From the NCBI GenBank assembly GCA_049975525.1, contig JBNGCW010000013.1:5004-69003 (forward strand): a DNA stretch of 64,000 nt, given 5' to 3'. A program made the translations under genes and the position numbers. Numbering within the stretch: the stretch's first letter is position 1; each line of letters opens with the position of its first letter. This document shows positions 1 through 64,000 of this stretch, one piece after another. Below the pieces are notes generated by a model that was given only the letters and a program-made list of their open reading frames with translations, did no database searches and was not told where the DNA came from. This DNA is from Anaerolineae bacterium. Its GTDB lineage: Bacteria > Chloroflexota > Anaerolineae > B4-G1 > SLSP01.

Positions 1-1
1 C

Positions 2-769
2 CTCTACCGCACCCGCGACGGCAAGCCTGCGCTGGCGCCCTTCGCCGACGTGAAGCCGGAGATGCAACAGCGCATCACCTACGTGCTCGGCGGACGCTAT
101 GAGGCGCTGCGCCTCTGGCTGGCGGGCTACGCCGCCGATCCCGTGAAGGAGCTGGATCACTTCCTGGCAGGGCTCTTCGGTGAGATACTCTCGCAGCCCG
201 GCTTCGGCTTCCACGACGACTTCGACGCCGCCCGCGTCGCCTCGAACCTCATCGAGTCGGTGCAGAAGTTTCGAAGGATCGCTCCACAGCGTGAGGATGG
301 CGAGGAGCCGTTACCGTGGGGCGAGAAATCCATGGGCCAGGAGTACGTGGAGATGGTGGACGCCGGCGTCGTCGCCGCGCAGTACGTCCGCAACTGGGAG
401 GTGGAAGTCGAGGACGCGGTGCTGCTGGCGCCCGCTTACACCTTCCTCATGGGCAACCGCCCCGTCGATTACCAGTTCTGGCTCAACGTCGGCGGGCGCG
501 GCTGGTGGGAGCGGCTCTACCAGCCGCTGACCCAGCCCTACGTGCTCAGCCGCCGCTGGGATCGCACCGCGCAGTGGACCGATGCCGACGAGGTGGCGAC
601 CCGCCGCGAAACACTCGACCGACTGACCCAGGGCCTGATCCGCCGCTGTCGCAAGGGCATCTTCCTGAGCTTCAGCGAGCTGAGCGAGGGCGGCTTCGAG
701 CAGCGCGGCCCGCTGCTGCAAGCGATACAGCGCGTTCTGAGAAACCTGAGTAAACAGAAAAGCAGTTGA
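2..769 (+). CDS. 3' part of a larger gene entering from upstream of the window; product unknown (possibly a partner subunit of the downstream helicase/nuclease genes)
   Basis: Frame 2 is open from the window edge to the stop at 767-769. Third positions are GC-rich like the neighbours. No catalytic motif recognised in the 255 aa visible. Confidence 0.5.
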   Translation, partial: LYRTRDGKPALAPFADVKPEMQQRITYVLGGRYEALRLWLAGYAADPVKELDHFLAGLFGEILSQPGFGFHDDFDAARVASNLIESVQKFRRIAPQREDGEEPLPWGEKSMGQEYVEMVDAGVVAAQYVRNWEVEVEDAVLLAPAYTFLMGNRPVDYQFWLNVGGRGWWERLYQPLTQPYVLSRRWDRTAQWTDADEVATRRETLDRLTQGLIRRCRKGIFLSFSELSEGGFEQRGPLLQAIQRVLRNLSKQKSS

Positions 770-809
770 CTTATGACTGTGTTTCACACATTCTAATGAG
801 GAGATCACC

Positions 810-2516
810 ATGCCCAACATCCGATTCGACACGTTTTACCGTTACGAAGACCTCACCCGCATCCTGCACGCCTACGCGGAGGAGCACCCCGACCTCGTCC
901 GGATCGAGAGCATCGGTCAGAGCTACGAGGGCCGCGACGTCTGGCTGCTGACCGTCACCAACGCGGAGACCGGCCCCGCCGAAGAAAAGCCCGCGCTCTG
1001 GGTGGATGGCAACATCCACGCCACCGAGCTCTCCGCCTCGACAGCGTGCCTCTATCTACTCGACCATCTGGTCACGGCCTACGGCGACGACGCCGAGGTC
1101 ACCCGCTGCCTGGACACGCGCGCTTTTTACATCTGCCCGCGCGTCAACCCCGACGGCGCGGAGCTGGCGCTGGCCGACAAGCCCAAGTACATCCGTTCCA
1201 GCACGCGCCCCTATCCCTACGACGAGGAGCCTGTCGAAGGCCTGGTGGAGGAAGACATCGACGGGGACGGGCGCATTCTCACGCTGCGTATCCCCGACCC
1301 CAACGGCGCATGGAAGGTCTCACCGGAGGATCCCCGCCTGATGGTGCGCCGCGATCCCACGGAGAGCGGCGGCGAGTACTACCGCCTGCTGCCGGAGGGC
1401 AGCGTGAAGCACTACGACGGCGTGACGCTGGAGATCCAGCCTAAGAAGGAGCAGCTCGATCTCAACCGCAACTTCCCCGAGCACTGGCGCCAGGAGTACC
1501 AACAAAAGGGCGCAGGCCCCTACCCCACCTCGGAGCCAGAGGTGCACAACGTGGTACACTTCATCACCGAGCACCCCAACATCACCGGCGGCGTCGCCTT
1601 CCACACCTACAGCGGCGTGCTGCTGCGACCCTACGACGACCGCCCCGACGAGGAGTTCCTCGCCGAGGATCTCTGGACCTTTGAGAAGATCGGCGCCAGG
1701 GGCACCGAGGTCACCGGCTATCCTCATATCTCCGTCTACCACGATTTTCGCTACCACCCCAATAAAGTCATCACCGGCGGCTTCGACACCTGGCTCTACG
1801 AGCATCTGGGCATGTTCGCCTGGACGGTGGAGATCTGGAGCCCACAGCGGCAGGCCGGCATCGAGGACTACAAGTTCATCGACTGGTTTCGCGAGCACCC
1901 GGTGGAAGACGATCTGGCCCTGCTCAAGTGGAGCGACGAGGCGCTGGACGGCAAGGGCTACGTGGATTGGTACCCCTTTGAGCACCCACAGCTGGGGAAG
2001 GTGGAGCTGGGCGGCTGGGACACGAACTACGCCTTCCGCAACCCGCCACCGCCCTTCCTGGAGGAGGAGGTCGCCCGTTTCCCCAAATGGCTGATCTGGC
2101 ACCTGCTCATCTCGCCGCGCCTGGAGCTCTACGAAGCCGATATCAAGCCGCTGGGTGACGACGTCTATCGCGTCCGCCTGGTGGTGCACAACACCGGTTG
2201 GTTGCCCACCTACGTGACCAAGAAGGCGTTGGAGAAGAAGGTCGTGCGCGGCGTCGTCTGCGAGATCGAACTTCCGGAGGGCGCCACGCTGGAAAGCGGC
2301 AAGCTGCGCGAAGAGTACGGTCAGCTGGAAGGTCGCGCCTACACCAAGGCCTTCCCCAACCGCACCGACGCCACCAAAGACCGGCTCAAAGTGACCTGGA
2401 CGGTGCACGCGCCGAAAGGCGGCGCAATCAAACTCACCGCCCGCCATCCGCGCGCCGGTACCCTCTCCACAACTTTGACGTTGGAGACATCAGACCTCAC
2501 GAGTCAGAAATCATGA
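810..2516 (+). CDS. M14-family zinc carboxypeptidase, no signal peptide (cytosolic type)
   Basis: HxxE zinc motif in WVDGNIHATELS. Later zinc His in GGVAFHTYSG. N-terminal YEGRDVWLLTVTN is typical of M14. AGGAG-like RBS (aggagatcacc) before the ATG at 810. Confidence 0.85.
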   Translation: MPNIRFDTFYRYEDLTRILHAYAEEHPDLVRIESIGQSYEGRDVWLLTVTNAETGPAEEKPALWVDGNIHATELSASTACLYLLDHLVTAYGDDAEVTRCLDTRAFYICPRVNPDGAELALADKPKYIRSSTRPYPYDEEPVEGLVEEDIDGDGRILTLRIPDPNGAWKVSPEDPRLMVRRDPTESGGEYYRLLPEGSVKHYDGVTLEIQPKKEQLDLNRNFPEHWRQEYQQKGAGPYPTSEPEVHNVVHFITEHPNITGGVAFHTYSGVLLRPYDDRPDEEFLAEDLWTFEKIGARGTEVTGYPHISVYHDFRYHPNKVITGGFDTWLYEHLGMFAWTVEIWSPQRQAGIEDYKFIDWFREHPVEDDLALLKWSDEALDGKGYVDWYPFEHPQLGKVELGGWDTNYAFRNPPPPFLEEEVARFPKWLIWHLLISPRLELYEADIKPLGDDVYRVRLVVHNTGWLPTYVTKKALEKKVVRGVVCEIELPEGATLESGKLREEYGQLEGRAYTKAFPNRTDATKDRLKVTWTVHAPKGGAIKLTARHPRAGTLSTTLTLETSDLTSQKS

Positions 2517-2541
2517 GTCACGAACGGAGAAGTCTAATTCC

Positions 2542-4818
2542 ATGACCATCACCTTTCGTCCGCGCCCCAAGCAAGCCAGCGTCCTCGCCTACCGGGGAGG
2601 AAAGATGGGCGTCTCCGCCGTGCCGGGCAGCGGCAAGACGTGGACGCTCTCGCTGCTGGCAGCGGAGCTCGTGGCGCGCGGCGAGATGGCCGACACGCAG
2701 GAGGTGCTGGTCGTCACGCTGGTCAACTCCGCCGTGGACAACTTCGCCGCGCGGGTAGGACGTTTCGTCGAAGAGCGCGGGCTGCTGCGCGGCGTCGGTT
2801 ACCGCGTGCGCACGCTGCACGGCCTCTGCCATGACATCGTGCGGGAGCGCCCGGCGCTGGCGGGCCTCTCCGACGACTTCGACATCATCGACGAGCGGGC
2901 AGCCAATGAGATGCTGCGGGACGCCGCCGAGGCCTGGATGCGCGATCATCCCTACGCCCTGGACGACTACCTGGCGCCGGAGCTGGACGAACGCAAAGCG
3001 GACTGGGTGCGGCGTGATCAGCTGCCCGATTGGGTGGGCAACGTGGCGCTGAGCTTTATCACGCTGGCCAAGGATCTGCAGCTGACGCCTCCGGAACTGC
3101 GCTACTTCCTCGATCAGTTCCCGGAACCGCTGCCGCTGCTGGAGATGGGATACACTATCTACGCCGACTACCAGCGCGCGCTGGCCTATCGCGGCGCCGT
3201 GGACTTCAACGACCTGATCCGCCTGGCGCTGCAAGCGCTGCAGCTGGACCCCGAGTTCCTGGCGCGGCTGCGCCACCGCTGGCCTTACATTCTGGAGGAC
3301 GAGGCCCAGGACAGCAGCCGTCTGCAGGAGGAGCTCCTGCGGCTGCTTTCTGGGCCGGAGGGCAACTGGGTGCGCGTCGGCGACCCCAATCAGGCCATCT
3401 ACGAGACCTTCACCACCGCCAGCCCCAAGCACCTGCGCGACTTCCGCCGTCAGCCCGACGTGGTGGCGCTGGATCTGCCCAACTCCGGGCGCTCCATGCA
3501 GAGCATCATAGATCTGGCAAACTATCTCATCGATTGGACGCGGGAGGCGCACCCCGTCCCCGAGGTGCGCGATGCGCTGGCGCCGCCCTACATCGTGCCG
3601 ACCCCGTCCGGCGACCCGCAGCCCAATCCGCCGGATCAGCCGGAGAACCTGCAGATCATCGGGCGCCGCTTCTCGCCGCAGGCCGAGCTCAAGGCCGTCG
3701 CCGATTCGCTGGAAGCCTGGCTGCCCGAGCACCCTGAGTCGACGGTGGCGGTGTTGGTGCCGCGCAATGTGCGCGGTTTTGAGCTGGCAACCCTCCTCAA
3801 GCAGCGGGAGATCCCCCACGTGGAGCTGTTGCGCAGCACACGGACCACGCGGGAGACGGCGGGCGCGTTGGCCAACGTCGTCAACTACCTCGCCGATCCT
3901 ACGTCGCCGCCCAAACTCTCCACCGTCTACCGCGTCTGGCGGCGCGCCGACCGCGACGACGAGGAGCGCAGCAAGCAGCTGCAGTGGGTCGCCAAACGAC
4001 TGCGCAAGCTGCGGCGTGTGGAGGACTTCCTCTGGCCCCGCGCCGACCGCGACTGGCTCGACGAGACGGGCTGGGAGATCGAGGCGCCCGCACTACACGC
4101 CCAACTGGTCGAGTTCCGGCAGCTGGTGCGCCGCTGGCAGGCCGCCACATCCCTGCCCATCGATCAGCTGCTGCTCACGCTGGCCCAGGACCTTTTCACG
4201 AAACCCGCCGATCTGGCGGTGGCGCACAAACTCGCCGGCGTCCTGCGCCACTACGCCGACCTGCACCCGGAGGCACGGCTGCCCCAGTTAACCCAGGAGT
4301 TAGCCGTGGTGGCACGCAACGAGCGCAAGTTCCTGGGCCTCAGCGAGGACGACACCGGCTTCGACCCGGAGTCCTACAAAGGTCAGGTCGTCATCTCCAC
4401 GGTGCACAAAGCCAAGGGGCTGGAGTGGGACAAGGTCTACCTGATCTCCGTCAACGACTACAACTTCCCCTCGGCGCTGCCCGGAGACCGATACATTTCA
4501 GAGAAGTGGTTCCTGCGCGACAATCTCAATCTGGAGGCAGAGATGCTGGCGCAGCTGCGCGCGCTCCACGAGAACCCGGAGCTCTTCCCCTACGCCGAGG
4601 GCCGCCCGACGCAGAAAGCGCGTTGGGACTACGCCGCCGAGCGGCTGCGGCTGCTCTACGTCGGCATCACCCGCGCCAAACGGGCACTGGTCGTCACCTG
4701 GAACACGGGCCGGCGCGGCGAGGCCCAGCCGGCGGCGCCCTTCATCGCGTTGCAGACGTGGTGGGAGGAGGGGCAAAACGTGATGCGTGAGGAACGACCT
4801 ATAACTTCCAACTCATGA
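2542..4818 (+). CDS. UvrD/Rep/PcrA-type superfamily 1 DNA helicase
   Basis: Walker A AVPGSGKTWTL, DEAQD box (ILEDEAQDSS), LPNSGRS, C-terminal VHKAKGLEWDKVYL and YVGITRAKRAL motifs. Confidence 0.9.
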   Translation: MTITFRPRPKQASVLAYRGGKMGVSAVPGSGKTWTLSLLAAELVARGEMADTQEVLVVTLVNSAVDNFAARVGRFVEERGLLRGVGYRVRTLHGLCHDIVRERPALAGLSDDFDIIDERAANEMLRDAAEAWMRDHPYALDDYLAPELDERKADWVRRDQLPDWVGNVALSFITLAKDLQLTPPELRYFLDQFPEPLPLLEMGYTIYADYQRALAYRGAVDFNDLIRLALQALQLDPEFLARLRHRWPYILEDEAQDSSRLQEELLRLLSGPEGNWVRVGDPNQAIYETFTTASPKHLRDFRRQPDVVALDLPNSGRSMQSIIDLANYLIDWTREAHPVPEVRDALAPPYIVPTPSGDPQPNPPDQPENLQIIGRRFSPQAELKAVADSLEAWLPEHPESTVAVLVPRNVRGFELATLLKQREIPHVELLRSTRTTRETAGALANVVNYLADPTSPPKLSTVYRVWRRADRDDEERSKQLQWVAKRLRKLRRVEDFLWPRADRDWLDETGWEIEAPALHAQLVEFRQLVRRWQAATSLPIDQLLLTLAQDLFTKPADLAVAHKLAGVLRHYADLHPEARLPQLTQELAVVARNERKFLGLSEDDTGFDPESYKGQVVISTVHKAKGLEWDKVYLISVNDYNFPSALPGDRYISEKWFLRDNLNLEAEMLAQLRALHENPELFPYAEGRPTQKARWDYAAERLRLLYVGITRAKRALVVTWNTGRRGEAQPAAPFIALQTWWEEGQNVMREERPITSNS

Positions 4819-4920
4819 CTGATGAGAGGTGAAGCATGAAGAAATCTCCATTGGTTGATTGGCTTGGCCCGGTTGTAGAGTTGCTCAAAGGCCTGCGGAA
4901 CGAGTTCCTGATTCTCACCG

Positions 4921-4929
4921 TGGTACAAT
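4921..4929 (+). promoter_or_regulatory. Possible extended -10 promoter (TGgTACAAT) for the nuclease gene
   Basis: TGGTACAAT at 4921-4929, 73 nt upstream of the ATG at 5002. No convincing -35 seen. Confidence 0.3.
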
Positions 4930-4949
4930 ATGCGTGTTGCGCGAAACGC

Positions 4950-4984
4950 GACTTCTGACTTCTGACTTTTGACTCCTGACTCAT
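4950..4984. repeat. Tandem heptamer repeat, 5 units (GACTTCT GACTTCT GACTTTT GACTCCT GACTCAT)
   Basis: Read directly from the sequence. It lies between the helicase stop (4818) and the nuclease start (5002). Confidence 0.9.
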
Positions 4985-5001
4985 GAAAAAAAGAGGCTTC
5001 T

Positions 5002-5826
5002 ATGCTCCCCGATGACTTCCAATTCAGCCAGGCGTCGCTGCAGGATTACGCCGACTGTCCGCGACGCTTTTATCTGCGCTATCTGCGCCGGGTGATGTGG
5101 CCCGCCGTGGAGGCGGAGCCGGCGCTCACGCACGAGCGGCACATGCAGCGCGCGCTGGACTTCCACCGCATGGTGCACCAGCACCTGCTGGGCGTCTCCG
5201 AGGCGCGGCTCACGGCCCAGGCCGGCGAGGGGGATCTCCGCACGTGGTGGGATAATTATCTCGCTGCGCGTCCGGCCGACGTGGAAGGCGAGCACTTCCC
5301 CGAGCTGACGCTCTCCGCGCCGCTGGTAGGGTATCGCCTCATCGCCCAGTACGACCTCGTGGTGCTGGCGCCGGACGGGCGCGCCCTGATCTTCGACTGG
5401 AAGACGTCGCGCAAGCGCACCTCGCGCCGCTGGCTGGCGGAGCGGCTGCAGACGCGCGTCTACCGCTATCTGCTCCTCAAGGCGGGCGGACACTTGCGCG
5501 AAACGCCCATCGATCCGGCTGCGGTGACCATGATTTACTGGTTCGCCAACTTCCCCGACGAGCCGGAGCGGCTGCCCTACGACGCGACACAACTCGCCGC
5601 CGATGAGCGCTTCCTGCAGCAGATGGTCGCCGAGATCCGCGTGCGCCGCGACGAGGCCGAATTCCCCCTCACCGCCGACGAGCGGCGCTGCCGCTTCTGC
5701 CCCTACCGCTCCCTCTGCGACCGGGGGCAGAAGGCTGGCGACTTCGAGGCCATGGAAGAGACGGAGCCGGAGCCCGTCGGCGCCTTCGACCTCGACTTCG
5801 ATCAGGTGGCGGAGGTGGAGTTCTAG
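5002..5826 (+). CDS. PD-(D/E)XK nuclease with Cas4/AddB-type Fe-S cluster cysteines
   Basis: N-terminal Cys in YADCPRRFYLRYL, (D/E)xK in LIFDWKTS, C-terminal CRFCPYRSLC (CxxCx5C). RBS aagagg before the ATG. Confidence 0.8.
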   Translation: MLPDDFQFSQASLQDYADCPRRFYLRYLRRVMWPAVEAEPALTHERHMQRALDFHRMVHQHLLGVSEARLTAQAGEGDLRTWWDNYLAARPADVEGEHFPELTLSAPLVGYRLIAQYDLVVLAPDGRALIFDWKTSRKRTSRRWLAERLQTRVYRYLLLKAGGHLRETPIDPAAVTMIYWFANFPDEPERLPYDATQLAADERFLQQMVAEIRVRRDEAEFPLTADERRCRFCPYRSLCDRGQKAGDFEAMEETEPEPVGAFDLDFDQVAEVEF

Positions 5827-5905
5827 TCAACGGAACATGATGTGTGTGCCCCTGGGATCAGCATCCAATTATATCAAACAGCACACCCGACCAAAGGAGC
5901 CGGAC

Positions 5906-8212
5906 ATGCAACCCTGGCACGACCCTGAATCCGTAAAGGTCCCCGACGCGCTGCGCGAGTACATCGGCGGACATCCTCTGGTGGCAGAGACGCTGGTCCG
6001 GCGGGGCATCACCACCGTCGAGGCAGCGCGGGCTTTCCTCGACCCCGACGCCTACGAGCCGACGCCGCCGGAGGCACTGCCCGATCTGACGCGGGCCGCC
6101 GAGCGCATTGAAGCGGCCATCCGCCGGGGGGAGCGCGTTCTGGTCTGGGGCGACTTCGACGTCGATGGGCAGACCTCGACATCGCTCCTGGTCGCCACGC
6201 TGCGCGACCTGGGCGCCGACGTCGCCTACCACATCCCCGTGCGGGCGACGGAGTCCCACGGCATCAAGGTGCCCTATCTGGCGACGGAGCTCGACGCGGG
6301 CATCGACGTGGTGCTCACCTGCGACACGGGCGTCGGCGAGCACGAGGCGGTGACCTACGCCAACGCCCACGGCGTCGACGTGGTCATCACCGACCACCAC
6401 GAGCTGCCGGAAGGCCCGCTGCCGGAGGCCGTCGCCGTTGTCAACCCACACCGCCTGCCCGACAACCATCCCCTGGCGACGCTGCCGGGCGTCGGCGTGG
6501 CCTACAAGCTGGCCGAGGCGCTCTACGCGCGCGCCGGCCGGCCCGAGGCCGTGGAGGCGTACCTGGACCTGGTGGCGCTGGGCATCGTGGCCGACGTCGC
6601 CACGCAGACGGGCGAGACGCGCTACTTGCTCCAGCGGGGCATGGAGGCACTGCGCCGCACGGAGCGCGTGGGCTTGCGGGCACTGATGCAGACGGCGCGC
6701 GTCAACCCGAGTGCGTTGAACACCGAAGATATCGGCTTCAGGCTTGGGCCGCGCCTCAACGCCCTGGGGCGGTTGGACGACGCCAACGTGATCGTGGAGT
6801 TCCTCACCACCGACGATCTGAGTCGGGCACGCATGATCGCGACGCAGCTGGAGCGGCTCAACGCGCAGCGCCAGCGTCTCTGTGACGCGGTGGAAGCGGG
6901 CGCCGAAGCGCAGCTGGCCCGCGATCCCGCGCTGTTGGAGCACGCCGCGCTGGTGCTGGCGAACCCCAACTGGCACCCGGGCGTCATCGGCATCGTCGCC
7001 AGCCGCCTTACGGAGCGCTACAACCGCCCCACCGTGCTCTTCCACGCGCCGGAGGCGGGCGTGGCGCGCGGCTCCGCGCGCTCCATCGCGGGCTGTCACA
7101 TCCGTGACGCCATCGCCACCCAGGCCGAGCTGCTGGAGGGCTTCGGCGGACACGCGGGCGCGGCGGGCCTGGCCCTGCCGACGGAGCGGATCGACGTCTT
7201 CCGCGTGGGCCTTTCACGGGCGGTACGGGCACAGATCGGGGAGCAGCCGCCGCGTCCCACGCTGCACATCGCAGGCTACGTGCCGCTGGCGGCGCTCTCG
7301 CCGGAGCTGGTGGACGATATCGAGCGCCTGGCACCCTTCGGCGAGGGCAACCCGCTGCCCGTGCTGGCGACGTCCGCTCTCACCGTCGCCCGCCACACGC
7401 AGATCGGACGCAAGCAGAACCACCTCAAAGTGTGGGTTCAGAACGCCAAAGGCGTGACGCAGGAGGTGCTCTGGTGGCGGGCCGCGCCGGAGGACCTGCC
7501 GGAGGGCCGCTTCGATCTGGCCTACACCGTGCGCACCAACACCTTCCACGGTGAGCGCCGCCTGCAGATCACCTGGCGGGACGCGCGCCCGGTGGTCCCC
7601 GAGATTGTCGCGCCGCCGCCCAGAAAGCCGAAAGTCATTGACTACCGCCGCGAGCCGCACCCCGAGACACTGCTGCAGCCGCTGCTGAACGCGCCGGATG
7701 TGGTGATCTGGGCCGAGGCCGGGCACCGCAAACTGGGCGTGACGCGCGAGGCGCTCTGTGCGGCCGATCACCTGGTCATCTGGACGACACCGCCCGGCCC
7801 CGAGGTGCTGGACACCGTGCGGGCGAAAGTGAATCCCCAGACGATCACCCTCTTCTGCGTCGATCCGGGGCTGGACGCGACCTCGGCCTTCGTGACCCGC
7901 TTCGTCGGCCTGATCAAATACGCGCTGCGGCACTATGACGGAGAGGTTGCAGTATCCAGGTTGACCGCGGCCATGGCCCATCGGGAGGCCACCGTGCGCA
8001 AAGCACTGGCCTGGCTCGTCGCGCGGGGCGACGTGGCGGTGGAGCGCCGAGACGCGGAAACGTGGACCCTGCGCCGCGCCGAGGGAGACGGCGATCTGGC
8101 CCGCGCGGCCAACCTCGCCGCCGAACTCACCGCCCTGCTGATGGAGACGGCGGCGTATCGCAAACACCTGCGCCGCGTGGACATGAAGGCGTTGTGGACG
8201 GCGGCGGATTGA
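5906..8212 (+). CDS. recJ: Single-stranded-DNA-specific exonuclease RecJ
   Basis: DHH-family motifs DFDVDGQTS, TCDTG, VITDHHE. DHHA1 GGHAGAAG. Start chosen at ATG 5906 (MQPWHDPE...), preceded by aaaggag. The ORF-track extension from 5603 overlaps the nuclease gene and is Arg/Ser/Pro-rich. Confidence 0.9.
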   Translation: MQPWHDPESVKVPDALREYIGGHPLVAETLVRRGITTVEAARAFLDPDAYEPTPPEALPDLTRAAERIEAAIRRGERVLVWGDFDVDGQTSTSLLVATLRDLGADVAYHIPVRATESHGIKVPYLATELDAGIDVVLTCDTGVGEHEAVTYANAHGVDVVITDHHELPEGPLPEAVAVVNPHRLPDNHPLATLPGVGVAYKLAEALYARAGRPEAVEAYLDLVALGIVADVATQTGETRYLLQRGMEALRRTERVGLRALMQTARVNPSALNTEDIGFRLGPRLNALGRLDDANVIVEFLTTDDLSRARMIATQLERLNAQRQRLCDAVEAGAEAQLARDPALLEHAALVLANPNWHPGVIGIVASRLTERYNRPTVLFHAPEAGVARGSARSIAGCHIRDAIATQAELLEGFGGHAGAAGLALPTERIDVFRVGLSRAVRAQIGEQPPRPTLHIAGYVPLAALSPELVDDIERLAPFGEGNPLPVLATSALTVARHTQIGRKQNHLKVWVQNAKGVTQEVLWWRAAPEDLPEGRFDLAYTVRTNTFHGERRLQITWRDARPVVPEIVAPPPRKPKVIDYRREPHPETLLQPLLNAPDVVIWAEAGHRKLGVTREALCAADHLVIWTTPPGPEVLDTVRAKVNPQTITLFCVDPGLDATSAFVTRFVGLIKYALRHYDGEVAVSRLTAAMAHREATVRKALAWLVARGDVAVERRDAETWTLRRAEGDGDLARAANLAAELTALLMETAAYRKHLRRVDMKALWTAAD

Positions 8213-8244
8213 ACGGAGGGAGCGATGGAGGGGGAAAACGGGGT

Positions 8245-10272
8245 ATGAAAGCACGGCAGCGCGCCCGGCGCTATAGTTTCTCTGTCCGACTGCAGTTCGG
8301 CTTTCTGGCCCTGGCTCTGTTGATCACGGTGGTCGCGGTGGTTTTCGTCCTGAGCCTGATCCGCAGGCAGTTAGACCGGCAAGCCTGGGCACAGTTGGAA
8401 CAGGGTGCGCTGGTGACGGAGGCGTTGTATGAGGCACAGCAACGCGCGTTAGCCAGATGGGCCCAGCTGCTTGCCGAGCGCCCTACCTTGCAGACATTGC
8501 TGGAGCAAGGCGACGGCCGAGCGCTTACGGACTACCTGATGACCTTTCGGGCAGATACACCGCTTGACTGCGTTCTCGTCTGCGACGACGCAGGGGGGGT
8601 CGTGGCCCGGGCGGGGGATGGGTGTCCGCGCTCGCCGACGAGCGCTTGTGTCCCCTCCTTCGATTCCAAGATGTTGTTTCAAAGCGCCCAGGTCGTCAAA
8701 AGACAGGAAGCCACGGTGGTGGTCGGCGTGACGCTGGACGAAGCCTTCGTCGAGACGTGGGCGGCGCAGACGGGGCTTGACCACACCCTTTTCCGGCAGA
8801 ATCGTCCCTTGGCGACGACGTTGTCTGTGGCTCAAGCGCCGGACGCCGCGCATTTTGACGTCGCCGATGTCCCTTATTACGCACGCACGCTCACGCTGGA
8901 CAGCGCTCTGGTAGATCAGATCGCTCTGCCCATCGACGATCTCCAGGCAACGTGGTGGCGGCTGGTCCGGGTGGTGATAGGCAGTGGGATGGGGCTCATC
9001 CTGGTCGGCGCACTCGTTGGCGTGATTTTCGCTCAACAGGCGGTGCGTCCTCTGGCAGCGTTGATGCGGGCGGCGGAGGCCCTCCCGGCGGAGCCCGATC
9101 AACCTGCTGACGCGGTGAAGGCTGTGGGCGAGCGCTGGCGCGTACAGGAGGTGATCCGGGTGGCGCTTGCATTGGAGGCGACTCGCAACGATCTGACGCG
9201 CACCTGGAAAGAGCTTCAACATGAGAAAGCATGGATCGAAAATCTGTTAGACGCTATTGTCGAGGGCATTGTCACGCTTGACGCGCACGGACGGATCACC
9301 TTTTTCAGCCGCGGGGCGGAAGCCATTACCGGTTGGCGGGCAGAAGAGGTGCGCAACCGTCTCTGCGATGAGGTTTTCACGCTGGTGGAAACGGATACGC
9401 CTTTCTCTGCTGCGCTACCTCAACCCGGTGGGCGGCGCAAGCTCACCGTGCGTTTAGGAGATCAGCAAGAAGCCGTGCTCGCCGTCACGCGGGCGGAACT
9501 GGCGCCACCGTCAGAAGAGGCGCACATGGCCCTGGTTTTCCGCGACGTCAGCGAAGAGGAAATCGTTCATCGGCTGCTGGGTTACTTTGTAGCCAACGTT
9601 GCACACGAGTTCCGCACGCCGCTTGCGGCTCTGGCTGCGTCCGTGGAGCTGTTGCTGGATCAAGCGCCCTATCTGAGTCCGGCGGAGATCCAAGAGCTGC
9701 TCAATGCTCTACATCTAAGTGTGCTTGACTTGCAAACTCTGATCAATAATCTATTGGAGAGTGCCAGCATCGAAACCGGACAATTTCACGTGCGCTGCCG
9801 TGACCTTGCCATCAGCGAGGTCATCGCCGAGGCTCTGCACACGATGCAGCCATTGTTGGAGAAACACGATCAGCAGTTGAACCTTCAGATCCCGGAATCG
9901 CTGCCCTCGGTGAAGATCGATCCACGCCGTACGCAGCAGGTACTCATTAATCTGTTGGACAACGCCAGCAAATACGGGCCAGATGGCGGCGAGATCTGTT
10001 TGCGCGTGCTCCACTCTGGCCCCTGGGTGCGGGTGGAGATCAGCGATCAAGGGCCCGGCGTCCCAGACGAGCAGCGCACCCTCCTGTTCCGGCATTTCAG
10101 CCGCACGCCGGCAGCCGCGCACGGTGAACATATCGGTATGGGCCTGGGCCTCTCGGTTGTGAAGGCCATCGTCGAGGCTCAGGGAGGAGAGGTGGGGGTT
10201 GACAGTCCCCCTGGCGGTGGGGCGCTCTTCTGGTTCACCATGCCTACTGCCGTCGATAAGGAGAGTGCTTGA
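8245..10272 (+). CDS. Sensor histidine kinase (two TM segments, periplasmic/extracytoplasmic domain, PAS, HisKA, HATPase)
   Basis: H-box VAHEFRTPLAAL, N-box LINLLDNASKYG, G-boxes DQGPGV and GMGLGLSV. PAS-like LDAIVEGIVTLDAHGRITFFSRGAE. Start at ATG 8245 (MKARQRAR...). Confidence 0.85.
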   Translation: MKARQRARRYSFSVRLQFGFLALALLITVVAVVFVLSLIRRQLDRQAWAQLEQGALVTEALYEAQQRALARWAQLLAERPTLQTLLEQGDGRALTDYLMTFRADTPLDCVLVCDDAGGVVARAGDGCPRSPTSACVPSFDSKMLFQSAQVVKRQEATVVVGVTLDEAFVETWAAQTGLDHTLFRQNRPLATTLSVAQAPDAAHFDVADVPYYARTLTLDSALVDQIALPIDDLQATWWRLVRVVIGSGMGLILVGALVGVIFAQQAVRPLAALMRAAEALPAEPDQPADAVKAVGERWRVQEVIRVALALEATRNDLTRTWKELQHEKAWIENLLDAIVEGIVTLDAHGRITFFSRGAEAITGWRAEEVRNRLCDEVFTLVETDTPFSAALPQPGGRRKLTVRLGDQQEAVLAVTRAELAPPSEEAHMALVFRDVSEEEIVHRLLGYFVANVAHEFRTPLAALAASVELLLDQAPYLSPAEIQELLNALHLSVLDLQTLINNLLESASIETGQFHVRCRDLAISEVIAEALHTMQPLLEKHDQQLNLQIPESLPSVKIDPRRTQQVLINLLDNASKYGPDGGEICLRVLHSGPWVRVEISDQGPGVPDEQRTLLFRHFSRTPAAAHGEHIGMGLGLSVVKAIVEAQGGEVGVDSPPGGGALFWFTMPTAVDKESA

Positions 10273-10973
10273 TGAAAGCGTTGGTTGTCGATGATGATCG
10301 TGTGTTGACGGACGTTGTCGCTTTCACGTTACGCCGCGAGGGCTTTGAGGTGTTGCAGGCCTATGATGGCGCCGCTGCGCTGCGTCGTCTGGATGCTGAG
10401 ACGCCGGATCTTATCATACTGGATGTCAATCTGCCAGATATGGATGGGTTTACGGTCTGCCAGAAGATTCGAGAGCGCGGTGACGTGCCCGTTATCATGC
10501 TCACCGTCCGCGAGGAGGAGGATGACATCGTCCAAGGGCTGGAACTGGGCGCCGACGACTACATCACCAAACCGTTCAGCCCCCGTCAACTGGTGGCTCG
10601 AGTCCAGGCGGTGTTACGGCGCTCGGGCAGACATCCGATTCGCCCCGTGCGGCGCGTCGGTCCGCTGACGCTTGAGCCGACGCGCCGGGAGCTGCAGTAT
10701 GCGGATCGCCCCCCGGTGACACTGACGCGGCTGGAGAATCGTTTGCTGGACTATCTGATGCTCAACGCAGGGCGTATCCTCAGCGTGGAAGCGATCATCG
10801 ATCTGGTCTGGGGGCCCGAGAGCGGTGACCGGGATATGGTACGCCAGTTGATCTATCGTCTGCGCGGCAAGCTGGCGGAAGCGCGCGGCCTGCCTGCAGA
10901 CAGTGACGTACCTTCGTACATTGAAACTGTGCCGGGGCTGGGCTATGGCTTGATGGTGCCCACGGACGATTGA
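10269..10973 (+). CDS. OmpR-family response regulator (receiver + winged helix)
   Basis: Receiver residues VVDDD, ILDVNLPDMDG and ITKPF. C-terminal wHTH IETVPGLGYGL. ATGA overlap with the kinase stop. Confidence 0.9.
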   Translation: MMKALVVDDDRVLTDVVAFTLRREGFEVLQAYDGAAALRRLDAETPDLIILDVNLPDMDGFTVCQKIRERGDVPVIMLTVREEEDDIVQGLELGADDYITKPFSPRQLVARVQAVLRRSGRHPIRPVRRVGPLTLEPTRRELQYADRPPVTLTRLENRLLDYLMLNAGRILSVEAIIDLVWGPESGDRDMVRQLIYRLRGKLAEARGLPADSDVPSYIETVPGLGYGLMVPTDD

Positions 10974-11165
10974 GAGGGGAAAACAGGTACGGGGGGAGAC
11001 CGAGCCGAGCGGAAAGAAGGGAGGTGAACCGGCATTCTCATCGAGCTCATATTTGTCACAGATTTATAACGCCGTTATCATGATCCTTGTGAGCCTCATC
11101 TTCTATCATGGCTATAGTGTGAAAGCATAGGTCATCGTGACCTGTGGTGTTGATCTCTTACAGCC

Positions 11166-11939
11166 ATGAGGAGGATGAAAATGCAGATAGAATTACTGCC
11201 ACTGGTTATCGCGGCGGCGTTTTTCTGTGAACTGGTCGACTCGACGTTGGGGATGGGGTACGGCACAACACTGACGCCTATTCTATTGTTGGCGGGGTAC
11301 GCGCCGGCGGACGTCGTTCCGGCGATCCTGTTATCCGAGTTTGTCACAGGGGTATTAGCCGGTATCTTCCATCACGAGTTTGGAAATGTCGACTTTCGCC
11401 CAGGGAGCCGGGATTTCAAAGTCATGCTTGTGATGGCGGTGTTGAGTGTCATCGGCGTGCTGGTTGCGGTGGTCGTCGCTTTAAATGTGCCGGCCTGGGT
11501 GCTGAAGCTCTACGTGGGACTGTTGGTGCTGAGCATTGGCCTGACCATTCTGCGCAATCACAACCACGAGACTACGTTCTCGTGGAAGCGGATTGGTGGC
11601 TTAGGATTATTGGCGGCCTTTAACAAGGGCATGAGCGGCGGCGGTTACGGCCCTGTGGTCACCGGTGGACAAGTGCTATCCGGTATCAACGGTCGCAGCG
11701 CCATCGGCATCGCTTCGCTGGCGGAAGGGTTGACCAGCGCTGTGGGATTTGGCGCGTTCATGTTGGGTGGTGAAATGTTCCCCTGGACGCTGGCACCCTC
11801 TCTGCTTCTCGGAGCCGTACTTTCTACGCCCCTGGCTGCCTACGTCGTCTCGCGGGTGGAAACCAAGCGACTGGCGTTAGCCATCGGTAGTTTTTCAACT
11901 GTGTTGGGCAGCTATACGTTGATCAAGTTAGTACTGTGA
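11166..11939 (+). CDS. TauE/SafE (TSUP, DUF81) family anion/sulfonate-type permease
   Basis: Polytopic membrane protein with GMGYGTTLTPILLLAG and a second-half repeat GGGYGPVVTGGQVL, typical of the family. Confidence 0.8.
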   Translation: MRRMKMQIELLPLVIAAAFFCELVDSTLGMGYGTTLTPILLLAGYAPADVVPAILLSEFVTGVLAGIFHHEFGNVDFRPGSRDFKVMLVMAVLSVIGVLVAVVVALNVPAWVLKLYVGLLVLSIGLTILRNHNHETTFSWKRIGGLGLLAAFNKGMSGGGYGPVVTGGQVLSGINGRSAIGIASLAEGLTSAVGFGAFMLGGEMFPWTLAPSLLLGAVLSTPLAAYVVSRVETKRLALAIGSFSTVLGSYTLIKLVL

Positions 11940-11957
11940 ACCAACAAGAACTCACTA

Positions 11958-11993
11958 CCGGGCCAATGGTTCCAGTCATTGGCCCGGTTTTTT
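11958..11993 (+). terminator. Rho-independent terminator after the permease gene
   Basis: 11-bp perfect stem CCGGGCCAATG / CATTGGCCCGG with an 8-nt loop, followed by TTTTTT (11988-11993). Confidence 0.8.
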
Positions 11994-12063
11994 GTGTTGA
12001 TTTTAACTCGGCTATCGTGGTAAGGATGCATCACCCACCACACGCCCGAAGGAGGCATAGGTG

Positions 12064-13080
12064 ATGAGTATGAAAGATCGTGTTCTGGCAACCCTACATT
12101 TCGAAGAGGTACGCCCCTTGCCCTACACGCTGCCCATCGAGGAGGAGGTCGCCGCGCGGTTGGACGCGCACTACGGCGGCCCCGCGTGGCGCGAGCGGGT
12201 GCAGGATCACATCGCCTGGGTGGGAATTCCCGAGCTGGGTGTGCTGGAAGGGGCATCGACGTACTACACCGATCCCTTCGGTACCGTCTGGCGCTCGGAC
12301 CGGCGACCGCATCATCTGGAAAAGCCCGCGCTGGCCGAGCCCTCGCTCGACGGCTTCACCTGGCCCGCTGTCGACGAACTCTGGAACGAGGAGCTGGTGC
12401 TGGAGCAGATCGAGGTGGAGCAGGCGGCGGGCAAGTTCATCATCGCCTCGACGGGCTTCGGTATCTTCGAGCGCTCATGGACGCTGCGCGGCTTCGAGAA
12501 CGCCATGATGGATATGCTGCTCCACCCGGCGTTCTACGAGGCGCTGCTGGACGGCATCTTGAACGTCCATCTGCAGCTGGTGGAGCGACTGGGCGCGCTG
12601 CCGGTGGACGGTATCCTACTCTCCGACGACTGGGGCGACCAGCGCGGCGTGATCATGGGGCCGAAGATCTGGCGGAAGTTCATCAAGCCTCGGGCGCGGC
12701 AGTTCTTCGCGGCGGTGCACGCGCACGGTAAGTGGACCTTCCAACACTGCTGCGGCAGCATCTTCGAGATCATCCCCGAGGTCATCGAGATCGGGCTGGA
12801 CGTGTTGGAGTCGCTGCAGCCGGAGGCCATGGACGTCTACGAGATCAAGCGGCGCTACGGGCGCGACCTGCGGCTCTGGGGCGGACTGGGGACGCAGCAG
12901 TTGCTGCCCTTCGGCACGCCGGCGGAGATCCGCGCCGAGGTGATGCGCCTGCGGAAAGAATTGGGCGCGGGCGGCGGCTACATCCTGGCGCCTGCCAAAC
13001 CGCTGATGCCGGAGGTGCCCACGGAGAACGCCGTCGCGGCGGTGGAGGCCTTCACCGCTGCCGGTGATGACGAACCGTAA
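12064..13080 (+). CDS. Uroporphyrinogen-decarboxylase (UroD/MtaA/CmuA) family protein, probable corrinoid-dependent methyltransferase
   Basis: UroD-fold-like length and pattern (DDWGDQRG, FQHCCGS, LESLQPEAMD, GGYILAPA). AAGGAGG lies 7 nt before the ATG at 12064. Confidence 0.75.
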   Translation: MSMKDRVLATLHFEEVRPLPYTLPIEEEVAARLDAHYGGPAWRERVQDHIAWVGIPELGVLEGASTYYTDPFGTVWRSDRRPHHLEKPALAEPSLDGFTWPAVDELWNEELVLEQIEVEQAAGKFIIASTGFGIFERSWTLRGFENAMMDMLLHPAFYEALLDGILNVHLQLVERLGALPVDGILLSDDWGDQRGVIMGPKIWRKFIKPRARQFFAAVHAHGKWTFQHCCGSIFEIIPEVIEIGLDVLESLQPEAMDVYEIKRRYGRDLRLWGGLGTQQLLPFGTPAEIRAEVMRLRKELGAGGGYILAPAKPLMPEVPTENAVAAVEAFTAAGDDEP

Positions 13081-13136
13081 AATCGGATTTCTCTAAAACT
13101 CACCCTACACGTGGGAAAATTTGCGGTCAAAACCAC
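13079..13136. repeat. 58-nt intergenic repeat element, copy A1 (starts with palindrome AAATCGGATTT)
   Basis: Its reverse complement matches 27408-27465 at 51 of 58 positions by hand alignment. Confidence 0.85.
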
Positions 13137-13237
13137 TAGTGCCTTGTCAAGTCTTAACTGATGGATGAAAGTGGCTACCGGTACACCCATCTGTCCATCA
13201 GATCACGCCTGACGAAACACCAGCGCCTCTCACGTTA

Positions 13238-13297
13238 GAAATCGGATTTTTAGGTGACTATACTCTACATCTAGTGATTTTGGTCATGAGAAACCCA
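13238..13297. repeat. Degenerate copy (A2) of the same element
   Basis: Starts with GAAATCGGATTT and is followed by a weakly similar body (..ACTCTACATCTAGTGATTTTGGTCA..AAACCC). Confidence 0.5.
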
Positions 13298-13337
13298 CAT
13301 ATAGTATCAAGTCGTAGAAAAATCCGATTTCTGCTGG

Positions 13338-13384
13338 TTATTTCAGTGGTGTCAATGTTGACACTACTGAAAAAAAGGGTCAGC
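13338..13384. repeat. 47-nt repeat element type 2, copy 1 (preceded at 13319-13331 by a third AAATCCGATTT palindrome)
   Basis: TTATTTCAGTGGTGTCAATGTTGACACTACTGAAAAAAAGGGTCAGC aligns with 43495-43541 at roughly 80% identity with two 1-nt indels (hand alignment). Confidence 0.75.
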
Positions 13385-13403
13385 TTTTCAGGTGAGTCAG
13401 CAA

Positions 13404-13431
13404 TTGCTTCCCCGCCGGAATCTCGTATAAT
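13404..13431 (+). promoter_or_regulatory. Putative sigma70-type promoter TTGCTT-N16-TATAAT for the MtaA-like gene
   Basis: Hexamers at 13404-13409 and 13426-13431, 34 nt upstream of the ATG at 13465. Confidence 0.4.
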
Positions 13432-13464
13432 GTCTGACATCATATACTCGTAACAGGAGGCACC

Positions 13465-14442
13465 ATGCAGACCCTACGTGACATTGTGGATCAATCCCCA
13501 CATCGCCTGGTCGTCCCGTTGATGGGCTTCCCCGGCACGCAGCTGACCCACTCGACGATCTGGCAGAATGAGTTCAACGCGGAGTTGCAGTACCGCACCA
13601 TCGCGGCGCTGGTGGAGCGCTTCGAGCCCGACGCCGCCTTCTTCTTCATGGACCTGGCGGTGGAAGCAGGCGCCATCGGGTTGCCCGTGCTCTTCCCGGC
13701 CAGCGGCTCACCGTCGGTGAAGCAGCATCCCGTCAAGCGGATCGAGGATCTGGCCCAGTTCGAGGTCGTGGACGTGCGCTATGACGCGCGCGTGCGCACC
13801 TACGTCGATGTGATGCAACGCATGAAAGCGGGGCTCGAGGTACTGGCGGGCGCCTACGTCATCGGCCCTTTCACCCTGGCCGGGTTGATGATGGGCGCCA
13901 CGCAGATTGCCCTGGCGACGATCCAGGATCCCGATCTGGTACACGCGGCGGCCCGGTTCGCCACCGACGTGATCATCCGCTACGGCGAGCAGCTGGCGGA
14001 GGCCGGGGCCGACATGCTCTGCGTGCTGGAACCGACGGCGACCTTTATCTCCCCCAAAGCGTTCCGGGCGTTCTCCGGGCGCTACGTCAAGGAGATTGTG
14101 GAGGCGCTGGACATCCGGACGATCTTACACATTTGCGGCGACACCAAGCACCTGGTCGAAGCCATGTGTGAGACCGGCGTCCAGGGGTTGAGCCTGGACG
14201 CGCCCCTGGACTTCCCGGCGACCATCGAGCGCATGCCGGAGAACGTGGTCTTGATCGGCAACGTCGATCCCGTGCGCGTCATGGTCAACGAGACGCCGGA
14301 CAACGTGCGAGAAGCGGTTCGGGCGCTGGTGGAGAACATGGCACCGTATCCGAACTTTATCCTCAGCACCGGCTGTGATCTGCCGCCGGAGACGCCGCTG
14401 GCAAACATCCAGGCGTTCATGGAGGCCGGGAGAGCCCCATAG
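13465..14442 (+). CDS. MtaA/CmuA-type (UroD family) methylcobamide methyltransferase-like protein
   Basis: N-terminal PLMGFPG, FMDLAVEAGAIG, CVLEPTA, HICGDT and STGCDLPPETP are characteristic of the MtaA/MtbA family. RBS aggagg before the ATG. Confidence 0.8.
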   Translation: MQTLRDIVDQSPHRLVVPLMGFPGTQLTHSTIWQNEFNAELQYRTIAALVERFEPDAAFFFMDLAVEAGAIGLPVLFPASGSPSVKQHPVKRIEDLAQFEVVDVRYDARVRTYVDVMQRMKAGLEVLAGAYVIGPFTLAGLMMGATQIALATIQDPDLVHAAARFATDVIIRYGEQLAEAGADMLCVLEPTATFISPKAFRAFSGRYVKEIVEALDIRTILHICGDTKHLVEAMCETGVQGLSLDAPLDFPATIERMPENVVLIGNVDPVRVMVNETPDNVREAVRALVENMAPYPNFILSTGCDLPPETPLANIQAFMEAGRAP

Positions 14443-14814
14443 AGACCACCGTCGGCCCGACCGGAAGGGGATCGGGAAACATCCCAGGCGTCGGGTCGGG
14501 CACAAAGGCGAGGGATTGCTCTTCGGTCAGGATCCCGTATAATACATGCGTGGCCATCCAAACAACCATCCGTCCAAATGGCATAAGGTACAACGCATCT
14601 GCAATAGCCCGATCATGTTGACTAAGCATCCATGGCTGCATGCACGAAATGGACATGTTCAAAATCTGGGGCCGAGGTCCTCACCGTGCCCCCTACGTTC
14701 AAACATTCGAAGGTGCATTAAACCCTAATATCGTCATCCGAGAGATTTTCACAGATTATAATGACAATGAACCAAAAACAAGCCATTTAACAACAACCGA
14801 CTCAGGAGGCCAAT

Positions 14815-15450
14815 GTGGAAACAGTTTTAGCAGAGATCCGTGAAGGTGTGATGAAGGGCGACCTGTCCCAGGTCGAAGCCAAGGTGACTCAGGCGCTGGA
14901 GGCAGGTGTGGAGCCCGAGGAAATCCTGAAGCAGGGCATGATCGAAGCCATGGCCAAAGTCGGCCAGCTCTTCGAAGACGGAGAGTACTTTGTGCCGGAG
15001 ATGCTCATCGCGGCGCGGGCCATGAAGGGCGGGCTGACGATCCTGAAGCCGCACCTGGTGGACACCGACGTGCAACCGGCGGGCAAAGTGATCGCCGGCA
15101 CCGTCAAAGGCGATCTGCACGACATCGGTAAGAACCTGGTCTGCATGATGCTGGAAGGCGCCGGCTTCGAGATTCAGGATCTGGGCACCGACGTGGCACC
15201 GGAAGCGTTCGTCAGCGCCGTGCAGGAGGGTGATGCAGACATCGTCGCCATGTCGGCGCTGCTGACGACCACCATGCCCAACATGGAGGCGACCATCAAA
15301 GCGCTGGAAGAGGCCGGCGTCCGCGAGCAGGTCAAGGTCATCATCGGCGGCGCGCCGGTGACCGCAGCCTACGCCCAGAAGATCACCGCCGACGGTTACG
15401 CACCCGACGCCAGCCGCGCGGTTAAACTGGCGCAAAGTCTGGTCGGCTGA
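14815..15450 (+). CDS. Corrinoid (B12-binding) protein of methyltransferase systems
   Basis: N-terminal helical cap domain plus a Rossmann B12 domain with the DxHxxG motif (GDLHDIGKNLV), SALLTTT and GGAP. GTG start 5 nt after AGGAGG. Confidence 0.9.
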   Translation: METVLAEIREGVMKGDLSQVEAKVTQALEAGVEPEEILKQGMIEAMAKVGQLFEDGEYFVPEMLIAARAMKGGLTILKPHLVDTDVQPAGKVIAGTVKGDLHDIGKNLVCMMLEGAGFEIQDLGTDVAPEAFVSAVQEGDADIVAMSALLTTTMPNMEATIKALEEAGVREQVKVIIGGAPVTAAYAQKITADGYAPDASRAVKLAQSLVG

Positions 15451-15519
15451 GAGGTCAGCATCCTCCCCGCTCTCGCACGTGGCGACCGTCTGTAAACATG
15501 CCTTGAAAGGAGTTTTTTA

Positions 15520-17952
15520 ATGAAATCCAAACTGCGTCTGGCGCCTGAGAAGCTATATCGGCCTACAGATCCCGAGCGCTTCGAGTTTCAGACCACTGAG
15601 GAGTTGGAGCCGCTCTCCGACGCCGTGGGACAACCGCGTGCCGTGACGGCGATACGCTTCGGCATGGACATTCAGAGCGATGGCTACAACATCTTCGCGC
15701 TGGGGCCACCCGGCACCGGCAAGCGAGACGTCATCCAGCGCCTTGTCGAACGGCGCGCTGCCTCCATGCCCGTCCCCGACGACTGGTGTTACGTCAACAA
15801 CTTCGAGGACCCCCACAAGCCGAAAGCGATTCGCCTGCCGGCCGGGGTAGGCGTAGACTTCCGCACTGACATGGAGGAGTTAATCGAGGACTTACAGACG
15901 GCGCTCTCCTCCGCCTTTGAAAGCGAGGAGTATCAAACCCGTCGGCAGACACTGATGGAGGAGTTCAAAGAAAAACAGTCGCAGGCCTTCGAAGAGCTCC
16001 AATCCCGCGCCCAGGATCAAGGTGTAGCCCTGATCCGCACGCCGGCGGGATTGGCCGTAGCGCCCATCCGGGAAGGTGAAGTGCTCTCCCCGGAGGAGAT
16101 TCAGGAGCTGCCCAAAGAGGAACGCGCCCGACTCCAGGAAAATATCGCAGAAATTCAGGACGATCTACAGAAGATCCTGCAGCGCATTCCACGCTGGCAG
16201 CGTGAGATGCGCAAACGTCTCGACAAGTTAAACCACGAGATGGCCAATCTGGCCGTAGGCGGTCTGATCGACGAGCTGCGTGAGAAATACAGCGCTTTCC
16301 CCGAGGTCATCGAGCATCTGGACACCGTCCAGGAGGATGTGGTGGAGCACGCCAACGAATTCCTGCCCTCGCAGGAAGGCGAGGGGGCATCGGCCATGAA
16401 AATACTACAACGGCATGCCGGCCAGACGCCCGGTGGAGAGGCTTCCTCGTTGTACCGCTACGAGGTCAACGTGATCGTCGATCATAGTGGCTCTGAGGGA
16501 GCCCCGGTGATTTACGAGGGCAATCCCACTTACCAGAACCTCATCGGGCGGGTGGAACATCAAGCCCGCATGGGCGCCCTGTACACCGACTTTCGCCTGA
16601 TCAAACCCGGCGCCCTCCACCGTGCCAACGGCGGCTATCTCATCCTGGATGCGCGGAAGGTGCTGAACCAGCCCTACGCCTGGGAGGGACTCAAACGCGC
16701 GCTGCAGTCCGGTGAGATGCGCATCGAATCGCTGGGACAAATGCTCAGCCTGATCAGCACCATCTCCCTGGAACCGGAGCCCATTCCTCTGAAGGCGAAA
16801 ATCGTCCTCTTCGGAGACCCTCTGCTCTACTATCTGCTCTGGGAACTGGACCCCGAGTTCGCCCAGCTCTTCAAAGTCCAGGCGGATTTCGAGGATCAGA
16901 TGGAACGCACCTCCGATCAGCTCCAGCTCTACGCCCGGCTGATCGCCACCCTCGCCAAACGGAAGGATCTGCGCCCGCTGGATCGTTCGGCAGTGGCCCG
17001 CGTCGTGGAGCACAGCGCCCGTCTGGTGGAAGACGCAGAGAAGCTCTCCACACGCACGCGGGATATCAGTGACTTGCTCTGCGAAGCCGATTACTGGGCA
17101 GACCAGAACGGCCACGAGGTCATCACGAGGGCGGACGTGCAACAGGCCATCGATGCGCAAATCTACCGTGGCGACCGCCTGCGGGAACGCATACAAGAGG
17201 CCATCTTGCGCGATACGCTGCTGATCGACACCGAGGGAGAGAAGGTCGCGCAGGTCAACGGGCTCTCGGTCATCCAGCTGGGCAACTTCGCCTTCGGGCG
17301 ACCGACACGCATCACAGCCCGTACCCGGCTGGGGAAGGGCGAGGTCCTCGACATCGAGCGGGAGGTCGAACTGGGCGGCCCCATCCACTCCAAAGGGGTG
17401 CTCATCCTCTCCGGCTTCCTTGGCGCGCGCTATGCCGAAAATACACCGCTCTCCCTTTCGGCCAGCCTGGTCTTCGAGCAGTCCTACAGCGACGTGGAGG
17501 GGGACAGCGCCTCGACAGCCGAACTCTACGCCCTGCTCTCCTCCATCGCCAACGTGCCCTTGAAGCAATCACTGGCCGTCACCGGTTCCGTCAACCAGCA
17601 CGGGCAGGTTCAAGCCATCGGCGGCGTCAACGAAAAGATCGAAGGCTTCTTCGATATCTGCAAAGCCCGAGGGCTGACCGGCGACCAGGGCGTTTTGATC
17701 CCCGCCGCCAACGTCAAGCATCTGATGCTGCGCCAGGACGTGGTGGAGGCCGTCCGCAACGGTGATTTCCACGTTTACGCCATCTCCACCGTCGACGAGG
17801 GGCTGGAGCTGCTGAGCGGCCTGCCGGCCGGCGAACGTGACGCGGAGGGCAACTACCCCGAAGGCACCTTCAACTATCGCGTCCAACGCCGTGTGCAGGA
17901 GCTGGCGGAACGGCGCGAAATCTCTGGCGAAGACGAAGGAGAGGAGGCATAA
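15520..17952 (+). CDS. Lon-related ATP-dependent protease (COG1067/LonB-YcbZ-like, long form with helical insertion)
   Basis: Walker A GPPGTGKR. A coiled-coil-like insertion lies between Walker A and GGYLILDA. C-terminal Lon protease domain with catalytic Ser in GDSASTAEL and Lys in GGVNEKIEGFF. Confidence 0.85.
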   Translation: MKSKLRLAPEKLYRPTDPERFEFQTTEELEPLSDAVGQPRAVTAIRFGMDIQSDGYNIFALGPPGTGKRDVIQRLVERRAASMPVPDDWCYVNNFEDPHKPKAIRLPAGVGVDFRTDMEELIEDLQTALSSAFESEEYQTRRQTLMEEFKEKQSQAFEELQSRAQDQGVALIRTPAGLAVAPIREGEVLSPEEIQELPKEERARLQENIAEIQDDLQKILQRIPRWQREMRKRLDKLNHEMANLAVGGLIDELREKYSAFPEVIEHLDTVQEDVVEHANEFLPSQEGEGASAMKILQRHAGQTPGGEASSLYRYEVNVIVDHSGSEGAPVIYEGNPTYQNLIGRVEHQARMGALYTDFRLIKPGALHRANGGYLILDARKVLNQPYAWEGLKRALQSGEMRIESLGQMLSLISTISLEPEPIPLKAKIVLFGDPLLYYLLWELDPEFAQLFKVQADFEDQMERTSDQLQLYARLIATLAKRKDLRPLDRSAVARVVEHSARLVEDAEKLSTRTRDISDLLCEADYWADQNGHEVITRADVQQAIDAQIYRGDRLRERIQEAILRDTLLIDTEGEKVAQVNGLSVIQLGNFAFGRPTRITARTRLGKGEVLDIEREVELGGPIHSKGVLILSGFLGARYAENTPLSLSASLVFEQSYSDVEGDSASTAELYALLSSIANVPLKQSLAVTGSVNQHGQVQAIGGVNEKIEGFFDICKARGLTGDQGVLIPAANVKHLMLRQDVVEAVRNGDFHVYAISTVDEGLELLSGLPAGERDAEGNYPEGTFNYRVQRRVQELAERREISGEDEGEEA

Positions 17953-17953
17953 G

Positions 17954-18796
17954 ATGAAAGCGCCCAAAATCCGACGCATTCTGGTGGCGGTCGATGCTTC
18001 ACCTCACAGCCAGGCAGCCCTGGAAGCGGCGGGAGAATTGGCGGCGCGCTTTAACGCAGAACTGTTGGGGCTGTTTGTCGAAGACCTGAACTTGTTGCGC
18101 CTGGCAAGCTTGCCCTTCGGCAAGGAGGTGGGCCTCTTTTCCGCCCTGCCTCGCCAGCTGCGTCCCCCGGACGTGAAACGTCAGCTGCGCATTCAGGCCC
18201 GCCGGGCTCAGGAGACCTTTTCCGTCGTCGTCGAACGTCGGGAGATCTCCGGCACCTTCCACGTCGTACGCGGTTCCGTCTCCCAGAAAATTTTGGAGGC
18301 CTCGGCCGAGGTGGACATTGTCCTGTTGGGAAAGTCCGGGCTCTCCCAACTGCGGAAGGAGCGCCTGGGTTCCACCGCTCAGACGCTGTTGGCCGAAGCG
18401 CCGGGCATGATGATGATCTTGCAAAACGGAGCTCGCCTCGGATCGCCGGTGGTGTTGGTCTACGACGGATCGTTGATGGCGAAGAAAGCGCTGCACGCGG
18501 CCTTGACTTTGTTGGAGCAGGAGGACCAGCCGCGCAAGCTCACGGTCCTGACGGTGGGCGATGGACCAGAGGCATGTCGCCGCCTGCAGGCCGAGATCGA
18601 GGCGACGCTGTCCACGAAAAACGTGAGGGTGCAGTACCGCACCCTCTGCAGCTCAAGCGCCGAGAAGGTCACCTATCGCATCAAGTTAGAGGAACGCGGC
18701 ACCCTGGTGCTGCCGGCCAAACAGGAGCTGGTGGAAAACGAGGTGCTCCACGAACTTCTCGCCAAAATCGACGTGCCGGTGCTGCTCGTGCGCTAA
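17954..18796 (+). CDS. Tandem universal stress protein (two UspA domains)
   Basis: RILVAVDASPHSQAALEAA and GKSGLSQLRKERLGST (ATP-binding-type motif) in domain 1. A second, more degenerate USP domain follows. The ATG lies 1 nt after the Lon stop. Confidence 0.8.
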   Translation: MKAPKIRRILVAVDASPHSQAALEAAGELAARFNAELLGLFVEDLNLLRLASLPFGKEVGLFSALPRQLRPPDVKRQLRIQARRAQETFSVVVERREISGTFHVVRGSVSQKILEASAEVDIVLLGKSGLSQLRKERLGSTAQTLLAEAPGMMMILQNGARLGSPVVLVYDGSLMAKKALHAALTLLEQEDQPRKLTVLTVGDGPEACRRLQAEIEATLSTKNVRVQYRTLCSSSAEKVTYRIKLEERGTLVLPAKQELVENEVLHELLAKIDVPVLLVR

Positions 18797-18808
18797 AGGA
18801 AACGAACC

Positions 18809-21800
18809 ATGACTCATCCAACCACCGATCTACTCATCCACCTGCGCCCCCAGACGCCCGAAGGCAGCTATCCCGTCGAGGCCCGGCTGGAAGACGGCAG
18901 CCGTTTCAGCGGCGGTCGCTTCCAACCCGACATGGAGACGCTACGACGCGCGGCCCTTGACCCCCAAACCTACGGCCTCTCCCTCTTCTACGCCCTCTTC
19001 AACGGCCCCATCCGGCGCGCCTACGACCGCGCCTGGGGACGCGCCGGCGAAGGCGGGCTGCGGATCCGCCTCTGGATCGACCGCGAGGCCGCCGCGCTCC
19101 ACGCCCTGAAATGGGAGCAACTGCACTACGTAGATCAAGGCATAACCGCGCCGCTGAGCGCCTCCGCCCGTACGCCCTTCGCCCGCTACCTGGACCTGGA
19201 AAAGGGCCATCCCCCCCCCCTCGACGAACGCCCCCTGCGCCTGGTGGCAGCCCTCGCCAATCCCACCGACCTGCAGGCGTACGGCCTGGCTCCCATCGAC
19301 GTCTTCCGCGAAGTGGAGGTGCTGATCAAGGCCCTGCGCGGGCTGACCCGCACCGGACAGCTCGACGTGACGCTGCTGACCGGGCGCACGGCGCTGCCCG
19401 ACAGCCTCCACGCTCACCTGAGCGACCTGGGCTGGCAGGTGCTCGACGTTCCCACTACCCTGGACAACGTGTTGCGGGCTCTGGAGGCTAACGGAGGCGC
19501 CCACGCCCTGCACCTGGTCGCCCACGGCGCGCTCCGCACCAGAGACGGCGTCGCCGTGCTCTTTCTGGAAGACGCAGAGGGCGCGGCCCAGATCACGCCC
19601 GACCGGGAGATAGCAAAACAACTGCACGAGCTGGCGTCCCGACCGCGTCTGGTCTTCCTGGCGCCTTGTGAGAGCGCCGCCCGCGATCCTGACAACGCCA
19701 ATCCCTTCGTGGGCCTGGCACCCAAACTGGTGCGGGCAGGTGTGCCCGCCGTCGTCGCCATGCAAGATAGCGTGCCCATACGCGTCGTCCACGAGCTGAC
19801 GCAGGATTTCTACCGTCATCTGCTGGATCACGGCCAAGTGGATCGAGCGCTCAACCAGGCGCGGTTGCTGCTCTATGAAGAAACCTCACCAGCGTGGGCC
19901 ATCCCCGTGCTCTTCACCCATCTTCCCGACGGCCAGCTCCTGGTGGAAGACCCGGTACGGACGGCGCTGAGCGCCATGGTGGAAGCCCCCCAGTTCAATC
20001 CGCTGGCGAAAGATGAGGACTACATCCCCCTCAACGCGCTCTACCTCACCGGAGAGCCCAAAAACCTCAACCTGGAGCAACTGCGCCGCGAGCGCACCTC
20101 CGCCCAGGAGATCAACACGGCCTTCCAACATATCTTCTCCAGGAAGACACCGTGCTGCGTGGCCCTGATCGGCGACGCCGGCATGGGCAAGTCGCTCCAG
20201 ATGAAACGTCTGGGCCGCCTCACGGCGGAAGCCTCCCTGGCACCGAACGCCGCGCGCGTCGTGATCCCCGTCTACATCGACCTGCAAGCGCTGCGCGCAG
20301 CGCCGCTCGTGGGGCCGGCCGACGTCGAGGCGTTGATCCTCAAAGCACTGACCCCCTTCTGGCCGACGGAGGGCAAGCCTCAACCCGCCGATCTGGTGAC
20401 CGCCCGGGAGGGTCCCATCCTGCGCATACTCATCGACGGCAGTGACTCTCTCCCCGACCACGTGCGGCGGCGTCTCTGGGCAGCGGTGGATCGCTTTGCC
20501 CGCCGCCGCTCCCGGCATCAATACGTCGTAGCACACAAATCCACCCACTTTGCGCCGCAGCTCCTGCCTCTGACCGACGTCCTGGTTCTACAACCCCTCT
20601 CTCCCGGCGCGCTGACCCACTACCTCACCCAGAGGCTCGGCACACCCGTCGCCCTGCGGCTCTACGGCGCCATCGAGCGCCACCGTCTCCACGACCTGGC
20701 GGCCCTCCCCTGGCTGCTGGTGCAGATGCTGCGCCAGACCCAACGCGGCACGCTTCCCACGTCGCGGGCGGAGGTGCTGGAACACTATGTGACGGACATC
20801 GTCGCCGATCTCGCCCGCAATCCGGGCATGCGCGCGCTGATCAACCAGACGCTGGACGCCCTGGCCTGGCGCATGCAATCCACCTTCCGCAGCCGCCTGC
20901 CCCTCGACGAAGCCTTTGAGATTATGGCGCAGGTGCGGGGACACCGCGACTACGACCTGGAAGCTTTCTTCAGCGCTCTGGTGACCCACGATCTGTTGAC
21001 CCCCGTGGGCACGGAAGCCCTGACCTTCGCCCGCGACGAGGTCCGAGCCTATGTCTGCGCACGCGCCCTGACACGGCAAAAGCAGACGACGCTGGACGAG
21101 GTGTTGGCTACATTGGGACGTCGCAGCCGCTATCGCTGGTGGCAGAAACCGCTCACGCTGTTGGCGGGGTTACCCCAGGCCCCATCCTCGCTGATGTACC
21201 GCCTGCTTCACGACGCCGCCCTTGACGAAGAGGTCACCCTCGACGAAGGCGAACTGGTCTTCTTGGCCGCGCACATGCTCCGAGAGGGCAGACGCGAGGG
21301 AGAGGAACGGCTGCGAGCCTACGTCGTGGGCGCCCTGCTCCTCCGCCTGGACAGCCGTCGTGAACCGCAGGTGGAACTGCGCGCGTGGGCAGCTGAGGCG
21401 TTGGGCGACCTGGAGGCCCGTGCCGCTGTCCCGCGTCTCATCTCCGTCGCGCTCGAAAAGGTACGCGGCTCTCCGGCAAGCCCCAAGTACGAATACAGCA
21501 CCGTGCGCCTCGCGGCCCTGCGGGCGCTCCGGCGGATCCTCCCTCGGCCCTACACGGACGTGGCGACATACGATGAGCGCCTGGCCCAAATGATGACCCA
21601 CTGGACGGAGCATGACGTGAAGGCCCTGGCGCATGACTTGCATCACACGCCCACCCGAGAGGGAGCCAACATCCAGGGTCTGACAGCCCTCACCCTGGGC
21701 GAGCTGGGCACCCAGGCAGCTGTGGACGTCTTGATCGAGGCTTTCCTGGCCCCTGATCAGGACGCCGCGCTGTACCGCAGCGTCTCCACAGCACTGACCT

Positions 21801-22276
21801 TGATCGATCCGGCCCAGGTCACCCGGCGCGTCGTGCTCCCCCTGCTGGAGGAGGCCGAAGAGGAACCTCGACGCCTGGGGCCCCGCCTGGCAAACTTGAT
21901 CTACCTCATCGGGCGGGTGCGCGTCCCGGCGCAAAAGGCCCGGGATTTCCTGCGGCGGTGTCTGGAAACGTGCGCGCCGATCCACCTGAAAGGCCTGACC
22001 ATCCAATCGCTGGGTTGGTTACACGCCGTCGAGTACAAAGAGACCTTTGAAGCCGTGGCTTTGGGTGCTTTTGAAGCGCTGCAACTGGTCGGCCCCCTCT
22101 CCGACGCCACCCAACGTTATCTGCAACGCAAGGCTCTGGAGGCACTGGCGTACCTCGGAGACATGGAGACGTTGAAACGTCTGAAACAAGAGGCCTTTAC
22201 CTGGGATCCCGAGTTGGAGATGGCCTTTTACCGCACCCACGAGGAGATTTTGGTACACAGAAAGCAAACGACCTAG
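18809..22276 (+). CDS. CHAT (caspase-like protease) - NACHT/STAND P-loop NTPase - HEAT/PBS-lyase repeat protein
   Basis: CHAT dyad His239 (LHLVAHG) and Cys287 (FLAPCESA). Walker A GDAGMGKS (Lys461). Walker B-like ILIDGSDS. C-terminal repeats AAEALGDLEARAAVPRLI, LTLGELGTQAAVDVLIEAF, ALEALAYLGDMETLKRL. Confidence 0.85.
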   Translation: MTHPTTDLLIHLRPQTPEGSYPVEARLEDGSRFSGGRFQPDMETLRRAALDPQTYGLSLFYALFNGPIRRAYDRAWGRAGEGGLRIRLWIDREAAALHALKWEQLHYVDQGITAPLSASARTPFARYLDLEKGHPPPLDERPLRLVAALANPTDLQAYGLAPIDVFREVEVLIKALRGLTRTGQLDVTLLTGRTALPDSLHAHLSDLGWQVLDVPTTLDNVLRALEANGGAHALHLVAHGALRTRDGVAVLFLEDAEGAAQITPDREIAKQLHELASRPRLVFLAPCESAARDPDNANPFVGLAPKLVRAGVPAVVAMQDSVPIRVVHELTQDFYRHLLDHGQVDRALNQARLLLYEETSPAWAIPVLFTHLPDGQLLVEDPVRTALSAMVEAPQFNPLAKDEDYIPLNALYLTGEPKNLNLEQLRRERTSAQEINTAFQHIFSRKTPCCVALIGDAGMGKSLQMKRLGRLTAEASLAPNAARVVIPVYIDLQALRAAPLVGPADVEALILKALTPFWPTEGKPQPADLVTAREGPILRILIDGSDSLPDHVRRRLWAAVDRFARRRSRHQYVVAHKSTHFAPQLLPLTDVLVLQPLSPGALTHYLTQRLGTPVALRLYGAIERHRLHDLAALPWLLVQMLRQTQRGTLPTSRAEVLEHYVTDIVADLARNPGMRALINQTLDALAWRMQSTFRSRLPLDEAFEIMAQVRGHRDYDLEAFFSALVTHDLLTPVGTEALTFARDEVRAYVCARALTRQKQTTLDEVLATLGRRSRYRWWQKPLTLLAGLPQAPSSLMYRLLHDAALDEEVTLDEGELVFLAAHMLREGRREGEERLRAYVVGALLLRLDSRREPQVELRAWAAEALGDLEARAAVPRLISVALEKVRGSPASPKYEYSTVRLAALRALRRILPRPYTDVATYDERLAQMMTHWTEHDVKALAHDLHHTPTREGANIQGLTALTLGELGTQAAVDVLIEAFLAPDQDAALYRSVSTALTLIDPAQVTRRVVLPLLEEAEEEPRRLGPRLANLIYLIGRVRVPAQKARDFLRRCLETCAPIHLKGLTIQSLGWLHAVEYKETFEAVALGAFEALQLVGPLSDATQRYLQRKALEALAYLGDMETLKRLKQEAFTWDPELEMAFYRTHEEILVHRKQTT

Positions 22277-22295
22277 TTCACACAGGAGGTGTAAA

Positions 22296-22796
22296 ATGAC
22301 CACCATGGACGATCTGAAAGCCGCTTTTGCGGGTGAATCACAAGCCAATCGGCGTTATCTGGCCTTCGCCGAAAAGGCCGAGGAGGAAGGGCTCCCCAAT
22401 ATCGCCCGTCTTTTCCGCGCCGTCGCAGCGGCCGAGACGGTGCACGCACACAGTCACTTTCGCACGATGGGCGGGGTCAAGAGTACCGCCGAGAATCTCA
22501 AGACTGCCATCGCCGGGGAGAACTACGAAGTCAAGACCATGTACCCCGAATTCATGGAAAACGCCAAAGAAGCCGGTGAGCGCCGCGCCGAGATCACCTT
22601 CAAGCACGCCTGGGAGGTGGAAAAGATCCACGAACAGCTCTACCGCGCAGCCCTGGAGCAGGTCGAGAGAGGGGATATCGAAGCCGCTGAGTACTACGTC
22701 TGCTCCGTCTGCGGACACACGCACGTCGGCGCCGAGCCCCCGGAACGCTGTCCCATCTGCGGCGCCAAACGCGAACGCTACATGAAGATCGAATAA
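22296..22796 (+). CDS. rbr: Rubrerythrin
   Basis: Ferritin-like di-iron ExxH motifs (AETVHAH, EVEKIHEQ). C-terminal rubredoxin-type CSVCGH...CPICG. Confidence 0.9.
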   Translation: MTTMDDLKAAFAGESQANRRYLAFAEKAEEEGLPNIARLFRAVAAAETVHAHSHFRTMGGVKSTAENLKTAIAGENYEVKTMYPEFMENAKEAGERRAEITFKHAWEVEKIHEQLYRAALEQVERGDIEAAEYYVCSVCGHTHVGAEPPERCPICGAKRERYMKIE

Positions 22797-22827
22797 AGTT
22801 GGCATGGACGGCCGACCGAGATACAAA

Positions 22828-22862
22828 GAGGACGGGGGAGCGGCGTGAAAGCCCCCGTCCTC
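22828..22862. terminator. Strong GC-rich hairpin between convergent genes (bidirectional terminator candidate)
   Basis: Perfect 11-bp stem GAGGACGGGGG / CCCCCGTCCTC with a 13-nt loop. Lies between the rubrerythrin stop (22796) and the oxidoreductase stop (22870). Confidence 0.7.
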
Positions 22863-22869
22863 CCTCATT

Positions 22870-23862
22870 CTACCCATAGGCCCGCGCCAGCAACCCTCCG
22901 ATCAAGCGGGGCTGCGACCAGCGGCGGAGGCGACGCACGTCGAGGGGCTCCCCTGTAGCGATGGTCTCGGCGACGAGCAGCCCGCTGCGCACGGCGGGCG
23001 CGATGCCTTCACCCATATCCTGCGTGGCCAGCCCGGCGGCGTCCCCGACCACAAAGGCGTTGCCCACCTGCAGTTGTGGCTGCCCCTGGCGCACGTAGTA
23101 GGCGTGGCCCTGCGGCGCAAAGTCATAGCCCCGCACCAGGCCCCACGCATCCAGCGTGGCGACCAGGTGCGCCCAGTGCTCACGGATGGTCATCCCCCGC
23201 GCTTTGAGCGTCGCCGCTTTACCGCCCACGCCCACGTTGACGACGCCCCCGGCTTTGGGTACGTACCAGGCGTAGCCGGGCAATCCGCGCTCCAGAAACC
23301 AGAGGTGGCAGGCATCCCCGCGTCCGTCGGAGGCGTGAGGATAACGAAATTCCTCCTCTTGGGTCACGATGAGCGCCTCGCGGGGACGGGGGTTCACCCC
23401 GGCGAAAAACGTCCGCGCCACAGGACAGTGCGTCCCCCCGGCGCCGACGAGATAGCGACCGAAGAACTTGCCGTCCACCACGTAACCGCCCTCCTGTCTC
23501 ACGATCTCCCGCGCGTGATGGGTGACAACGCGGGCGCCCGAACGCGCCAGCAACCAGGCGTCAAACTCGACGCGGCGGATGGCGAGATGGCGCGTCGATA
23601 GAGGCAGGCGCAGGCCGCACACGGAGACGACAAGGCGTGTGACGGTGGTCAGCGCGTGAGGGTAGTCATCGGGCGCGACTTCCAGATCCACCAGCACCTC
23701 CGGCGTGATCCAGCCGGCGCAGAGCTTGAGCCGGGGGAAGGTCGCGCGATCCAGGACCAGCACGTCGAGGCCGTGGCGGCGCAGCGCCCAGGCGCAGCTC
23801 GCGCCCGCCGGCCCTCCACCGACGATCAGCACATCCGCCCGATGCATGGTCACCTGACCCAA
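22870..23862 (-). CDS. FAD-dependent oxidoreductase (geranylgeranyl-reductase-like family)
   Basis: N-terminal dinucleotide fold DVLIVGGGPAGASCAWAL..LVLD. C-terminal GDAAG motif (VVGDAAGLA). Confidence 0.8.
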   Translation of the reverse strand: MGQVTMHRADVLIVGGGPAGASCAWALRRHGLDVLVLDRATFPRLKLCAGWITPEVLVDLEVAPDDYPHALTTVTRLVVSVCGLRLPLSTRHLAIRRVEFDAWLLARSGARVVTHHAREIVRQEGGYVVDGKFFGRYLVGAGGTHCPVARTFFAGVNPRPREALIVTQEEEFRYPHASDGRGDACHLWFLERGLPGYAWYVPKAGGVVNVGVGGKAATLKARGMTIREHWAHLVATLDAWGLVRGYDFAPQGHAYYVRQGQPQLQVGNAFVVGDAAGLATQDMGEGIAPAVRSGLLVAETIATGEPLDVRRLRRWSQPRLIGGLLARAYG

Positions 23863-23912
23863 AACCTGCGCGCCAACCCGAAATATCTACCGATCCACAT
23901 CTCTGCACCCGC

Positions 23913-25040
23913 TCAGCTGATACGACAATCCGGCTGCGGGGTGCCGGGCCGCGTCATCACCACCTGCCAGAGCTGCTGACTGCGGGCGCGGAAGCCGCCG
24001 GCGCTGCTCAGCAGATAGAAACGCCACATACGGTAAAAGCGCTCATCGTATCGGGGGTTTTTCCGGAGTTCGGGCCAAGCCGCCTCGAAGTTCTCGTACC
24101 AGGCCATCAACGTGGGATCGTAGTACGGCCCGAAGTTGTGCCAGTCCTCCACCACGAAGAGCCCTTCCATGGCTTTACCCAGCTGGGCGATGGAGGGCAA
24201 CATGCCGTTGGGGAAAATGTACTTGTGCGTCCAGGCGTTGCCCACTCCCGCGCTGACGTTGGCGCCGATGGTGTGGAAAAAAGCGATCCCGTCCTCTTTG
24301 AGCGTACGATCCACCACCTCCATGTAGGTGCGGTAGTTCTTATGGCCCACGTGCTCCATCACGCCGATGGAGATCACCCGGTCGTAAGTACCTTCCGCGT
24401 CGCGGTAATCCTGGAGCTTGAAGGTGACCGGCAGGCCCGCACAGCGCTCCCGCGCCAGTTTCACCTGTTCCTTTGAGATGTTGTACCCGGTGACCACCGC
24501 GCCGTACTCTTCCGCCGCGTACTGGGCGAAGCTGCCGAAGCCACTGCCCAACTCCAGCACCGTCATCCCCGGCTCCAGTCCGATCTTCCTGCAGACCAGC
24601 TCCAGCTTGGCCTCCTGGGCCTCGTCCAAGTTATCGGCCTCCTTCCAATAGCCGCAGGTGTAGTTCATGCGCTTGTCAAGCATGGCTTCGTAGAGATCAT
24701 TGCCCAGATCGTAGTGGCGCTCGGCCACTTCGGTGGCTCGTCGCCGGGTCTGCAAGTTGAAGAGGCGCATTTTGAGGGCATGAAGAGCCAGTTTCCAGTT
24801 ACCTTGCAGCTTGTCCGGCAGGTCGGCGAGGAAGATGCGATTGATAAGTTCGTCCAGCGCCTCACAATCCCACCAGCCGTCCATGTAAGCTTCGCCGAAG
24901 CCCAACTCCACCTCGCGGATGACACGGTCGTAGAAGCGTGGATCGTGAATCTGAATATCCCAGGGGCGGTTACCGTTGATCTCAACGTCGGCGTGCTCTA
25001 ACAACTCACGGATGAAGTGTTCCGATTTTGAGATGGTCAT
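23913..25040 (-). CDS. cfa: Cyclopropane-fatty-acyl-phospholipid synthase
   Basis: HYDLGNDLYEAMLD, SAM motif I VLELGSGFGSF, ISIGVMEHVG. Confidence 0.9.
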   Translation of the reverse strand: MTISKSEHFIRELLEHADVEINGNRPWDIQIHDPRFYDRVIREVELGFGEAYMDGWWDCEALDELINRIFLADLPDKLQGNWKLALHALKMRLFNLQTRRRATEVAERHYDLGNDLYEAMLDKRMNYTCGYWKEADNLDEAQEAKLELVCRKIGLEPGMTVLELGSGFGSFAQYAAEEYGAVVTGYNISKEQVKLARERCAGLPVTFKLQDYRDAEGTYDRVISIGVMEHVGHKNYRTYMEVVDRTLKEDGIAFFHTIGANVSAGVGNAWTHKYIFPNGMLPSIAQLGKAMEGLFVVEDWHNFGPYYDPTLMAWYENFEAAWPELRKNPRYDERFYRMWRFYLLSSAGGFRARSQQLWQVVMTRPGTPQPDCRIS

Positions 25041-25229
25041 GATGCCTCCTTTTGTAGATACAGTTCACAATGTGCACCGAGAGTGCCAGAACCAACTGGG
25101 AGCGTCCAACCTTGGGCTTAGTCAGAGAGGACCGGTTTCATCACCTGCGTCACCGTTTCTACGGAAAGAGGGCCTCCACGGCCCAAGGGATACCCTACTG
25201 GGTCGGACCTCTTCAGTACCTGGCTTTCC

Positions 25230-25258
25230 AGTATAACACTATCTTCATCGATATACAA
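25230..25258 (-). promoter_or_regulatory. Putative promoter TTGTAT-N17-TATACT for cfa (minus strand)
   Basis: Reverse complement of 25253-25258 is TTGTAT and of 25230-25235 is TATACT, with a 17-nt spacer. This implies a leader of about 180 nt. Confidence 0.4.
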
Positions 25259-25332
25259 TCGCGCAGTATACCAAGCGTAACCGAGCGCAGCGAAGTGCGG
25301 CTTCCCATTCGTTCACCCGCCGGCGGAGCAGG

Positions 25333-25360
25333 TTGTCCTCGCTTCAGGTGATGCTATAAT
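25333..25360 (+). promoter_or_regulatory. Putative promoter TTGTCC-N16-TGcTATAAT for the glmU-like gene
   Basis: Extended -10 TGCTATAAT at 25352-25360 and -35-like TTGTCC at 25333-25338. This implies a leader of about 175 nt. Confidence 0.45.
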
Positions 25361-25543
25361 GAGCGGTCCATAAGAGAGAAATATCGGTTTAGTCTTCTGA
25401 GGTGCGACGCACTTTCGCCGAAGTTCACGAGCCGGGGACGCCTGAACCATGCGCGGTTTGTTTCGATCCGTTAAGTGCGTTGCACCTGGACACTCACCAA
25501 CCTGAACGGTTGCAGAGAGAAGACCCACCCTGGGGAGACACGT

Positions 25544-26788
25544 ATGAAACTTGCACTCGTGATGTTGGCCCATGATCCCGCGCCGCGCTTTCACGCCCAT
25601 GCGCCCAAGGTGCTGCACCCGCTGGCGGGACGGCCCATGCTCCGCTACACGCTGGATCTGGCCCACCGGCTGAAGGCTCACCCCATCCTCGTGAGCGCAC
25701 CTCAAAGCGAGGCGGCGCTCCGCGCGGTCGCCGGCGAGGATGTGCCCTGCGTGACCGTTCCGGCGGCAGAAGGGCTCGCCGGCGCGTTGCACCGCGCGCT
25801 GGTGCGGTTGGAAACACCTCCGGACGCGCTGATCGCGCTGCCCCCCGACATGCCTTTGCTGCGCGTCGAGACCCTGCAGGCCCTGCTGGAACAGCGCGCG
25901 TCCGACGCCGTCCCTGTCCTGCGCCTCGGCACCACACCCGTCTTCGCCCTGGGACGCGAAGCCGCGCTCAAGTGCCGGACGCAGGAGCTGCCGGCGCTCG
26001 AGGGCTGGTTGAAACCCTTTACCGAGGCACCCGGCGCAGCGCTCACCGACGACGCTCTGCAGCTGCTGCGCATCGAGACGCGCGTGGATTTAAGCCGCGC
26101 GCTGCAGGCCTTACGCATCCGCATCAACGAGCGCTGGATGCTGACAGGCGTGACGTTGATCGATCCGGCGACGACCTATATTGACGTGGACGTCACCATC
26201 GGCCCGGAGACGGTCATCGCGCCCAACACCCACCTGCGCGGAGCGACGACCATCGGCGAAGCGTGTCAGATCGGACCGAACACCCTGATCGAGAGCTGCA
26301 CCATCGGCGATCGCTGTAAGGTATTGGCCTCCGTGCTGGAATACGCCATCATGGAGGATGACAGCGACATCGGTCCTTTCGGGCACCTGCGCAAGGGCGC
26401 ACGCCTCTGCGAAGGCGCGCACATGGGCAATTTCGGCGAGATGAAGAACAGCACCCTGGGCCCCGGCGCGAAGATGGGACATTTCAGCTATTTGGGCGAC
26501 GCCGAGGTAGGCGCAGGCGCCAACATCGGGGCCGGCACCATCACCTGCAACTACGACGGCAAACGCAAACACCGCACCACCATCGAAGAAGGCGCTTTCA
26601 TCGGCTCAGACACGCTGCTGGTGGCTCCGGTGACGGTCGGCGCCCACGCCAAAACAGGCGCCGGTTCGGTGGTGACCCACGACCTGCCGTCGGGCAGCCT
26701 GGCATACGGCGTACCCGCCCGCGTCAAGAGAGAGGGGATGAACGACACCGAGGAGAAACACGATGACAACCCCGACGATCAAGCCTGA
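25544..26788 (+). CDS. glmU: GlmU-like protein: intact left-handed beta-helix acetyltransferase domain, degenerate N-terminal nucleotidyltransferase domain
   Basis: C-terminal hexapeptide repeats and TCNYDGKRKHRTTIEEGAFIGSDT. The N-terminus reads LAHDPAPRFHAHAPKVLHPLAG where canonical GlmU has LAAGKGTRM..PKVLH.LAG. Confidence 0.8.
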   Translation: MKLALVMLAHDPAPRFHAHAPKVLHPLAGRPMLRYTLDLAHRLKAHPILVSAPQSEAALRAVAGEDVPCVTVPAAEGLAGALHRALVRLETPPDALIALPPDMPLLRVETLQALLEQRASDAVPVLRLGTTPVFALGREAALKCRTQELPALEGWLKPFTEAPGAALTDDALQLLRIETRVDLSRALQALRIRINERWMLTGVTLIDPATTYIDVDVTIGPETVIAPNTHLRGATTIGEACQIGPNTLIESCTIGDRCKVLASVLEYAIMEDDSDIGPFGHLRKGARLCEGAHMGNFGEMKNSTLGPGAKMGHFSYLGDAEVGAGANIGAGTITCNYDGKRKHRTTIEEGAFIGSDTLLVAPVTVGAHAKTGAGSVVTHDLPSGSLAYGVPARVKREGMNDTEEKHDDNPDDQA

Positions 26789-27167
26789 GATCTTGGTAGC
26801 GAAGGCCGCCGAGGCGCGCGAGCACGCTTACGCCCCCTACTCCCACTACAAAGTGGGCGCCGCCGTCCAGACGGAGGATGGACGGATCTTCACCGGCGCC
26901 AACGTGGAGAACGCCGTCTACCCGTTAACCCTTTGCGCGGAACGGGTCGCTATCACCAAAGCGATCTCCGAGGACGCCCGGCGGATCGTGGCCGTGGCTG
27001 TGGTCACCGCCAACGGCGGTACTCCCTGTGGCGCGTGTCGTCAGGTGATGCGCGAGTTCGGCGAGCCGGAGATGCCTGTGTTCGTCGGGACGTCCGAGGG
27101 ACATTACCGCGAGTGGACGTTGGAACAGCTGCTGCCGGCCAGCTTCTCGGCGGAGGACCTGGGTTAA
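26763..27167 (+). CDS. cdd: Cytidine deaminase
   Basis: Zinc motifs CAERVAI and PCGACRQVM. Typical length of about 130 aa. Confidence 0.9.
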   Translation: MTTPTIKPEILVAKAAEAREHAYAPYSHYKVGAAVQTEDGRIFTGANVENAVYPLTLCAERVAITKAISEDARRIVAVAVVTANGGTPCGACRQVMREFGEPEMPVFVGTSEGHYREWTLEQLLPASFSAEDLG

Positions 27168-27292
27168 AGCAAAGTCGGCCCATCCTTGCCATGCCAGGCC
27201 GGCAGGTTATTGGGGTCTACACACCTTTGTGGGGACATGTCGATCGGGCTTACACTTTCCCTAACATGACTTCGTTCATTGCGTAGCCCCGA

Positions 27293-27320
27293 TTGTTTTT
27301 GCCCCCATCCCGGCTATAAT
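27293..27320 (+). promoter_or_regulatory. Putative promoter TTGTTT-N16-TATAAT for the metalloprotease gene
   Basis: Hexamers at 27293-27298 and 27315-27320. Confidence 0.4.
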
Positions 27321-27407
27321 GACGGTCACGTCTCGTAGGCAGGCGGGCGGAAGAGCAAGGGCAGCGCCCACAACCTGGGATTTCTAGTCGGTCATCCCCT
27401 ATATCTG

Positions 27408-27465
27408 GTGGTTTTGGCCGCGAATTTTCCCACATGTGGGGCAAGTTTTGGAGAAATCCGATTTT
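27408..27465. repeat. 58-nt intergenic repeat element, copy B (inverted relative to 13079-13136)
   Basis: GTGGTTTTGGCCGCGAATTTTCCCACATGTGGGGCAAGTTTTGGAGAAATCCGATTTT. Contains the palindromes CCCACATGTGGG and AAATCCGATTT. Confidence 0.85.
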
Positions 27466-27501
27466 TATGCGTTGTTTCTGCTTTTGAAGGAAAGGATCAA
27501 C

Positions 27502-29568
27502 ATGGAAAACAACCGCACCTGGATCATTGTAGCCGTCGTGATAGGGGTTCTGTTCCTGCTGTGCACTTGCTGCACGGTCAGCGCAGGTCTCCTTCTTGTC
27601 TTGAACAACCAAAATCCGTCAAAGCCCCAGCCGACCCCGACCGAAGAGAATGTGGAGCTGCCCCTTACGCCGGCCCCCTCCCCACCGCCCAAGGCCTTGG
27701 AAACTCTGGACGCCATCCAGGAAACTGTCGTACCGCAGGCCGACATCCACGATCTGGGCATCCGTCTGCTGGGCATCGATCCCAACACCCCGCGCGTGGC
27801 CTCCACCGAGAACCCGGACTATCCCCTGGGCACCGTGCGGCGATTTCACGCCTCCAACGTGGACACGGAAGAACAATTCGAGGTCGATGCCGAGTTGCGC
27901 TACAAGACCCCCCACCTCTACATGTGGGTGGAAAAGGGCATCTCCGTCAACGAAGAAGCCCTGCGGGAAGCTGCCGACCTCTTCGAGGAACATACCTATC
28001 CAACCAACCGTAACTTTTTCGGCTCAGAATGGACGCCGGGCGTGGACGGCGATCCGCACCTCAGCGTACTGCACGCGACCAACCTGGGCGCTACCGTTGC
28101 CGGCTACTTTTCCAGCCCGGACGAGTACGTCCAGGAGGTGCGCAGCGACTCCAACGAGATGGAGATGTTCTACATCAACCTGGATAACATCACCATCGGC
28201 AGCGATTTCTACAACGGCGTGTTGGCCCACGAGTTCCAGCACATGATCCACTGGTACAACGACCGCAACGAAGAGACCTGGCTCAACGAAGGCTGTTCAG
28301 AGCTGGCCATGGCCCTCAACGACCGCGCCTACAAGCCCGGCTACTACGAGGTCGGCGGCAGCGACATCTCCTACGCCTACGCGCCGGACACCCAGTTGAC
28401 CACCTGGCCCGAGGGCACGGCCGGGGACGCCTCCGCCAACTACGGTGCCGCCTATCTCTTCATGGAGTACTTCCTGGAGCGCTATGGAGAGACAGCGACC
28501 CAGGCGCTGGTGGCCCACGACACCAACGGCATGGAGAGCATCGACGCCACGCTGGCGAGTCTGGGGAAATCGGAGAACCACAAGGCCCTCCTCGCCGAGT
28601 GGATCGTGGCCAACCTCCTCGACGATCCCAGCCTGGCGGACGGGCGCTACGGCTACCGACGCATCGATCCTTACACCCCCTACGTGGACATCGCCTACGG
28701 TCGCCAGGATTACCCGGTTGCCCACAGCAGCGCCGTTCACCAGTACGGTGTGGATTACGTCGAGATTGAGGCGCAGACGCCCCTTTCCTTCACCTTCAGC
28801 GGCACATCGACGGTCAAGCTGATGAACACGGACGCTTACAGTGGCCAATACCTCTGGTGGTCCAACCGCAGTGACGAGTCTGACAGTATGCTGACACGGC
28901 GGGTGGACCTGAGCGCGGCAGAGCAGGCCGAACTCTCCTTCAAAGCCTGGTACCACATCGAAGAGGACTGGGACTACGCCTATCTCCTCGTCGGCACCAC
29001 CGAGAGCGGTGTCCTCCCCGAGGATCTGCATAGTACGGAGATCCGGTGGACGATCTTGAATGACGCGCGACTGGACTGCACCACCACCGATCCCAACGGC
29101 AACAACTACGGCTGCGGCCTGACGGGGCAGAGCGGCGGCTGGCAAACCCTCCATGCCGATTTGACAGACTTCGTCGGACAGGAGATTGCGCTGCGCTTTG
29201 AGTACATCACCGACGCAGCCGTCAATCAACCCGGCCTGGCATTGGACGACATCGTCCTCACCGTCGATGGGGAAAACGTCTTTCAAGACGACGCCGAAGA
29301 GCCGGACCCGGCCTGGAGCGCAGAGGGATTCGTACGCCACGCCAACGTCCTGGCTCAGGAGTGGATAGTGCAGCTGGTGGTCTACGAACACGGCGGGCCG
29401 GTCGTCACGCCGCTCCTGCAACCCGCCGAAGGCCTCACCCACGGCAGTTGGGTGCTCCCCCTGGGAGACAACGCCGATCAAGCCGTGATCGCCATTTCGG
29501 CGCTGGCGCCCGTCACCACCGAAAACGCACCCTACACGTTCTCCCTCACGCCGGCGACAACCCCGTGA
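27502..29568 (+). CDS. Membrane-anchored zinc metalloprotease (gluzincin, HEXXH...NEG)
   Basis: N-terminal TM helix (WIIVAVVIGVLFLLCTCC), Pro-rich linker, HEFQHMIHW followed 18 residues later by LNEGCSE. Start at ATG 27502 after aaggaaaggatcaac. Confidence 0.75.
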   Translation: MENNRTWIIVAVVIGVLFLLCTCCTVSAGLLLVLNNQNPSKPQPTPTEENVELPLTPAPSPPPKALETLDAIQETVVPQADIHDLGIRLLGIDPNTPRVASTENPDYPLGTVRRFHASNVDTEEQFEVDAELRYKTPHLYMWVEKGISVNEEALREAADLFEEHTYPTNRNFFGSEWTPGVDGDPHLSVLHATNLGATVAGYFSSPDEYVQEVRSDSNEMEMFYINLDNITIGSDFYNGVLAHEFQHMIHWYNDRNEETWLNEGCSELAMALNDRAYKPGYYEVGGSDISYAYAPDTQLTTWPEGTAGDASANYGAAYLFMEYFLERYGETATQALVAHDTNGMESIDATLASLGKSENHKALLAEWIVANLLDDPSLADGRYGYRRIDPYTPYVDIAYGRQDYPVAHSSAVHQYGVDYVEIEAQTPLSFTFSGTSTVKLMNTDAYSGQYLWWSNRSDESDSMLTRRVDLSAAEQAELSFKAWYHIEEDWDYAYLLVGTTESGVLPEDLHSTEIRWTILNDARLDCTTTDPNGNNYGCGLTGQSGGWQTLHADLTDFVGQEIALRFEYITDAAVNQPGLALDDIVLTVDGENVFQDDAEEPDPAWSAEGFVRHANVLAQEWIVQLVVYEHGGPVVTPLLQPAEGLTHGSWVLPLGDNADQAVIAISALAPVTTENAPYTFSLTPATTP

Positions 29569-30434
29569 CCTCCTCCGCCCCCATCGGCCTCTTCGACTCC
29601 GGCGTAGGCGGGCTTTCGGTCTGGCGCGAGGTGGTGCGTCAGCTGCCGGCAGAGAGCACGCTGTACTTCGCCGACCAGGCTCACGTGCCCTACGGCCCTC
29701 GGCCCGTGGCGGAGGTGCGTGACTACGCGAAGACCATCACGCGCTTCCTGCTCGCCCAGGGCGCTAAATTGATCGTCGTCGCCTGCAACACCGCCTCCGG
29801 CGCGGCCCTCCACGCCCTGCGGGCCACCTTCCCCACCGTTCCCTTCGTGGGCATGGAACCGGCGATCAAACCGGCGGTGGAACGCACCCACAGCGGTGTC
29901 GTCGGCGTCATCGCCACCCCGGCCACCTTCCAAGGTCGGCTCTTCCGGGACCTGGTGCGACGTTTCGCCACCCAGGCCCGGCTGGAGACCCAAATCTGCC
30001 CCGGCCTGGTCACGGCCGTTGAAGAGGGTGCACTGGACACGCCGGAGACCCGTGCCCTGCTGCACCGCTACCTCGATCCCATGACCGCCCGGGACATCGA
30101 CCACCTGGTGCTGGGCTGCACGCATTATCCTTTTCTGACCAAGACCATCGCCGAGGTCGTGGGGCCGGACGTGACACTCGTCGATCCGGCGCCCGCCGTG
30201 GCCCGTCAGGTGGGCCGGCTGCTGCAACAAGGCGATTTGCAGGCCGGGGAGAACCAGGCGGCCCACCACCGCTTCTACACCTCAGGGGATCCCCGAAACC
30301 TGGCCCGCATGGCGAAGAGGCTGGTCCACTACACCGGCGTGGTCCAAGGAGTCCACTGGCGGACGGACGGCACGGGCATCGAAGCGGATCCTCAGGCGCT
30401 TTTCTACGCCGAGGAGACCTCCGCGCCGAAGTGA
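29565..30434 (+). CDS. murI: Glutamate racemase
   Basis: IGLFDSGVGGLSV, VVACNTASG, LGCTHYPFL. The GTG start overlaps the upstream stop (GTGA). Confidence 0.9.
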   Translation: MTSSAPIGLFDSGVGGLSVWREVVRQLPAESTLYFADQAHVPYGPRPVAEVRDYAKTITRFLLAQGAKLIVVACNTASGAALHALRATFPTVPFVGMEPAIKPAVERTHSGVVGVIATPATFQGRLFRDLVRRFATQARLETQICPGLVTAVEEGALDTPETRALLHRYLDPMTARDIDHLVLGCTHYPFLTKTIAEVVGPDVTLVDPAPAVARQVGRLLQQGDLQAGENQAAHHRFYTSGDPRNLARMAKRLVHYTGVVQGVHWRTDGTGIEADPQALFYAEETSAPK

Positions 30435-31456
30435 CGAGCCAGGTCATAGGGAGAGAAAACGCCCTTCTCCGTCACCACCGCGCCGACGAGCGCCGGCGGG
30501 GTCACGTCAAAGGCGGGGTAGTAGCCTTGCACGCCTCCCTTCGCCGTCCGCACCCCCATGGCGTAGAGCACCTCGTCGGGGTCGCGCTCCTCGATCTCCA
30601 CCGTGTCGAGGGTAGGATTCTGCGCCGAGGGCGTTCCCAAGACGTAGAAAGGCACGCCATGACGGTGTGCCACCGAGGCAATCTGATAGGTTCCGATCTT
30701 GTTGACCACGTGTCCGTCCAGGGTGATGACGTCGGCGGCACAGATAAAAGCGTCCACCATCCCCCGCGAGAGGACGTAGCCCGGCATGTTGTCGGTGATA
30801 AGCGTGACCGGCACGCCAATCTCGACGGCGACGCTGGCGGTGAGCCGCGCGCCCTGCAGATAGGGCCGCGTCTCCGGCGCGATGAGCCGGACGTCACACC
30901 CGCGCTCCCTGGCCACCAGCAGCACGAAACCGATGAGCGTCTCGGCAAAGCACTGGGTCAGAAGGGTGCACTGATCTTCCGGCAGCAGATCCACCGCGTA
31001 GGTGGCGATGGTGCGCGAGCGATTGTACCGCGCTTCGCGGCGCGCCTCGACGTAGGACAACGTCACACGCTCGGGATCGGCGCCGCGTGCCAGCGCCTCC
31101 TCAGCGACGGCGCGGATGCTCTCGACGTGGGCCACCATGCGTTGCGAGGTGGTGGGCCGCGCGTGGGAGAGCGCGTAGGCCGCTTCTCTCAACAGCGTGC
31201 GGGCCTCGTCCTCGGGCAAATCGCGGGCGGAGCGGGCGGCGCTTACCATGCCCATCGCCGCCGCCATCCACGGGCCGCCGCTCTGCGTCACCATATCGGT
31301 GATGGCCTGCGCCACCTCGATGTAATCCTCACAACGCACGTACTCGACTTTGCGCGGGTAGACACGGCGATCCAAAATATAGACCTCACCGTCCTCATAA
31401 CGGGCGACGTTTTCGTATTTGAGTAAAAAACCTAATCCATCGTCTGCGCGCGACAT
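30404..31456 (-). CDS. eIF-2B alpha/beta/delta-related sugar-phosphate isomerase family protein (MtnA / ribose-1,5-bisphosphate isomerase-like, divergent)
   Basis: Family-like pattern YEDGEVYILDRRVYP, CAADVITLDGHVVNKIGTYQIA, VPFYV. Start at ATG 31456 (MSRADDG), 6 nt after AAGGAGG. Confidence 0.7.
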   Translation of the reverse strand: MSRADDGLGFLLKYENVARYEDGEVYILDRRVYPRKVEYVRCEDYIEVAQAITDMVTQSGGPWMAAAMGMVSAARSARDLPEDEARTLLREAAYALSHARPTTSQRMVAHVESIRAVAEEALARGADPERVTLSYVEARREARYNRSRTIATYAVDLLPEDQCTLLTQCFAETLIGFVLLVARERGCDVRLIAPETRPYLQGARLTASVAVEIGVPVTLITDNMPGYVLSRGMVDAFICAADVITLDGHVVNKIGTYQIASVAHRHGVPFYVLGTPSAQNPTLDTVEIEERDPDEVLYAMGVRTAKGGVQGYYPAFDVTPPALVGAVVTEKGVFSPYDLARHFGAEVSSA

Positions 31457-31488
31457 GCATGCCTCCTTAGCCGTTGATCCTCGCACTC

Positions 31489-32499
31489 TCATGACTCATG
31501 TTGCCAAATTTCGCGGACGTAGTAAGGAGGCTTGTTCTGGGCCTCGTAGTACGTCCGCATGATCATCTCACCCAACAAGCCCATCATCAGGAACTGCACA
31601 CTCAACAAGATCAGCAAGAACCCCAAAAAGAAAAGGGGACGGTTGCCGATCTGATAGGCGTTGAATGCTGCCGGGCCGCCGGTCAGCCCATGAAAGATTT
31701 TCATCAGCGCCAGCCCACCATCGATGAGCAGACCGGACAGGCCGCTGAGAAAAGCAATGCTTCCGAAAAGACGCATAGGGCTGGTGAAGAAGCCCAGCAT
31801 AAAGGCCACCGTGATCAGATCCAGCAGCACCCTCGGCGTACGCGAGATGGCGCCGTACTTAGAGCGCCCGGAGCGACGACGGCGATCGTTGACGGGGATC
31901 TCCGCCACGCGCGCCCCCACCGTGCTGACGATCTCCGGCAGGAAGCGATGCAGCTCCCCGTAGAGCCGGATGTGCCCCACCAGATCCGCTTTGAAGAGCT
32001 TGAGGGAACAGCCGCGATCGTGGAGCTGCAGACCGGTCACACGGTTGATGATCGCATTGGCGCATCCGGAGAGTAAGCGGCGGAGCAGCGACTCCCGGCG
32101 GTCGACGCGCCAGCCCACGACGATGTCATACGCCCCCTTTTCAAGCTCCGCCACCAGCCGCGGAATGTCGGCGGGATCGTTCTGTCCATCGGCATCCAGC
32201 GTAACGATCAAGGCACCCTGCGCGTGATCGAAACCGGCGGTGAAAGCTGCGGTCTGCCCGAAGTTGCGGCGAAAGCGAACCACCCGCACGTGCGTGTCGC
32301 GCTCGTAGAGTCGGCGGAGCGCCTCGGCGCTGCCGTCGCTGCTGCCGTCATCCACGAAGAGAATCTCGTACCGCGACGTCAGCGTCTCCAGCACCGCGCG
32401 CAGTTCCTCGTGAAGAGGGGCGACGTTGGCCTCCTCGTTGTACACAGGAACGACGACGGAAAGATCGAGGGGCGGCGGCATTGTGGAACTCTCAGACAT
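31489..32499 (-). CDS. GT2 polyprenyl-phosphate glycosyltransferase (GtrB/ArnC/DPM1-like) with C-terminal TM helices
   Basis: VVVPVYNEEANV, DDGSSDGS and DADGQNDP, plus two C-terminal hydrophobic helices. Confidence 0.9.
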   Translation of the reverse strand: MSESSTMPPPLDLSVVVPVYNEEANVAPLHEELRAVLETLTSRYEILFVDDGSSDGSAEALRRLYERDTHVRVVRFRRNFGQTAAFTAGFDHAQGALIVTLDADGQNDPADIPRLVAELEKGAYDIVVGWRVDRRESLLRRLLSGCANAIINRVTGLQLHDRGCSLKLFKADLVGHIRLYGELHRFLPEIVSTVGARVAEIPVNDRRRRSGRSKYGAISRTPRVLLDLITVAFMLGFFTSPMRLFGSIAFLSGLSGLLIDGGLALMKIFHGLTGGPAAFNAYQIGNRPLFFLGFLLILLSVQFLMMGLLGEMIMRTYYEAQNKPPYYVREIWQHES

Positions 32500-33457
32500 G
32501 AACGGCTAACTCCTTAGCGTTGGATACCGCGTACAACAGCCCGCCCAGCAAACCGACGATCACGTGGCTCAGCGTGTAGTTGAGCAGCGACATGGCGACC
32601 GCCGTCGTCTCCGGCACCCCCACCGCACCGAAGAGCAATACGTAGGTCTGCTCGCGCACACCCAACCCGCCCACCGAAATAGGCAGGGCCAGCGAGAAGG
32701 AGATCAAGGGGGTGAAGAGCAAAAAAACGCCCAGCGGCTGACGGACCCCCAAAGCAGCGGCGACGAGGACGTTAAAGGCGATGAGCAGAAGATCAAACAC
32801 CAGGGAGACGAGAGAGGCACGGGCCAACGCCGGGTAGCCCAGCTCGGCGACGGCGTGGGCAAAGCGTTCCACCTTCTCCCGCCCCGGCCATTTCACCCTG
32901 CGTCCCAGCCACGGCAGCAGCGGCGACGTCACGACCACCCACCCTCCCACGACGCCGACCGCCGCAATCGCGCCGATCACCGGTGTCCATCCCGGCGGCA
33001 GCAGCCCCCCACTGAAGGGCAGCGCCACCAGCGCCAGGGCGAAGAGCACCCACAGGCCCATGGCGCGGTCCACCAGCGTCGTGCCCACCGCCTCGGGGCC
33101 GCGCTGCGTGCTCTGCGTCAACTCCGCCATCCGTACCGCGTCGCCACCCAGGCCGCTGGGCAGAAAGATGTTGAAGAAGGCGCCCACGAAGTAAAGATAA
33201 ATCAGCCGCCGCAACAGCACCTCCATCTCCAGCGCCTGCAGCAGCGCCTGCCAGCGCACGGCCCGCAGCGCCGTGCCCAGCACGATCAGCAAGCCGGCGA
33301 TCAGCAGATACTCCCACCGTGCCCCGCGCAGCGTCGCCCAGAGCTGCGCGAGATCAACCTGATAGCGCAGCAGATAGAACAACAGCCCCCCGCTGACCCC
33401 AACCTTCAACGCCGTCAGCCAACGGCGGTTGGCCCCCGGGGCAGTCAGTTCCGCCAC
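32492..33457 (-). CDS. Flippase-like membrane protein (lysyl-phosphatidylglycerol synthase TM-region family, UPF0104)
   Basis: Polytopic; RAVRWQALL...FFNIFLPSGLGGDAVRM is typical of the family. 8-nt overlap with the downstream GT2 gene. Confidence 0.7.
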   Translation of the reverse strand: MAELTAPGANRRWLTALKVGVSGGLLFYLLRYQVDLAQLWATLRGARWEYLLIAGLLIVLGTALRAVRWQALLQALEMEVLLRRLIYLYFVGAFFNIFLPSGLGGDAVRMAELTQSTQRGPEAVGTTLVDRAMGLWVLFALALVALPFSGGLLPPGWTPVIGAIAAVGVVGGWVVVTSPLLPWLGRRVKWPGREKVERFAHAVAELGYPALARASLVSLVFDLLLIAFNVLVAAALGVRQPLGVFLLFTPLISFSLALPISVGGLGVREQTYVLLFGAVGVPETTAVAMSLLNYTLSHVIVGLLGGLLYAVSNAKELAVHV

Positions 33458-33466
33458 GATCCCGCC

Positions 33467-33892
33467 TCACTCGCCGATGATCTTGACCAGGACGCGCTTG
33501 GGGCGGCGTCCATCGAATTCAGCGTAGAAGATCTGCTCCCACGGGCCGAAGTCCAGCTGCCCCCCGGTCACCGCCACGACGACCTCGCGCCCCATGACCT
33601 GTCGCTTGAGGTGCGCGTCGCCGTTGTCCTCGCCGGTGCGATTGTGCCGGTAGTGACTGATCGGCGCGTGCGGTGCCAGATCCTCCAACCAGTCCTCGTA
33701 ATCCTGCAACAGCCCCTCCTCGTCGTCGTTGATGTAGACGGAGGCGGTGATGTGCATCGCGTTGACGAGACAGAGCCCCTCCTGAATCCCACTCTCCCCC
33801 AGGCACTCCTCGACTTGCGGCGTGATGTTGACAAACGCCCGGCGCGTCGGCGTCTCGAACCAGAGCTCTTTGCGGTAGCTTTTCATGAGCAC
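33467..33892 (-). CDS. yjbQ: YjbQ/UPF0047 family protein (secondary thiamine-phosphate synthase-like)
   Basis: NITPQVEE...[23 protein letters not shown]...HL is the characteristic family pattern; about 140 aa. Confidence 0.85.
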
Positions 33893-34094
33893 GCTCCTTT
33901 ACCCCCGTGACAGATTCTAGATTGCACGTTCACCTACTCCATGGCCTCGACTCTAAGTATAGAAGATTTGGGGATTTGAGCAACGGGAGGACGCAAAAAG
34001 AGCGGGGCCTGCGACCCTCTCGTCTTCTTCCCCGGCGGTAGTATAATGCCCCCAGATCCCGACAGCGCATCGCCAAGCGACAAAAGGAGAGTGG

Positions 34095-35603
34095 ATGACC
34101 GGATTACACCGCCCCACCCTGGCCCACCTCTGGGCTTTGACCGTGCTTGTGGGCGTCTTCGTCTTCGTCAACACCCACCCCATCCGCCCCCACGACTTCT
34201 GGTGGCACCTCAAAGTCGGCGAGCAGCTGGTCACCACCGGCGAAATCCCCACCACCGACACCTTCTCTTACACCCGCAGCGGTGCCCCGTACACCTTTTG
34301 GGTTTTTTGGCTGACCCAAGCCTGGTTTTACCTCGTCTATCGGCTGGGCGGTCCCCCGCTTCTCGTCTTGGCACACAGTTTGATCATCACCTCGGCTTAC
34401 GCGAGCGTCCTCTGGCTTGCCCGCGCCAAATCAGGCAGCTGGCGCGCGGCTGCGCTGGCAACCCTGGTCGCCGCCGCACTGGGGCTCAACGACTGGAATC
34501 TGCGCCCGCAGGCCATCGGCTTCCTCATGGCGTCCCTGATCCTGGTCGTCATCCATGGCTACGATCGCCGGGAGAGACCCTGGCTGCTGACGCTTATCCC
34601 GGCGAGCCTCTGGATCTGGGCCAACAGCCACGGCTCCTGGCCTATCGGCTTCGTGTTATTGGGACTCTGGCTGGCGCAGCGCGGTTGGTGCATTGTCCGC
34701 AGGCGTGTCGCCGGGGAGCAGTGGCAGCCGCAGCCGCTGATCGCCCCTGCGCTGACGCTGGGTGCCGGCGCGCTGGCACTGCTGCTTTCGCCCCACGGCT
34801 GGGCGCGGCTCGGCTACGTGACGCGCATGAGCACCGACCCCCGCATCCAGACGCTGATCCCGGAATGGGCCCCGCCCTCCCCCACGACGGGGATGGGCTT
34901 GCTCTTCTACGCTGCACTGCTGGGCAGCGCCGCCCTGCTGGCACTCTCACCGAGGCGCCCCTCCATCATGGAGCTGGGAGCGTTCCTCGCCTTCGGCGCG
35001 TTAGGTGTGCGCACCGCGCGGGGCGTGATCTGGTTCGGCCTGATCATGGCGCCGACGCTGGCGCGGCACCTGGACATGCTGGCAACCGAGGTCACCGCTC
35101 ACTTCCACCTCACGTCTCCGCCGACGACGGAGCACCCGGCCTTCAACCGCGCCATCGCGGGCCTGCTGCTGCTCGCCGCCGCGCTGACGCTGCCGTGGTT
35201 CAAGACCGCGCTGCCGCTGCCGCCGGAAAAAGCGAGCGTCCTCTCTGTAGCCGAGACACCCGTCGCAGCGACAGCGTACCTGCTGGAAGCACAGCCCCCC
35301 GGTCCGCTGTTCCACGACCTGGGTTTCGGCAGTTACCTCATCTGGGCCACCACGCCCGACTATCGGGTCTTCGTCGACACACGTATCGAGCTCTATCCCT
35401 ACGCGCTGTGGGAGGACTACATCGCCATCACCAACGCGGCTGAGGACTGGGAGGCACGGCTGGCGGACTATGGGGTGCAGACGCTACTGCTCAGCCGTCA
35501 GACGCAGGCGAAGCTCATCGAAGCGGCGGCGCGGTCACCGCGCTGGGAACAGCGCTACGCAGACGAGACAGCGGTGATCTTCGTGCGCCAAGGTCCGCAG
35601 TAA
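34095..35603 (+). CDS. Polytopic membrane protein, putative GT-C-fold glycosyltransferase (paralog 1)
   Basis: 12 or more hydrophobic segments. First-loop acidic motif HDFWWHLKVGE. Paralogous to 35704-37203 along its whole length. RBS aaaggagag. Confidence 0.7.
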   Translation: MTGLHRPTLAHLWALTVLVGVFVFVNTHPIRPHDFWWHLKVGEQLVTTGEIPTTDTFSYTRSGAPYTFWVFWLTQAWFYLVYRLGGPPLLVLAHSLIITSAYASVLWLARAKSGSWRAAALATLVAAALGLNDWNLRPQAIGFLMASLILVVIHGYDRRERPWLLTLIPASLWIWANSHGSWPIGFVLLGLWLAQRGWCIVRRRVAGEQWQPQPLIAPALTLGAGALALLLSPHGWARLGYVTRMSTDPRIQTLIPEWAPPSPTTGMGLLFYAALLGSAALLALSPRRPSIMELGAFLAFGALGVRTARGVIWFGLIMAPTLARHLDMLATEVTAHFHLTSPPTTEHPAFNRAIAGLLLLAAALTLPWFKTALPLPPEKASVLSVAETPVAATAYLLEAQPPGPLFHDLGFGSYLIWATTPDYRVFVDTRIELYPYALWEDYIAITNAAEDWEARLADYGVQTLLLSRQTQAKLIEAAARSPRWEQRYADETAVIFVRQGPQ

Positions 35604-35703
35604 GCCACCAAGCCTGTCGGCGGCGTGACCTCAAAACGCGATTCCACCCGCCATACCCAAGCACCCCCCCAACGGGATGGATGGCTACATCGCGCCTCGA
35701 ACA

Positions 35704-37203
35704 TCAGCGCTTGCGCCAGATCTCCGCGAACTCGTCCCGGTACTCGCGCTCCCACGCCGGGGCCGAGGCCAGCACCCGCGCCAACTCCTCCTGGCTTTCC
35801 CGATCCAACAGCACGCGGTCGGCGCCGTAGGCCTCCAGCAGTTCCAGCGAGCGCACACCGTCGCCGATGCGGATGTAATCCTCCCACATCTCCAGCGGAT
35901 AGAGTTCCACGCGGGGATCGATGAAGACACCCTGGTCCGGCAGCGCCCAGATCAGATAGCTGCCGTAGCCCATCTCATTGAAGAGTCGCCCGCCGGGGTT
36001 GGCCCACAGGTACGCCACCGCGCCCAACGGCGTGGAGGTGCGCAGCAGCGGGCCTTGAGGCACGTCGCGCCAGACGCCCTCCCAGTAGGTCTCCGGCAGG
36101 GGAAGACGCTCGACCCACCAGGGCTGCACCAGCAGCACCGGCACGAAGAGCAGCAGCGCCAACACCAGATTGAGCAGGTTGCGCTGCGCGGCGAAGATGG
36201 GCCGGGGCAGCGGTAACTCCTCCACCGCCCGGGCCAACAGCGGCATCACCGCCCAGCCATACCAGATGACGTAGCGTTGCCCGCTCCACGCCAGCCAGAG
36301 AAAGCCGGCGGTCAGCAGCACGTCGGTGGGTGTCAGCCGGTAGCGGGTGTACGCCAGGACGAAAAGCAGCAGCAACACACTGACGTAGAAGACGGTGTTG
36401 GGAATGCCGGTGGGCGCGGGCGACTGCCACTCAACGACCAGCTGTTGGCTGGGCGGATCGGTCATCAGGCCCCAGACGTAGGCGACGATGTCCACGCCGC
36501 GCGGGTTGATCAGGGTGGCGAGGCCAGTGAGCAGCCCCACACCCGCCAGCGCCCCGATCTCGGGCCAGGGTCGCGCCTCCGACAGGCGCAGCGCCGTGCG
36601 CAGCAGCTCGCCCACGCCGAAGATGCCCAGCAGCGCCAGCCCCAGCACGAAGGCGCCGTGGGCATTAACCCAGAAGATCATCAGCGGCGGGAGAAGCAGC
36701 AGCCACGTCCAGCGCAGGTCGCCCGCCGCGTAGCGCGTCAGCAGCAGCAGAAAGCACATAAAGGGCAGCCACGACCAGATCTGCGGGCGGACGATGAGGT
36801 TGTTGAGCGACATCCCGGCGGCGAGCGCCAGCGCCGGCGCCGCCAGCCGCCACGATCCACTGCGCAGACGGGCGAGATAGGTCATGAGCCAGAAGGCAAT
36901 GAGCAGCAACACCGTGCGGGCGAAGAGCGTCAGCGCCACCCCACCCCAGCGGTAGAGCAGGTAGAGCAGATATTGACCCAGCCACGCCCCGTAGAAAAAA
37001 GGCGCGTCGGCGGGCAGCGTCCAGGCGAAGAGATTGGTCGCAGGAACGCGCCCCGTGGTGTAGATAAGCTCCCCGATCTTGAGGTGCCACCAGTAGTCGT
37101 TGGGCGGCAGGGGGACGAGGGAGACGTAGACGCCAAAGCCCGCCAGGATGACCAGGGGCCAGAGGAGGTCGAGATCAACACACAGGCGCTCACGAAAAGA
37201 CAT
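35704..37203 (-). CDS. Polytopic membrane protein, putative GT-C-fold glycosyltransferase (paralog 2)
   Basis: NDYWWHLKIGE, FWVNAHGAFVLGLALLG and GYGSYLIWALPDQGVFIDPRVELYPLEMWEDYI match paralog 1. Start moved to ATG 37203 (MSFRERL) to avoid a 92-nt overlap with the upstream gene. Confidence 0.7.
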   Translation of the reverse strand: MSFRERLCVDLDLLWPLVILAGFGVYVSLVPLPPNDYWWHLKIGELIYTTGRVPATNLFAWTLPADAPFFYGAWLGQYLLYLLYRWGGVALTLFARTVLLLIAFWLMTYLARLRSGSWRLAAPALALAAGMSLNNLIVRPQIWSWLPFMCFLLLLTRYAAGDLRWTWLLLLPPLMIFWVNAHGAFVLGLALLGIFGVGELLRTALRLSEARPWPEIGALAGVGLLTGLATLINPRGVDIVAYVWGLMTDPPSQQLVVEWQSPAPTGIPNTVFYVSVLLLLFVLAYTRYRLTPTDVLLTAGFLWLAWSGQRYVIWYGWAVMPLLARAVEELPLPRPIFAAQRNLLNLVLALLLFVPVLLVQPWWVERLPLPETYWEGVWRDVPQGPLLRTSTPLGAVAYLWANPGGRLFNEMGYGSYLIWALPDQGVFIDPRVELYPLEMWEDYIRIGDGVRSLELLEAYGADRVLLDRESQEELARVLASAPAWEREYRDEFAEIWRKR

Positions 37204-37210
37204 CTTCTGG

Positions 37211-39202
37211 CTACTCCTGCAGAACGATGTGCCCCACCACAAACTCTTCTCCCACGCGGGAGCGCTCGTCTGTGGCGTCCGCTTCGATGTGACTGCTGTC
37301 ATACCAGCCTACAGAAAGCCGGTACGCGCCGGAAGCAAGTCCGTCGGGAGCCTTGATCTCAAAAACTTCATGCACCACTTCGCCCAGGGACCACTCGACG
37401 GTGGGATGCAGCGCCAGGGTCGGCAGATGCGGATAGCGCCCGTGCTCCACGCCTTCCAGGCGGGAGACAGCCAACAGCCTCGGCTCATCATCCAGAGGAC
37501 GCAGCGGCATCCAGGTATACATCAATCGAAAACGCCTTTCCTCAACATCGACAGGCGTGACCTCCGCCGCCAACAATGCGATGGCGTCGCCGAAAACCGC
37601 CAGAGGCTCAGAACTCTCCGCTGAATCCAGCGGTTCTGCCGTGATCTCATAGTTCAAGGCTTGCTTCAAAGGATCGTCTTTACCAAAAAGCAACAGCCCA
37701 TCTTGCGCAGCGAGCAGGTGAAAGTCGGGATGCGTCGCCACATCCACAATGGCCGGCAGATCGTGCAGCACGCCGCCCAACACCACCCCCTCCTCAAGGG
37801 GCATGGCGAAATCGTACAGGGCGTCATTGACGACGTAGTCCACCCTCTCCAGGTGCTCCAGGAAAGCCTCCTGCTGCAGATCCGCGTGTCCGGGATAGCG
37901 GTTCATAAAGACCGTCCGACGATTGATCAGGTGGGGGGCAAACAGACCCACCGTCGCCAGAGGAGCGTCAGGAGGCACATGCTCATCCAACCAGCGATCC
38001 TTGAAGCGGTCCCGGGGCTGCTGCCCGTACTTCAGATCGTTGATGCCCCAGTGGGGCCTGTCCAACCAGAACTGCGGGTTCAACGGTGTGTCCACAAGAA
38101 TGATGTTGAACACCAGCGTCAGCGCCCCCAGAAAGAGCAGCTCGCTGCGCCAGGGCCGGCCCACGCGAGACGCCCCGGCGGCTCTCTGACGGCGTCGCAG
38201 TTCCACCGCGCCGTAGATCGCCGCCAACACAAAGAAGGGCACAGAAAGCGCGTAGTGGTGAAAGCGATAATCGTACGCGGCCACTTTTCCGACGCTGGCA
38301 ATAGCAGGCAGTGCAATGGAGAGCGCAGGTAAAAGCCATGTCCACGCGTATCGTCCCAGAAAAAGGCCGGGCAAGAGCACGATAAACGCCGTCCCCAGCC
38401 GCTGCACCAGCGTCTGGAGCAGATAAGCGCTATCCAGGCCCCCAAAGTAGAACCAGAGATAGCTAAAAACGTTTTCGGAGGACGCTTCAACCTGACCGGA
38501 AGGGAAGGCGGGACGGATCACCAGCATCGCCACGGCCAGCCAGCCCACCGCCGCCAGCGTCGTCAGCACCCCGGCGCGCCGCTCGCCCTCCAGATAGAGC
38601 ACCAGCCCCAGGGCCGCCACGGGCAGCGCCACGTAGATCTTGCAGAGCAACGCCAGCCCTACCCAGACGCCGTAACGCCGCCAGGCGCGCTGATCCAACG
38701 CGTCCAGCGCAAAAGCCAGGAGCGGCATCCCCAGCGTATCCCCGTGGAAATCGAAGAGCACCGCCGTCTGCGCCGTGGTGTAGAAAAGATAAATAAAGGT
38801 GCAGACGCGCACCAGGTTGCGGTCGGCAAAGTAACGCGAGGCGATGCGGTAGATGGGCCACGCCCCGGCGGCAAACAGCCCCGCCTGCAGGATCAACAAC
38901 AGCCGCGGATCGGGGAAGAGCGCATAGAGCGGCGCGATCAGGAAAAAGATCACCTCCATGTGCCAGCCCAGCCGGCTGAAATTCCCGCCCTGGCGCGTGT
39001 ACTCCAGCGGATACCCCTGCGTGGCGCTCCAGATCGCCTGGGACATATTGCCCAGGTCCAACATCCCGGCGTTGTAGCCGGTGTAGCGGAGGACGCTCAA
39101 CGTCGCCAGCAGCACAGCGACGGTGACGACGACACCCAGGGTGAGCCCGTCGATTTTTCGTTTTCGATTCGAGCCAATCATTGTCTCAGCCCTTACCTCC
39201 AT
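37211..39202 (-). CDS. DUF2079-family polytopic membrane protein (probable envelope glycan-related)
   Basis: GYNAGMLDLGNMSQAIWSATQG...LGWHMEVIFFLIAPLYALFPDPRLLLILQAGLFAAGAWPIY matches the DUF2079 signature as I remember it. Alternative start at 39181. Confidence 0.7.
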   Translation of the reverse strand: MEVRAETMIGSNRKRKIDGLTLGVVVTVAVLLATLSVLRYTGYNAGMLDLGNMSQAIWSATQGYPLEYTRQGGNFSRLGWHMEVIFFLIAPLYALFPDPRLLLILQAGLFAAGAWPIYRIASRYFADRNLVRVCTFIYLFYTTAQTAVLFDFHGDTLGMPLLAFALDALDQRAWRRYGVWVGLALLCKIYVALPVAALGLVLYLEGERRAGVLTTLAAVGWLAVAMLVIRPAFPSGQVEASSENVFSYLWFYFGGLDSAYLLQTLVQRLGTAFIVLLPGLFLGRYAWTWLLPALSIALPAIASVGKVAAYDYRFHHYALSVPFFVLAAIYGAVELRRRQRAAGASRVGRPWRSELLFLGALTLVFNIILVDTPLNPQFWLDRPHWGINDLKYGQQPRDRFKDRWLDEHVPPDAPLATVGLFAPHLINRRTVFMNRYPGHADLQQEAFLEHLERVDYVVNDALYDFAMPLEEGVVLGGVLHDLPAIVDVATHPDFHLLAAQDGLLLFGKDDPLKQALNYEITAEPLDSAESSEPLAVFGDAIALLAAEVTPVDVEERRFRLMYTWMPLRPLDDEPRLLAVSRLEGVEHGRYPHLPTLALHPTVEWSLGEVVHEVFEIKAPDGLASGAYRLSVGWYDSSHIEADATDERSRVGEEFVVGHIVLQE

Positions 39203-40718
39203 AGGGTTGATTGACCGCGTAAAGTTTTTCCTCCAACTCGTCCTGCAACACCCGACACGTCACCCAGGTTGGATCATACAAATCCCGCAGCTCTTCGGGA
39301 TCCGCAACCAAATCATACAGTTCATACTCACTCTCATAGCCGGGATAGCCTCGATAATGGATCAGCTTATAGCGTCCTTTGATCATGGCCAGCGTCACCC
39401 TCTGCAGCGGCGCGTCATAAGGATTGGAGCGGGCTTCAACCGCAAAGACACTGCGGTCCTCATCGACGGGCGTCTCCCGAAATCCGGGTAACACTTCACC
39501 CTCACACCAGGTCGGTATAGGTTGATCTGCCGCCTCCAACAAGGTGGGCAACACGTCTACCGCGCTGGTTGGCATCTCTACGTCCACTCGCCGTTCCTGG
39601 CCAGGCCAGGAGATCAACAAAGGGACCCGAATGATGGATTCGTACAAGGTTGGAGTGGAATGAAAAATGATACCGCGCTCAAACATCTCTCCGTGATCCG
39701 AGGTGACGATAAGGCAGGTGTTTTCCAACATGCCGGATCGAGATAAATTGTCGTAAAGCCGCCCGAATTCTCGATCCACGTAGGCCACGTACTCATCGTA
39801 CTCCCGGCACTTCTGTCGCATGACCGCTTCTGAATGCCCATCACTGAAAAAGTGTGGCGGCTTAGAAGGCAACACGCCCTCATCCTGAAACTTTCCCACG
39901 AATTCGGAGGGAGCATTGTAAGGGTAATGGGGAGGTGAAAAGTGAAAGTAGCCCAGGAAAGGTTGCGGCAAGGTTCGCAAATGCTCACTCAACCACGCCA
40001 TGGCGTCTTCGAGCAGGAAGATCTGCTCGTGATGCATGGGCAAACCCCGTGGGAAACGCTCTTTATACTGTTCCTGGATCCTTTTTTTGCGTTCAAGCCA
40101 AATTTTCCGATTCACAAAATAGTAGAAAGGGGAAGAGGGAAGACTGCGAACATTCTCACCACCGCGAAACAAACGCTCCCGCCAGACTGCCACATCATAG
40201 TCACCGAGGAACAGACGGTCTGAAAGTTGATGGTCCAGCAGACAGAGATCCCGTGTTTTCTTAAAATGATCGATGTCCTCGAAGAAGCTATAGAAAAGGG
40301 TTGACGCCACCAGATTGTGCGAATAGGTAAGACTGTAATACTTGTCTGAGGCCAAGGTGGCAAAGAGACTTCGCCGATGGTAAGGCGGCAACACGGAGGA
40401 AAAGAGAGCTAACGCGCGATGCGTCCAGGGATAGGTTCCCGTCAACAGCGACGCCGTCCCCGGATTGGTGAAGTTGCCGGCGGCGTAATGAGCATGGTAG
40501 ACAGTCGCCCGTTCGGCAAACCGAGACAAATTGGGCGTCGTCTCTCTGGGATAACCGTGGAGCGAGGCGTGCTTCGCCGAAAAGGTATCAAACACCAAAA
40601 TCAAAATGTTCGGCAAATCCGTGGCGTTCTGCACCCCTCGCTCACGCCGGGGCGTGTTCCGTAGCAGATAAGCCAGCGGCAACGCACCCAGCAGCTTGAG
40701 GAACTCACGTCGATCCAT
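39186..40718 (-). CDS. Tat-exported sulfatase-like hydrolase/transferase (alkaline-phosphatase superfamily) lacking the Cys/Ser-x-Pro-x-Arg formylglycine motif
   Basis: Twin-arginine signal MDRREFLKLLGALPLAYL. PNILILVFDTFSAKHASLHGY sits at the position of the sulfatase signature. SDHGEMF metal-binding motif. Confidence 0.8.
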   Translation of the reverse strand: MDRREFLKLLGALPLAYLLRNTPRRERGVQNATDLPNILILVFDTFSAKHASLHGYPRETTPNLSRFAERATVYHAHYAAGNFTNPGTASLLTGTYPWTHRALALFSSVLPPYHRRSLFATLASDKYYSLTYSHNLVASTLFYSFFEDIDHFKKTRDLCLLDHQLSDRLFLGDYDVAVWRERLFRGGENVRSLPSSPFYYFVNRKIWLERKKRIQEQYKERFPRGLPMHHEQIFLLEDAMAWLSEHLRTLPQPFLGYFHFSPPHYPYNAPSEFVGKFQDEGVLPSKPPHFFSDGHSEAVMRQKCREYDEYVAYVDREFGRLYDNLSRSGMLENTCLIVTSDHGEMFERGIIFHSTPTLYESIIRVPLLISWPGQERRVDVEMPTSAVDVLPTLLEAADQPIPTWCEGEVLPGFRETPVDEDRSVFAVEARSNPYDAPLQRVTLAMIKGRYKLIHYRGYPGYESEYELYDLVADPEELRDLYDPTWVTCRVLQDELEEKLYAVNQPYGGKG

Positions 40719-40739
40719 TTTAGCCTCCCTAAGACAAAC

Positions 40740-41273
40740 TTATGGGATATTCCTTACCATTACAATCAATAAACTCACGACGTCGAGGAGCAAAAAGAAC
40801 GCCGCGAGGACGGTAAGGCGCTCCAGGAACTCCCACCATACCTCTCGCACTCGCCGGTACTTGATGGCGAAATACGTCAACCCCAACATCGCCACCAGCC
40901 CCAACAGCCAAAGGTTCAACATCATCCCCGAAATTGTCAACCCCATACTACCGTAAATCAAAAGAAAAACGATTAAAGTTGCCATGGTGACAAAATCCAG
41001 AGAAAAAAGATCTCTCGGCAACAGATAGGTCAATGCCCACACAAGCATGAAGAGTCCCAGGCTTTCTATCAAAGCAAACGTCAGCGCGTAGGAGGCGACG
41101 CCGACGATATCCCACACATACATTCGCATTCTTAAGGAAGGCAGCTCCCACAACACGCTGTAAATGGCCACCGTGTTAACGATTGACAGCACTATCACAA
41201 ACACAGAGATCGTCTCCTGGCGCTCAGGCAGACGTCGTCTAAAGATATCCAAGGCTTTCCAACCTCCGTTCAA
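40740..41273 (-). CDS. Hypothetical membrane protein (5-6 TM)
   Basis: Hydrophobic throughout, co-directional, 35-nt overlap with the upstream gene. No motif recognised. Confidence 0.5.
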   Translation of the reverse strand: MNGGWKALDIFRRRLPERQETISVFVIVLSIVNTVAIYSVLWELPSLRMRMYVWDIVGVASYALTFALIESLGLFMLVWALTYLLPRDLFSLDFVTMATLIVFLLIYGSMGLTISGMMLNLWLLGLVAMLGLTYFAIKYRRVREVWWEFLERLTVLAAFFLLLDVVSLLIVMVRNIP

Positions 41274-43074
41274 CTTCGTCTCGGCCTTCCCCTTGAGGCG
41301 CCTGTGGAGGCCGGGGGACGTTTTGGGTAGGTGCCGTCCCTATCGTGAGCGCCGGGATATCCCGATACGAAAGAGAAGCATAAGCATCAAGGGACTGGTT
41401 GGTGAATAACACCCCCGGAACCTCCCGATAATCCATACAATGATCGGCACTCCATAGATCCCGATTCTCTACTACAGAAGATTCCGCCCACTTTCCCAAT
41501 CCCGTCTCGGGCGAGGCTCGAAAGCCACGCGCATAACCCACGACCAGATCGGGGCCATGTGCGGTCAAGGAACCCTCGAAAGCCTCTTCCCGCCGCCACA
41601 CCCCCGAGACAATGGCGTCCCCTGCAGCAGACTTCCATCCCAGGAGTTTTGCTTTCAGAGCCTGCAACACACGTCCGGCCTCTTCAGGTAAGACCAAACC
41701 TTGAGACTCACGCCCGGCGAGATTCAAATACACGCTATTGAGGCCAAGGGCATAGGCTTGAGTGCGAGACCAATCCACGGCCTGAAGACCGTTCACCGCT
41801 TCAGAAGAAGTAGTACAGAGATACCCTTCTTCGAGGAGCCAGCGATTCAAATGCACTTTGTGATGGTAATCAGCAATGCCATGATCGGAGAGGATGACGA
41901 TCTTCGCATCCCTCGAATGAGCGGCCATCAACTCGCGTCCTATCTGACCTATCAGAGCGTCCAGTTTGACGTACCAGGCCTCGACCACCTCCGGTCGTCT
42001 GGCCCAAAAAACGTGCTGGATCCGATCCAGAGAATCGAAGACGGCGGCCAACAGGCCCTCGCGGAAGTTCTGCAACTGACTCAGAAAAATCTGCGAGCGT
42101 CGGGCAAAAATATCATCACAGAGCGCCAGGAACTGCTGCTCATCGATACAGCCATCCTCCAGTGCCGTGGTATCTTGAGGCATCCCCAGGGTCAAAAACG
42201 GTCCCTGTTCTTTCCACAGTCGCTTGGCAAAAGAAGCCGGCGCTGCATAGCGCCATAGGGGATGCAACGGATGAATCTGCAAAGGCATGACGTAAAGATG
42301 AACCTCCGGCGCAGTCTGGGTAAGAAGCACACGAGTCAGGGCATACAGACGTACAAAAAGCCCCAGCCTAAAGCTGAGTTCGAGAATCGGACTCCATTGT
42401 CCTTCGGTCAAACTGAACGTCTGTTTTTCGATGGTGAGGCGCGCCTCTCGGGAGCCGGTGACCTGAAGCGAAAAGGGCTGTTCCGCGGCCTTGCCGTCCC
42501 CTCCCCCTTTGCGTACCGGCCCTTCTAGCGTCCCCTGATAACAGTCTGCACCACAGGAACGCAGCGCTACCACCGGCGTCTTGCGGGTCTGGGGGAACGA
42601 CGCAGGATCAGAGGTATATACAACACCGACACCCAATCGTCCCTGGATATCCGGCGTTCCCAGTCCGGGTACGGTTCGCACCGGGATCTCCGGGCGAGCC
42701 GGAAACGTCGCAGGCCACCATAAGACCGTGGCAGGATAACCTCGACGCGCTACTTCCTCGAAAATAGTGGTCGCCGTGTGAGGGGGAATAAACCGAGTGC
42801 CCAGCACGTCTCGCTTTGTTTGAAGCAGCGAAAGATAAGGTCCATAGGTTTCAGGATCACGCTGTACGAAATCAAAGATCCCGTGTCGGCCCGGATTCAG
42901 GCCGGTCGCGATGCTGGTCCAGGAGACTTCGGACTGAGGGGGATTAGCCACCTCAAGGGGCGCATAGCCCCCCAAATCCGCGTATTGAGTCAGATTTGGA
43001 AGTCTTCCCCCCGCGGACAGACGTTCAAAGATGCGGGGATCAAAAGCATCCAGCCCAATAACCAAAGTCTTCAC
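41239..43074 (-). CDS. Alkaline-phosphatase superfamily protein (type I phosphodiesterase/nucleotide pyrophosphatase-like)
   Basis: N-terminal VIGLDAFDP, SWTSIATGLNPGRHGIFDF (Thr nucleophile region), LSDHGI. Confidence 0.8.
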   Translation of the reverse strand: MKTLVIGLDAFDPRIFERLSAGGRLPNLTQYADLGGYAPLEVANPPQSEVSWTSIATGLNPGRHGIFDFVQRDPETYGPYLSLLQTKRDVLGTRFIPPHTATTIFEEVARRGYPATVLWWPATFPARPEIPVRTVPGLGTPDIQGRLGVGVVYTSDPASFPQTRKTPVVALRSCGADCYQGTLEGPVRKGGGDGKAAEQPFSLQVTGSREARLTIEKQTFSLTEGQWSPILELSFRLGLFVRLYALTRVLLTQTAPEVHLYVMPLQIHPLHPLWRYAAPASFAKRLWKEQGPFLTLGMPQDTTALEDGCIDEQQFLALCDDIFARRSQIFLSQLQNFREGLLAAVFDSLDRIQHVFWARRPEVVEAWYVKLDALIGQIGRELMAAHSRDAKIVILSDHGIADYHHKVHLNRWLLEEGYLCTTSSEAVNGLQAVDWSRTQAYALGLNSVYLNLAGRESQGLVLPEEAGRVLQALKAKLLGWKSAAGDAIVSGVWRREEAFEGSLTAHGPDLVVGYARGFRASPETGLGKWAESSVVENRDLWSADHCMDYREVPGVLFTNQSLDAYASLSYRDIPALTIGTAPTQNVPRPPQAPQGEGRDEVERRLESLGYL

Positions 43075-43088
43075 CGTGTACCCCCGAA

Positions 43089-43262
43089 TTACAGCTCATC
43101 CACAGATTTACCACCGAATTTCTCCCGCAGAAAACGCCTGAACCTGGCCCACACTGCCCGAATCTGACGGGCAAAGAGCAACACCAGGCCGGAAAGCAGC
43201 GCGAATGCCGCGGCCAGAATCTGGAACAACATTCCCCCTGTATTCGGATCAATATATGCCAT
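43089..43262 (-). CDS. Small single-pass membrane protein (57 aa, MAYIDPNTGGMLFQ...)
   Basis: ATG 43262 lies 7 nt after GAAGGAG. One hydrophobic helix followed by a basic tail. Ends 15 nt before the downstream AP-family gene. Confidence 0.5.
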   Translation of the reverse strand: MAYIDPNTGGMLFQILAAAFALLSGLVLLFARQIRAVWARFRRFLREKFGGKSVDEL

Positions 43263-43324
43263 TATGTTTTCTCCTTCATACAATTTCTGCAGATAAAGAC
43301 TGTAAAATTCTTAAAATACCAAAA

Positions 43325-43348
43325 CAAGTCTTGACACCACTGAAAAAG
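43325..43348. repeat. Partial copy of repeat element type 2 (CAAGTCTTGACACCACTGAAAAAG)
   Basis: Matches the core of 43510-43535 and 13352-13377. Confidence 0.6.
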
Positions 43349-43354
43349 ATTATG

Positions 43355-43487
43355 CCTCACGCCAAGACACAAAAGTCGCCAAGATTTTTAAGTGGCTTAT
43401 TACTTTTTCGATACCAAAACCGACTCAGATCAATAAAATTTACAATTTTATGAATTTCCTTAACGTTCTTGGCGCCTTTGTGTGAGG
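43355..43487. repeat. Imperfect inverted repeat flanking an AT-rich ~66-nt core
   Basis: Left arm CCTCACGCCAAGACACAAAAGTCGCCAAGATTTTTAAG (43355-43392). The reverse complement of the right arm (43459-43487) is CCTCACACAAAGGCGCCAAGAACGTTAAG. Confidence 0.6.
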
Positions 43488-43494
43488 TTGATGG

Positions 43495-43541
43495 CTATTT
43501 CAGTATGGCCAAGACTTGACTCTACTGAAATAAGGGTCAGC
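43495..43541. repeat. 47-nt repeat element type 2, copy 2
   Basis: CTATTTCAGTATGGCCAAGACTTGACTCTACTGAAATAAGGGTCAGC aligns with 13338-13384. Confidence 0.75.
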
Positions 43542-43570
43542 CAAAAAAAGTCGAGAAAGAGGTCAACTTT

Positions 43571-45499
43571 TCAATCTCTAGCAGAACACCGCCACAGAAA
43601 CAATGACCTTCCGGTGAATCCCCTCTCTTCAATAGGAACGTCAGATAGGAAAAAATCCGCACGATTTGATGTTATATCGGCAATATAAGCATTATAAGGC
43701 GCATAAAAGAATTCGCCTTCTTGCATATACTCCTCGGTGAACTCAGAAAGATCAACCACCATGTAATCAACCCCATATTTCTCGCAGAAATCCATTATAG
43801 TCTCTTTGTCCTCCGAATAGTAAGCCGCAAAGAAATCGATGACTCGCTCACGTCCTACAAAAGAGATTTCTCTACTTAAGAAGACGCTCCGTTGAGAAAA
43901 CAAGGGGATATTAGACAGAATATCTGGGCTGCCAGCCAAAAGCGCATCCTCAGGGAGGGTTGCAATATATCTCAAAAGGGAACGTTGTTCATCTGGAACC
44001 GTCATCATATCATCTTTTACATGAGGCAAAAAGACCATAAGCAAGAAGAGAGCATAGAATCCCCACACGAGTTTCGGTACTCTTTGTCCTCGCTGCACCG
44101 TCTTTAACCCGCCCAATATGCGTCCATGCAAAAGAGCGATAGCCCCCACGACAAAGGGCACACTTCCGATTAATCTGGCATAGAGGGCTCTTTGTAGATC
44201 TGTCAACAGCACACTGAAGGATAAAATGACTACGCCAATAATAGCCAGTCCCAGTCGCCAACGAGATCTAGGTATCGCCCATAAGGCAATCAGATGAGTC
44301 AACAAGGCTTCACTGTTCAGTGAACATACAAGGAAAAACCACAGGGACAAAGGCGCATTCGTATACTTAAAGGGATAAAGTAAAACAAATTCACCAAATA
44401 ACAACGCCGTGATCCAACATAAAAGCCAAGTGCTGAGGCTGGCGAACAAGAGAGCATTAAGTTTAGGATAGCGGAATGCATCAAATCCCTTCACCACGAT
44501 AATGAGCACTAAGACAAGAAATAAGGGGATCAAATGATAAAAATCATCCAACTCAGCGAATAAACCGCCGTATCCAATGACAAGAAAATAGGGAAAACCC
44601 GAGTTGAAAGTTGGGAAAATAGGTATCCTCCCGCCAGCCTGGTATCTTGGATTCTCCCAAACCGACACATTCGCGTCGAAACCGTCCCAAATAGGAGAAA
44701 CAGAGGAATGAATTACGTTCAAGTCAAATATAAGCAGCCCCAGTAACCCACTCACAAAAAGCGGCAATAAAGTTTCCTTCGAAAAGAACGACCGGCTCCA
44801 CCCAGCAGGTTTCCAACAGGGTTTTCGCTCATCTCTTTTTTGAAAGAGCAAACGACAACCAAAAACCGCACTAATGTACGCCAGTATGGAGACCACAAAA
44901 GTGGGCCCATAGAAAAGAATTTGACATCCTAACGCCAGCGTGACACCTACCCAAGAGCCCCGCAAGAAATAGTACAAAAACGCCAACAACAAAACGAATT
45001 GAAAAGACCGCTCCAGACCCGAAAGCGGGCTCATCTTTGAGGAAGTTCCCAACACGAATAATCCAAACAATGCAGTAATAAAAGCGGACTGTGGTGCAGA
45101 TCGGGTGACGTCAAGGGCTAAACCGAACAAGTAAAATGCGGCCAGAGCCACGTTAAGAAAAGGTAGAACCTTATTGAAAGTTAGAAAATCCACAAAACAG
45201 CTCGCAAAACGATAAAGCAAACTGAAACCGGGACTCTGAGGGTTGAAGAGAAGCCTCCCACCCCACAAATCGACTGTGCGGATCCCTTTGACGTTCTCAA
45301 TAAGCTCATCTTCCGGGAAGAGCTCAGGATTTTGATAACGCGCCATCCAAAAATATTGACGTACATCGTCGTCAATATGGTAAGGATCCTCTAAGGCATT
45401 ATATTGAACGCCCAGCGTCAACCCAAGTACAAGTGCCAGAGCTATCCAAAACCATTTTCGATGAACAACGTCTCTCATTTGATCCCTAGTTCGGTACAA
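43571..45499 (-). CDS. Large polytopic membrane protein, function unknown (possible glycan polymerase/GT-C-like)
   Basis: 642 aa with many hydrophobic segments. Acidic first loop (PYHIDDDVRQYFWMARY). Soluble C-terminal domain. Low-GC codon usage like its neighbours. Confidence 0.65.
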   Translation of the reverse strand: MYRTRDQMRDVVHRKWFWIALALVLGLTLGVQYNALEDPYHIDDDVRQYFWMARYQNPELFPEDELIENVKGIRTVDLWGGRLLFNPQSPGFSLLYRFASCFVDFLTFNKVLPFLNVALAAFYLFGLALDVTRSAPQSAFITALFGLFVLGTSSKMSPLSGLERSFQFVLLLAFLYYFLRGSWVGVTLALGCQILFYGPTFVVSILAYISAVFGCRLLFQKRDERKPCWKPAGWSRSFFSKETLLPLFVSGLLGLLIFDLNVIHSSVSPIWDGFDANVSVWENPRYQAGGRIPIFPTFNSGFPYFLVIGYGGLFAELDDFYHLIPLFLVLVLIIVVKGFDAFRYPKLNALLFASLSTWLLCWITALLFGEFVLLYPFKYTNAPLSLWFFLVCSLNSEALLTHLIALWAIPRSRWRLGLAIIGVVILSFSVLLTDLQRALYARLIGSVPFVVGAIALLHGRILGGLKTVQRGQRVPKLVWGFYALFLLMVFLPHVKDDMMTVPDEQRSLLRYIATLPEDALLAGSPDILSNIPLFSQRSVFLSREISFVGRERVIDFFAAYYSEDKETIMDFCEKYGVDYMVVDLSEFTEEYMQEGEFFYAPYNAYIADITSNRADFFLSDVPIEERGFTGRSLFLWRCSARD

Positions 45500-45514
45500 T
45501 GACGCATATCTCGA

Positions 45515-47107
45515 TCAACGCCATCTGATCCTGTATACACGAACTGTTCCATATACTTCATTATCAAAGGCCTGCTCCAAGACGGCATGGCTCGCCAAAA
45601 ACTCCTCAAATTCTCTTCGTGAGAGGGTGAGAAATTGAGCATAGAGCTCTTCTCCCGGCTCGTCGGTGATAAATCCATCGGCATGATCATCGATAATGAA
45701 AACGTCGGGACGCAGGTAAGCAAGCGCCTCGGCAACGGTACTCCCAGGTCGATAGCGCTGATAGTAAACCAGTTCTTCCCAGGAATCATAGTCATGAGTA
45801 TACAAATCAAACCAATAGGTTTGAGTCCCAATAATCGCGTCATCAGGACGAATCACTTCGTTGAGTCTCTCTTGAGTGGCAAGATAATAAGGATATATGT
45901 TTACATTCCACTGTAAAATGATCAATAATACACTGGCAACATAGGCGGCTAATATCAGAACACGTCGGGCGTAGGCCCAAAGCGTTCTCTGACGCGCTCG
46001 CGTTATCTCCAACCACACGACATACGCAATCGCCAGGTCCAGACCAGGAGTAATCAAGATCGTGTAGTACGACATCTTATTTCGAATCAGCAAAGCACCG
46101 AAGAGAATCAACGCGCCAGCCAAAACGGCAACAGTGTTACTTTCTCCATCCAAAGAGCGGACCAACGCGAACAACACGAAAACTATCAAGATGCTACCGA
46201 TGGGATAGATTTCCCAAAGAGAAAGCGCTAAATCAGCAAAACTTTTCAGAATAACCCGAGGATCCCCGGTCAACAACGGTGGCGTATGTGTTGCGGAGAA
46301 AAATATGCGGTTGAATTCAAAATAGGTTCTGGGAGAAGGAAGAAGATGGAGGCTCCCGTAAAGCCCCAGCCCCAATCCTCCGCCCAGCACGATCTCATAG
46401 AAAGAACGTTTTCTAAAAATCCGCCCACGCCAGCGATAAAACTCAAGAGAGAGTAAAACCGGACCATAGATAGCAGCGTGAGCGTGACACTCGAAGGCAA
46501 CGCCGACCAGCAGACCGGCGACCACATTCCACCAGCCTCTATGTGAAGAGCGACGATAAAAGTAGAATGCTAATGCTGCGTAACCGAACCCAGCAGCCAT
46601 TATATCACTACGGGCCAAATGAGCAGAAAAAGAAAAGGGCAAAGAAGTCACAACGAGAAGCGCACTCAACAGCGCATATTCCCTACCCTTTAACCACAGA
46701 GCTAACACATATACACTGCCCACAAGAAAAAAGCCAAACAGCAAGGAGACAAAACGCGCGGCGCAAAGAGTAGGAGCACCACGCAGCCAAAAACTGATTG
46801 CGTATGCCAAAATGGGGAAAATCGGGAAGTAGGAGCCATACCCCTTATATGATTGCATAAAGTCGCTGTCGAGAGAGCCGTAAATCCGCCCCGTCTGCAA
46901 GAACCCCCAAGCGCGACTTGCATTCCAGGCTTCATCCACAAAAGGAAGGGGAAAACGCAGCAAAGACCAGCCGTGGAACCCTAAGAAAAGAACCGTCAGA
47001 AAAACGATAAGCCAACGGCTGCGATATATTTTCGTCATCACGCCACCAGCAACTTGCGTGAGTGAAAAATCACTCACCGTGATAATTTGATCTTCATAAT
47101 ATCCCAA
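45515..47107 (-). CDS. GT39/ArnT-like GT-C glycosyltransferase
   Basis: First-loop FVDEAWNASRAWGFLQTGRIYG and the following helices resemble the ArnT/PMT family. Soluble C-terminal domain. Confidence 0.7.
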   Translation of the reverse strand: MGYYEDQIITVSDFSLTQVAGGVMTKIYRSRWLIVFLTVLFLGFHGWSLLRFPLPFVDEAWNASRAWGFLQTGRIYGSLDSDFMQSYKGYGSYFPIFPILAYAISFWLRGAPTLCAARFVSLLFGFFLVGSVYVLALWLKGREYALLSALLVVTSLPFSFSAHLARSDIMAAGFGYAALAFYFYRRSSHRGWWNVVAGLLVGVAFECHAHAAIYGPVLLSLEFYRWRGRIFRKRSFYEIVLGGGLGLGLYGSLHLLPSPRTYFEFNRIFFSATHTPPLLTGDPRVILKSFADLALSLWEIYPIGSILIVFVLFALVRSLDGESNTVAVLAGALILFGALLIRNKMSYYTILITPGLDLAIAYVVWLEITRARQRTLWAYARRVLILAAYVASVLLIILQWNVNIYPYYLATQERLNEVIRPDDAIIGTQTYWFDLYTHDYDSWEELVYYQRYRPGSTVAEALAYLRPDVFIIDDHADGFITDEPGEELYAQFLTLSRREFEEFLASHAVLEQAFDNEVYGTVRVYRIRWR

Positions 47108-47769
47108 AAGGTCCGCAGCATCGTCGGTACATTAAGAACTTTTGAACTGCCAGACCTGCGAGGCTGCACGACCACAGGTGCATAGGAGATTCTCAAATTA
47201 CGCTCACCACAATACGACGCTACAAGATAGTTTTGCAGAGCGGTCGTGCTGACAAAGGGGATTTTCTTCAATATCTCGTTGCGAATCAGGAAAACGCCAG
47301 AGTATCCTTCCAGCTCAACCCCCAACGCCCATCGAATAAATGCGTTCATGAAGAACGTCAAAGACCGGCGAAAGAAGTCGCGTTGTTCTTCTTGACGCAT
47401 CAAGAGAACCAGATCACTTTGTTCTGCCGCTTTTATCATGCCCAACACTGCATGCGCAGAAATCTGGCCGTCTGCAGGCATCCAAAGAATCCACTCGTTT
47501 GTAGCATGGGCTACGCCGGTCCATATGGCAGCAGCCAACCCCTTGTTTTCCACATGGCGGAGGGGCCTCACATCCAACATCTCCTCGGAAAGGCCCATAA
47601 TCTCATCCCACGTGCCATCCACGCTCCCATCGTCTACGATGACCCACTCCATCTCCCCGGCAACCGCAGGAGATAACACCGCGTGAGCCTCGAAAACAGT
47701 AGCCCTCACGTTCTCTTCTTCGTTGTAGGCGGGAACAATAACACTTAGACTTTTCAAGAAGAAAACCAC
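47074..47769 (-). CDS. GT2 glycosyltransferase (soluble, ArnC/polyprenyl-phosphate sugar synthase-like)
   Basis: LSVIVPAYNEEENV, DDGSVDGT, MPADGQ. Confidence 0.85.
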   Translation of the reverse strand: MVFFLKSLSVIVPAYNEEENVRATVFEAHAVLSPAVAGEMEWVIVDDGSVDGTWDEIMGLSEEMLDVRPLRHVENKGLAAAIWTGVAHATNEWILWMPADGQISAHAVLGMIKAAEQSDLVLLMRQEEQRDFFRRSLTFFMNAFIRWALGVELEGYSGVFLIRNEILKKIPFVSTTALQNYLVASYCGERNLRISYAPVVVQPRRSGSSKVLNVPTMLRTFWDIMKIKLSR

Positions 47770-48377
47770 GTAAATCGTACCTCGTCCTCAGCATCGATTT
47801 CTACTTTGCCAACCACCTTAACCGGTACGCCAAAGGCAATAGAGTAAGCCGGAACATCACGGTTAACAAAACTATGAGCGCCGATGACACAGTGATCTCC
47901 AATATGCACCCCTCTTTGAATAACAGTCAAGGGGCCAATATAGCAGCAATTTCCTATTGAGGTACTAGAATGCGGATAAGAAGCTTTCCCCGCTGTCAGC
48001 GCCCACGCAACAGAGTCGTGAGTGTAGATTTGAACTCCTGCAGAGATACTGCACCAATCCCCGATTGACAACCCACCTGAACCATCCAAAATAGTATAAG
48101 GGCCAATCCACGTCTGCTCTCCCACCTTCACATCCCCCAATACTATACAGGAATCATAGATACTGGCCCCTTCACCAAAGCCTAGATACTCCGCTCTTTC
48201 CCAACGATCAAACAGCTCCTCGTTAAATGGTAAAGATCTTTGCCAGCGTGCTTTAATCTCACGTCGCAACCGGAGATGTAATTCTAGCATCCGTTGGTAA
48301 CCTTCGAGGTCACGCTTCCACTCCCTGTCCGAATCGCCCCCCATACCGATCGCACCCCCTGATGATCGCAACGACAA
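47754..48377 (-). CDS. Hexapeptide-repeat (LbH) acetyltransferase
   Basis: Repeats IGPYTILDGSGGLSIGDWCSISAGVQIYTHDS...IGPLTVIQRGVHIGDHCVIGAHSFV. Confidence 0.8.
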   Translation of the reverse strand: MSLRSSGGAIGMGGDSDREWKRDLEGYQRMLELHLRLRREIKARWQRSLPFNEELFDRWERAEYLGFGEGASIYDSCIVLGDVKVGEQTWIGPYTILDGSGGLSIGDWCSISAGVQIYTHDSVAWALTAGKASYPHSSTSIGNCCYIGPLTVIQRGVHIGDHCVIGAHSFVNRDVPAYSIAFGVPVKVVGKVEIDAEDEVRFTWFSS

Positions 48378-48387
48378 AGTCTAAAGT

Positions 48388-50265
48388 CTATAGAAAAATG
48401 CGACACCACCATTCAAAGCTCAACAACGACCAGATCAGTAAGCGTCGATTTCTGTACCCCTCCAAATGCTCCTGGATCAACTCCCGCACTGTCTCATAAC
48501 GAAGATAATCGTAGATTTGCGCACCTTCATCCAACAACAATCTACGCACGTACTCAATACTCTCCCCTCGAAACCAACTGGCATCCGGCCCGCTAAACCC
48601 CTGTTTAACTCCCTTTACGTACTCCTCCGACATGTAATGCCCTAACACCTTTCGAAGAATAATTTTTCCGTCATCGGTTTTCTGAATATACTTTTTCACC
48701 TTCGGCCCAGGCTCGTTTTCGTCAATGTGCACAACCCGATCCAGATCTCTCAACTTCGCATGCACCGGCAGGCGCATAGCAAACTCAACCAAATCATTAT
48801 CCAGAAAAGGTACTCGGGTCTCCAGGCTATGGGCCATACTAAGTTTGTCTTCTACCAACAGCAGGCCGTGCAAAAACGTCTTACTTTCAAAGTACAGTGA
48901 ACGATTGACGTAATCCTCGGGGGTCTCGGGATCTTGAGGATTACGAGCCATCACAGCACGAAAAATGTCTAAGGTCAGCGTATCTTTTATTTGCTCCCAA
49001 ATCTGTGGTTGAAACAGGTTTTGTATAACCTCGTCGCTCACCAAACGCTGCCAATAGCGGTAATATTTTCTAACATAGTCCTCAAAACTTAGATTTGAGA
49101 CCGCACGGTAATAACGCCATGGGTACCCAGCAAAAAGCTCATCTCCACCGGTGCCTGCCAAAACAACTTTGACGAACTTACTGGCCAAACGCGCAACATA
49201 GTAATTGGGATAGCACTGCCCCACCCGTAGATCTTCCAAATGCCAGATTAGTTCCGGCATAACCCGCTCCATATCCCCGGCTTTTAAAACCACCTCATAA
49301 TGCTCTGTTCTAAAGCGATGGGAAAGCGCCTCCGCCCGCTCCCGTTCATCAAATCCCAACTCCAGCCCGGAGGCCGAAGAGAGATCAAAGCCGGCGGTAA
49401 AGGTGGTGAGATAAGGGATCTCCCGTGCAGCAACAGCCGTAATAGCACCTGAATCCATCCCCCCACTCAAATAAGCTCCGACAGGAACGTCGCTGATCAA
49501 TTGACGACGCACCGCCTGGGCAAAAAGATGATGCAGCTCTTCTTCATAATCCGATAAGGATGCCGTTTCGTGGGGTTCTCGAAAGTCGAAATCCCAATAC
49601 TTTTCCCTTTCAAACTTACCAACCGCGTCTCTTTTAAGAACGGCAAAATGACCCGCCGACAACAGCTTGATCCCTTGAAACAGCGTTCTGTCCCTGAAAA
49701 CATTCTGAAATGTGAAATACTCCAGCAGCGTATAAGGATTCACTTCCCGTTTCACAGCCGGGTGCACCAACAGCGCCTTGATCTCCGAAGCGAAAAGGAA
49801 AACCTCAGATCCTTCATAGTAGTAAAGCGGCTTAATACCGTAACGATCACGCGCCAGAAACAATTCTTTGTTCTGGACATCCCACACAGCGAAAGCAAAC
49901 ATTCCATTAAAACGCTTCAAACAGGCGTGCCCCCACGCTTGATAAGCATACAACACCACTTCCGTATCCGTGTTGGAACGGAAACGATACCCCTTCGCCT
50001 CCAGCTCAGCCCGCAGCTCCAAATAGTTGTAGACTTCGCCATTGTAGACAATCGTCAACTTGCCATCTGTTGTCGTCATCGGTTGATCTCCGGCCGGGCT
50101 AAGATCTATAATTGCCAGCCGACGATGACCCAACGCCACACCCTCATGAACGTAATAGCCTTCACCATCCGGTCCTCGATGACGTATACTCTCGGTCATG
50201 GCATGGATAGTAGAAGGTGATATATGCTCCCCCTTCAGGTTAACGATACCAGCTATGCCACACAT
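48388..50265 (-). CDS. asnB: Asparagine synthase (glutamine-hydrolysing) family amidotransferase
   Basis: N-terminal nucleophile MCGIAG, HRGPDG, PP-loop YLSGGMDSG. Confidence 0.9.
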   Translation of the reverse strand: MCGIAGIVNLKGEHISPSTIHAMTESIRHRGPDGEGYYVHEGVALGHRRLAIIDLSPAGDQPMTTTDGKLTIVYNGEVYNYLELRAELEAKGYRFRSNTDTEVVLYAYQAWGHACLKRFNGMFAFAVWDVQNKELFLARDRYGIKPLYYYEGSEVFLFASEIKALLVHPAVKREVNPYTLLEYFTFQNVFRDRTLFQGIKLLSAGHFAVLKRDAVGKFEREKYWDFDFREPHETASLSDYEEELHHLFAQAVRRQLISDVPVGAYLSGGMDSGAITAVAAREIPYLTTFTAGFDLSSASGLELGFDERERAEALSHRFRTEHYEVVLKAGDMERVMPELIWHLEDLRVGQCYPNYYVARLASKFVKVVLAGTGGDELFAGYPWRYYRAVSNLSFEDYVRKYYRYWQRLVSDEVIQNLFQPQIWEQIKDTLTLDIFRAVMARNPQDPETPEDYVNRSLYFESKTFLHGLLLVEDKLSMAHSLETRVPFLDNDLVEFAMRLPVHAKLRDLDRVVHIDENEPGPKVKKYIQKTDDGKIILRKVLGHYMSEEYVKGVKQGFSGPDASWFRGESIEYVRRLLLDEGAQIYDYLRYETVRELIQEHLEGYRNRRLLIWSLLSFEWWCRIFL

Positions 50266-50277
50266 AGAATTCCCACG

Positions 50278-51453
50278 TCATCCACTCATCTGGAACGCTT
50301 TTTTCAACGTTTCTACAACATAGCCCTGCTCGACTTCAGTCATCTGGGGATACAAGGGCAAAGCCAAACTCAGACGATCCGCCAAAAAGGCTTTTGGAAA
50401 TTGATCCGGCGTAAAACCATATTTTTTCATGTAGTAGTTCTGAATCACAGGAGCATGCGTCCCTTGACGTGTGGCAACACCACGCTCCTCCATTCGCAGC
50501 ATCAAAGCGTTCCGCCACTCGTGCAATCGTGAGACATTCTCTAACGTAGGCTCTGTGGGACGGAACAGACATACATACGACTGATAGCCATGCAGGTATC
50601 CTTCCGGCACGACAGGCGTCTCCAGCCAATCCAAATCGGCTAACTGCTCGTCATACTTAAGCGCAAGACGACGGCGCTGTCTCAGAACCCAATCAACACG
50701 ATCCATTTGGACCGCACCCACCGCACCCTGCAGATCGGTTAGACGATAGTTGTATCCTAAATGATTATATTCAGCGAGCAGGAAACCCGCTTTTTTATGA
50801 TGACGATGAAGATCCGAACGCGAAGCGCCGTGATCGCGCAGCGAACGCGCCAACTGATCCAGGTTTTCGTCCTGGACGGTCAACATCCCCCCCTCACCCG
50901 TAGTGATCGATTTACGCGGATGAAAGCTAAAGCATCCTACATCACCCAGAGTACCGGCGTGGGCACCATGGTACCATGCTCCCAGCCCACAGGCTGCATC
51001 CTCCACGACCCAAAGGTCGTGAGCACGGGCAAGCTCTAAGATGCCGTCCATATCTGCACACAAGCCGAACAAATGCACCGGTATAAAGCCCACCGTCCGA
51101 GACGTAAGACACGCCTCCATCTGCTCAACTGCGATGTTGAAGGTCCGAAGATCGATGTCGCAAAAAACAGGAGTCCCCCCCAGATACTCAACGATGTTTG
51201 CCGTAGAAATCCAGGTAAAAGCCGGCACGATAACCTCATCTCCAGGTTTCACTCCCAGCATGGCGACGGCAATATGCAATGCCGCCGTGCAGGTACTCAC
51301 CGCCACTGCATGTTGGGATCCCGTGAAAGCAGCAAACTTCTGTTCAAATTCTTGCACATAAGGTCCCTGTACCACCCAACCGCTTTCTAACGGCTTCTGA
51401 ACAGCTTCCTTTTCCGCTTGTCCAAAGTAGGGCTTGGTAATTGGAACTTTCAT
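50278..51453 (-). CDS. DegT/DnrJ/EryC1/StrS-family PLP-dependent sugar aminotransferase
   Basis: PITKPYFG, FHPRKSITTGEGG (PLP Lys). The ATG at 51453 lies 6 nt after AAGGAG and overlaps the upstream stop (ATGA). Confidence 0.9.
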   Translation of the reverse strand: MKVPITKPYFGQAEKEAVQKPLESGWVVQGPYVQEFEQKFAAFTGSQHAVAVSTCTAALHIAVAMLGVKPGDEVIVPAFTWISTANIVEYLGGTPVFCDIDLRTFNIAVEQMEACLTSRTVGFIPVHLFGLCADMDGILELARAHDLWVVEDAACGLGAWYHGAHAGTLGDVGCFSFHPRKSITTGEGGMLTVQDENLDQLARSLRDHGASRSDLHRHHKKAGFLLAEYNHLGYNYRLTDLQGAVGAVQMDRVDWVLRQRRRLALKYDEQLADLDWLETPVVPEGYLHGYQSYVCLFRPTEPTLENVSRLHEWRNALMLRMEERGVATRQGTHAPVIQNYYMKKYGFTPDQFPKAFLADRLSLALPLYPQMTEVEQGYVVETLKKAFQMSG

Positions 51454-52415
51454 GTTTGCTCCTTCTCCCACTCCGTTTCACGCCAGCGAAGCAACGTTTG
51501 TAACCCTTCCCGCAATCCTACTTCGGCCTGGAACCCCAAGAGCTCTTCCGCTTTCTCAGTACTTCCTACCCGATGAGAGACAAACATGTGAGCTTGAGGA
51601 CGATACGTAGGACGCAACTCTGATCCCGTTAAATCTAGCAGCAAATGTACTAACTCATTAATACTAGTCTCAACACCGGTGCCGATGTTGAAAAACTCAT
51701 CTGTGACGTCGCTTTTAGCACCCAGAATATTAGCGCGGGCGATGTCCGTCACGTAAATGAAATCGTAGGTTTGTGAACCATCACCGAAAATAATCGGAGG
51801 CTGCCCGGCATGGATACGGTCCAGTACCTTCATAATCACACTTACGTATGTACCTTTGTAATCCATTCTTGGACCATAAATATTCATATAACGATAACCG
51901 ACATAGTCTAACCCATACATGTCGTTGTACGCACGCAAAATCTGCTCGACTGCTATCTTACCAGCTCCGTACATTGTGCGGTTATTGAAAGGATGATCCT
52001 CAGTCATGGGCTTGGTCAATGCATCTCCATACACAGAAGCCGAGGAAGAGTAAACAATCCGCTTGACGCCGGCCTGATGGGCAGCTTCAATCACGTTAAA
52101 ATTTCCCACGATATTGACATTAACACAAGCCCGAGGGTCATCCACACACTGCCCTAACCAAAGTGCGGCGAGAAGAAAAACGACATCCACCCCCTCCATA
52201 ACACGCTGCACATGTTCCCGATCAACAATGTCTCCTTCTATGATTTCAACCCGAGGATCGCGTGCTGCATCGGATAGATTAGCACGCGTCCCTCTCACGA
52301 AATTGTCGAAAACAAGAATGTCAGATACGTCTTCCTGAGTCAACAGATCCACCAGATGCGAACCTACAAAGCCGGCCCCACCAAACACACCTACACGAGC
52401 CCCCTTAAGATCCAT
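51450..52415 (-). CDS. NAD-dependent nucleotide-sugar epimerase/dehydratase (extended SDR)
   Basis: GGAGFVGSHLV, SSSASVYG, YGAGK (YxxxK). Start at ATG 52415 after AAGGAGG. Confidence 0.85.
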   Translation of the reverse strand: MDLKGARVGVFGGAGFVGSHLVDLLTQEDVSDILVFDNFVRGTRANLSDAARDPRVEIIEGDIVDREHVQRVMEGVDVVFLLAALWLGQCVDDPRACVNVNIVGNFNVIEAAHQAGVKRIVYSSSASVYGDALTKPMTEDHPFNNRTMYGAGKIAVEQILRAYNDMYGLDYVGYRYMNIYGPRMDYKGTYVSVIMKVLDRIHAGQPPIIFGDGSQTYDFIYVTDIARANILGAKSDVTDEFFNIGTGVETSINELVHLLLDLTGSELRPTYRPQAHMFVSHRVGSTEKAEELLGFQAEVGLREGLQTLLRWRETEWEKEQT

Positions 52416-52450
52416 TTTCACATCCTCCTTCCTGCATCCTACACCTCCAC

Positions 52451-53689
52451 TCACGGCACCCACGTATTCAACACGTACAACAGCAGCACAAAAAACGTCC
52501 CCAACCCCCCAACCAGCAGGGATAGCAGGCGCAGCCAACGCTTTTCCGCCAACCGCGCAAAGCCCATCAGGGCCGGAAAGGCCAGCAGCAGATGTCTCGG
52601 CAAGCCCATGTAGGGATGCTCCGGTCCCGTGTAGTAGGAAAAGCTGACCAGGATGATGACCAGTGTATACATCTTACAGCTAAATCGCAGCTGTGACCAG
52701 GATAACGCCACCAGGACCAGAAATCCGCCCGCGAGCACCAGGTTCACCCCCAGGTCTACGTCGGGTAGGGCCCGAAAACGCGCCCAGGCCAGTCCCAACG
52801 TCCGCCAGGGCCACAGGAAACGCTGGACCGGCACCACCTGTTCGGCGCTCGGCGAGACGAAGAAAGCGTAGACCAGGTCGTGAAAACTGTTCACCTGCAG
52901 CGATATCTTTTCCAGGAAGGCGACCCGGTACACCGTCCACCCCAGATAGGCGCCGGGAATGCAAAGCAGCGCTGCAGCGCTTGCAACCTCCTCACGACGC
53001 ACCTTTGCCCCTCTCCACGTCTTTCCTTGACTCTCCCAGTACTCCCACAGCAACGGCAGTAACAAAAAGAGCCCCTGTTGGCGCGTCAGCGTGGCCAATC
53101 CCCCGGCCGCGCCGGCCAGCCACCAGCGACGCTTGCGCGCCGCCCAGAAAGCCAGCACCGCTAAAAACAAGAAAAGGGACTCCGTGTAAGGCAATAGAAG
53201 GGGGACAAAGTAGGGGGAAAAAAGCAGCAGCACCAGCGCGCGATTCACCTCGTCCGCCGTGTAGTCCAACCTTGCCCAGCGTTCGAAGAGCAGCAGGAAA
53301 AGCACAGAGAAACCGCTGCTAAGCAGGAAGAGACTCAGCAGCGGCGAACCAAGCAAAGGGACAAGGACGCTCGCCAGCCAGGGAAAGAGTGGATGGAACT
53401 GCGCTGTGCCGTCCCCGGCTCGATAGCCGCGTTCCACGATCTGCAGGTACCAGCCAACATCCCAACGTTCCCAAGGGGACAGGATCACGCGATACAACCA
53501 CGTCCCCAAGCTCATGGGCGGCCACAGCGGCACGGCCTGCTCCACCGGCGTAAGAGGGCGTAGCGCGGAGACCAGGGCCGCCCACCCTCCAACCATCACC
53601 CGTAAGAGACCCCACAACAGAAGTACGTCACCTCTCAGCGACCGCAGACGTGGGAAACGCGCCTCCATATTAGCCTGACGAGCATTCAC
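52451..53689 (-). CDS. PIG-V-like (GT76-type) integral-membrane mannosyltransferase family protein
   Basis: WERWDVGWYLQIVERGY...FHPLFPWL signature followed by many TM helices. Confidence 0.7.
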   Translation of the reverse strand: MNARQANMEARFPRLRSLRGDVLLLWGLLRVMVGGWAALVSALRPLTPVEQAVPLWPPMSLGTWLYRVILSPWERWDVGWYLQIVERGYRAGDGTAQFHPLFPWLASVLVPLLGSPLLSLFLLSSGFSVLFLLLFERWARLDYTADEVNRALVLLLFSPYFVPLLLPYTESLFLFLAVLAFWAARKRRWWLAGAAGGLATLTRQQGLFLLLPLLWEYWESQGKTWRGAKVRREEVASAAALLCIPGAYLGWTVYRVAFLEKISLQVNSFHDLVYAFFVSPSAEQVVPVQRFLWPWRTLGLAWARFRALPDVDLGVNLVLAGGFLVLVALSWSQLRFSCKMYTLVIILVSFSYYTGPEHPYMGLPRHLLLAFPALMGFARLAEKRWLRLLSLLVGGLGTFFVLLLYVLNTWVP

Positions 53690-53821
53690 TACGAGAAATC
53701 ATATCCCTCCAGGGTTGACTCACCGCGACGGAGATCATGCCTCGATGTGTCGTGGGCCTTTGCACTCCCGATACCTGTGTTCGCGAGGGCGTTGCATCTC
53801 ATGGCTCACAAGGCTAAACGA

Positions 53822-55597
53822 TCACGAGAAATCCTTGTCCAGCTTATGCCGCTTCAGAGCCAGCAGATACTGTACGTCCACGGCAGCCACCTCCGCGCGC
53901 ACAAACGCCTCCACCTCATCCGCCGTCTCCAGCTCCAATGCCCGCCGGGCGACCTGCTGCGCCATCTTGTAGGAGAGGGCCCGCAGGATTTGCTTGGCGA
54001 TAGGGATAGCGGGAGGATTCATGCTGAACTCGTCCAGGCCCAGGCCGAGCAGAATAGGCAGTGCCAGCGGCTCACCGGCCAGCTCGCCGCACATCCCCAC
54101 CCACTTTCCCCGAGCGTGGGCCGCGTCGATCACCATCTTGACCAGCCGCAACACGGCAGGTTCCAGACCGTTGGTCAGATAAGAGACGGCAGCGTTGGTG
54201 CGATCTGCCGCCATCGTGTACTGCGTCAAATCGTTGGTGCCAATGGAGAAGAAGTCCACGTCGGACGCCAGATGGTCGGCCATCAGCGCCGCCGCCGGAA
54301 TCTCCACCATAATGCCCACCTCCAGGTCTTCGGGAACGGCAACCCCTTCAGCCTGCAGCTCAGCGCGACAGGTCTCCAACAGAGTGCGGGCCGCACGCAC
54401 TTCCGTCACACTGGCGACCATGGGAAACATCACCTTCAAATTGCGATCCACCGCGGCACGCAGCACAGCGCGCAACTGCGGCTTGAAGATCTCCTCGGGG
54501 TGCGCCAGTCCCAGCCGCAGAGCCCGCAAACCCAGGAAAGGGTTCATCTCCCGAGGTAAATCGAAAGCGGGCAGGTCCTTATCGCCCCCCACGTCCAGTG
54601 TGCGCAGGATCACCGGCGCGCCGTCGAAAAGGTCGGTGATCTCAGCGTAGACCGCAGCCTGCTCTTCCTCGTCCGGCAGATCGGAGCGTTCCAGATAGAG
54701 GAACTCGGTGCGCAACAACCCCACCCCCTCCGCGCCCTCCTCTATGGCGGCGCGGGCGTCGCGCAGATTTCCGATGTTGGCGACCACTTCCACCCGCTTG
54801 CCGTCCTCGGTTACCGCCGGCTCGTGTGCCTGCCTCCGTGCCCATACTGTAACGGCGGCCAACGAATCCTGCTTGCGCTCGTAACGCGCCCGCGTCTCCG
54901 CGTTGGGTGCGACGTGGACCACGCCCTCGTCCCCGTCGATCACCACCGTCTCCCCCTCTTCCAGCGCCAGGGCGGCCGATCCCACGCCCAACACGGCAGG
55001 AATCCCCAGCGAGCGCGCCAGGATAGCGGTGTGAGAGGTCGGCCCCCCCTCGGCGGTAAGAAAACCCAACACCAGACTCTTATCGAGCAGAGCGGTATCG
55101 GAAGGCGTCAAGTCCCGCGCTACAACGATGGAAGGCTTCTGCAACGCCTTGGCACCTCTCTGTTCCAGACCCAACAGCAGACGGAGCACACGGTTGGTGA
55201 CATCGCGCACGTCCACCGCGCGGGCACGCAGGTACTCATCATCCAACGCTTCCAGCGCCTGAGCGTACTGCTCCGCCGCCCGCTCCAAAGCGCACTCCGC
55301 GTTGACCTGCTCCGTCTCGATGGTCGTCCGAACGGCTTTCAACAGCTCGGGGTCCTCCAACATCATGGCGTGCGCCTCGAAAATTGCGGCTTCTTCCTCA
55401 CCCACTTCCTCTATCGTCTTCGCCCGCAACAGCGCCAGCTCCTCACGGGCAGCAGAGAGCGCCTCCTCCAAACGCGCCCACTCGCCTGCCGGATCGGCGA
55501 TGGGCGCGCAGACGACCTCCAACTCCACCTCTCTGTAGCAAAAGACCGGCCCGATGGCCACACCCTGGGACGCTGCAATTCCCCTTAACGTACCCAT
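53822..55597 (-). CDS. ptsI: PTS Enzyme I (phosphoenolpyruvate-protein phosphotransferase)
   Basis: Phospho-His region GGPTSHTAILARSLGIPAV. PEP-utilising signature FFSIGTNDLTQY. Confidence 0.9.
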   Translation of the reverse strand: MGTLRGIAASQGVAIGPVFCYREVELEVVCAPIADPAGEWARLEEALSAAREELALLRAKTIEEVGEEEAAIFEAHAMMLEDPELLKAVRTTIETEQVNAECALERAAEQYAQALEALDDEYLRARAVDVRDVTNRVLRLLLGLEQRGAKALQKPSIVVARDLTPSDTALLDKSLVLGFLTAEGGPTSHTAILARSLGIPAVLGVGSAALALEEGETVVIDGDEGVVHVAPNAETRARYERKQDSLAAVTVWARRQAHEPAVTEDGKRVEVVANIGNLRDARAAIEEGAEGVGLLRTEFLYLERSDLPDEEEQAAVYAEITDLFDGAPVILRTLDVGGDKDLPAFDLPREMNPFLGLRALRLGLAHPEEIFKPQLRAVLRAAVDRNLKVMFPMVASVTEVRAARTLLETCRAELQAEGVAVPEDLEVGIMVEIPAAALMADHLASDVDFFSIGTNDLTQYTMAADRTNAAVSYLTNGLEPAVLRLVKMVIDAAHARGKWVGMCGELAGEPLALPILLGLGLDEFSMNPPAIPIAKQILRALSYKMAQQVARRALELETADEVEAFVRAEVAAVDVQYLLALKRHKLDKDFS

Positions 55598-55731
55598 GTC
55601 ACCTCTTCCCTCGTCTCCACTACAAAACGGCTGCTATTCACGTTTCACCTCAACAGTTGGTTGCGATGGTGCAATGCTATGAGTGTAGCGCAAAAACGTC
55701 ACACCTCAACTCGATCAAGAAAAAAACTCCC

Positions 55732-56643
55732 TCACCCTTCGCTGCCTCCCTCTGAAGTCTCTTCAGGGGGACGATGGCGGGTGACGATGACCACCCCTGC
55801 CATCACCGCCGCGCCGCCAACGATCTCCCGCCAGGTCGGCGCCCGCCGGAAAAACAACCAGGACCACCCCACGGCCAGCGCCGGGCTGAGGGTTAACAGG
55901 ATGGTGTGCAGGCCCATCGTCATGCGCCGCAGCACCAGATAGTAGAGCAAGCGGCTGATGGCGATATCCAACGTGCCCACCAAGAGGAGCAGGGGCCACG
56001 TCCTCCCCTCCGGCCAGGCCCACTCCCCCCGAAGGAACAGAAAGAGTAACAGGAAAGCGGACGTGACGAGCAGACGAAACGCAAAGAAGTTTAGCAGATC
56101 GATGCGTTCGCCGTAGCGCTTGACCAGGGCCGCGTGCAAGGCGTACATCAACGCCGAGCTCAACACCAACAGCGAACCGAGTCGCAAGTAGTCGCCCGGC
56201 TGAAAGGTGATGGTCAGCACCCCGCCGAACGCCAGCAGCGCGCCCACGCCCTGAAGCGGCGCCAGGGGCTCGTGGAGCCACAGCAGACTGAAACCCAACC
56301 CAAAGAAAATAGACGTCTTGCTCAGCAGCGAAGCCACCCCCGGATCGATAAAGGCCACCGCCTGGTAATTGATGCTCATGCTCAGGCTGATCAGTAAACC
56401 GATGGCCAAAAAGAACCCCCGGTGTTTCCACAGCACCTCAAAGCGCAACCGCCCCCGAATTAACCCCAGGGCCGTCACCTCCACAGCGCCGATGGCCAAC
56501 ACGTAGAAGGCCGAGACCGCCGGCGCCATCAGCGGCAAAAGCAGCCGGGCGAAGACGAAGTAGAGGCTGTCGATGACGACCAGGATGGCGACCAGCAGAA
56601 CAGTCGCCCGCGTGAGCGGTACCGGCCTTTGACGCTCGCTCAC
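55732..56643 (-). CDS. EamA/DMT-superfamily transporter
   Basis: 10-TM pattern with two EamA-like halves. Confidence 0.8.
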   Translation of the reverse strand: MSERQRPVPLTRATVLLVAILVVIDSLYFVFARLLLPLMAPAVSAFYVLAIGAVEVTALGLIRGRLRFEVLWKHRGFFLAIGLLISLSMSINYQAVAFIDPGVASLLSKTSIFFGLGFSLLWLHEPLAPLQGVGALLAFGGVLTITFQPGDYLRLGSLLVLSSALMYALHAALVKRYGERIDLLNFFAFRLLVTSAFLLLFLFLRGEWAWPEGRTWPLLLLVGTLDIAISRLLYYLVLRRMTMGLHTILLTLSPALAVGWSWLFFRRAPTWREIVGGAAVMAGVVIVTRHRPPEETSEGGSEG

Positions 56644-56664
56644 CGTCGTCCCTCGCCGAAAGCG

Positions 56665-56916
56665 CTATCGTTTTTGACTATCAACATCGGCCACTTCCAT
56701 GCCTTGTCGCTTCATGCTGGCCGACGTCTGCATGCTTGACGACAAGCCTTCCGCTCGTAGTAAGCGACGCAGCGTCGGCGGAGTCGCGTTAAAGTAGCGC
56801 CATAGACTCGTTTTTAGGTGGCGTGGTGTCAGAGAGCGCCGAACGGCACTCCACTGCGTTCCGTGCCTGACTACGAACGGGTACACCTGAACTTGATGCT
56901 CAAAAACAATTACCAT
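56665..56916 (-). CDS. Hypothetical 83-aa protein (possible remnant of an HTH regulator)
   Basis: Its ATG overlaps the SDR stop (ATGGTAA). SLTPRHLKT..PPTLRRLLRAEGLS is faintly AraC-HTH-like. Composition is atypical. Confidence 0.3.
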   Translation of the reverse strand: MVIVFEHQVQVYPFVVRHGTQWSAVRRSLTPRHLKTSLWRYFNATPPTLRRLLRAEGLSSSMQTSASMKRQGMEVADVDSQKR

Positions 56917-57617
56917 GGCAACCTCTCCCCTTCCCAGGTGTAGAACCCCCCGCTCTGTTCCAACGTCAATCCTTCGATGACCTGGCGGGCGCCCTGCACA
57001 GATTCGGACGGCGTCAGAGGCGCCTCCTCACCCCCCATGTCGGTCTGCACCCAACCGGGATGCAGGGAAACCACGACCATGCCCTCAGAGCGCAGGTCGA
57101 AGGCCAGCGTGCGCGTCAGCATGTTTAACGCAGCCTTGCTGCTGCCATAACTGTACGTCCCCCCGCGCTGCTTCAACGTCAGCGATCCCAGGCGTGAGGA
57201 GAGGTTCACGATTTTAGGACCTTCGCCCCGACGCAACAGGTGCAACGCGCGTTGCACCATCATCACCGGCCCCACGCAGTTGACGTGATAGGTGCGCAAC
57301 ATGGCGTGGGGGTCCAGGCGCTCGAGCCGCTCTCCGTGCGGATAGACCCCGGCGTTGTTGATCAACAGATCCAGAACACCGACCTCCGCATCAATGACGC
57401 TGACCGCAGCATCTATCGACGCCACATTGGTAACGTCCAACGGCAGGACCAACAGCGTCTCGGGGAAGCGTCGAGCCAGCTCTTGCAGAGCGTAAGCCCG
57501 CGCCGGATCTCGACAACTGGCGAAGACACGCCCCCCATCTTGGACGTACTGCCGGGTGAACTCCAGTCCCAAACCTCGATTAGCACCTGTGATCAAAACC
57601 CGCAAGGGCATGTTCAC
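56910..57617 (-). CDS. Short-chain dehydrogenase/reductase
   Basis: ITGANRGLGLEF, NNAG, YGSSKAAL. Confidence 0.85.
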   Translation of the reverse strand: MNMPLRVLITGANRGLGLEFTRQYVQDGGRVFASCRDPARAYALQELARRFPETLLVLPLDVTNVASIDAAVSVIDAEVGVLDLLINNAGVYPHGERLERLDPHAMLRTYHVNCVGPVMMVQRALHLLRRGEGPKIVNLSSRLGSLTLKQRGGTYSYGSSKAALNMLTRTLAFDLRSEGMVVVSLHPGWVQTDMGGEEAPLTPSESVQGARQVIEGLTLEQSGGFYTWEGERLPW

Positions 57618-57756
57618 CTTCCATCCGTGATCGCTTTTTCAGCAACGCCATCCTCAAGTATAATAAGAACATTGTTGTCACCTACTCACAGGGAGCACTC
57701 CCGCAGTCTATGGGAGAACAACTCCGCACATGACTTTCATCAGGAGAAAAGCAGCT

Positions 57757-59061
57757 ATGAACATTGTTGAGATCATCGAAAAGAAACGTGACGGCCAGGC
57801 GTTGACGACAGAAGAGATCCAATTCTTCGTCCAGGGATACACCGATGGCCTCATCCCCGATTATCAGGCCGCCGCCCTGCTCATGGCCATCGTCTTGCAG
57901 GGAATGGACGATCGCGAAACCGGCGACCTGACGCTGGCCATGGCCCACTCGGGCGATATACTGGACCTGAGTGACACGGCCCCCTTCGTCGTCGACAAAC
58001 ACTCCACCGGCGGAGTGGGCGACAAGGTCACTTTAGTCGTAGCGCCCATCGTCGCTTCCCAGGGCCTGCCCGTGGGCAAAATGTCCGGACGCGGCCTGGG
58101 CTTTTCCGGCGGCACCCTTGACAAGCTGGAATCCGTCCCCGGTTTCACCTCCGACCTCAGTCCCGAAGCCTTCAAACGCCAGCTTCGCGAGATCGGCATC
58201 GTCGTCGCCGGGCAGTCGGCCAACCTGGCCCCGGCCGACGGCAAAATGTACGCCTTGCGCGACGTGACCGGCACGGTGCAGAGCCTTCCGCTCATCGTAG
58301 GCTCCGTCATGAGCAAGAAGATCGCCGGCGGGGCTGACGCTATCGTCCTCGACGTCAAATGCGGGAGCGGCGCCTTCATGAAGACCCTGGACGACGCCCG
58401 CACGCTGGCCAAAGCCATGGTCCGCATCGGCAAGCGCGTGGGCCGCAAAGTGACCGCGTTGATCTCGGACATGAACCAACCCCTGGGCAGCGCCGTGGGC
58501 AACGCCCTGGAGCTCCGTGAGGCTATCGACGTCTTACACAACGGCGGCCCCGAGGACGTGCGCGAACACTGTCTGGTCGTCGCCGGCGAGATGCTCTACC
58601 TTGGCAACCTGGCGGAAAGCCCAGAAGCCGGCAAACAACGAGCCGCTGAGGCCCTCGCCTCTGGTGCCGCTTGGGAAAAGTTCCGTCAGTTGATTGAAGC
58701 CCAGGGAGGAGATCTCACCTACGTGGACGAACCTGAGCGTCTGCCCCAGGCCCAATTCGTCGAGACCGTGAAGGCCGAAAAAGAAGGTTACCTGGCTAAA
58801 GTGCAGACCGACGCTATCGGCTTCGCCCTGGTGAACCTGGGCGCAGGCCGGGAGAAAAAAGGTCAGCCCATCGACCACGCCGTGGGCCTGCTGATGCACG
58901 TCAAAGTCGGTGATCACGTCGCGCCGGGCGATCCGCTCTTCACCCTACACACCAACGATGAGGCCAGGCAACAGGCGGTCAAACGCCGTATCCTGAAGAC
59001 ACTGACGTTCTCCGACGAGACGGTGAAGCCTCTGCCGCTCTTCTACGCCCGCATCACCTGA
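57757..59061 (+). CDS. pdp: Pyrimidine-nucleoside (thymidine) phosphorylase
   Basis: DKHSTGGVGDK, SGRGLGFSGGTLDKLES. Start at ATG 57757 (MNIVEIIEKKRDG). Confidence 0.9.
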   Translation: MNIVEIIEKKRDGQALTTEEIQFFVQGYTDGLIPDYQAAALLMAIVLQGMDDRETGDLTLAMAHSGDILDLSDTAPFVVDKHSTGGVGDKVTLVVAPIVASQGLPVGKMSGRGLGFSGGTLDKLESVPGFTSDLSPEAFKRQLREIGIVVAGQSANLAPADGKMYALRDVTGTVQSLPLIVGSVMSKKIAGGADAIVLDVKCGSGAFMKTLDDARTLAKAMVRIGKRVGRKVTALISDMNQPLGSAVGNALELREAIDVLHNGGPEDVREHCLVVAGEMLYLGNLAESPEAGKQRAAEALASGAAWEKFRQLIEAQGGDLTYVDEPERLPQAQFVETVKAEKEGYLAKVQTDAIGFALVNLGAGREKKGQPIDHAVGLLMHVKVGDHVAPGDPLFTLHTNDEARQQAVKRRILKTLTFSDETVKPLPLFYARIT

Positions 59062-59063
59062 CA

Positions 59064-59113
59064 TCCCACCGCAGGTGGGACGCCCTTTCCGCTGTAAACA
59101 GAAAGACGTCCCA
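59064..59113. terminator. Alternative hairpins between convergent genes (weak terminator candidate)
   Basis: TCCCACC-GCAG-GTGGGA (59064-59080), or GTGGGACG (59075-59082) pairing with CGTCCCAC (59106-59113). No clear T-tract. Confidence 0.35.
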
Positions 59114-59125
59114 CCTGAGGTCGGT

Positions 59126-59485
59126 CTAAATCTCGCTGTAGGCGATCACCCGCAGCCCATCCGGGTCCAAAACGGAGACGGTACGATGCCCCCAGGGCTT
59201 GTCGGTGGGCGGGCTGTGCAGGATCGCGCCTCGGGCGCGGAGCGCCTCCGCATAAGCATCGACATCGGGGACGGGAAAGTAGATTTCGACGCCGCACGGC
59301 GGCTTGTGCTCCGCATCCGCAGTCAACACCTCGATGAAACCGCTGCCCGCAGCGAAGATCGTGCCCTTCTGTGTCGGCCCGCTATCCCAGGTGCGCTCCA
59401 CCGGCAGCCCCAGCAGCTCCCGGTAGAAGACAACGGAAGCCAGATAGTCGCTGGCGCGGAAAATCACGCGAAACGTTTTTTCCAT
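59126..59485 (-). CDS. VOC (glyoxalase/bleomycin-resistance) family protein
   Basis: About 120 aa with the family pattern FYRELLGL...PWGHRTVSVLDPDG. ATG 59485 preferred; a GTG at 59500 is also possible. Confidence 0.75.
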   Translation of the reverse strand: MEKTFRVIFRASDYLASVVFYRELLGLPVERTWDSGPTQKGTIFAAGSGFIEVLTADAEHKPPCGVEIYFPVPDVDAYAEALRARGAILHSPPTDKPWGHRTVSVLDPDGLRVIAYSEI

Positions 59486-59496
59486 CTGCCTCGCCC

Positions 59497-60537
59497 TCAC
59501 ATCGTCACAATCACCCGATAGGTATCGGGCTTCAAAGCTGCCTGCAACCCCTCCTCCAGCCGCTCAAAGGGGAACACCTTGGAGATGAAAGGCTGCAGAT
59601 CAATGTGGCCCTCGGAGATCATCTTGACGGCCTGCCGCACATCCTCTTTATCCTGGCTCATGGTGCCGGTCAGGGTGATCTCCTTACTGTGGAAGAGATT
59701 CGGGTCAATGGTAATCTGCGCAGGCTTGGGGTGAACGCTGGCGTAGACGGCGACACGTCCACCTTTGGCGGTTGCTGCCACAGCCTGCTCCACAGCAGCG
59801 GCCACGCTCACGGCTGTGAATAGGTGATCCGCTCCCCGCCCGTCGGTCAGCTCCAGGATCCGCTCGACGAAAGACGTCTCCATAGGGTTGACGATCTCAT
59901 CGGCGCCCACCTGCTGCGCGAAGGCCGCGCGGGTAGCGTCGGGCTCGCTGACAATGACCCGCGTGCCGGCCTGCTTCGCCAACACCAGGTGCAGCAGCCC
60001 CATGATCCCCGCACCGGCGATCACCACGGTGTCCCCGCGCTGCAGCTGTGCCTTGCGGATGCTGCGCAGCACACAGGCCAACGGCTCACTCAGACTGATC
60101 TCCTCGAAGGTCGCTTTGTCCGACGCTTTGTAGAGCTGGTAATCGTCCAACAACACGTATTCAGCCAGGCCCGCCGGCCCCGGCACATCGGTGTCCCGGA
60201 AAGACTTGCGGGCGTTGTCGCAGATGTTGTCCAGACCCCGGCGGCACGACTCGCAGTAGCCACAGCGCGTCAAAAGCGCCGCCATCACACGGTCGCCGAT
60301 CTGGGCATCGGTGTAGATCTGACTGCCCAGCTTGACCAGCTCACCGGAAACCTCATGCCCGCCGGCCAGCGGATAAAACTGCTCCTCGCCGGTGTACTCC
60401 CGCTGTTCCCAGGTACAGAGCGCGCAAGCCTTTACCTTCACCAACGCCTGACGCGGTCCGGGCTCCGGAATGGGGAGCTCATCGAACCGGATCTGCTTTG
60501 GTCCCACGAAAACAGCCCGCTTATAGGTATCACTCAT
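59497..60537 (-). CDS. Zinc-dependent medium-chain sugar-alcohol/threonine dehydrogenase
   Basis: Catalytic Zn region CALCTWE..GHEVSGE, structural Zn CGYCESCRRG, GxGxxG IAGAGIMGLL. ATG 60537 after AAGGAG. Confidence 0.85.
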   Translation of the reverse strand: MSDTYKRAVFVGPKQIRFDELPIPEPGPRQALVKVKACALCTWEQREYTGEEQFYPLAGGHEVSGELVKLGSQIYTDAQIGDRVMAALLTRCGYCESCRRGLDNICDNARKSFRDTDVPGPAGLAEYVLLDDYQLYKASDKATFEEISLSEPLACVLRSIRKAQLQRGDTVVIAGAGIMGLLHLVLAKQAGTRVIVSEPDATRAAFAQQVGADEIVNPMETSFVERILELTDGRGADHLFTAVSVAAAVEQAVAATAKGGRVAVYASVHPKPAQITIDPNLFHSKEITLTGTMSQDKEDVRQAVKMISEGHIDLQPFISKVFPFERLEEGLQAALKPDTYRVIVTM

Positions 60538-60613
60538 GCCAACTATACTCCTTGCTGTATGGTCTCTTTCGATCTCTTCTCCCCCCACAAGTGGGGGAAA
60601 AAGAGACCCGGTT

Positions 60614-61408
60614 TTATTGCAGATGCTTCAACGCCTGCTCGACGGACGCGCCCTCGTGGATGATAGCCCCCACAGCGGCGGTCATCTTGCCCGGCGACGG
60701 ATGGCGCCAGATGTTCCGCCCCATCGCCACGCCGCTGGCACCCGCCTCCATCGCTCCCTTGACGCTACTCAACAGATCGCGTGGATCCTTAGACTTACTA
60801 CCACCCAATACCACCACCGGCACGTAGAGCTGCTCCACAATCTTGCGGAAGCTTTCCACGTCCCCTGTGTAGGTGGTCTTGATAAAGTCGGCCCCCATCT
60901 CGGCACAGATACGGCAAGCGTGACCGATGTTCTCAGGCGTCCACCACGTCTGGGGGCTTTCGAAGCCACCCGGCAGCGCCTCCACCATCACCGGCACGTT
61001 CCATTCCGTCGCCTCCGTAACCAGTTCCGGCAGGTAGGGCAGAGTCTTGTCCTCAAAGACCGACCCGGGCATCCCCATACATCCCACGGCGTCCGCGCCG
61101 ATGCGCAGGGCATCCGGAATATGGTAGATCAGACGGGAATAGCTACGCTCTTCGGCCAGAAACGAGGTACCGCCGTCGACGCGCAACACGATCCCCATGT
61201 TGCCGAAGTCTTCGGCGAACTTCGAGACCACGCCGTAGGTCGTGAGAACGGCGTCCGCGCCGGCAGCCCCGATCTCCCGCAGCACGCGCCCGGGATCTTC
61301 CATCCCCTCCATCATCCCAAAGGTACCCGGATGATCCATGGCGACGATGAGCGCTTTGCCGTCCGCGGCGAAAATGCGATTCCAACGATGGGTTTTCAAT
61401 CCAAACAT
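60614..61408 (-). CDS. DhnA/LsrF-type class I aldolase
   Basis: About 264 aa TIM-barrel pattern with MDHPG and the Schiff-base Lys region GADFIKTTYTG. Confidence 0.8.
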   Translation of the reverse strand: MFGLKTHRWNRIFAADGKALIVAMDHPGTFGMMEGMEDPGRVLREIGAAGADAVLTTYGVVSKFAEDFGNMGIVLRVDGGTSFLAEERSYSRLIYHIPDALRIGADAVGCMGMPGSVFEDKTLPYLPELVTEATEWNVPVMVEALPGGFESPQTWWTPENIGHACRICAEMGADFIKTTYTGDVESFRKIVEQLYVPVVVLGGSKSKDPRDLLSSVKGAMEAGASGVAMGRNIWRHPSPGKMTAAVGAIIHEGASVEQALKHLQ

Positions 61409-61460
61409 TTAACCGGCTCCTTAATGGTTCAAATAGTTGGTCTAAACCTCCAAGATGAAA

Positions 61461-61490
61461 GGGAGCCGATGCTTCGAGCCATCGGCTCCC
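61461..61490 (-). terminator. Hairpin after the PTS IIC-IID gene
   Basis: GGGAGCCGATG / CATCGGCTCCC stem (11 bp). On the minus strand it is followed by TTTCATCTT. Confidence 0.55.
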
Positions 61491-61534
61491 CCTGATGGCA
61501 TCTACGGAAAAGTGATCAGCAACAGCTGTCCATC

Positions 61535-63319
61535 TCAGCCGAACAAACCAACGCGAATGGCTTCCCCTGCCTCGGCATCATAGCCTGGCCAGATGGGATA
61601 CGCGCCCAGGACGCCGACCACGATAATCACCACCATGATCAACGTCGGGGAGACGTTCTTCTTCGCCAGCAGCCACCAGATCAAAAGGGTCAGCAGCAGC
61701 GGCAACAGGTTAGGCATGAAGCTATTGAGGATGTCCTGGATGGCGAAGGTGCTGCCACCGATGACCAGCGTTACCGGCGTAGAAAGGCTGACGAAACTGA
61801 CGGTCAGGGCGCCGATGATAAAGTTACCCAACACCCCCGCCGCCGTAATGAAGCGGTTAAGTAGGCCACTCTTCAGGATGCTGGTGACAGCGGCCTGCCC
61901 CTGTTTGTAGCCCTGCCAGAAGATAAACCAGCCGAAGCCCCAGACGAAGGCGGCGACCACGATCAGGTAGAAGAGGGGCCCCAGGATGTTACCGCGCGTC
62001 GCGGTACCCACGGCGCCACCCATGGCGATGTTCATGCCGATAGCCAGACTGATGGGGATCACGATCCCCTGCTGCAGGGTATCACCAATACCGGCCATGG
62101 GGCCCATCAAGCCCGTCTTCACGCCGTTAATGGCATCGTCGCTGATGTCGGCCCCTGCCGCGCGCCGCTCCTCCATGGAGATAACCACGCCGTGGATGAT
62201 GCCGCCGAAGTCAGGCTGGGTATTGAAGAAGACCAGGTGCCGTTTCAGCGCGGCAACGATGTCCTCTTTCTTGGTGTACAGCTTCTTGATGATGGGCGTC
62301 ATGCTGTGCGCAAAGCCCAGACCCTGCATGCGCTCCCAGTTGTAAGCGGAGTGGGAGAAGAAGAGCCAGCGCCACCAGGCGCTGAAGACGTCTTGCTTGG
62401 TAAGGAGACCGGGCTTCTCCCGCACCTCCTCCTCGGCGGTCTCGCTCACTTCAACCTTGATGCCCTCAGTGAAGAGAACATGGAAGTAAGCAATCGCGGC
62501 GGCGATGATGGAGAGCATCAGCAAATTGACCTCGCCCTCCATAAAAGAGGTGACGGTGAAGCCGACGAAGAAATAGGGCCACACGTTGCCACGGAAGAGG
62601 AATTTGAGGTTGAGCGCGATACCCAGGGCGGCCAGCATACCGCTGGCGGCATAAAGGCCGTTCATCACCCAACCGGCGTTGGCTCCGATCCAATCCAGGG
62701 CCGACTGCACCGCCGGGGCGCCCAGATAAGCGGCCAACATCACGGGCACAGCGTAAATCAAGAAGAGGAAGGGCTGGGAGTAAATGTAGTTGCTGCGCGC
62801 TACCGCGTCAATGTCGGCTTCCTCGGCAAAACGGTCAGCCCAGTGAGGGATGATGGAGCAGGCCGACATGCGCAGAGACCAGGTCAAGCCACCGAGCAGC
62901 CCCAGGGGCGCAGCCAGCGCCAGCGCCGCGTCGATATCCAGGCCGGCGCCCAACGCCAGTGCCGTGCCCAGGTAACCGGCCAGGCCGGGATCGCCGGGCA
63001 GCGAACCACCAGCGGAGATCCAACCCAGATAGAGCACGTTGATGTTGGCACCGATGGCGATGCCCTCGGCCGGTCGCCCCATCACAAGCCCAACCAGCGT
63101 GCCCGCTACCAGCGGGCGATAGAAGACCGTGAAGCCCAGGTTCCCCAACCAGGGAGACATGGAGAGATAGTAAAGAACACCGACGATGATGGCGGTGCCC
63201 AATGAGAGACTTACATCCTCCTGCTGAAGAGGGGCAGCGCGAACACCAACGAAACTCACAACCAGCAACACCATGCTCGCAATCATGGCAATACTGAGCT
63301 GTTTTCTGTTGATCTTCAT
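61535..63319 (-). CDS. Mannose/fructose/sorbose-family PTS fused IIC-IID component
   Basis: The N-terminal half resembles ManY (FYRPLVAGTLVGLVMG, VMNGLYAASGML, PYFFVGF). The C-terminal half resembles ManZ (YNWERMQGLGFAHSM, HLVFFNTQP, AINGVKTGLMGPMAGIGD). ATG 63319 after GAAGGAG. Confidence 0.8.
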   Translation of the reverse strand: MKINRKQLSIAMIASMVLLVVSFVGVRAAPLQQEDVSLSLGTAIIVGVLYYLSMSPWLGNLGFTVFYRPLVAGTLVGLVMGRPAEGIAIGANINVLYLGWISAGGSLPGDPGLAGYLGTALALGAGLDIDAALALAAPLGLLGGLTWSLRMSACSIIPHWADRFAEEADIDAVARSNYIYSQPFLFLIYAVPVMLAAYLGAPAVQSALDWIGANAGWVMNGLYAASGMLAALGIALNLKFLFRGNVWPYFFVGFTVTSFMEGEVNLLMLSIIAAAIAYFHVLFTEGIKVEVSETAEEEVREKPGLLTKQDVFSAWWRWLFFSHSAYNWERMQGLGFAHSMTPIIKKLYTKKEDIVAALKRHLVFFNTQPDFGGIIHGVVISMEERRAAGADISDDAINGVKTGLMGPMAGIGDTLQQGIVIPISLAIGMNIAMGGAVGTATRGNILGPLFYLIVVAAFVWGFGWFIFWQGYKQGQAAVTSILKSGLLNRFITAAGVLGNFIIGALTVSFVSLSTPVTLVIGGSTFAIQDILNSFMPNLLPLLLTLLIWWLLAKKNVSPTLIMVVIIVVGVLGAYPIWPGYDAEAGEAIRVGLFG

Positions 63320-63357
63320 CGAGATTTCTCCTTCTAGAGATAAAAAATCAAGAGCAC

Positions 63358-63843
63358 TCACAACTTAGCGACAAGGTCAGAAAACGCTTTGGATTTTTCA
63401 CCGGGCACCGTCAAGAGTGTGATCTTCACCCCCTGATCCATCAGGTACTTCAAGGTGGCGACGTCTTCTTTTGACATGGCGATGTTCTTAAAGACGTTTT
63501 TGCGTCCCGGCCCGCTACCCATCCCTCCGACGTTCAGAGCCTCGTAAGTCACCCCTTGGTCGAAGAGCCGGCGGGCCGTCTCCGGAGTTTTCATCAGAAG
63601 CATGGTCGTCTCCGCTTTGACGTCATCTTGACGCAAGATCTTGACCGCCTCCTCCACGCCGTACACGTCCACCGTCAGGTTGGGTGGCGCAGCCATCTTC
63701 AACACCTGCTGCATAAACGTATCCGAGGCGACCTGATCATCGATGATCACAATGCGCTCAAATTTCTTGTGTTTGCACCACACTGCAATCACCTGCCCGT
63801 GAATCAATCGATCGTCAATCCTGACTAATCCCCACTCCTTTAT
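63358..63843 (-). CDS. Mannose-family PTS IIB component; probable non-canonical ATA start
   Basis: The conserved VRIDDRLIHGQV (phospho-His) lies upstream of the only canonical start (TTG 63807). The frame is open to 63846. ATA at 63843 lies 6 nt after AAGGAGG. Confidence 0.7.
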   Translation of the reverse strand: MKEWGLVRIDDRLIHGQVIAVWCKHKKFERIVIIDDQVASDTFMQQVLKMAAPPNLTVDVYGVEEAVKILRQDDVKAETTMLLMKTPETARRLFDQGVTYEALNVGGMGSGPGRKNVFKNIAMSKEDVATLKYLMDQGVKITLLTVPGEKSKAFSDLVAKL

Positions 63844-63893
63844 GCTTCACCTCCTTTTCTAGAAAACTTGACTCTCGAAAACCCAACCCATTT

Positions 63894-64000
63894 TCACCGC
63901 TCCAGCATCTCGCCGAGGTTTTTGATCGACTGGCGCCCCGCTATCTCTGCCACAGCCGCGAGCTCTTTGACTGAATTCACCTGCCCGCGTCCGGACAACA
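63894..64000 (-). CDS. 3' end of a gene continuing beyond the window, possibly PTS EIIA(Man)
   Basis: Open minus-strand frame ...LSGRGQVNSVKELAAVAEIAGRQSIKNLGEMLER, stop at 63894-63896. The position upstream of IIB fits the IIA C-terminus, but similarity is weak. Confidence 0.35.
   Translation of the reverse strand, partial: LSGRGQVNSVKELAAVAEIAGRQSIKNLGEMLER

Follow-up and report, generated by a model that had tools for sequence, protein, structure and literature searches.

The window, the whole 64,000-nucleotide stretch of DNA that was analysed, carries an uninterrupted ORF of 1155 amino acids with an AGGA 8 nt 5' of its ATG. An identical protein with the same neighbouring genes is contained in two other sequencing runs. 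The gene, its parts and three genes of its context are listed below.

15520-17952, + strand: LonC-like protease gene (context), 2 nt 5' of the Usp gene
17954..18796, + strand: universal stress protein (Usp) gene (context), ending 13 nt 5' of the CHAT-NACHT-HEAT gene
18809..22276, + strand: whole CHAT-NACHT-HEAT gene, uninterrupted ORF, 1155 aa
18809..18982, + strand: N-terminal three-strand beta subdomain, residues 1-58 (AF2 strands 5-12, 21-27 and 32-38)
18983..19948, + strand: CHAT (clan CD, caspase-like) protease domain, residues 59-380 (Pfam, conservation, Foldseek)
19523-19525, + strand: catalytic His239, within CHAT
19667-19669, + strand: catalytic Cys287, within CHAT
19949..20128, + strand: protease-NTPase linker, residues 381-440, the least conserved segment (AF2 model, alignment)
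20129..20608, + strand: P-loop nucleotide-binding domain of STAND/NACHT type, residues 441-600 (motifs, fold)
20189-20191, + strand: Lys461 of the Walker A motif GDAGMGKS, which satisfies GxxxxGK[ST]
20435-20437, + strand: Asp543 of the Walker B motif ILIDGSDS
20609..21217, + strand: helical domain 1, winged-helix domain and helical domain 2, residues 601-803 (AF2 secondary structure, full-length NLR alignments)
21245..22273, + strand: C-terminal HEAT (PBS-lyase type) array, residues ~813-1155, ~10 helix pairs (HMM, profile, AF2 helices, Foldseek)
22296..22796, + strand: rubrerythrin gene (context), 20 nt 3' of the CHAT-NACHT-HEAT gene, with a strong AGGAGG site

A preliminary description had proposed that a CHAT protease, a NACHT-type NTPase and HEAT repeats are joined in a single polypeptide. 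This architecture was borne out by the intact ORF, the Pfam CHAT match, the conserved catalytic residues and the fold predicted by AlphaFold2 (pLDDT 87.9, pTM 0.83). Every motif it had quoted lies where it had been placed: LHLVAHG at residues 234-240 (with His239), FLAPCESA at 283-290 (Cys287), GDAGMGKS at 455-462 (Lys461), ILIDGSDS at 540-547 (Asp543), and three HEAT-like strings at residues 861-878, 961-979 and 1109-1125. The HMM search it had suggested put CHAT and HEAT_PBS above the Pfam cut-offs, and NACHT below its cut-off on the window protein. Foldseek comparison of the model with the PDB returned NLRs first, followed by SAVED-CHAT and alphaRep HEAT proteins. As judged from the sequence and the predicted structure, one chain combines a caspase-like protease, an ATP switch of the animal-NLR type and a HEAT-repeat putative sensor.

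The protease assignment had been made together with the claim of an intact His/Cys dyad, and both were upheld. Pfam CHAT (PF12770) matched residues 59-361 with 86.2 bits (cut-off 24, E=3.4e-24), and His239, Gly240 and Cys287 were invariant in all 49 aligned relatives. CHAT was also the best PADLOC match and the best PDB sequence match of the N-terminal domain, and Foldseek aligned its fold with SAVED-CHAT 8tl0 (E=9e-7) and separase 5fc2. Cys287 is followed in the model by a flexible loop of low pLDDT (residues 289-291). The N-terminal beta subdomain accompanies the CHAT domain, as residues 1-380 were matched by CHAT-only paralogues as well; comparison of residues 1-58 with the c59 domain revealed no relation. 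An identity with HetF, a cyanobacterial CHAT cell-division protease, was ruled out, since the NCBIfam HetF equivalog model NF045509, whose cut-off is 1200 bits, gave 33.7.

The central P-loop NTPase was likewise recovered, with Lys461 kept in 47 and Asp543 in 45 of the 49 relatives and a predicted fold like that of NOD2, NLRC4 and NLRP3. The first 18 PDB matches by Foldseek were to NOD2, NLRC4, NLRP3, NLRP7 and NLRP14, NAIP5 followed at rank 24, and Cdc6/ORC scored lower; the matches to NOD2, NLRC4, NLRP3, NLRP7 and NAIP5 had E values from 3e-8 to 1e-6. The label "NACHT-type" agrees with the predicted fold and with the relatives, 20 of 34 of which matched NACHT better than any other NTPase family (best E=1.6e-10). 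On the window protein Pfam NACHT (PF05729) reached 21.2 bits over the whole protein and 23.3 bits over the central region and missed its gathering score of 26.7, which counts against the main reading given below. In the NACHT Walker B signature, D[GAS]hDE, the Mg-binding Asp is followed by a small residue and then by two acidic residues (10.1101/2022.07.19.500537). The window protein has D543-G544-S545-D546-S547, in which the small residue agrees with that signature and speaks for the main reading; Gly544 is present in 36/49 relatives (N, S or D in the others), one acidic residue is kept as D or E in 47/49, and the second is absent. The winged-helix motif of NLRs is FxHxxxQE[FY], and its His contacts the nucleotide. 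By column counts, the conserved winged-helix motif of the relatives is F740-x-[R/Y]742 ... Y748-C-C-A751, with F740 invariant, Q/R746 and Y748 conserved, and Arg (26), Tyr (20) or His (3) at position 742. An Arg or Tyr where NLRs carry the nucleotide-contacting His may count against reading the module as an NLR-like switch.

In the AF2 model a low-confidence linker (residues 804-812) precedes the C-terminal array, and ~20 helices lie between residues 816 and 1154. HEAT_PBS scored 23.6 bits (cut-off 20.9), and the family profile, when compared with the PDB, matched the PBS-HEAT-derived alphaRep proteins (E=1.7e-19), which Foldseek matched also. The proposed HEAT/PBS-lyase repeats were thus confirmed; their length, put at >400 aa, had to be reduced to ~340 aa. 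Residues 601-803 belong to the NOD module, as its helical and winged-helix portions. The array is presumed to be the sensor, and in the alignment of relatives its variability was not above that of the rest of the protein.

At 50% identity the family falls into ~300 clusters, of which nearly all share the architecture; most come from Anaerolineae, and Acidobacteriota and a small number of Proteobacteria are represented as well. A search of 185,579 species genomes gave only 142 matches, which came from Chloroflexota, Acidobacteriota and a few Proteobacteria. At syntenic loci the CHAT-NACHT-HEAT gene is 39-51% identical and the flanking genes 72-86%; at the locus of the closest genome the values are 61% and 81-86%. 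By these identities the gene evolves at two to three times the rate of the genes in synteny with it. ORFs of the window clade nevertheless remain intact at 1150-1220 aa across lineages that are only 39-51% identical. The CHAT module (residues 1-380, 40-50% identical) recurs in other Anaerolineae genes, fused to nSTAND1-WD40, TPR, Ig-like repeats, HEAT or SIR2. No experimental characterisation of any CHAT-NACHT-HEAT family member was found in the literature, and the suggestion that this effector/sensor combination may be uncharacterised stands for the family as far as the searched literature shows. Bacterial cell-death and immune proteins of such a build are already known, and what was found here is a small uncharacterised family.

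Around the gene in the window lie a URO-D-like gene, a corrinoid protein, LonC, Usp, rubrerythrin, an oxidoreductase and a CFA synthase. The closest genome retains rubrerythrin, FAD-oxidoreductase and CFA-synthase downstream, and a large sub-clade retains an NTP_transferase+UDPGP synteny; the upstream neighbours change even at 60-64% identity. No defence genes or marks of mobile elements were found near the gene in the window. The only PADLOC matches among the neighbours were weak, namely BrxL on LonC (1.5e-4) and PDC-M43B on 8062-10269, and on the CHAT-NACHT-HEAT protein itself no PADLOC model fits outside the CHAT domain. Conserved housekeeping synteny, as seen in the window clade, is unusual for defence genes and counts against a role in conflict. 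Housekeeping synteny away from defence genes had been named beforehand as an outcome that would speak against a defence function, and the survey of homologs found it in part, in the window clade.

A different picture was obtained from more distant relatives. A same-strand C25-like (gingipain-like) peptidase lies within a few genes in 27 of the 52 non-identical full-length relatives; its His and Cys are kept in 36/36 sequences and its predicted fold is gingipain-like. This adjacency occurs in outgroups and in a sister Chloroflexi group and in none of the ~20 window-clade loci. The C25-like cassette is also found downstream of [CHAT-SIR2][nSTAND1-WD40] gene pairs, and some relatives, outgroup ones among them, adjoin CHAT-SIR2/nSTAND1-WD40 genes, which are typical of conflict systems. 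In 17 Acidobacteriota and Variovorax relatives an alpha/beta-hydrolase-like gene (c238) stands directly 3' of the CHAT-NACHT-HEAT gene, and the Acidobacteriota arrangement resembles known protease-plus-zymogen death modules. Both partners are absent within 10 kb in the window clade and across the 64-kb window, in which tblastn with the 17 c238 sequences gave no alpha/beta-hydrolase. At least one MAG carries both a solo gene and a C25-containing locus, and the effector may therefore act in trans.

A sensor-activated protease is the natural reading of the architecture, as far as sequence and model allow, and we lean slightly towards a ligand-activated, ATP-dependent, oligomerising protease that would respond to conflict by driving the cell into death or dormancy. 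At rest the protein would be an autoinhibited, ADP-bound monomer. By analogy with characterised NLRs, Avs/bNACHT and SAVED-CHAT, a protein or other macromolecular ligand would dock on the C-terminal HEAT array and free the NACHT-type module for nucleotide exchange and ATP-driven oligomerisation; the oligomer would gather the N-terminal CHAT domains and switch on the His239/Cys287 protease by proximity. Cleavage of one or more cellular targets could then lead to growth arrest or, as in the same systems, to cell death, the likeliest setting being conflict with a phage or other invader in a filamentous Anaerolineae host. In related clades the substrate is likely encoded next door, as the C25 gingipain-like peptidase and/or the alpha/beta-hydrolase. 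Since the window clade has no adjacent partner, its target would be encoded elsewhere or be a set of ordinary cellular proteins.

The earlier proposal of a defence or cell-death candidate thus fared unevenly. It is weakened by the housekeeping synteny, by the lack of a nearby defence gene in the window and of a PADLOC fit beyond CHAT; it is kept alive by the partner operons of distant relatives, the fusion of CHAT to many alternative sensors, the fast evolution and the patchy distribution over phyla. The HEAT array without excess variability, unlike the rapidly diversifying sensors of some bNACHT clades, counts against it too. A sensor of this conserved kind would suit the Avs mode, in which the phage protein that is recognised is itself conserved.

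The NLR-like machine could instead be a physiological, non-immune switch. It would sense an endogenous signal, for instance damage, a developmental cue or stress of an oxidative or nutrient kind, and a multicellular Anaerolineae bacterium would use it for regulated proteolysis, for programmed death of cells or to fragment its filaments. We regard this as possible, if unlikely. The tight same-strand array of LonC, Usp, the gene and rubrerythrin, with gaps of 2, 13 and 20 nt, is one of stress-related neighbours, the downstream synteny is retained in the closest genome, a large sub-clade keeps another with NTP_transferase+UDPGP, and no defence genes stand near the window gene. The sensor array is conserved to much the same degree as the catalytic domains, which fits a constant ligand, and the cyanobacterial CHAT protease HetF has, by its NCBIfam name, a developmental and cell-division role. 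However, the protein is no HetF equivalog (33.7 bits against 1200), the gene outpaces its syntenic neighbours two- to threefold in evolution, its upstream neighbours already differ at 60-64% identity, it occurs sporadically and in more than one phylum, and outgroup relatives sit in protease/hydrolase cassettes beside CHAT-SIR2/nSTAND1-WD40 genes. If it is true, the protein would be a rare bacterial NLR-type protein with a non-immune role.

The distribution of the C25 peptidase, adjacent in outgroups and the sister Chloroflexi group and in no window-clade locus, could alternatively mean that the window clade lost an adjacent C25 or hydrolase effector and retains an orphaned sensor, a remnant of reduced or no output under weak selection. 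Faster evolution than that of the neighbours could then reflect relaxed constraint. This is improbable: full-length ORFs persist across the 39-51% identity lineages, His, Cys and the P-loop are still conserved, which would be unexpected in a functionless gene, and the MAG with both a solo gene (L051) and a C25 locus (L084) suggests that the effector may act in trans. Least of all do we expect a non-proteolytic scaffold or regulator, in which STAND-HEAT would be an assembly platform and CHAT would only bind partners. HEAT arrays commonly serve as scaffolds, and Kaur et al. (2020, PMC7159879) report that some ternary conflict systems contain many caspase domains without catalytic activity. Here the dyad His-Gly and Cys are invariant in 49/49 aligned relatives, and no DNA-binding or other output domain was found with Pfam or in the AF2 model, both of which argue against it.

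Returning to the protease as a conflict switch, a speculative and rather doubtful extension is that filamentous Chloroflexi possess a caspase-cascade-like network. Many sensors with the same initiator CHAT (CHAT-NACHT-HEAT, CHAT-nSTAND1-WD40, CHAT-SIR2 with nSTAND1-WD40, CHAT-TPR and others) would feed one shared executioner cassette, consisting of the very abundant and highly conserved C25 gingipain-like peptidase and two small partner proteins, and the unlinked window-clade sensor would activate it in trans. If true, this would be a bacterial, convergent equivalent of the scheme in which numerous NLRs act through a single executioner caspase. NLR-like proteins with a caspase-family protease on the same chain represent the simplest apoptosome or inflammasome logic. 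The family is a tractable test case because it is small and well defined, has a high-confidence model and allows clean catalytic and P-loop mutants. It could address how NACHT oligomerisation activates CHAT, what the conserved HEAT sensor targets and whether initiator proteases of bacteria act on gingipain-like executioners. Wastewater sludge, sediments and mats are rich in Anaerolineae, about whose phage-defence biology very little is known.

Among known systems, bNACHT proteins have peptidases among their N-terminal effectors and HEAT among their sensors and are enriched in multicellular bacteria (Kibby et al., 10.1101/2022.07.19.500537). The window protein shares with them the central NACHT-type STAND module, the N-terminal enzymatic effector, the putative C-terminal repeat sensor and the multicellular bacterial setting; it differs in its sub-threshold NACHT HMM, the DGSDS without a second acidic residue, the lack of a PADLOC match on the NTPase part and a sensor that is not hypervariable. 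With Avs (PMC13581612; PADLOC Avs models) it has in common a single chain in which a STAND NTPase lies between the effector at the N-terminus and a putative sensor of helical repeats at the C-terminus, and protease effectors are found in Avs systems (PMC13581612). However, its NTPase is closest in fold to NACHT NLRs, and the PADLOC Avs family models gave only a weak local Avs2 match (E=0.0095, 11.7 bits, 80 residues, residues 654-731).

In type III-B CRISPR/CBASS, the SAVED-CHAT protease activates a second caspase-like protease, PCaspase (10.1101/2023.06.23.546230; PDB 8tl0). CHAT with sensor-driven oligomerisation, presumed for the window protein, is a common feature, as is the pairing of relatives with a second clan-CD peptidase in the manner of initiator and executioner. 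In contrast, the window protein has NACHT and HEAT instead of the cyclic-oligonucleotide-binding SAVED, the second peptidase of the relatives is C25/gingipain-like and not C14, and the window gene has neither an adjacent second peptidase nor a CRISPR or CBASS context; the PADLOC SAVED_CHAT match was restricted to the CHAT part (profile positions 102-263). Cleavage of an adjacent alpha/beta-hydrolase zymogen by a caspase-like protease, leading to death, has been shown experimentally (PMC12642450), and modules of protease and hydrolase zymogen fused to STAND or repeat sensors have been published (PMC12642450; Kaur et al. 2020, PMC7159879). Similar to these are the relatives from Acidobacteriota and Variovorax with c238 directly 3', the likeness to the module of the characterised LcHydrolase being one of gene arrangement, whereas the hydrolase is missing from the window and its clade. 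Fungal HET-Q2-like CHAT or S8 proteases that cleave gasdermin (PMC8851545) also carry protease, NOD and repeats on one chain with no CARD-type adaptor, but the present protein is bacterial and has HEAT in place of TPR, ANK or WD40 repeats; no gasdermin-like gene was seen beside the family members examined. In the AP-ATPase-clade switches, too, a STAND module controls a caspase-family protease, and in bacterial versions the protease itself is fused at the position of CARD; here the NTPase is NACHT-NLR-like and the sensor a HEAT array, not a beta-propeller.

The gene lies in an array of genes on the same strand:

15520-17952, + strand, LonC-like protease gene, 2 nt before the Usp gene
17954-18796, + strand, Usp gene, 13 nt before the CHAT-NACHT-HEAT gene
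18809-22276, + strand, CHAT-NACHT-HEAT gene, an ORF of 1155 codons that runs from ATG to stop without a break
22296-22796, + strand, rubrerythrin gene, 20 nt after the CHAT-NACHT-HEAT gene

The sequence AGGA is present 8 nt 5' of the start of the CHAT-NACHT-HEAT gene, and the ORFs overlapping the gene on the opposite strand are shadow frames, as is usual in DNA with 66% G+C. Two further sequencing runs contain the identical protein, with the same genes around it. All motifs quoted in the preliminary description were located at their residues in the translation. In Pfam, CHAT scored 86.2 bits (cut-off 24, residues 59-361) and HEAT_PBS 23.6 bits (cut-off 20.9, best repeat 857-880), while NACHT (21.2 bits, residues 451-554) and AAA_16 (18.4 bits, residues 434-571) remained below their cut-offs of 26.7 and 32.6. 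Sequence alone thus settles the protease and the repeats, but not the class of the NTPase. The family profile matched the alphaRep proteins, which have a PBS-HEAT consensus, with E=1.7e-19. When Pfam was run on an alignment of the central region of 34 relatives, NACHT was the commonest NTPase family (20 members, best E=1.6e-10), followed by AAA_16 and nSTAND_NTPase5.

Searched against the PDB by sequence, the NOD region gave just non-significant NLRP5 and ABC matches, so that its placement required a fold search. The AlphaFold2 model, for which 49 relatives were used, was of high confidence (pLDDT 87.9, pTM 0.83), and its top fold matches were NOD2, NLRC4, NLRP3 and NLRP7 (E=3e-8 to 1e-7). Below these came SAVED-CHAT (8tl0), interleaved from rank 19 with further NLRs including NAIP5, then Cdc6/ORC, alphaRep HEAT proteins and separase. 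The protein was divided as follows:

residues 1-58, beta subdomain
residues 59-380, CHAT
residues 381-440, linker
residues 441-600, P-loop domain
residues 601-803, helical and winged-helix domains
residues 813-1155, HEAT repeats, about ten

Pfam, the alignment and the fold model together confirmed that CHAT, NTPase and HEAT parts occupy one chain; the repeat region, first put at more than 400 aa, shrank to about 340 aa in this map.

A word-indexed search returned 452 relatives, more than 100 of them full length (1150-1300 aa, 33-64% identical); those with names were called 'CHAT domain-containing protein' or 'HEAT repeat protein' and came from Anaerolineae, Thermoflexia or Chloroflexota MAGs. 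An exhaustive HMMER search of 1.84 billion cluster representatives, with the NACHT-HEAT part alone as query, gave 293 proteins at E<=1e-3. Since the module sat at about residues 400-1150 of proteins of about 1150-1300 aa in nearly all of these, NACHT-HEAT is almost always accompanied by a CHAT domain, and the family is small. Among the 49 aligned relatives His239, Gly240 and Cys287 were invariant, Lys461 was kept in 47 and Asp543 in 45. The Walker B reads D-G-S-D: its Asp is followed by a small residue, which is a mark of the NACHT clade (10.1101/2022.07.19.500537), and the second acidic residue of the signature is lacking. Judged by these residues, the protease and NTPase activities of the family are evidently both under selection.

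When one genome from each of 185,579 species was scanned for one conserved peptide pattern, 142 relatives were obtained, a number which is a lower bound. Full-length members were present in Anaerolineae and other Chloroflexota, in Blastocatellia, Bryobacterales and Vicinamibacterales (Acidobacteriota), in Variovorax brevis and in a gammaproteobacterial MAG; the distribution is sporadic and crosses phyla. In the gammaproteobacterial MAG (L064:56-3605) the gene is split into two overlapping ORFs corresponding to residues 3-492 and 506-1147, either by a frameshift or by an assembly error. Seven loci (L035, L039, L042, L045, L048, L073, L088) come from MAGs labelled 'uncultured Heliomicrobium sp.' or 'Heliobacteriaceae'. 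Their family genes and flanks form tight clusters with Acidobacteriota loci, those of Blastocatellia included, and the record names may be taxonomic mislabels.

ORFs were called in all fetched loci of relatives and clustered by BLASTP, and two neighbours recurred among the 52 non-identical full-length loci. One is a gingipain-like Peptidase_C25 (31-37 bits, cut-off 23), found in 27 loci, always on the same strand and in 25 no more than two genes away. Its His272, Gly273 and Cys332 were invariant in 36/36 sequences, and its predicted fold matched gingipains R and K best. The other (17 of 52 loci), directly downstream of the family gene in nearly all, is alpha/beta-hydrolase-like, with a GHSFG motif and weak Abhydrolase matches. 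An apparent third partner, cluster c365, was discarded as a spurious Arg-rich antisense ORF. On a neighbour-joining tree the arrangements were distributed as follows:

Acidobacteriota and others: either C25, gene and hydrolase in this order, or gene ... C25
Chloroflexi A: gene, C25, plus the ~260-aa (c60) and ~110-aa (c59) proteins
Chloroflexi B, the window among its loci (about 20): no C25 and no hydrolase within 10 kb

No partner cluster matched anywhere in the whole 64-kb window by tblastn. By parsimony on this tree, which is midpoint-rooted and has no bootstrap values, we infer that the C25 linkage was ancestral and was lost in the clade of the window. The Acidobacteriota-type MAGs, represented by L034:8439-15024 and about 15 similar loci (L035, L038-L044, L046, L048, L071, L073-L075, L088), carry a tight operon of C25-like peptidase, CHAT-NACHT-HEAT and the GHSFG hydrolase-like gene. 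This operon resembles published modules of a caspase with a hydrolase zymogen, the extra peptidase being its own. In two Chloroflexi loci (L036:15619-16737, L037:15615-16736) a gene for a subtilisin-like S8 protease, with DTG, GHGT and GTSQATP motifs as judged by eye, follows the C25-like gene, and these clusters thus combine three different proteases.

The C25-like family is highly conserved and greatly exceeds the CHAT-NACHT-HEAT family in size: it gave at least 6982 matches, the best of them 60-85% identical. In Chloroflexi it forms a cassette of a gingipain-like C25 peptidase (about 640-690 aa, His and Cys invariant) with a ~260-aa and a ~110-aa protein, both having no Pfam match:

L023:5416-8589, three-gene C25 cassette
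L010:13546-16718, three-gene C25 cassette
L091:7001-10101, three-gene C25 cassette
L093:7001-10248, three-gene C25 cassette

Upstream of the cassette stands either the CHAT-NACHT-HEAT gene or a [CHAT-SIR2_2][nSTAND1-WD40] pair. On three unrelated contigs the C25-like gene stands downstream of the pair, with the same ~260-aa and ~110-aa genes behind it, and in L010 the CHAT-NACHT-HEAT gene lies between pair and cassette. The ~110-aa protein (L023:8254-8589) is a homologue of the C-terminal domain (~115 aa) in the long C25-like peptidase at L023:5416-7392, and such C-terminal domains were also found in L010, L004, L025, L054 and L084. In the model of the long peptidase a predicted disordered linker (residues 498-547) joins the catalytic part to this domain, which may be an adaptor or regulatory domain. 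A relationship of the window protein's beta subdomain (1-62) to it was ruled out (hhalign probability 0.1%).

The CHAT module of the window protein, including residues 1-58, is 40-50% identical to those of other Anaerolineae proteins whose C-terminal parts are nSTAND1-WD40, TPR, P-loop with Ig-like (ASH/DUF1573) repeats, HEAT or SIR2. Loci L054, L057, L062, L070, L077 and L090 carry such modules, 40-50% identical to residues 1-380, with nSTAND1-WD40, TPR, P-loop and Ig-like or HEAT parts. Several MAGs hold at least three CHAT-module paralogues, for example isolate R24_97 (L051, L069, L084, L085). One effector with many sensors and one cassette with several sensor types make up the modular pattern that the literature gives for conflict systems of multicellular bacteria (PMC7159879, PMC8195603). 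A literature search, which did not cover all journals, found no papers on the C25-like cassette or the CHAT-NACHT-HEAT family. We consider the gingipain-like cassette shared by the related loci a more interesting lead than the window gene itself.

In its anatomy the window protein is an NLR that carries its own protease. The best-supported mechanism, modelled on characterised relatives of each part, is that a ligand would bind the HEAT array, the NACHT-type module would then oligomerise in a nucleotide-dependent manner, and the CHAT protease, switched on by proximity, would cleave targets and lead to arrest or death. The analogues are animal NLRs and the bNACHT and Avs proteins (10.1101/2022.07.19.500537; PMC13581612). 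In SAVED-CHAT, filament formation activates the CHAT domain, and this in turn switches on another caspase-like protease (10.1101/2023.06.23.546230). Further analogues are caspase-like proteases whose substrates are alpha/beta-hydrolase zymogens encoded next to them (PMC12642450) and, in fungi, NLR-like proteases of the CHAT and S8 types, which cut gasdermins (PMC8851545). In the Acidobacteriota and Chloroflexi A relatives, the C25 peptidase and the hydrolase encoded beside the gene readily suggest themselves as candidate substrates. The window protein may act on a C25 cassette encoded in trans or, alternatively, cleave cellular proteins directly. A solo gene (L051) and a C25 locus (L084) occur together in the MAG R24_97, although MAG binning can be wrong.

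We lean towards a role of the protein in biological conflict. Within syntenic sets its gene has a much higher rate of evolution than the genes around it: compared with L011, the closest genome locus, it is 61% identical while flanking genes are 81-86% identical, and in more distant pairs of a large sub-clade, which keeps NTP_transferase and UDPGP genes downstream, the values are 39-51% and 72-86%. This rate, the patchy spread over phyla, the shuffling of the CHAT module and the conflict-type partners in relatives were all counted for conflict. A physiological role in response to an endogenous signal seems less likely. It would agree with the synteny, which in the clade of the window is stable and involves housekeeping and stress genes, and with a sensor that is not hypervariable, divergence being even over all domains and not concentrated in HEAT. 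L011 has the rubrerythrin, oxidoreductase and synthase genes downstream in common with the window, but not the upstream genes, and around the gene in other close relatives (63-64% identical) the neighbours are all different.

The physiological role is also favoured by the surroundings. No defence genes lie nearby; PADLOC gave no system-level match for the window protein and partner genes, and among the neighbours no defence-model match except a weak BrxL-like one on the Lon domain (E=1.5e-4). In view of the intact ORFs and the invariant catalytic residues across deep divergence, the gene is unlikely to be an orphaned remnant or to encode a non-catalytic scaffold. A mobile-element origin likewise found no support: full-length relatives were absent from plasmids, phages and IMG/VR viral contigs, no tRNA genes, Rfam families or meaningful flanking repeats were detected around the gene, and its GC3 is close to that of its neighbours.

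Other features of the window were recorded separately. At 12061-15450 (+), upstream of the LonC-like gene, two URO-D-like methyltransferase genes precede one for a B12-binding corrinoid protein, which is how genes of a corrinoid-dependent methyltransferase system are arranged; genes for an FAD oxidoreductase and a cyclopropane-fatty-acid synthase lie downstream of the array on the opposite strand. The LonC-type protease (15520-17952) has AAA_32, LonB lid, LonC helical and Lon_C domains, and its association with the family gene is not conserved in relatives. A 736-aa ORF at 8062-10269 (+) matched PDC-M43B, a PADLOC candidate-defence model, weakly (E=5e-6) over its C-terminal 140 residues. The promoter scan yielded zero promoter-like sites, and terminator-like sites were at chance level, which is uninformative. 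The low-GC block at 40-52 kb was rejected as a defence island as it encodes a glycan-biosynthesis cluster (40000-52600, - strand; 45-53% against about 62% elsewhere), with phosphodiesterase-like, PMT_2-type and family-2 glycosyltransferase, asparagine synthase, DegT aminotransferase and NAD-epimerase/dehydratase genes; it may be a horizontally acquired surface-polysaccharide island.

Fusions of caspase-family proteases with STAND NTPases and repeats are a long-standing observation in multicellular bacteria and fungi (PMC7159879, PMC8195603, PMC13581612, PMC8851545), and for bacterial NACHT proteins the listed sensors include HEAT and the listed effectors include peptidases (10.1101/2022.07.19.500537). 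Membership in HetF and CpcE was ruled out on curated cut-offs. The interpretation first proposed was supported in part: the NLR-like protease anatomy stood, and the link to defence is a putative one. Since the curated NACHT score was not reached and no Avs or bNACHT model matched, the window protein is filed as a divergent NACHT-like family, outside the named defence families and within a known kind of protein.
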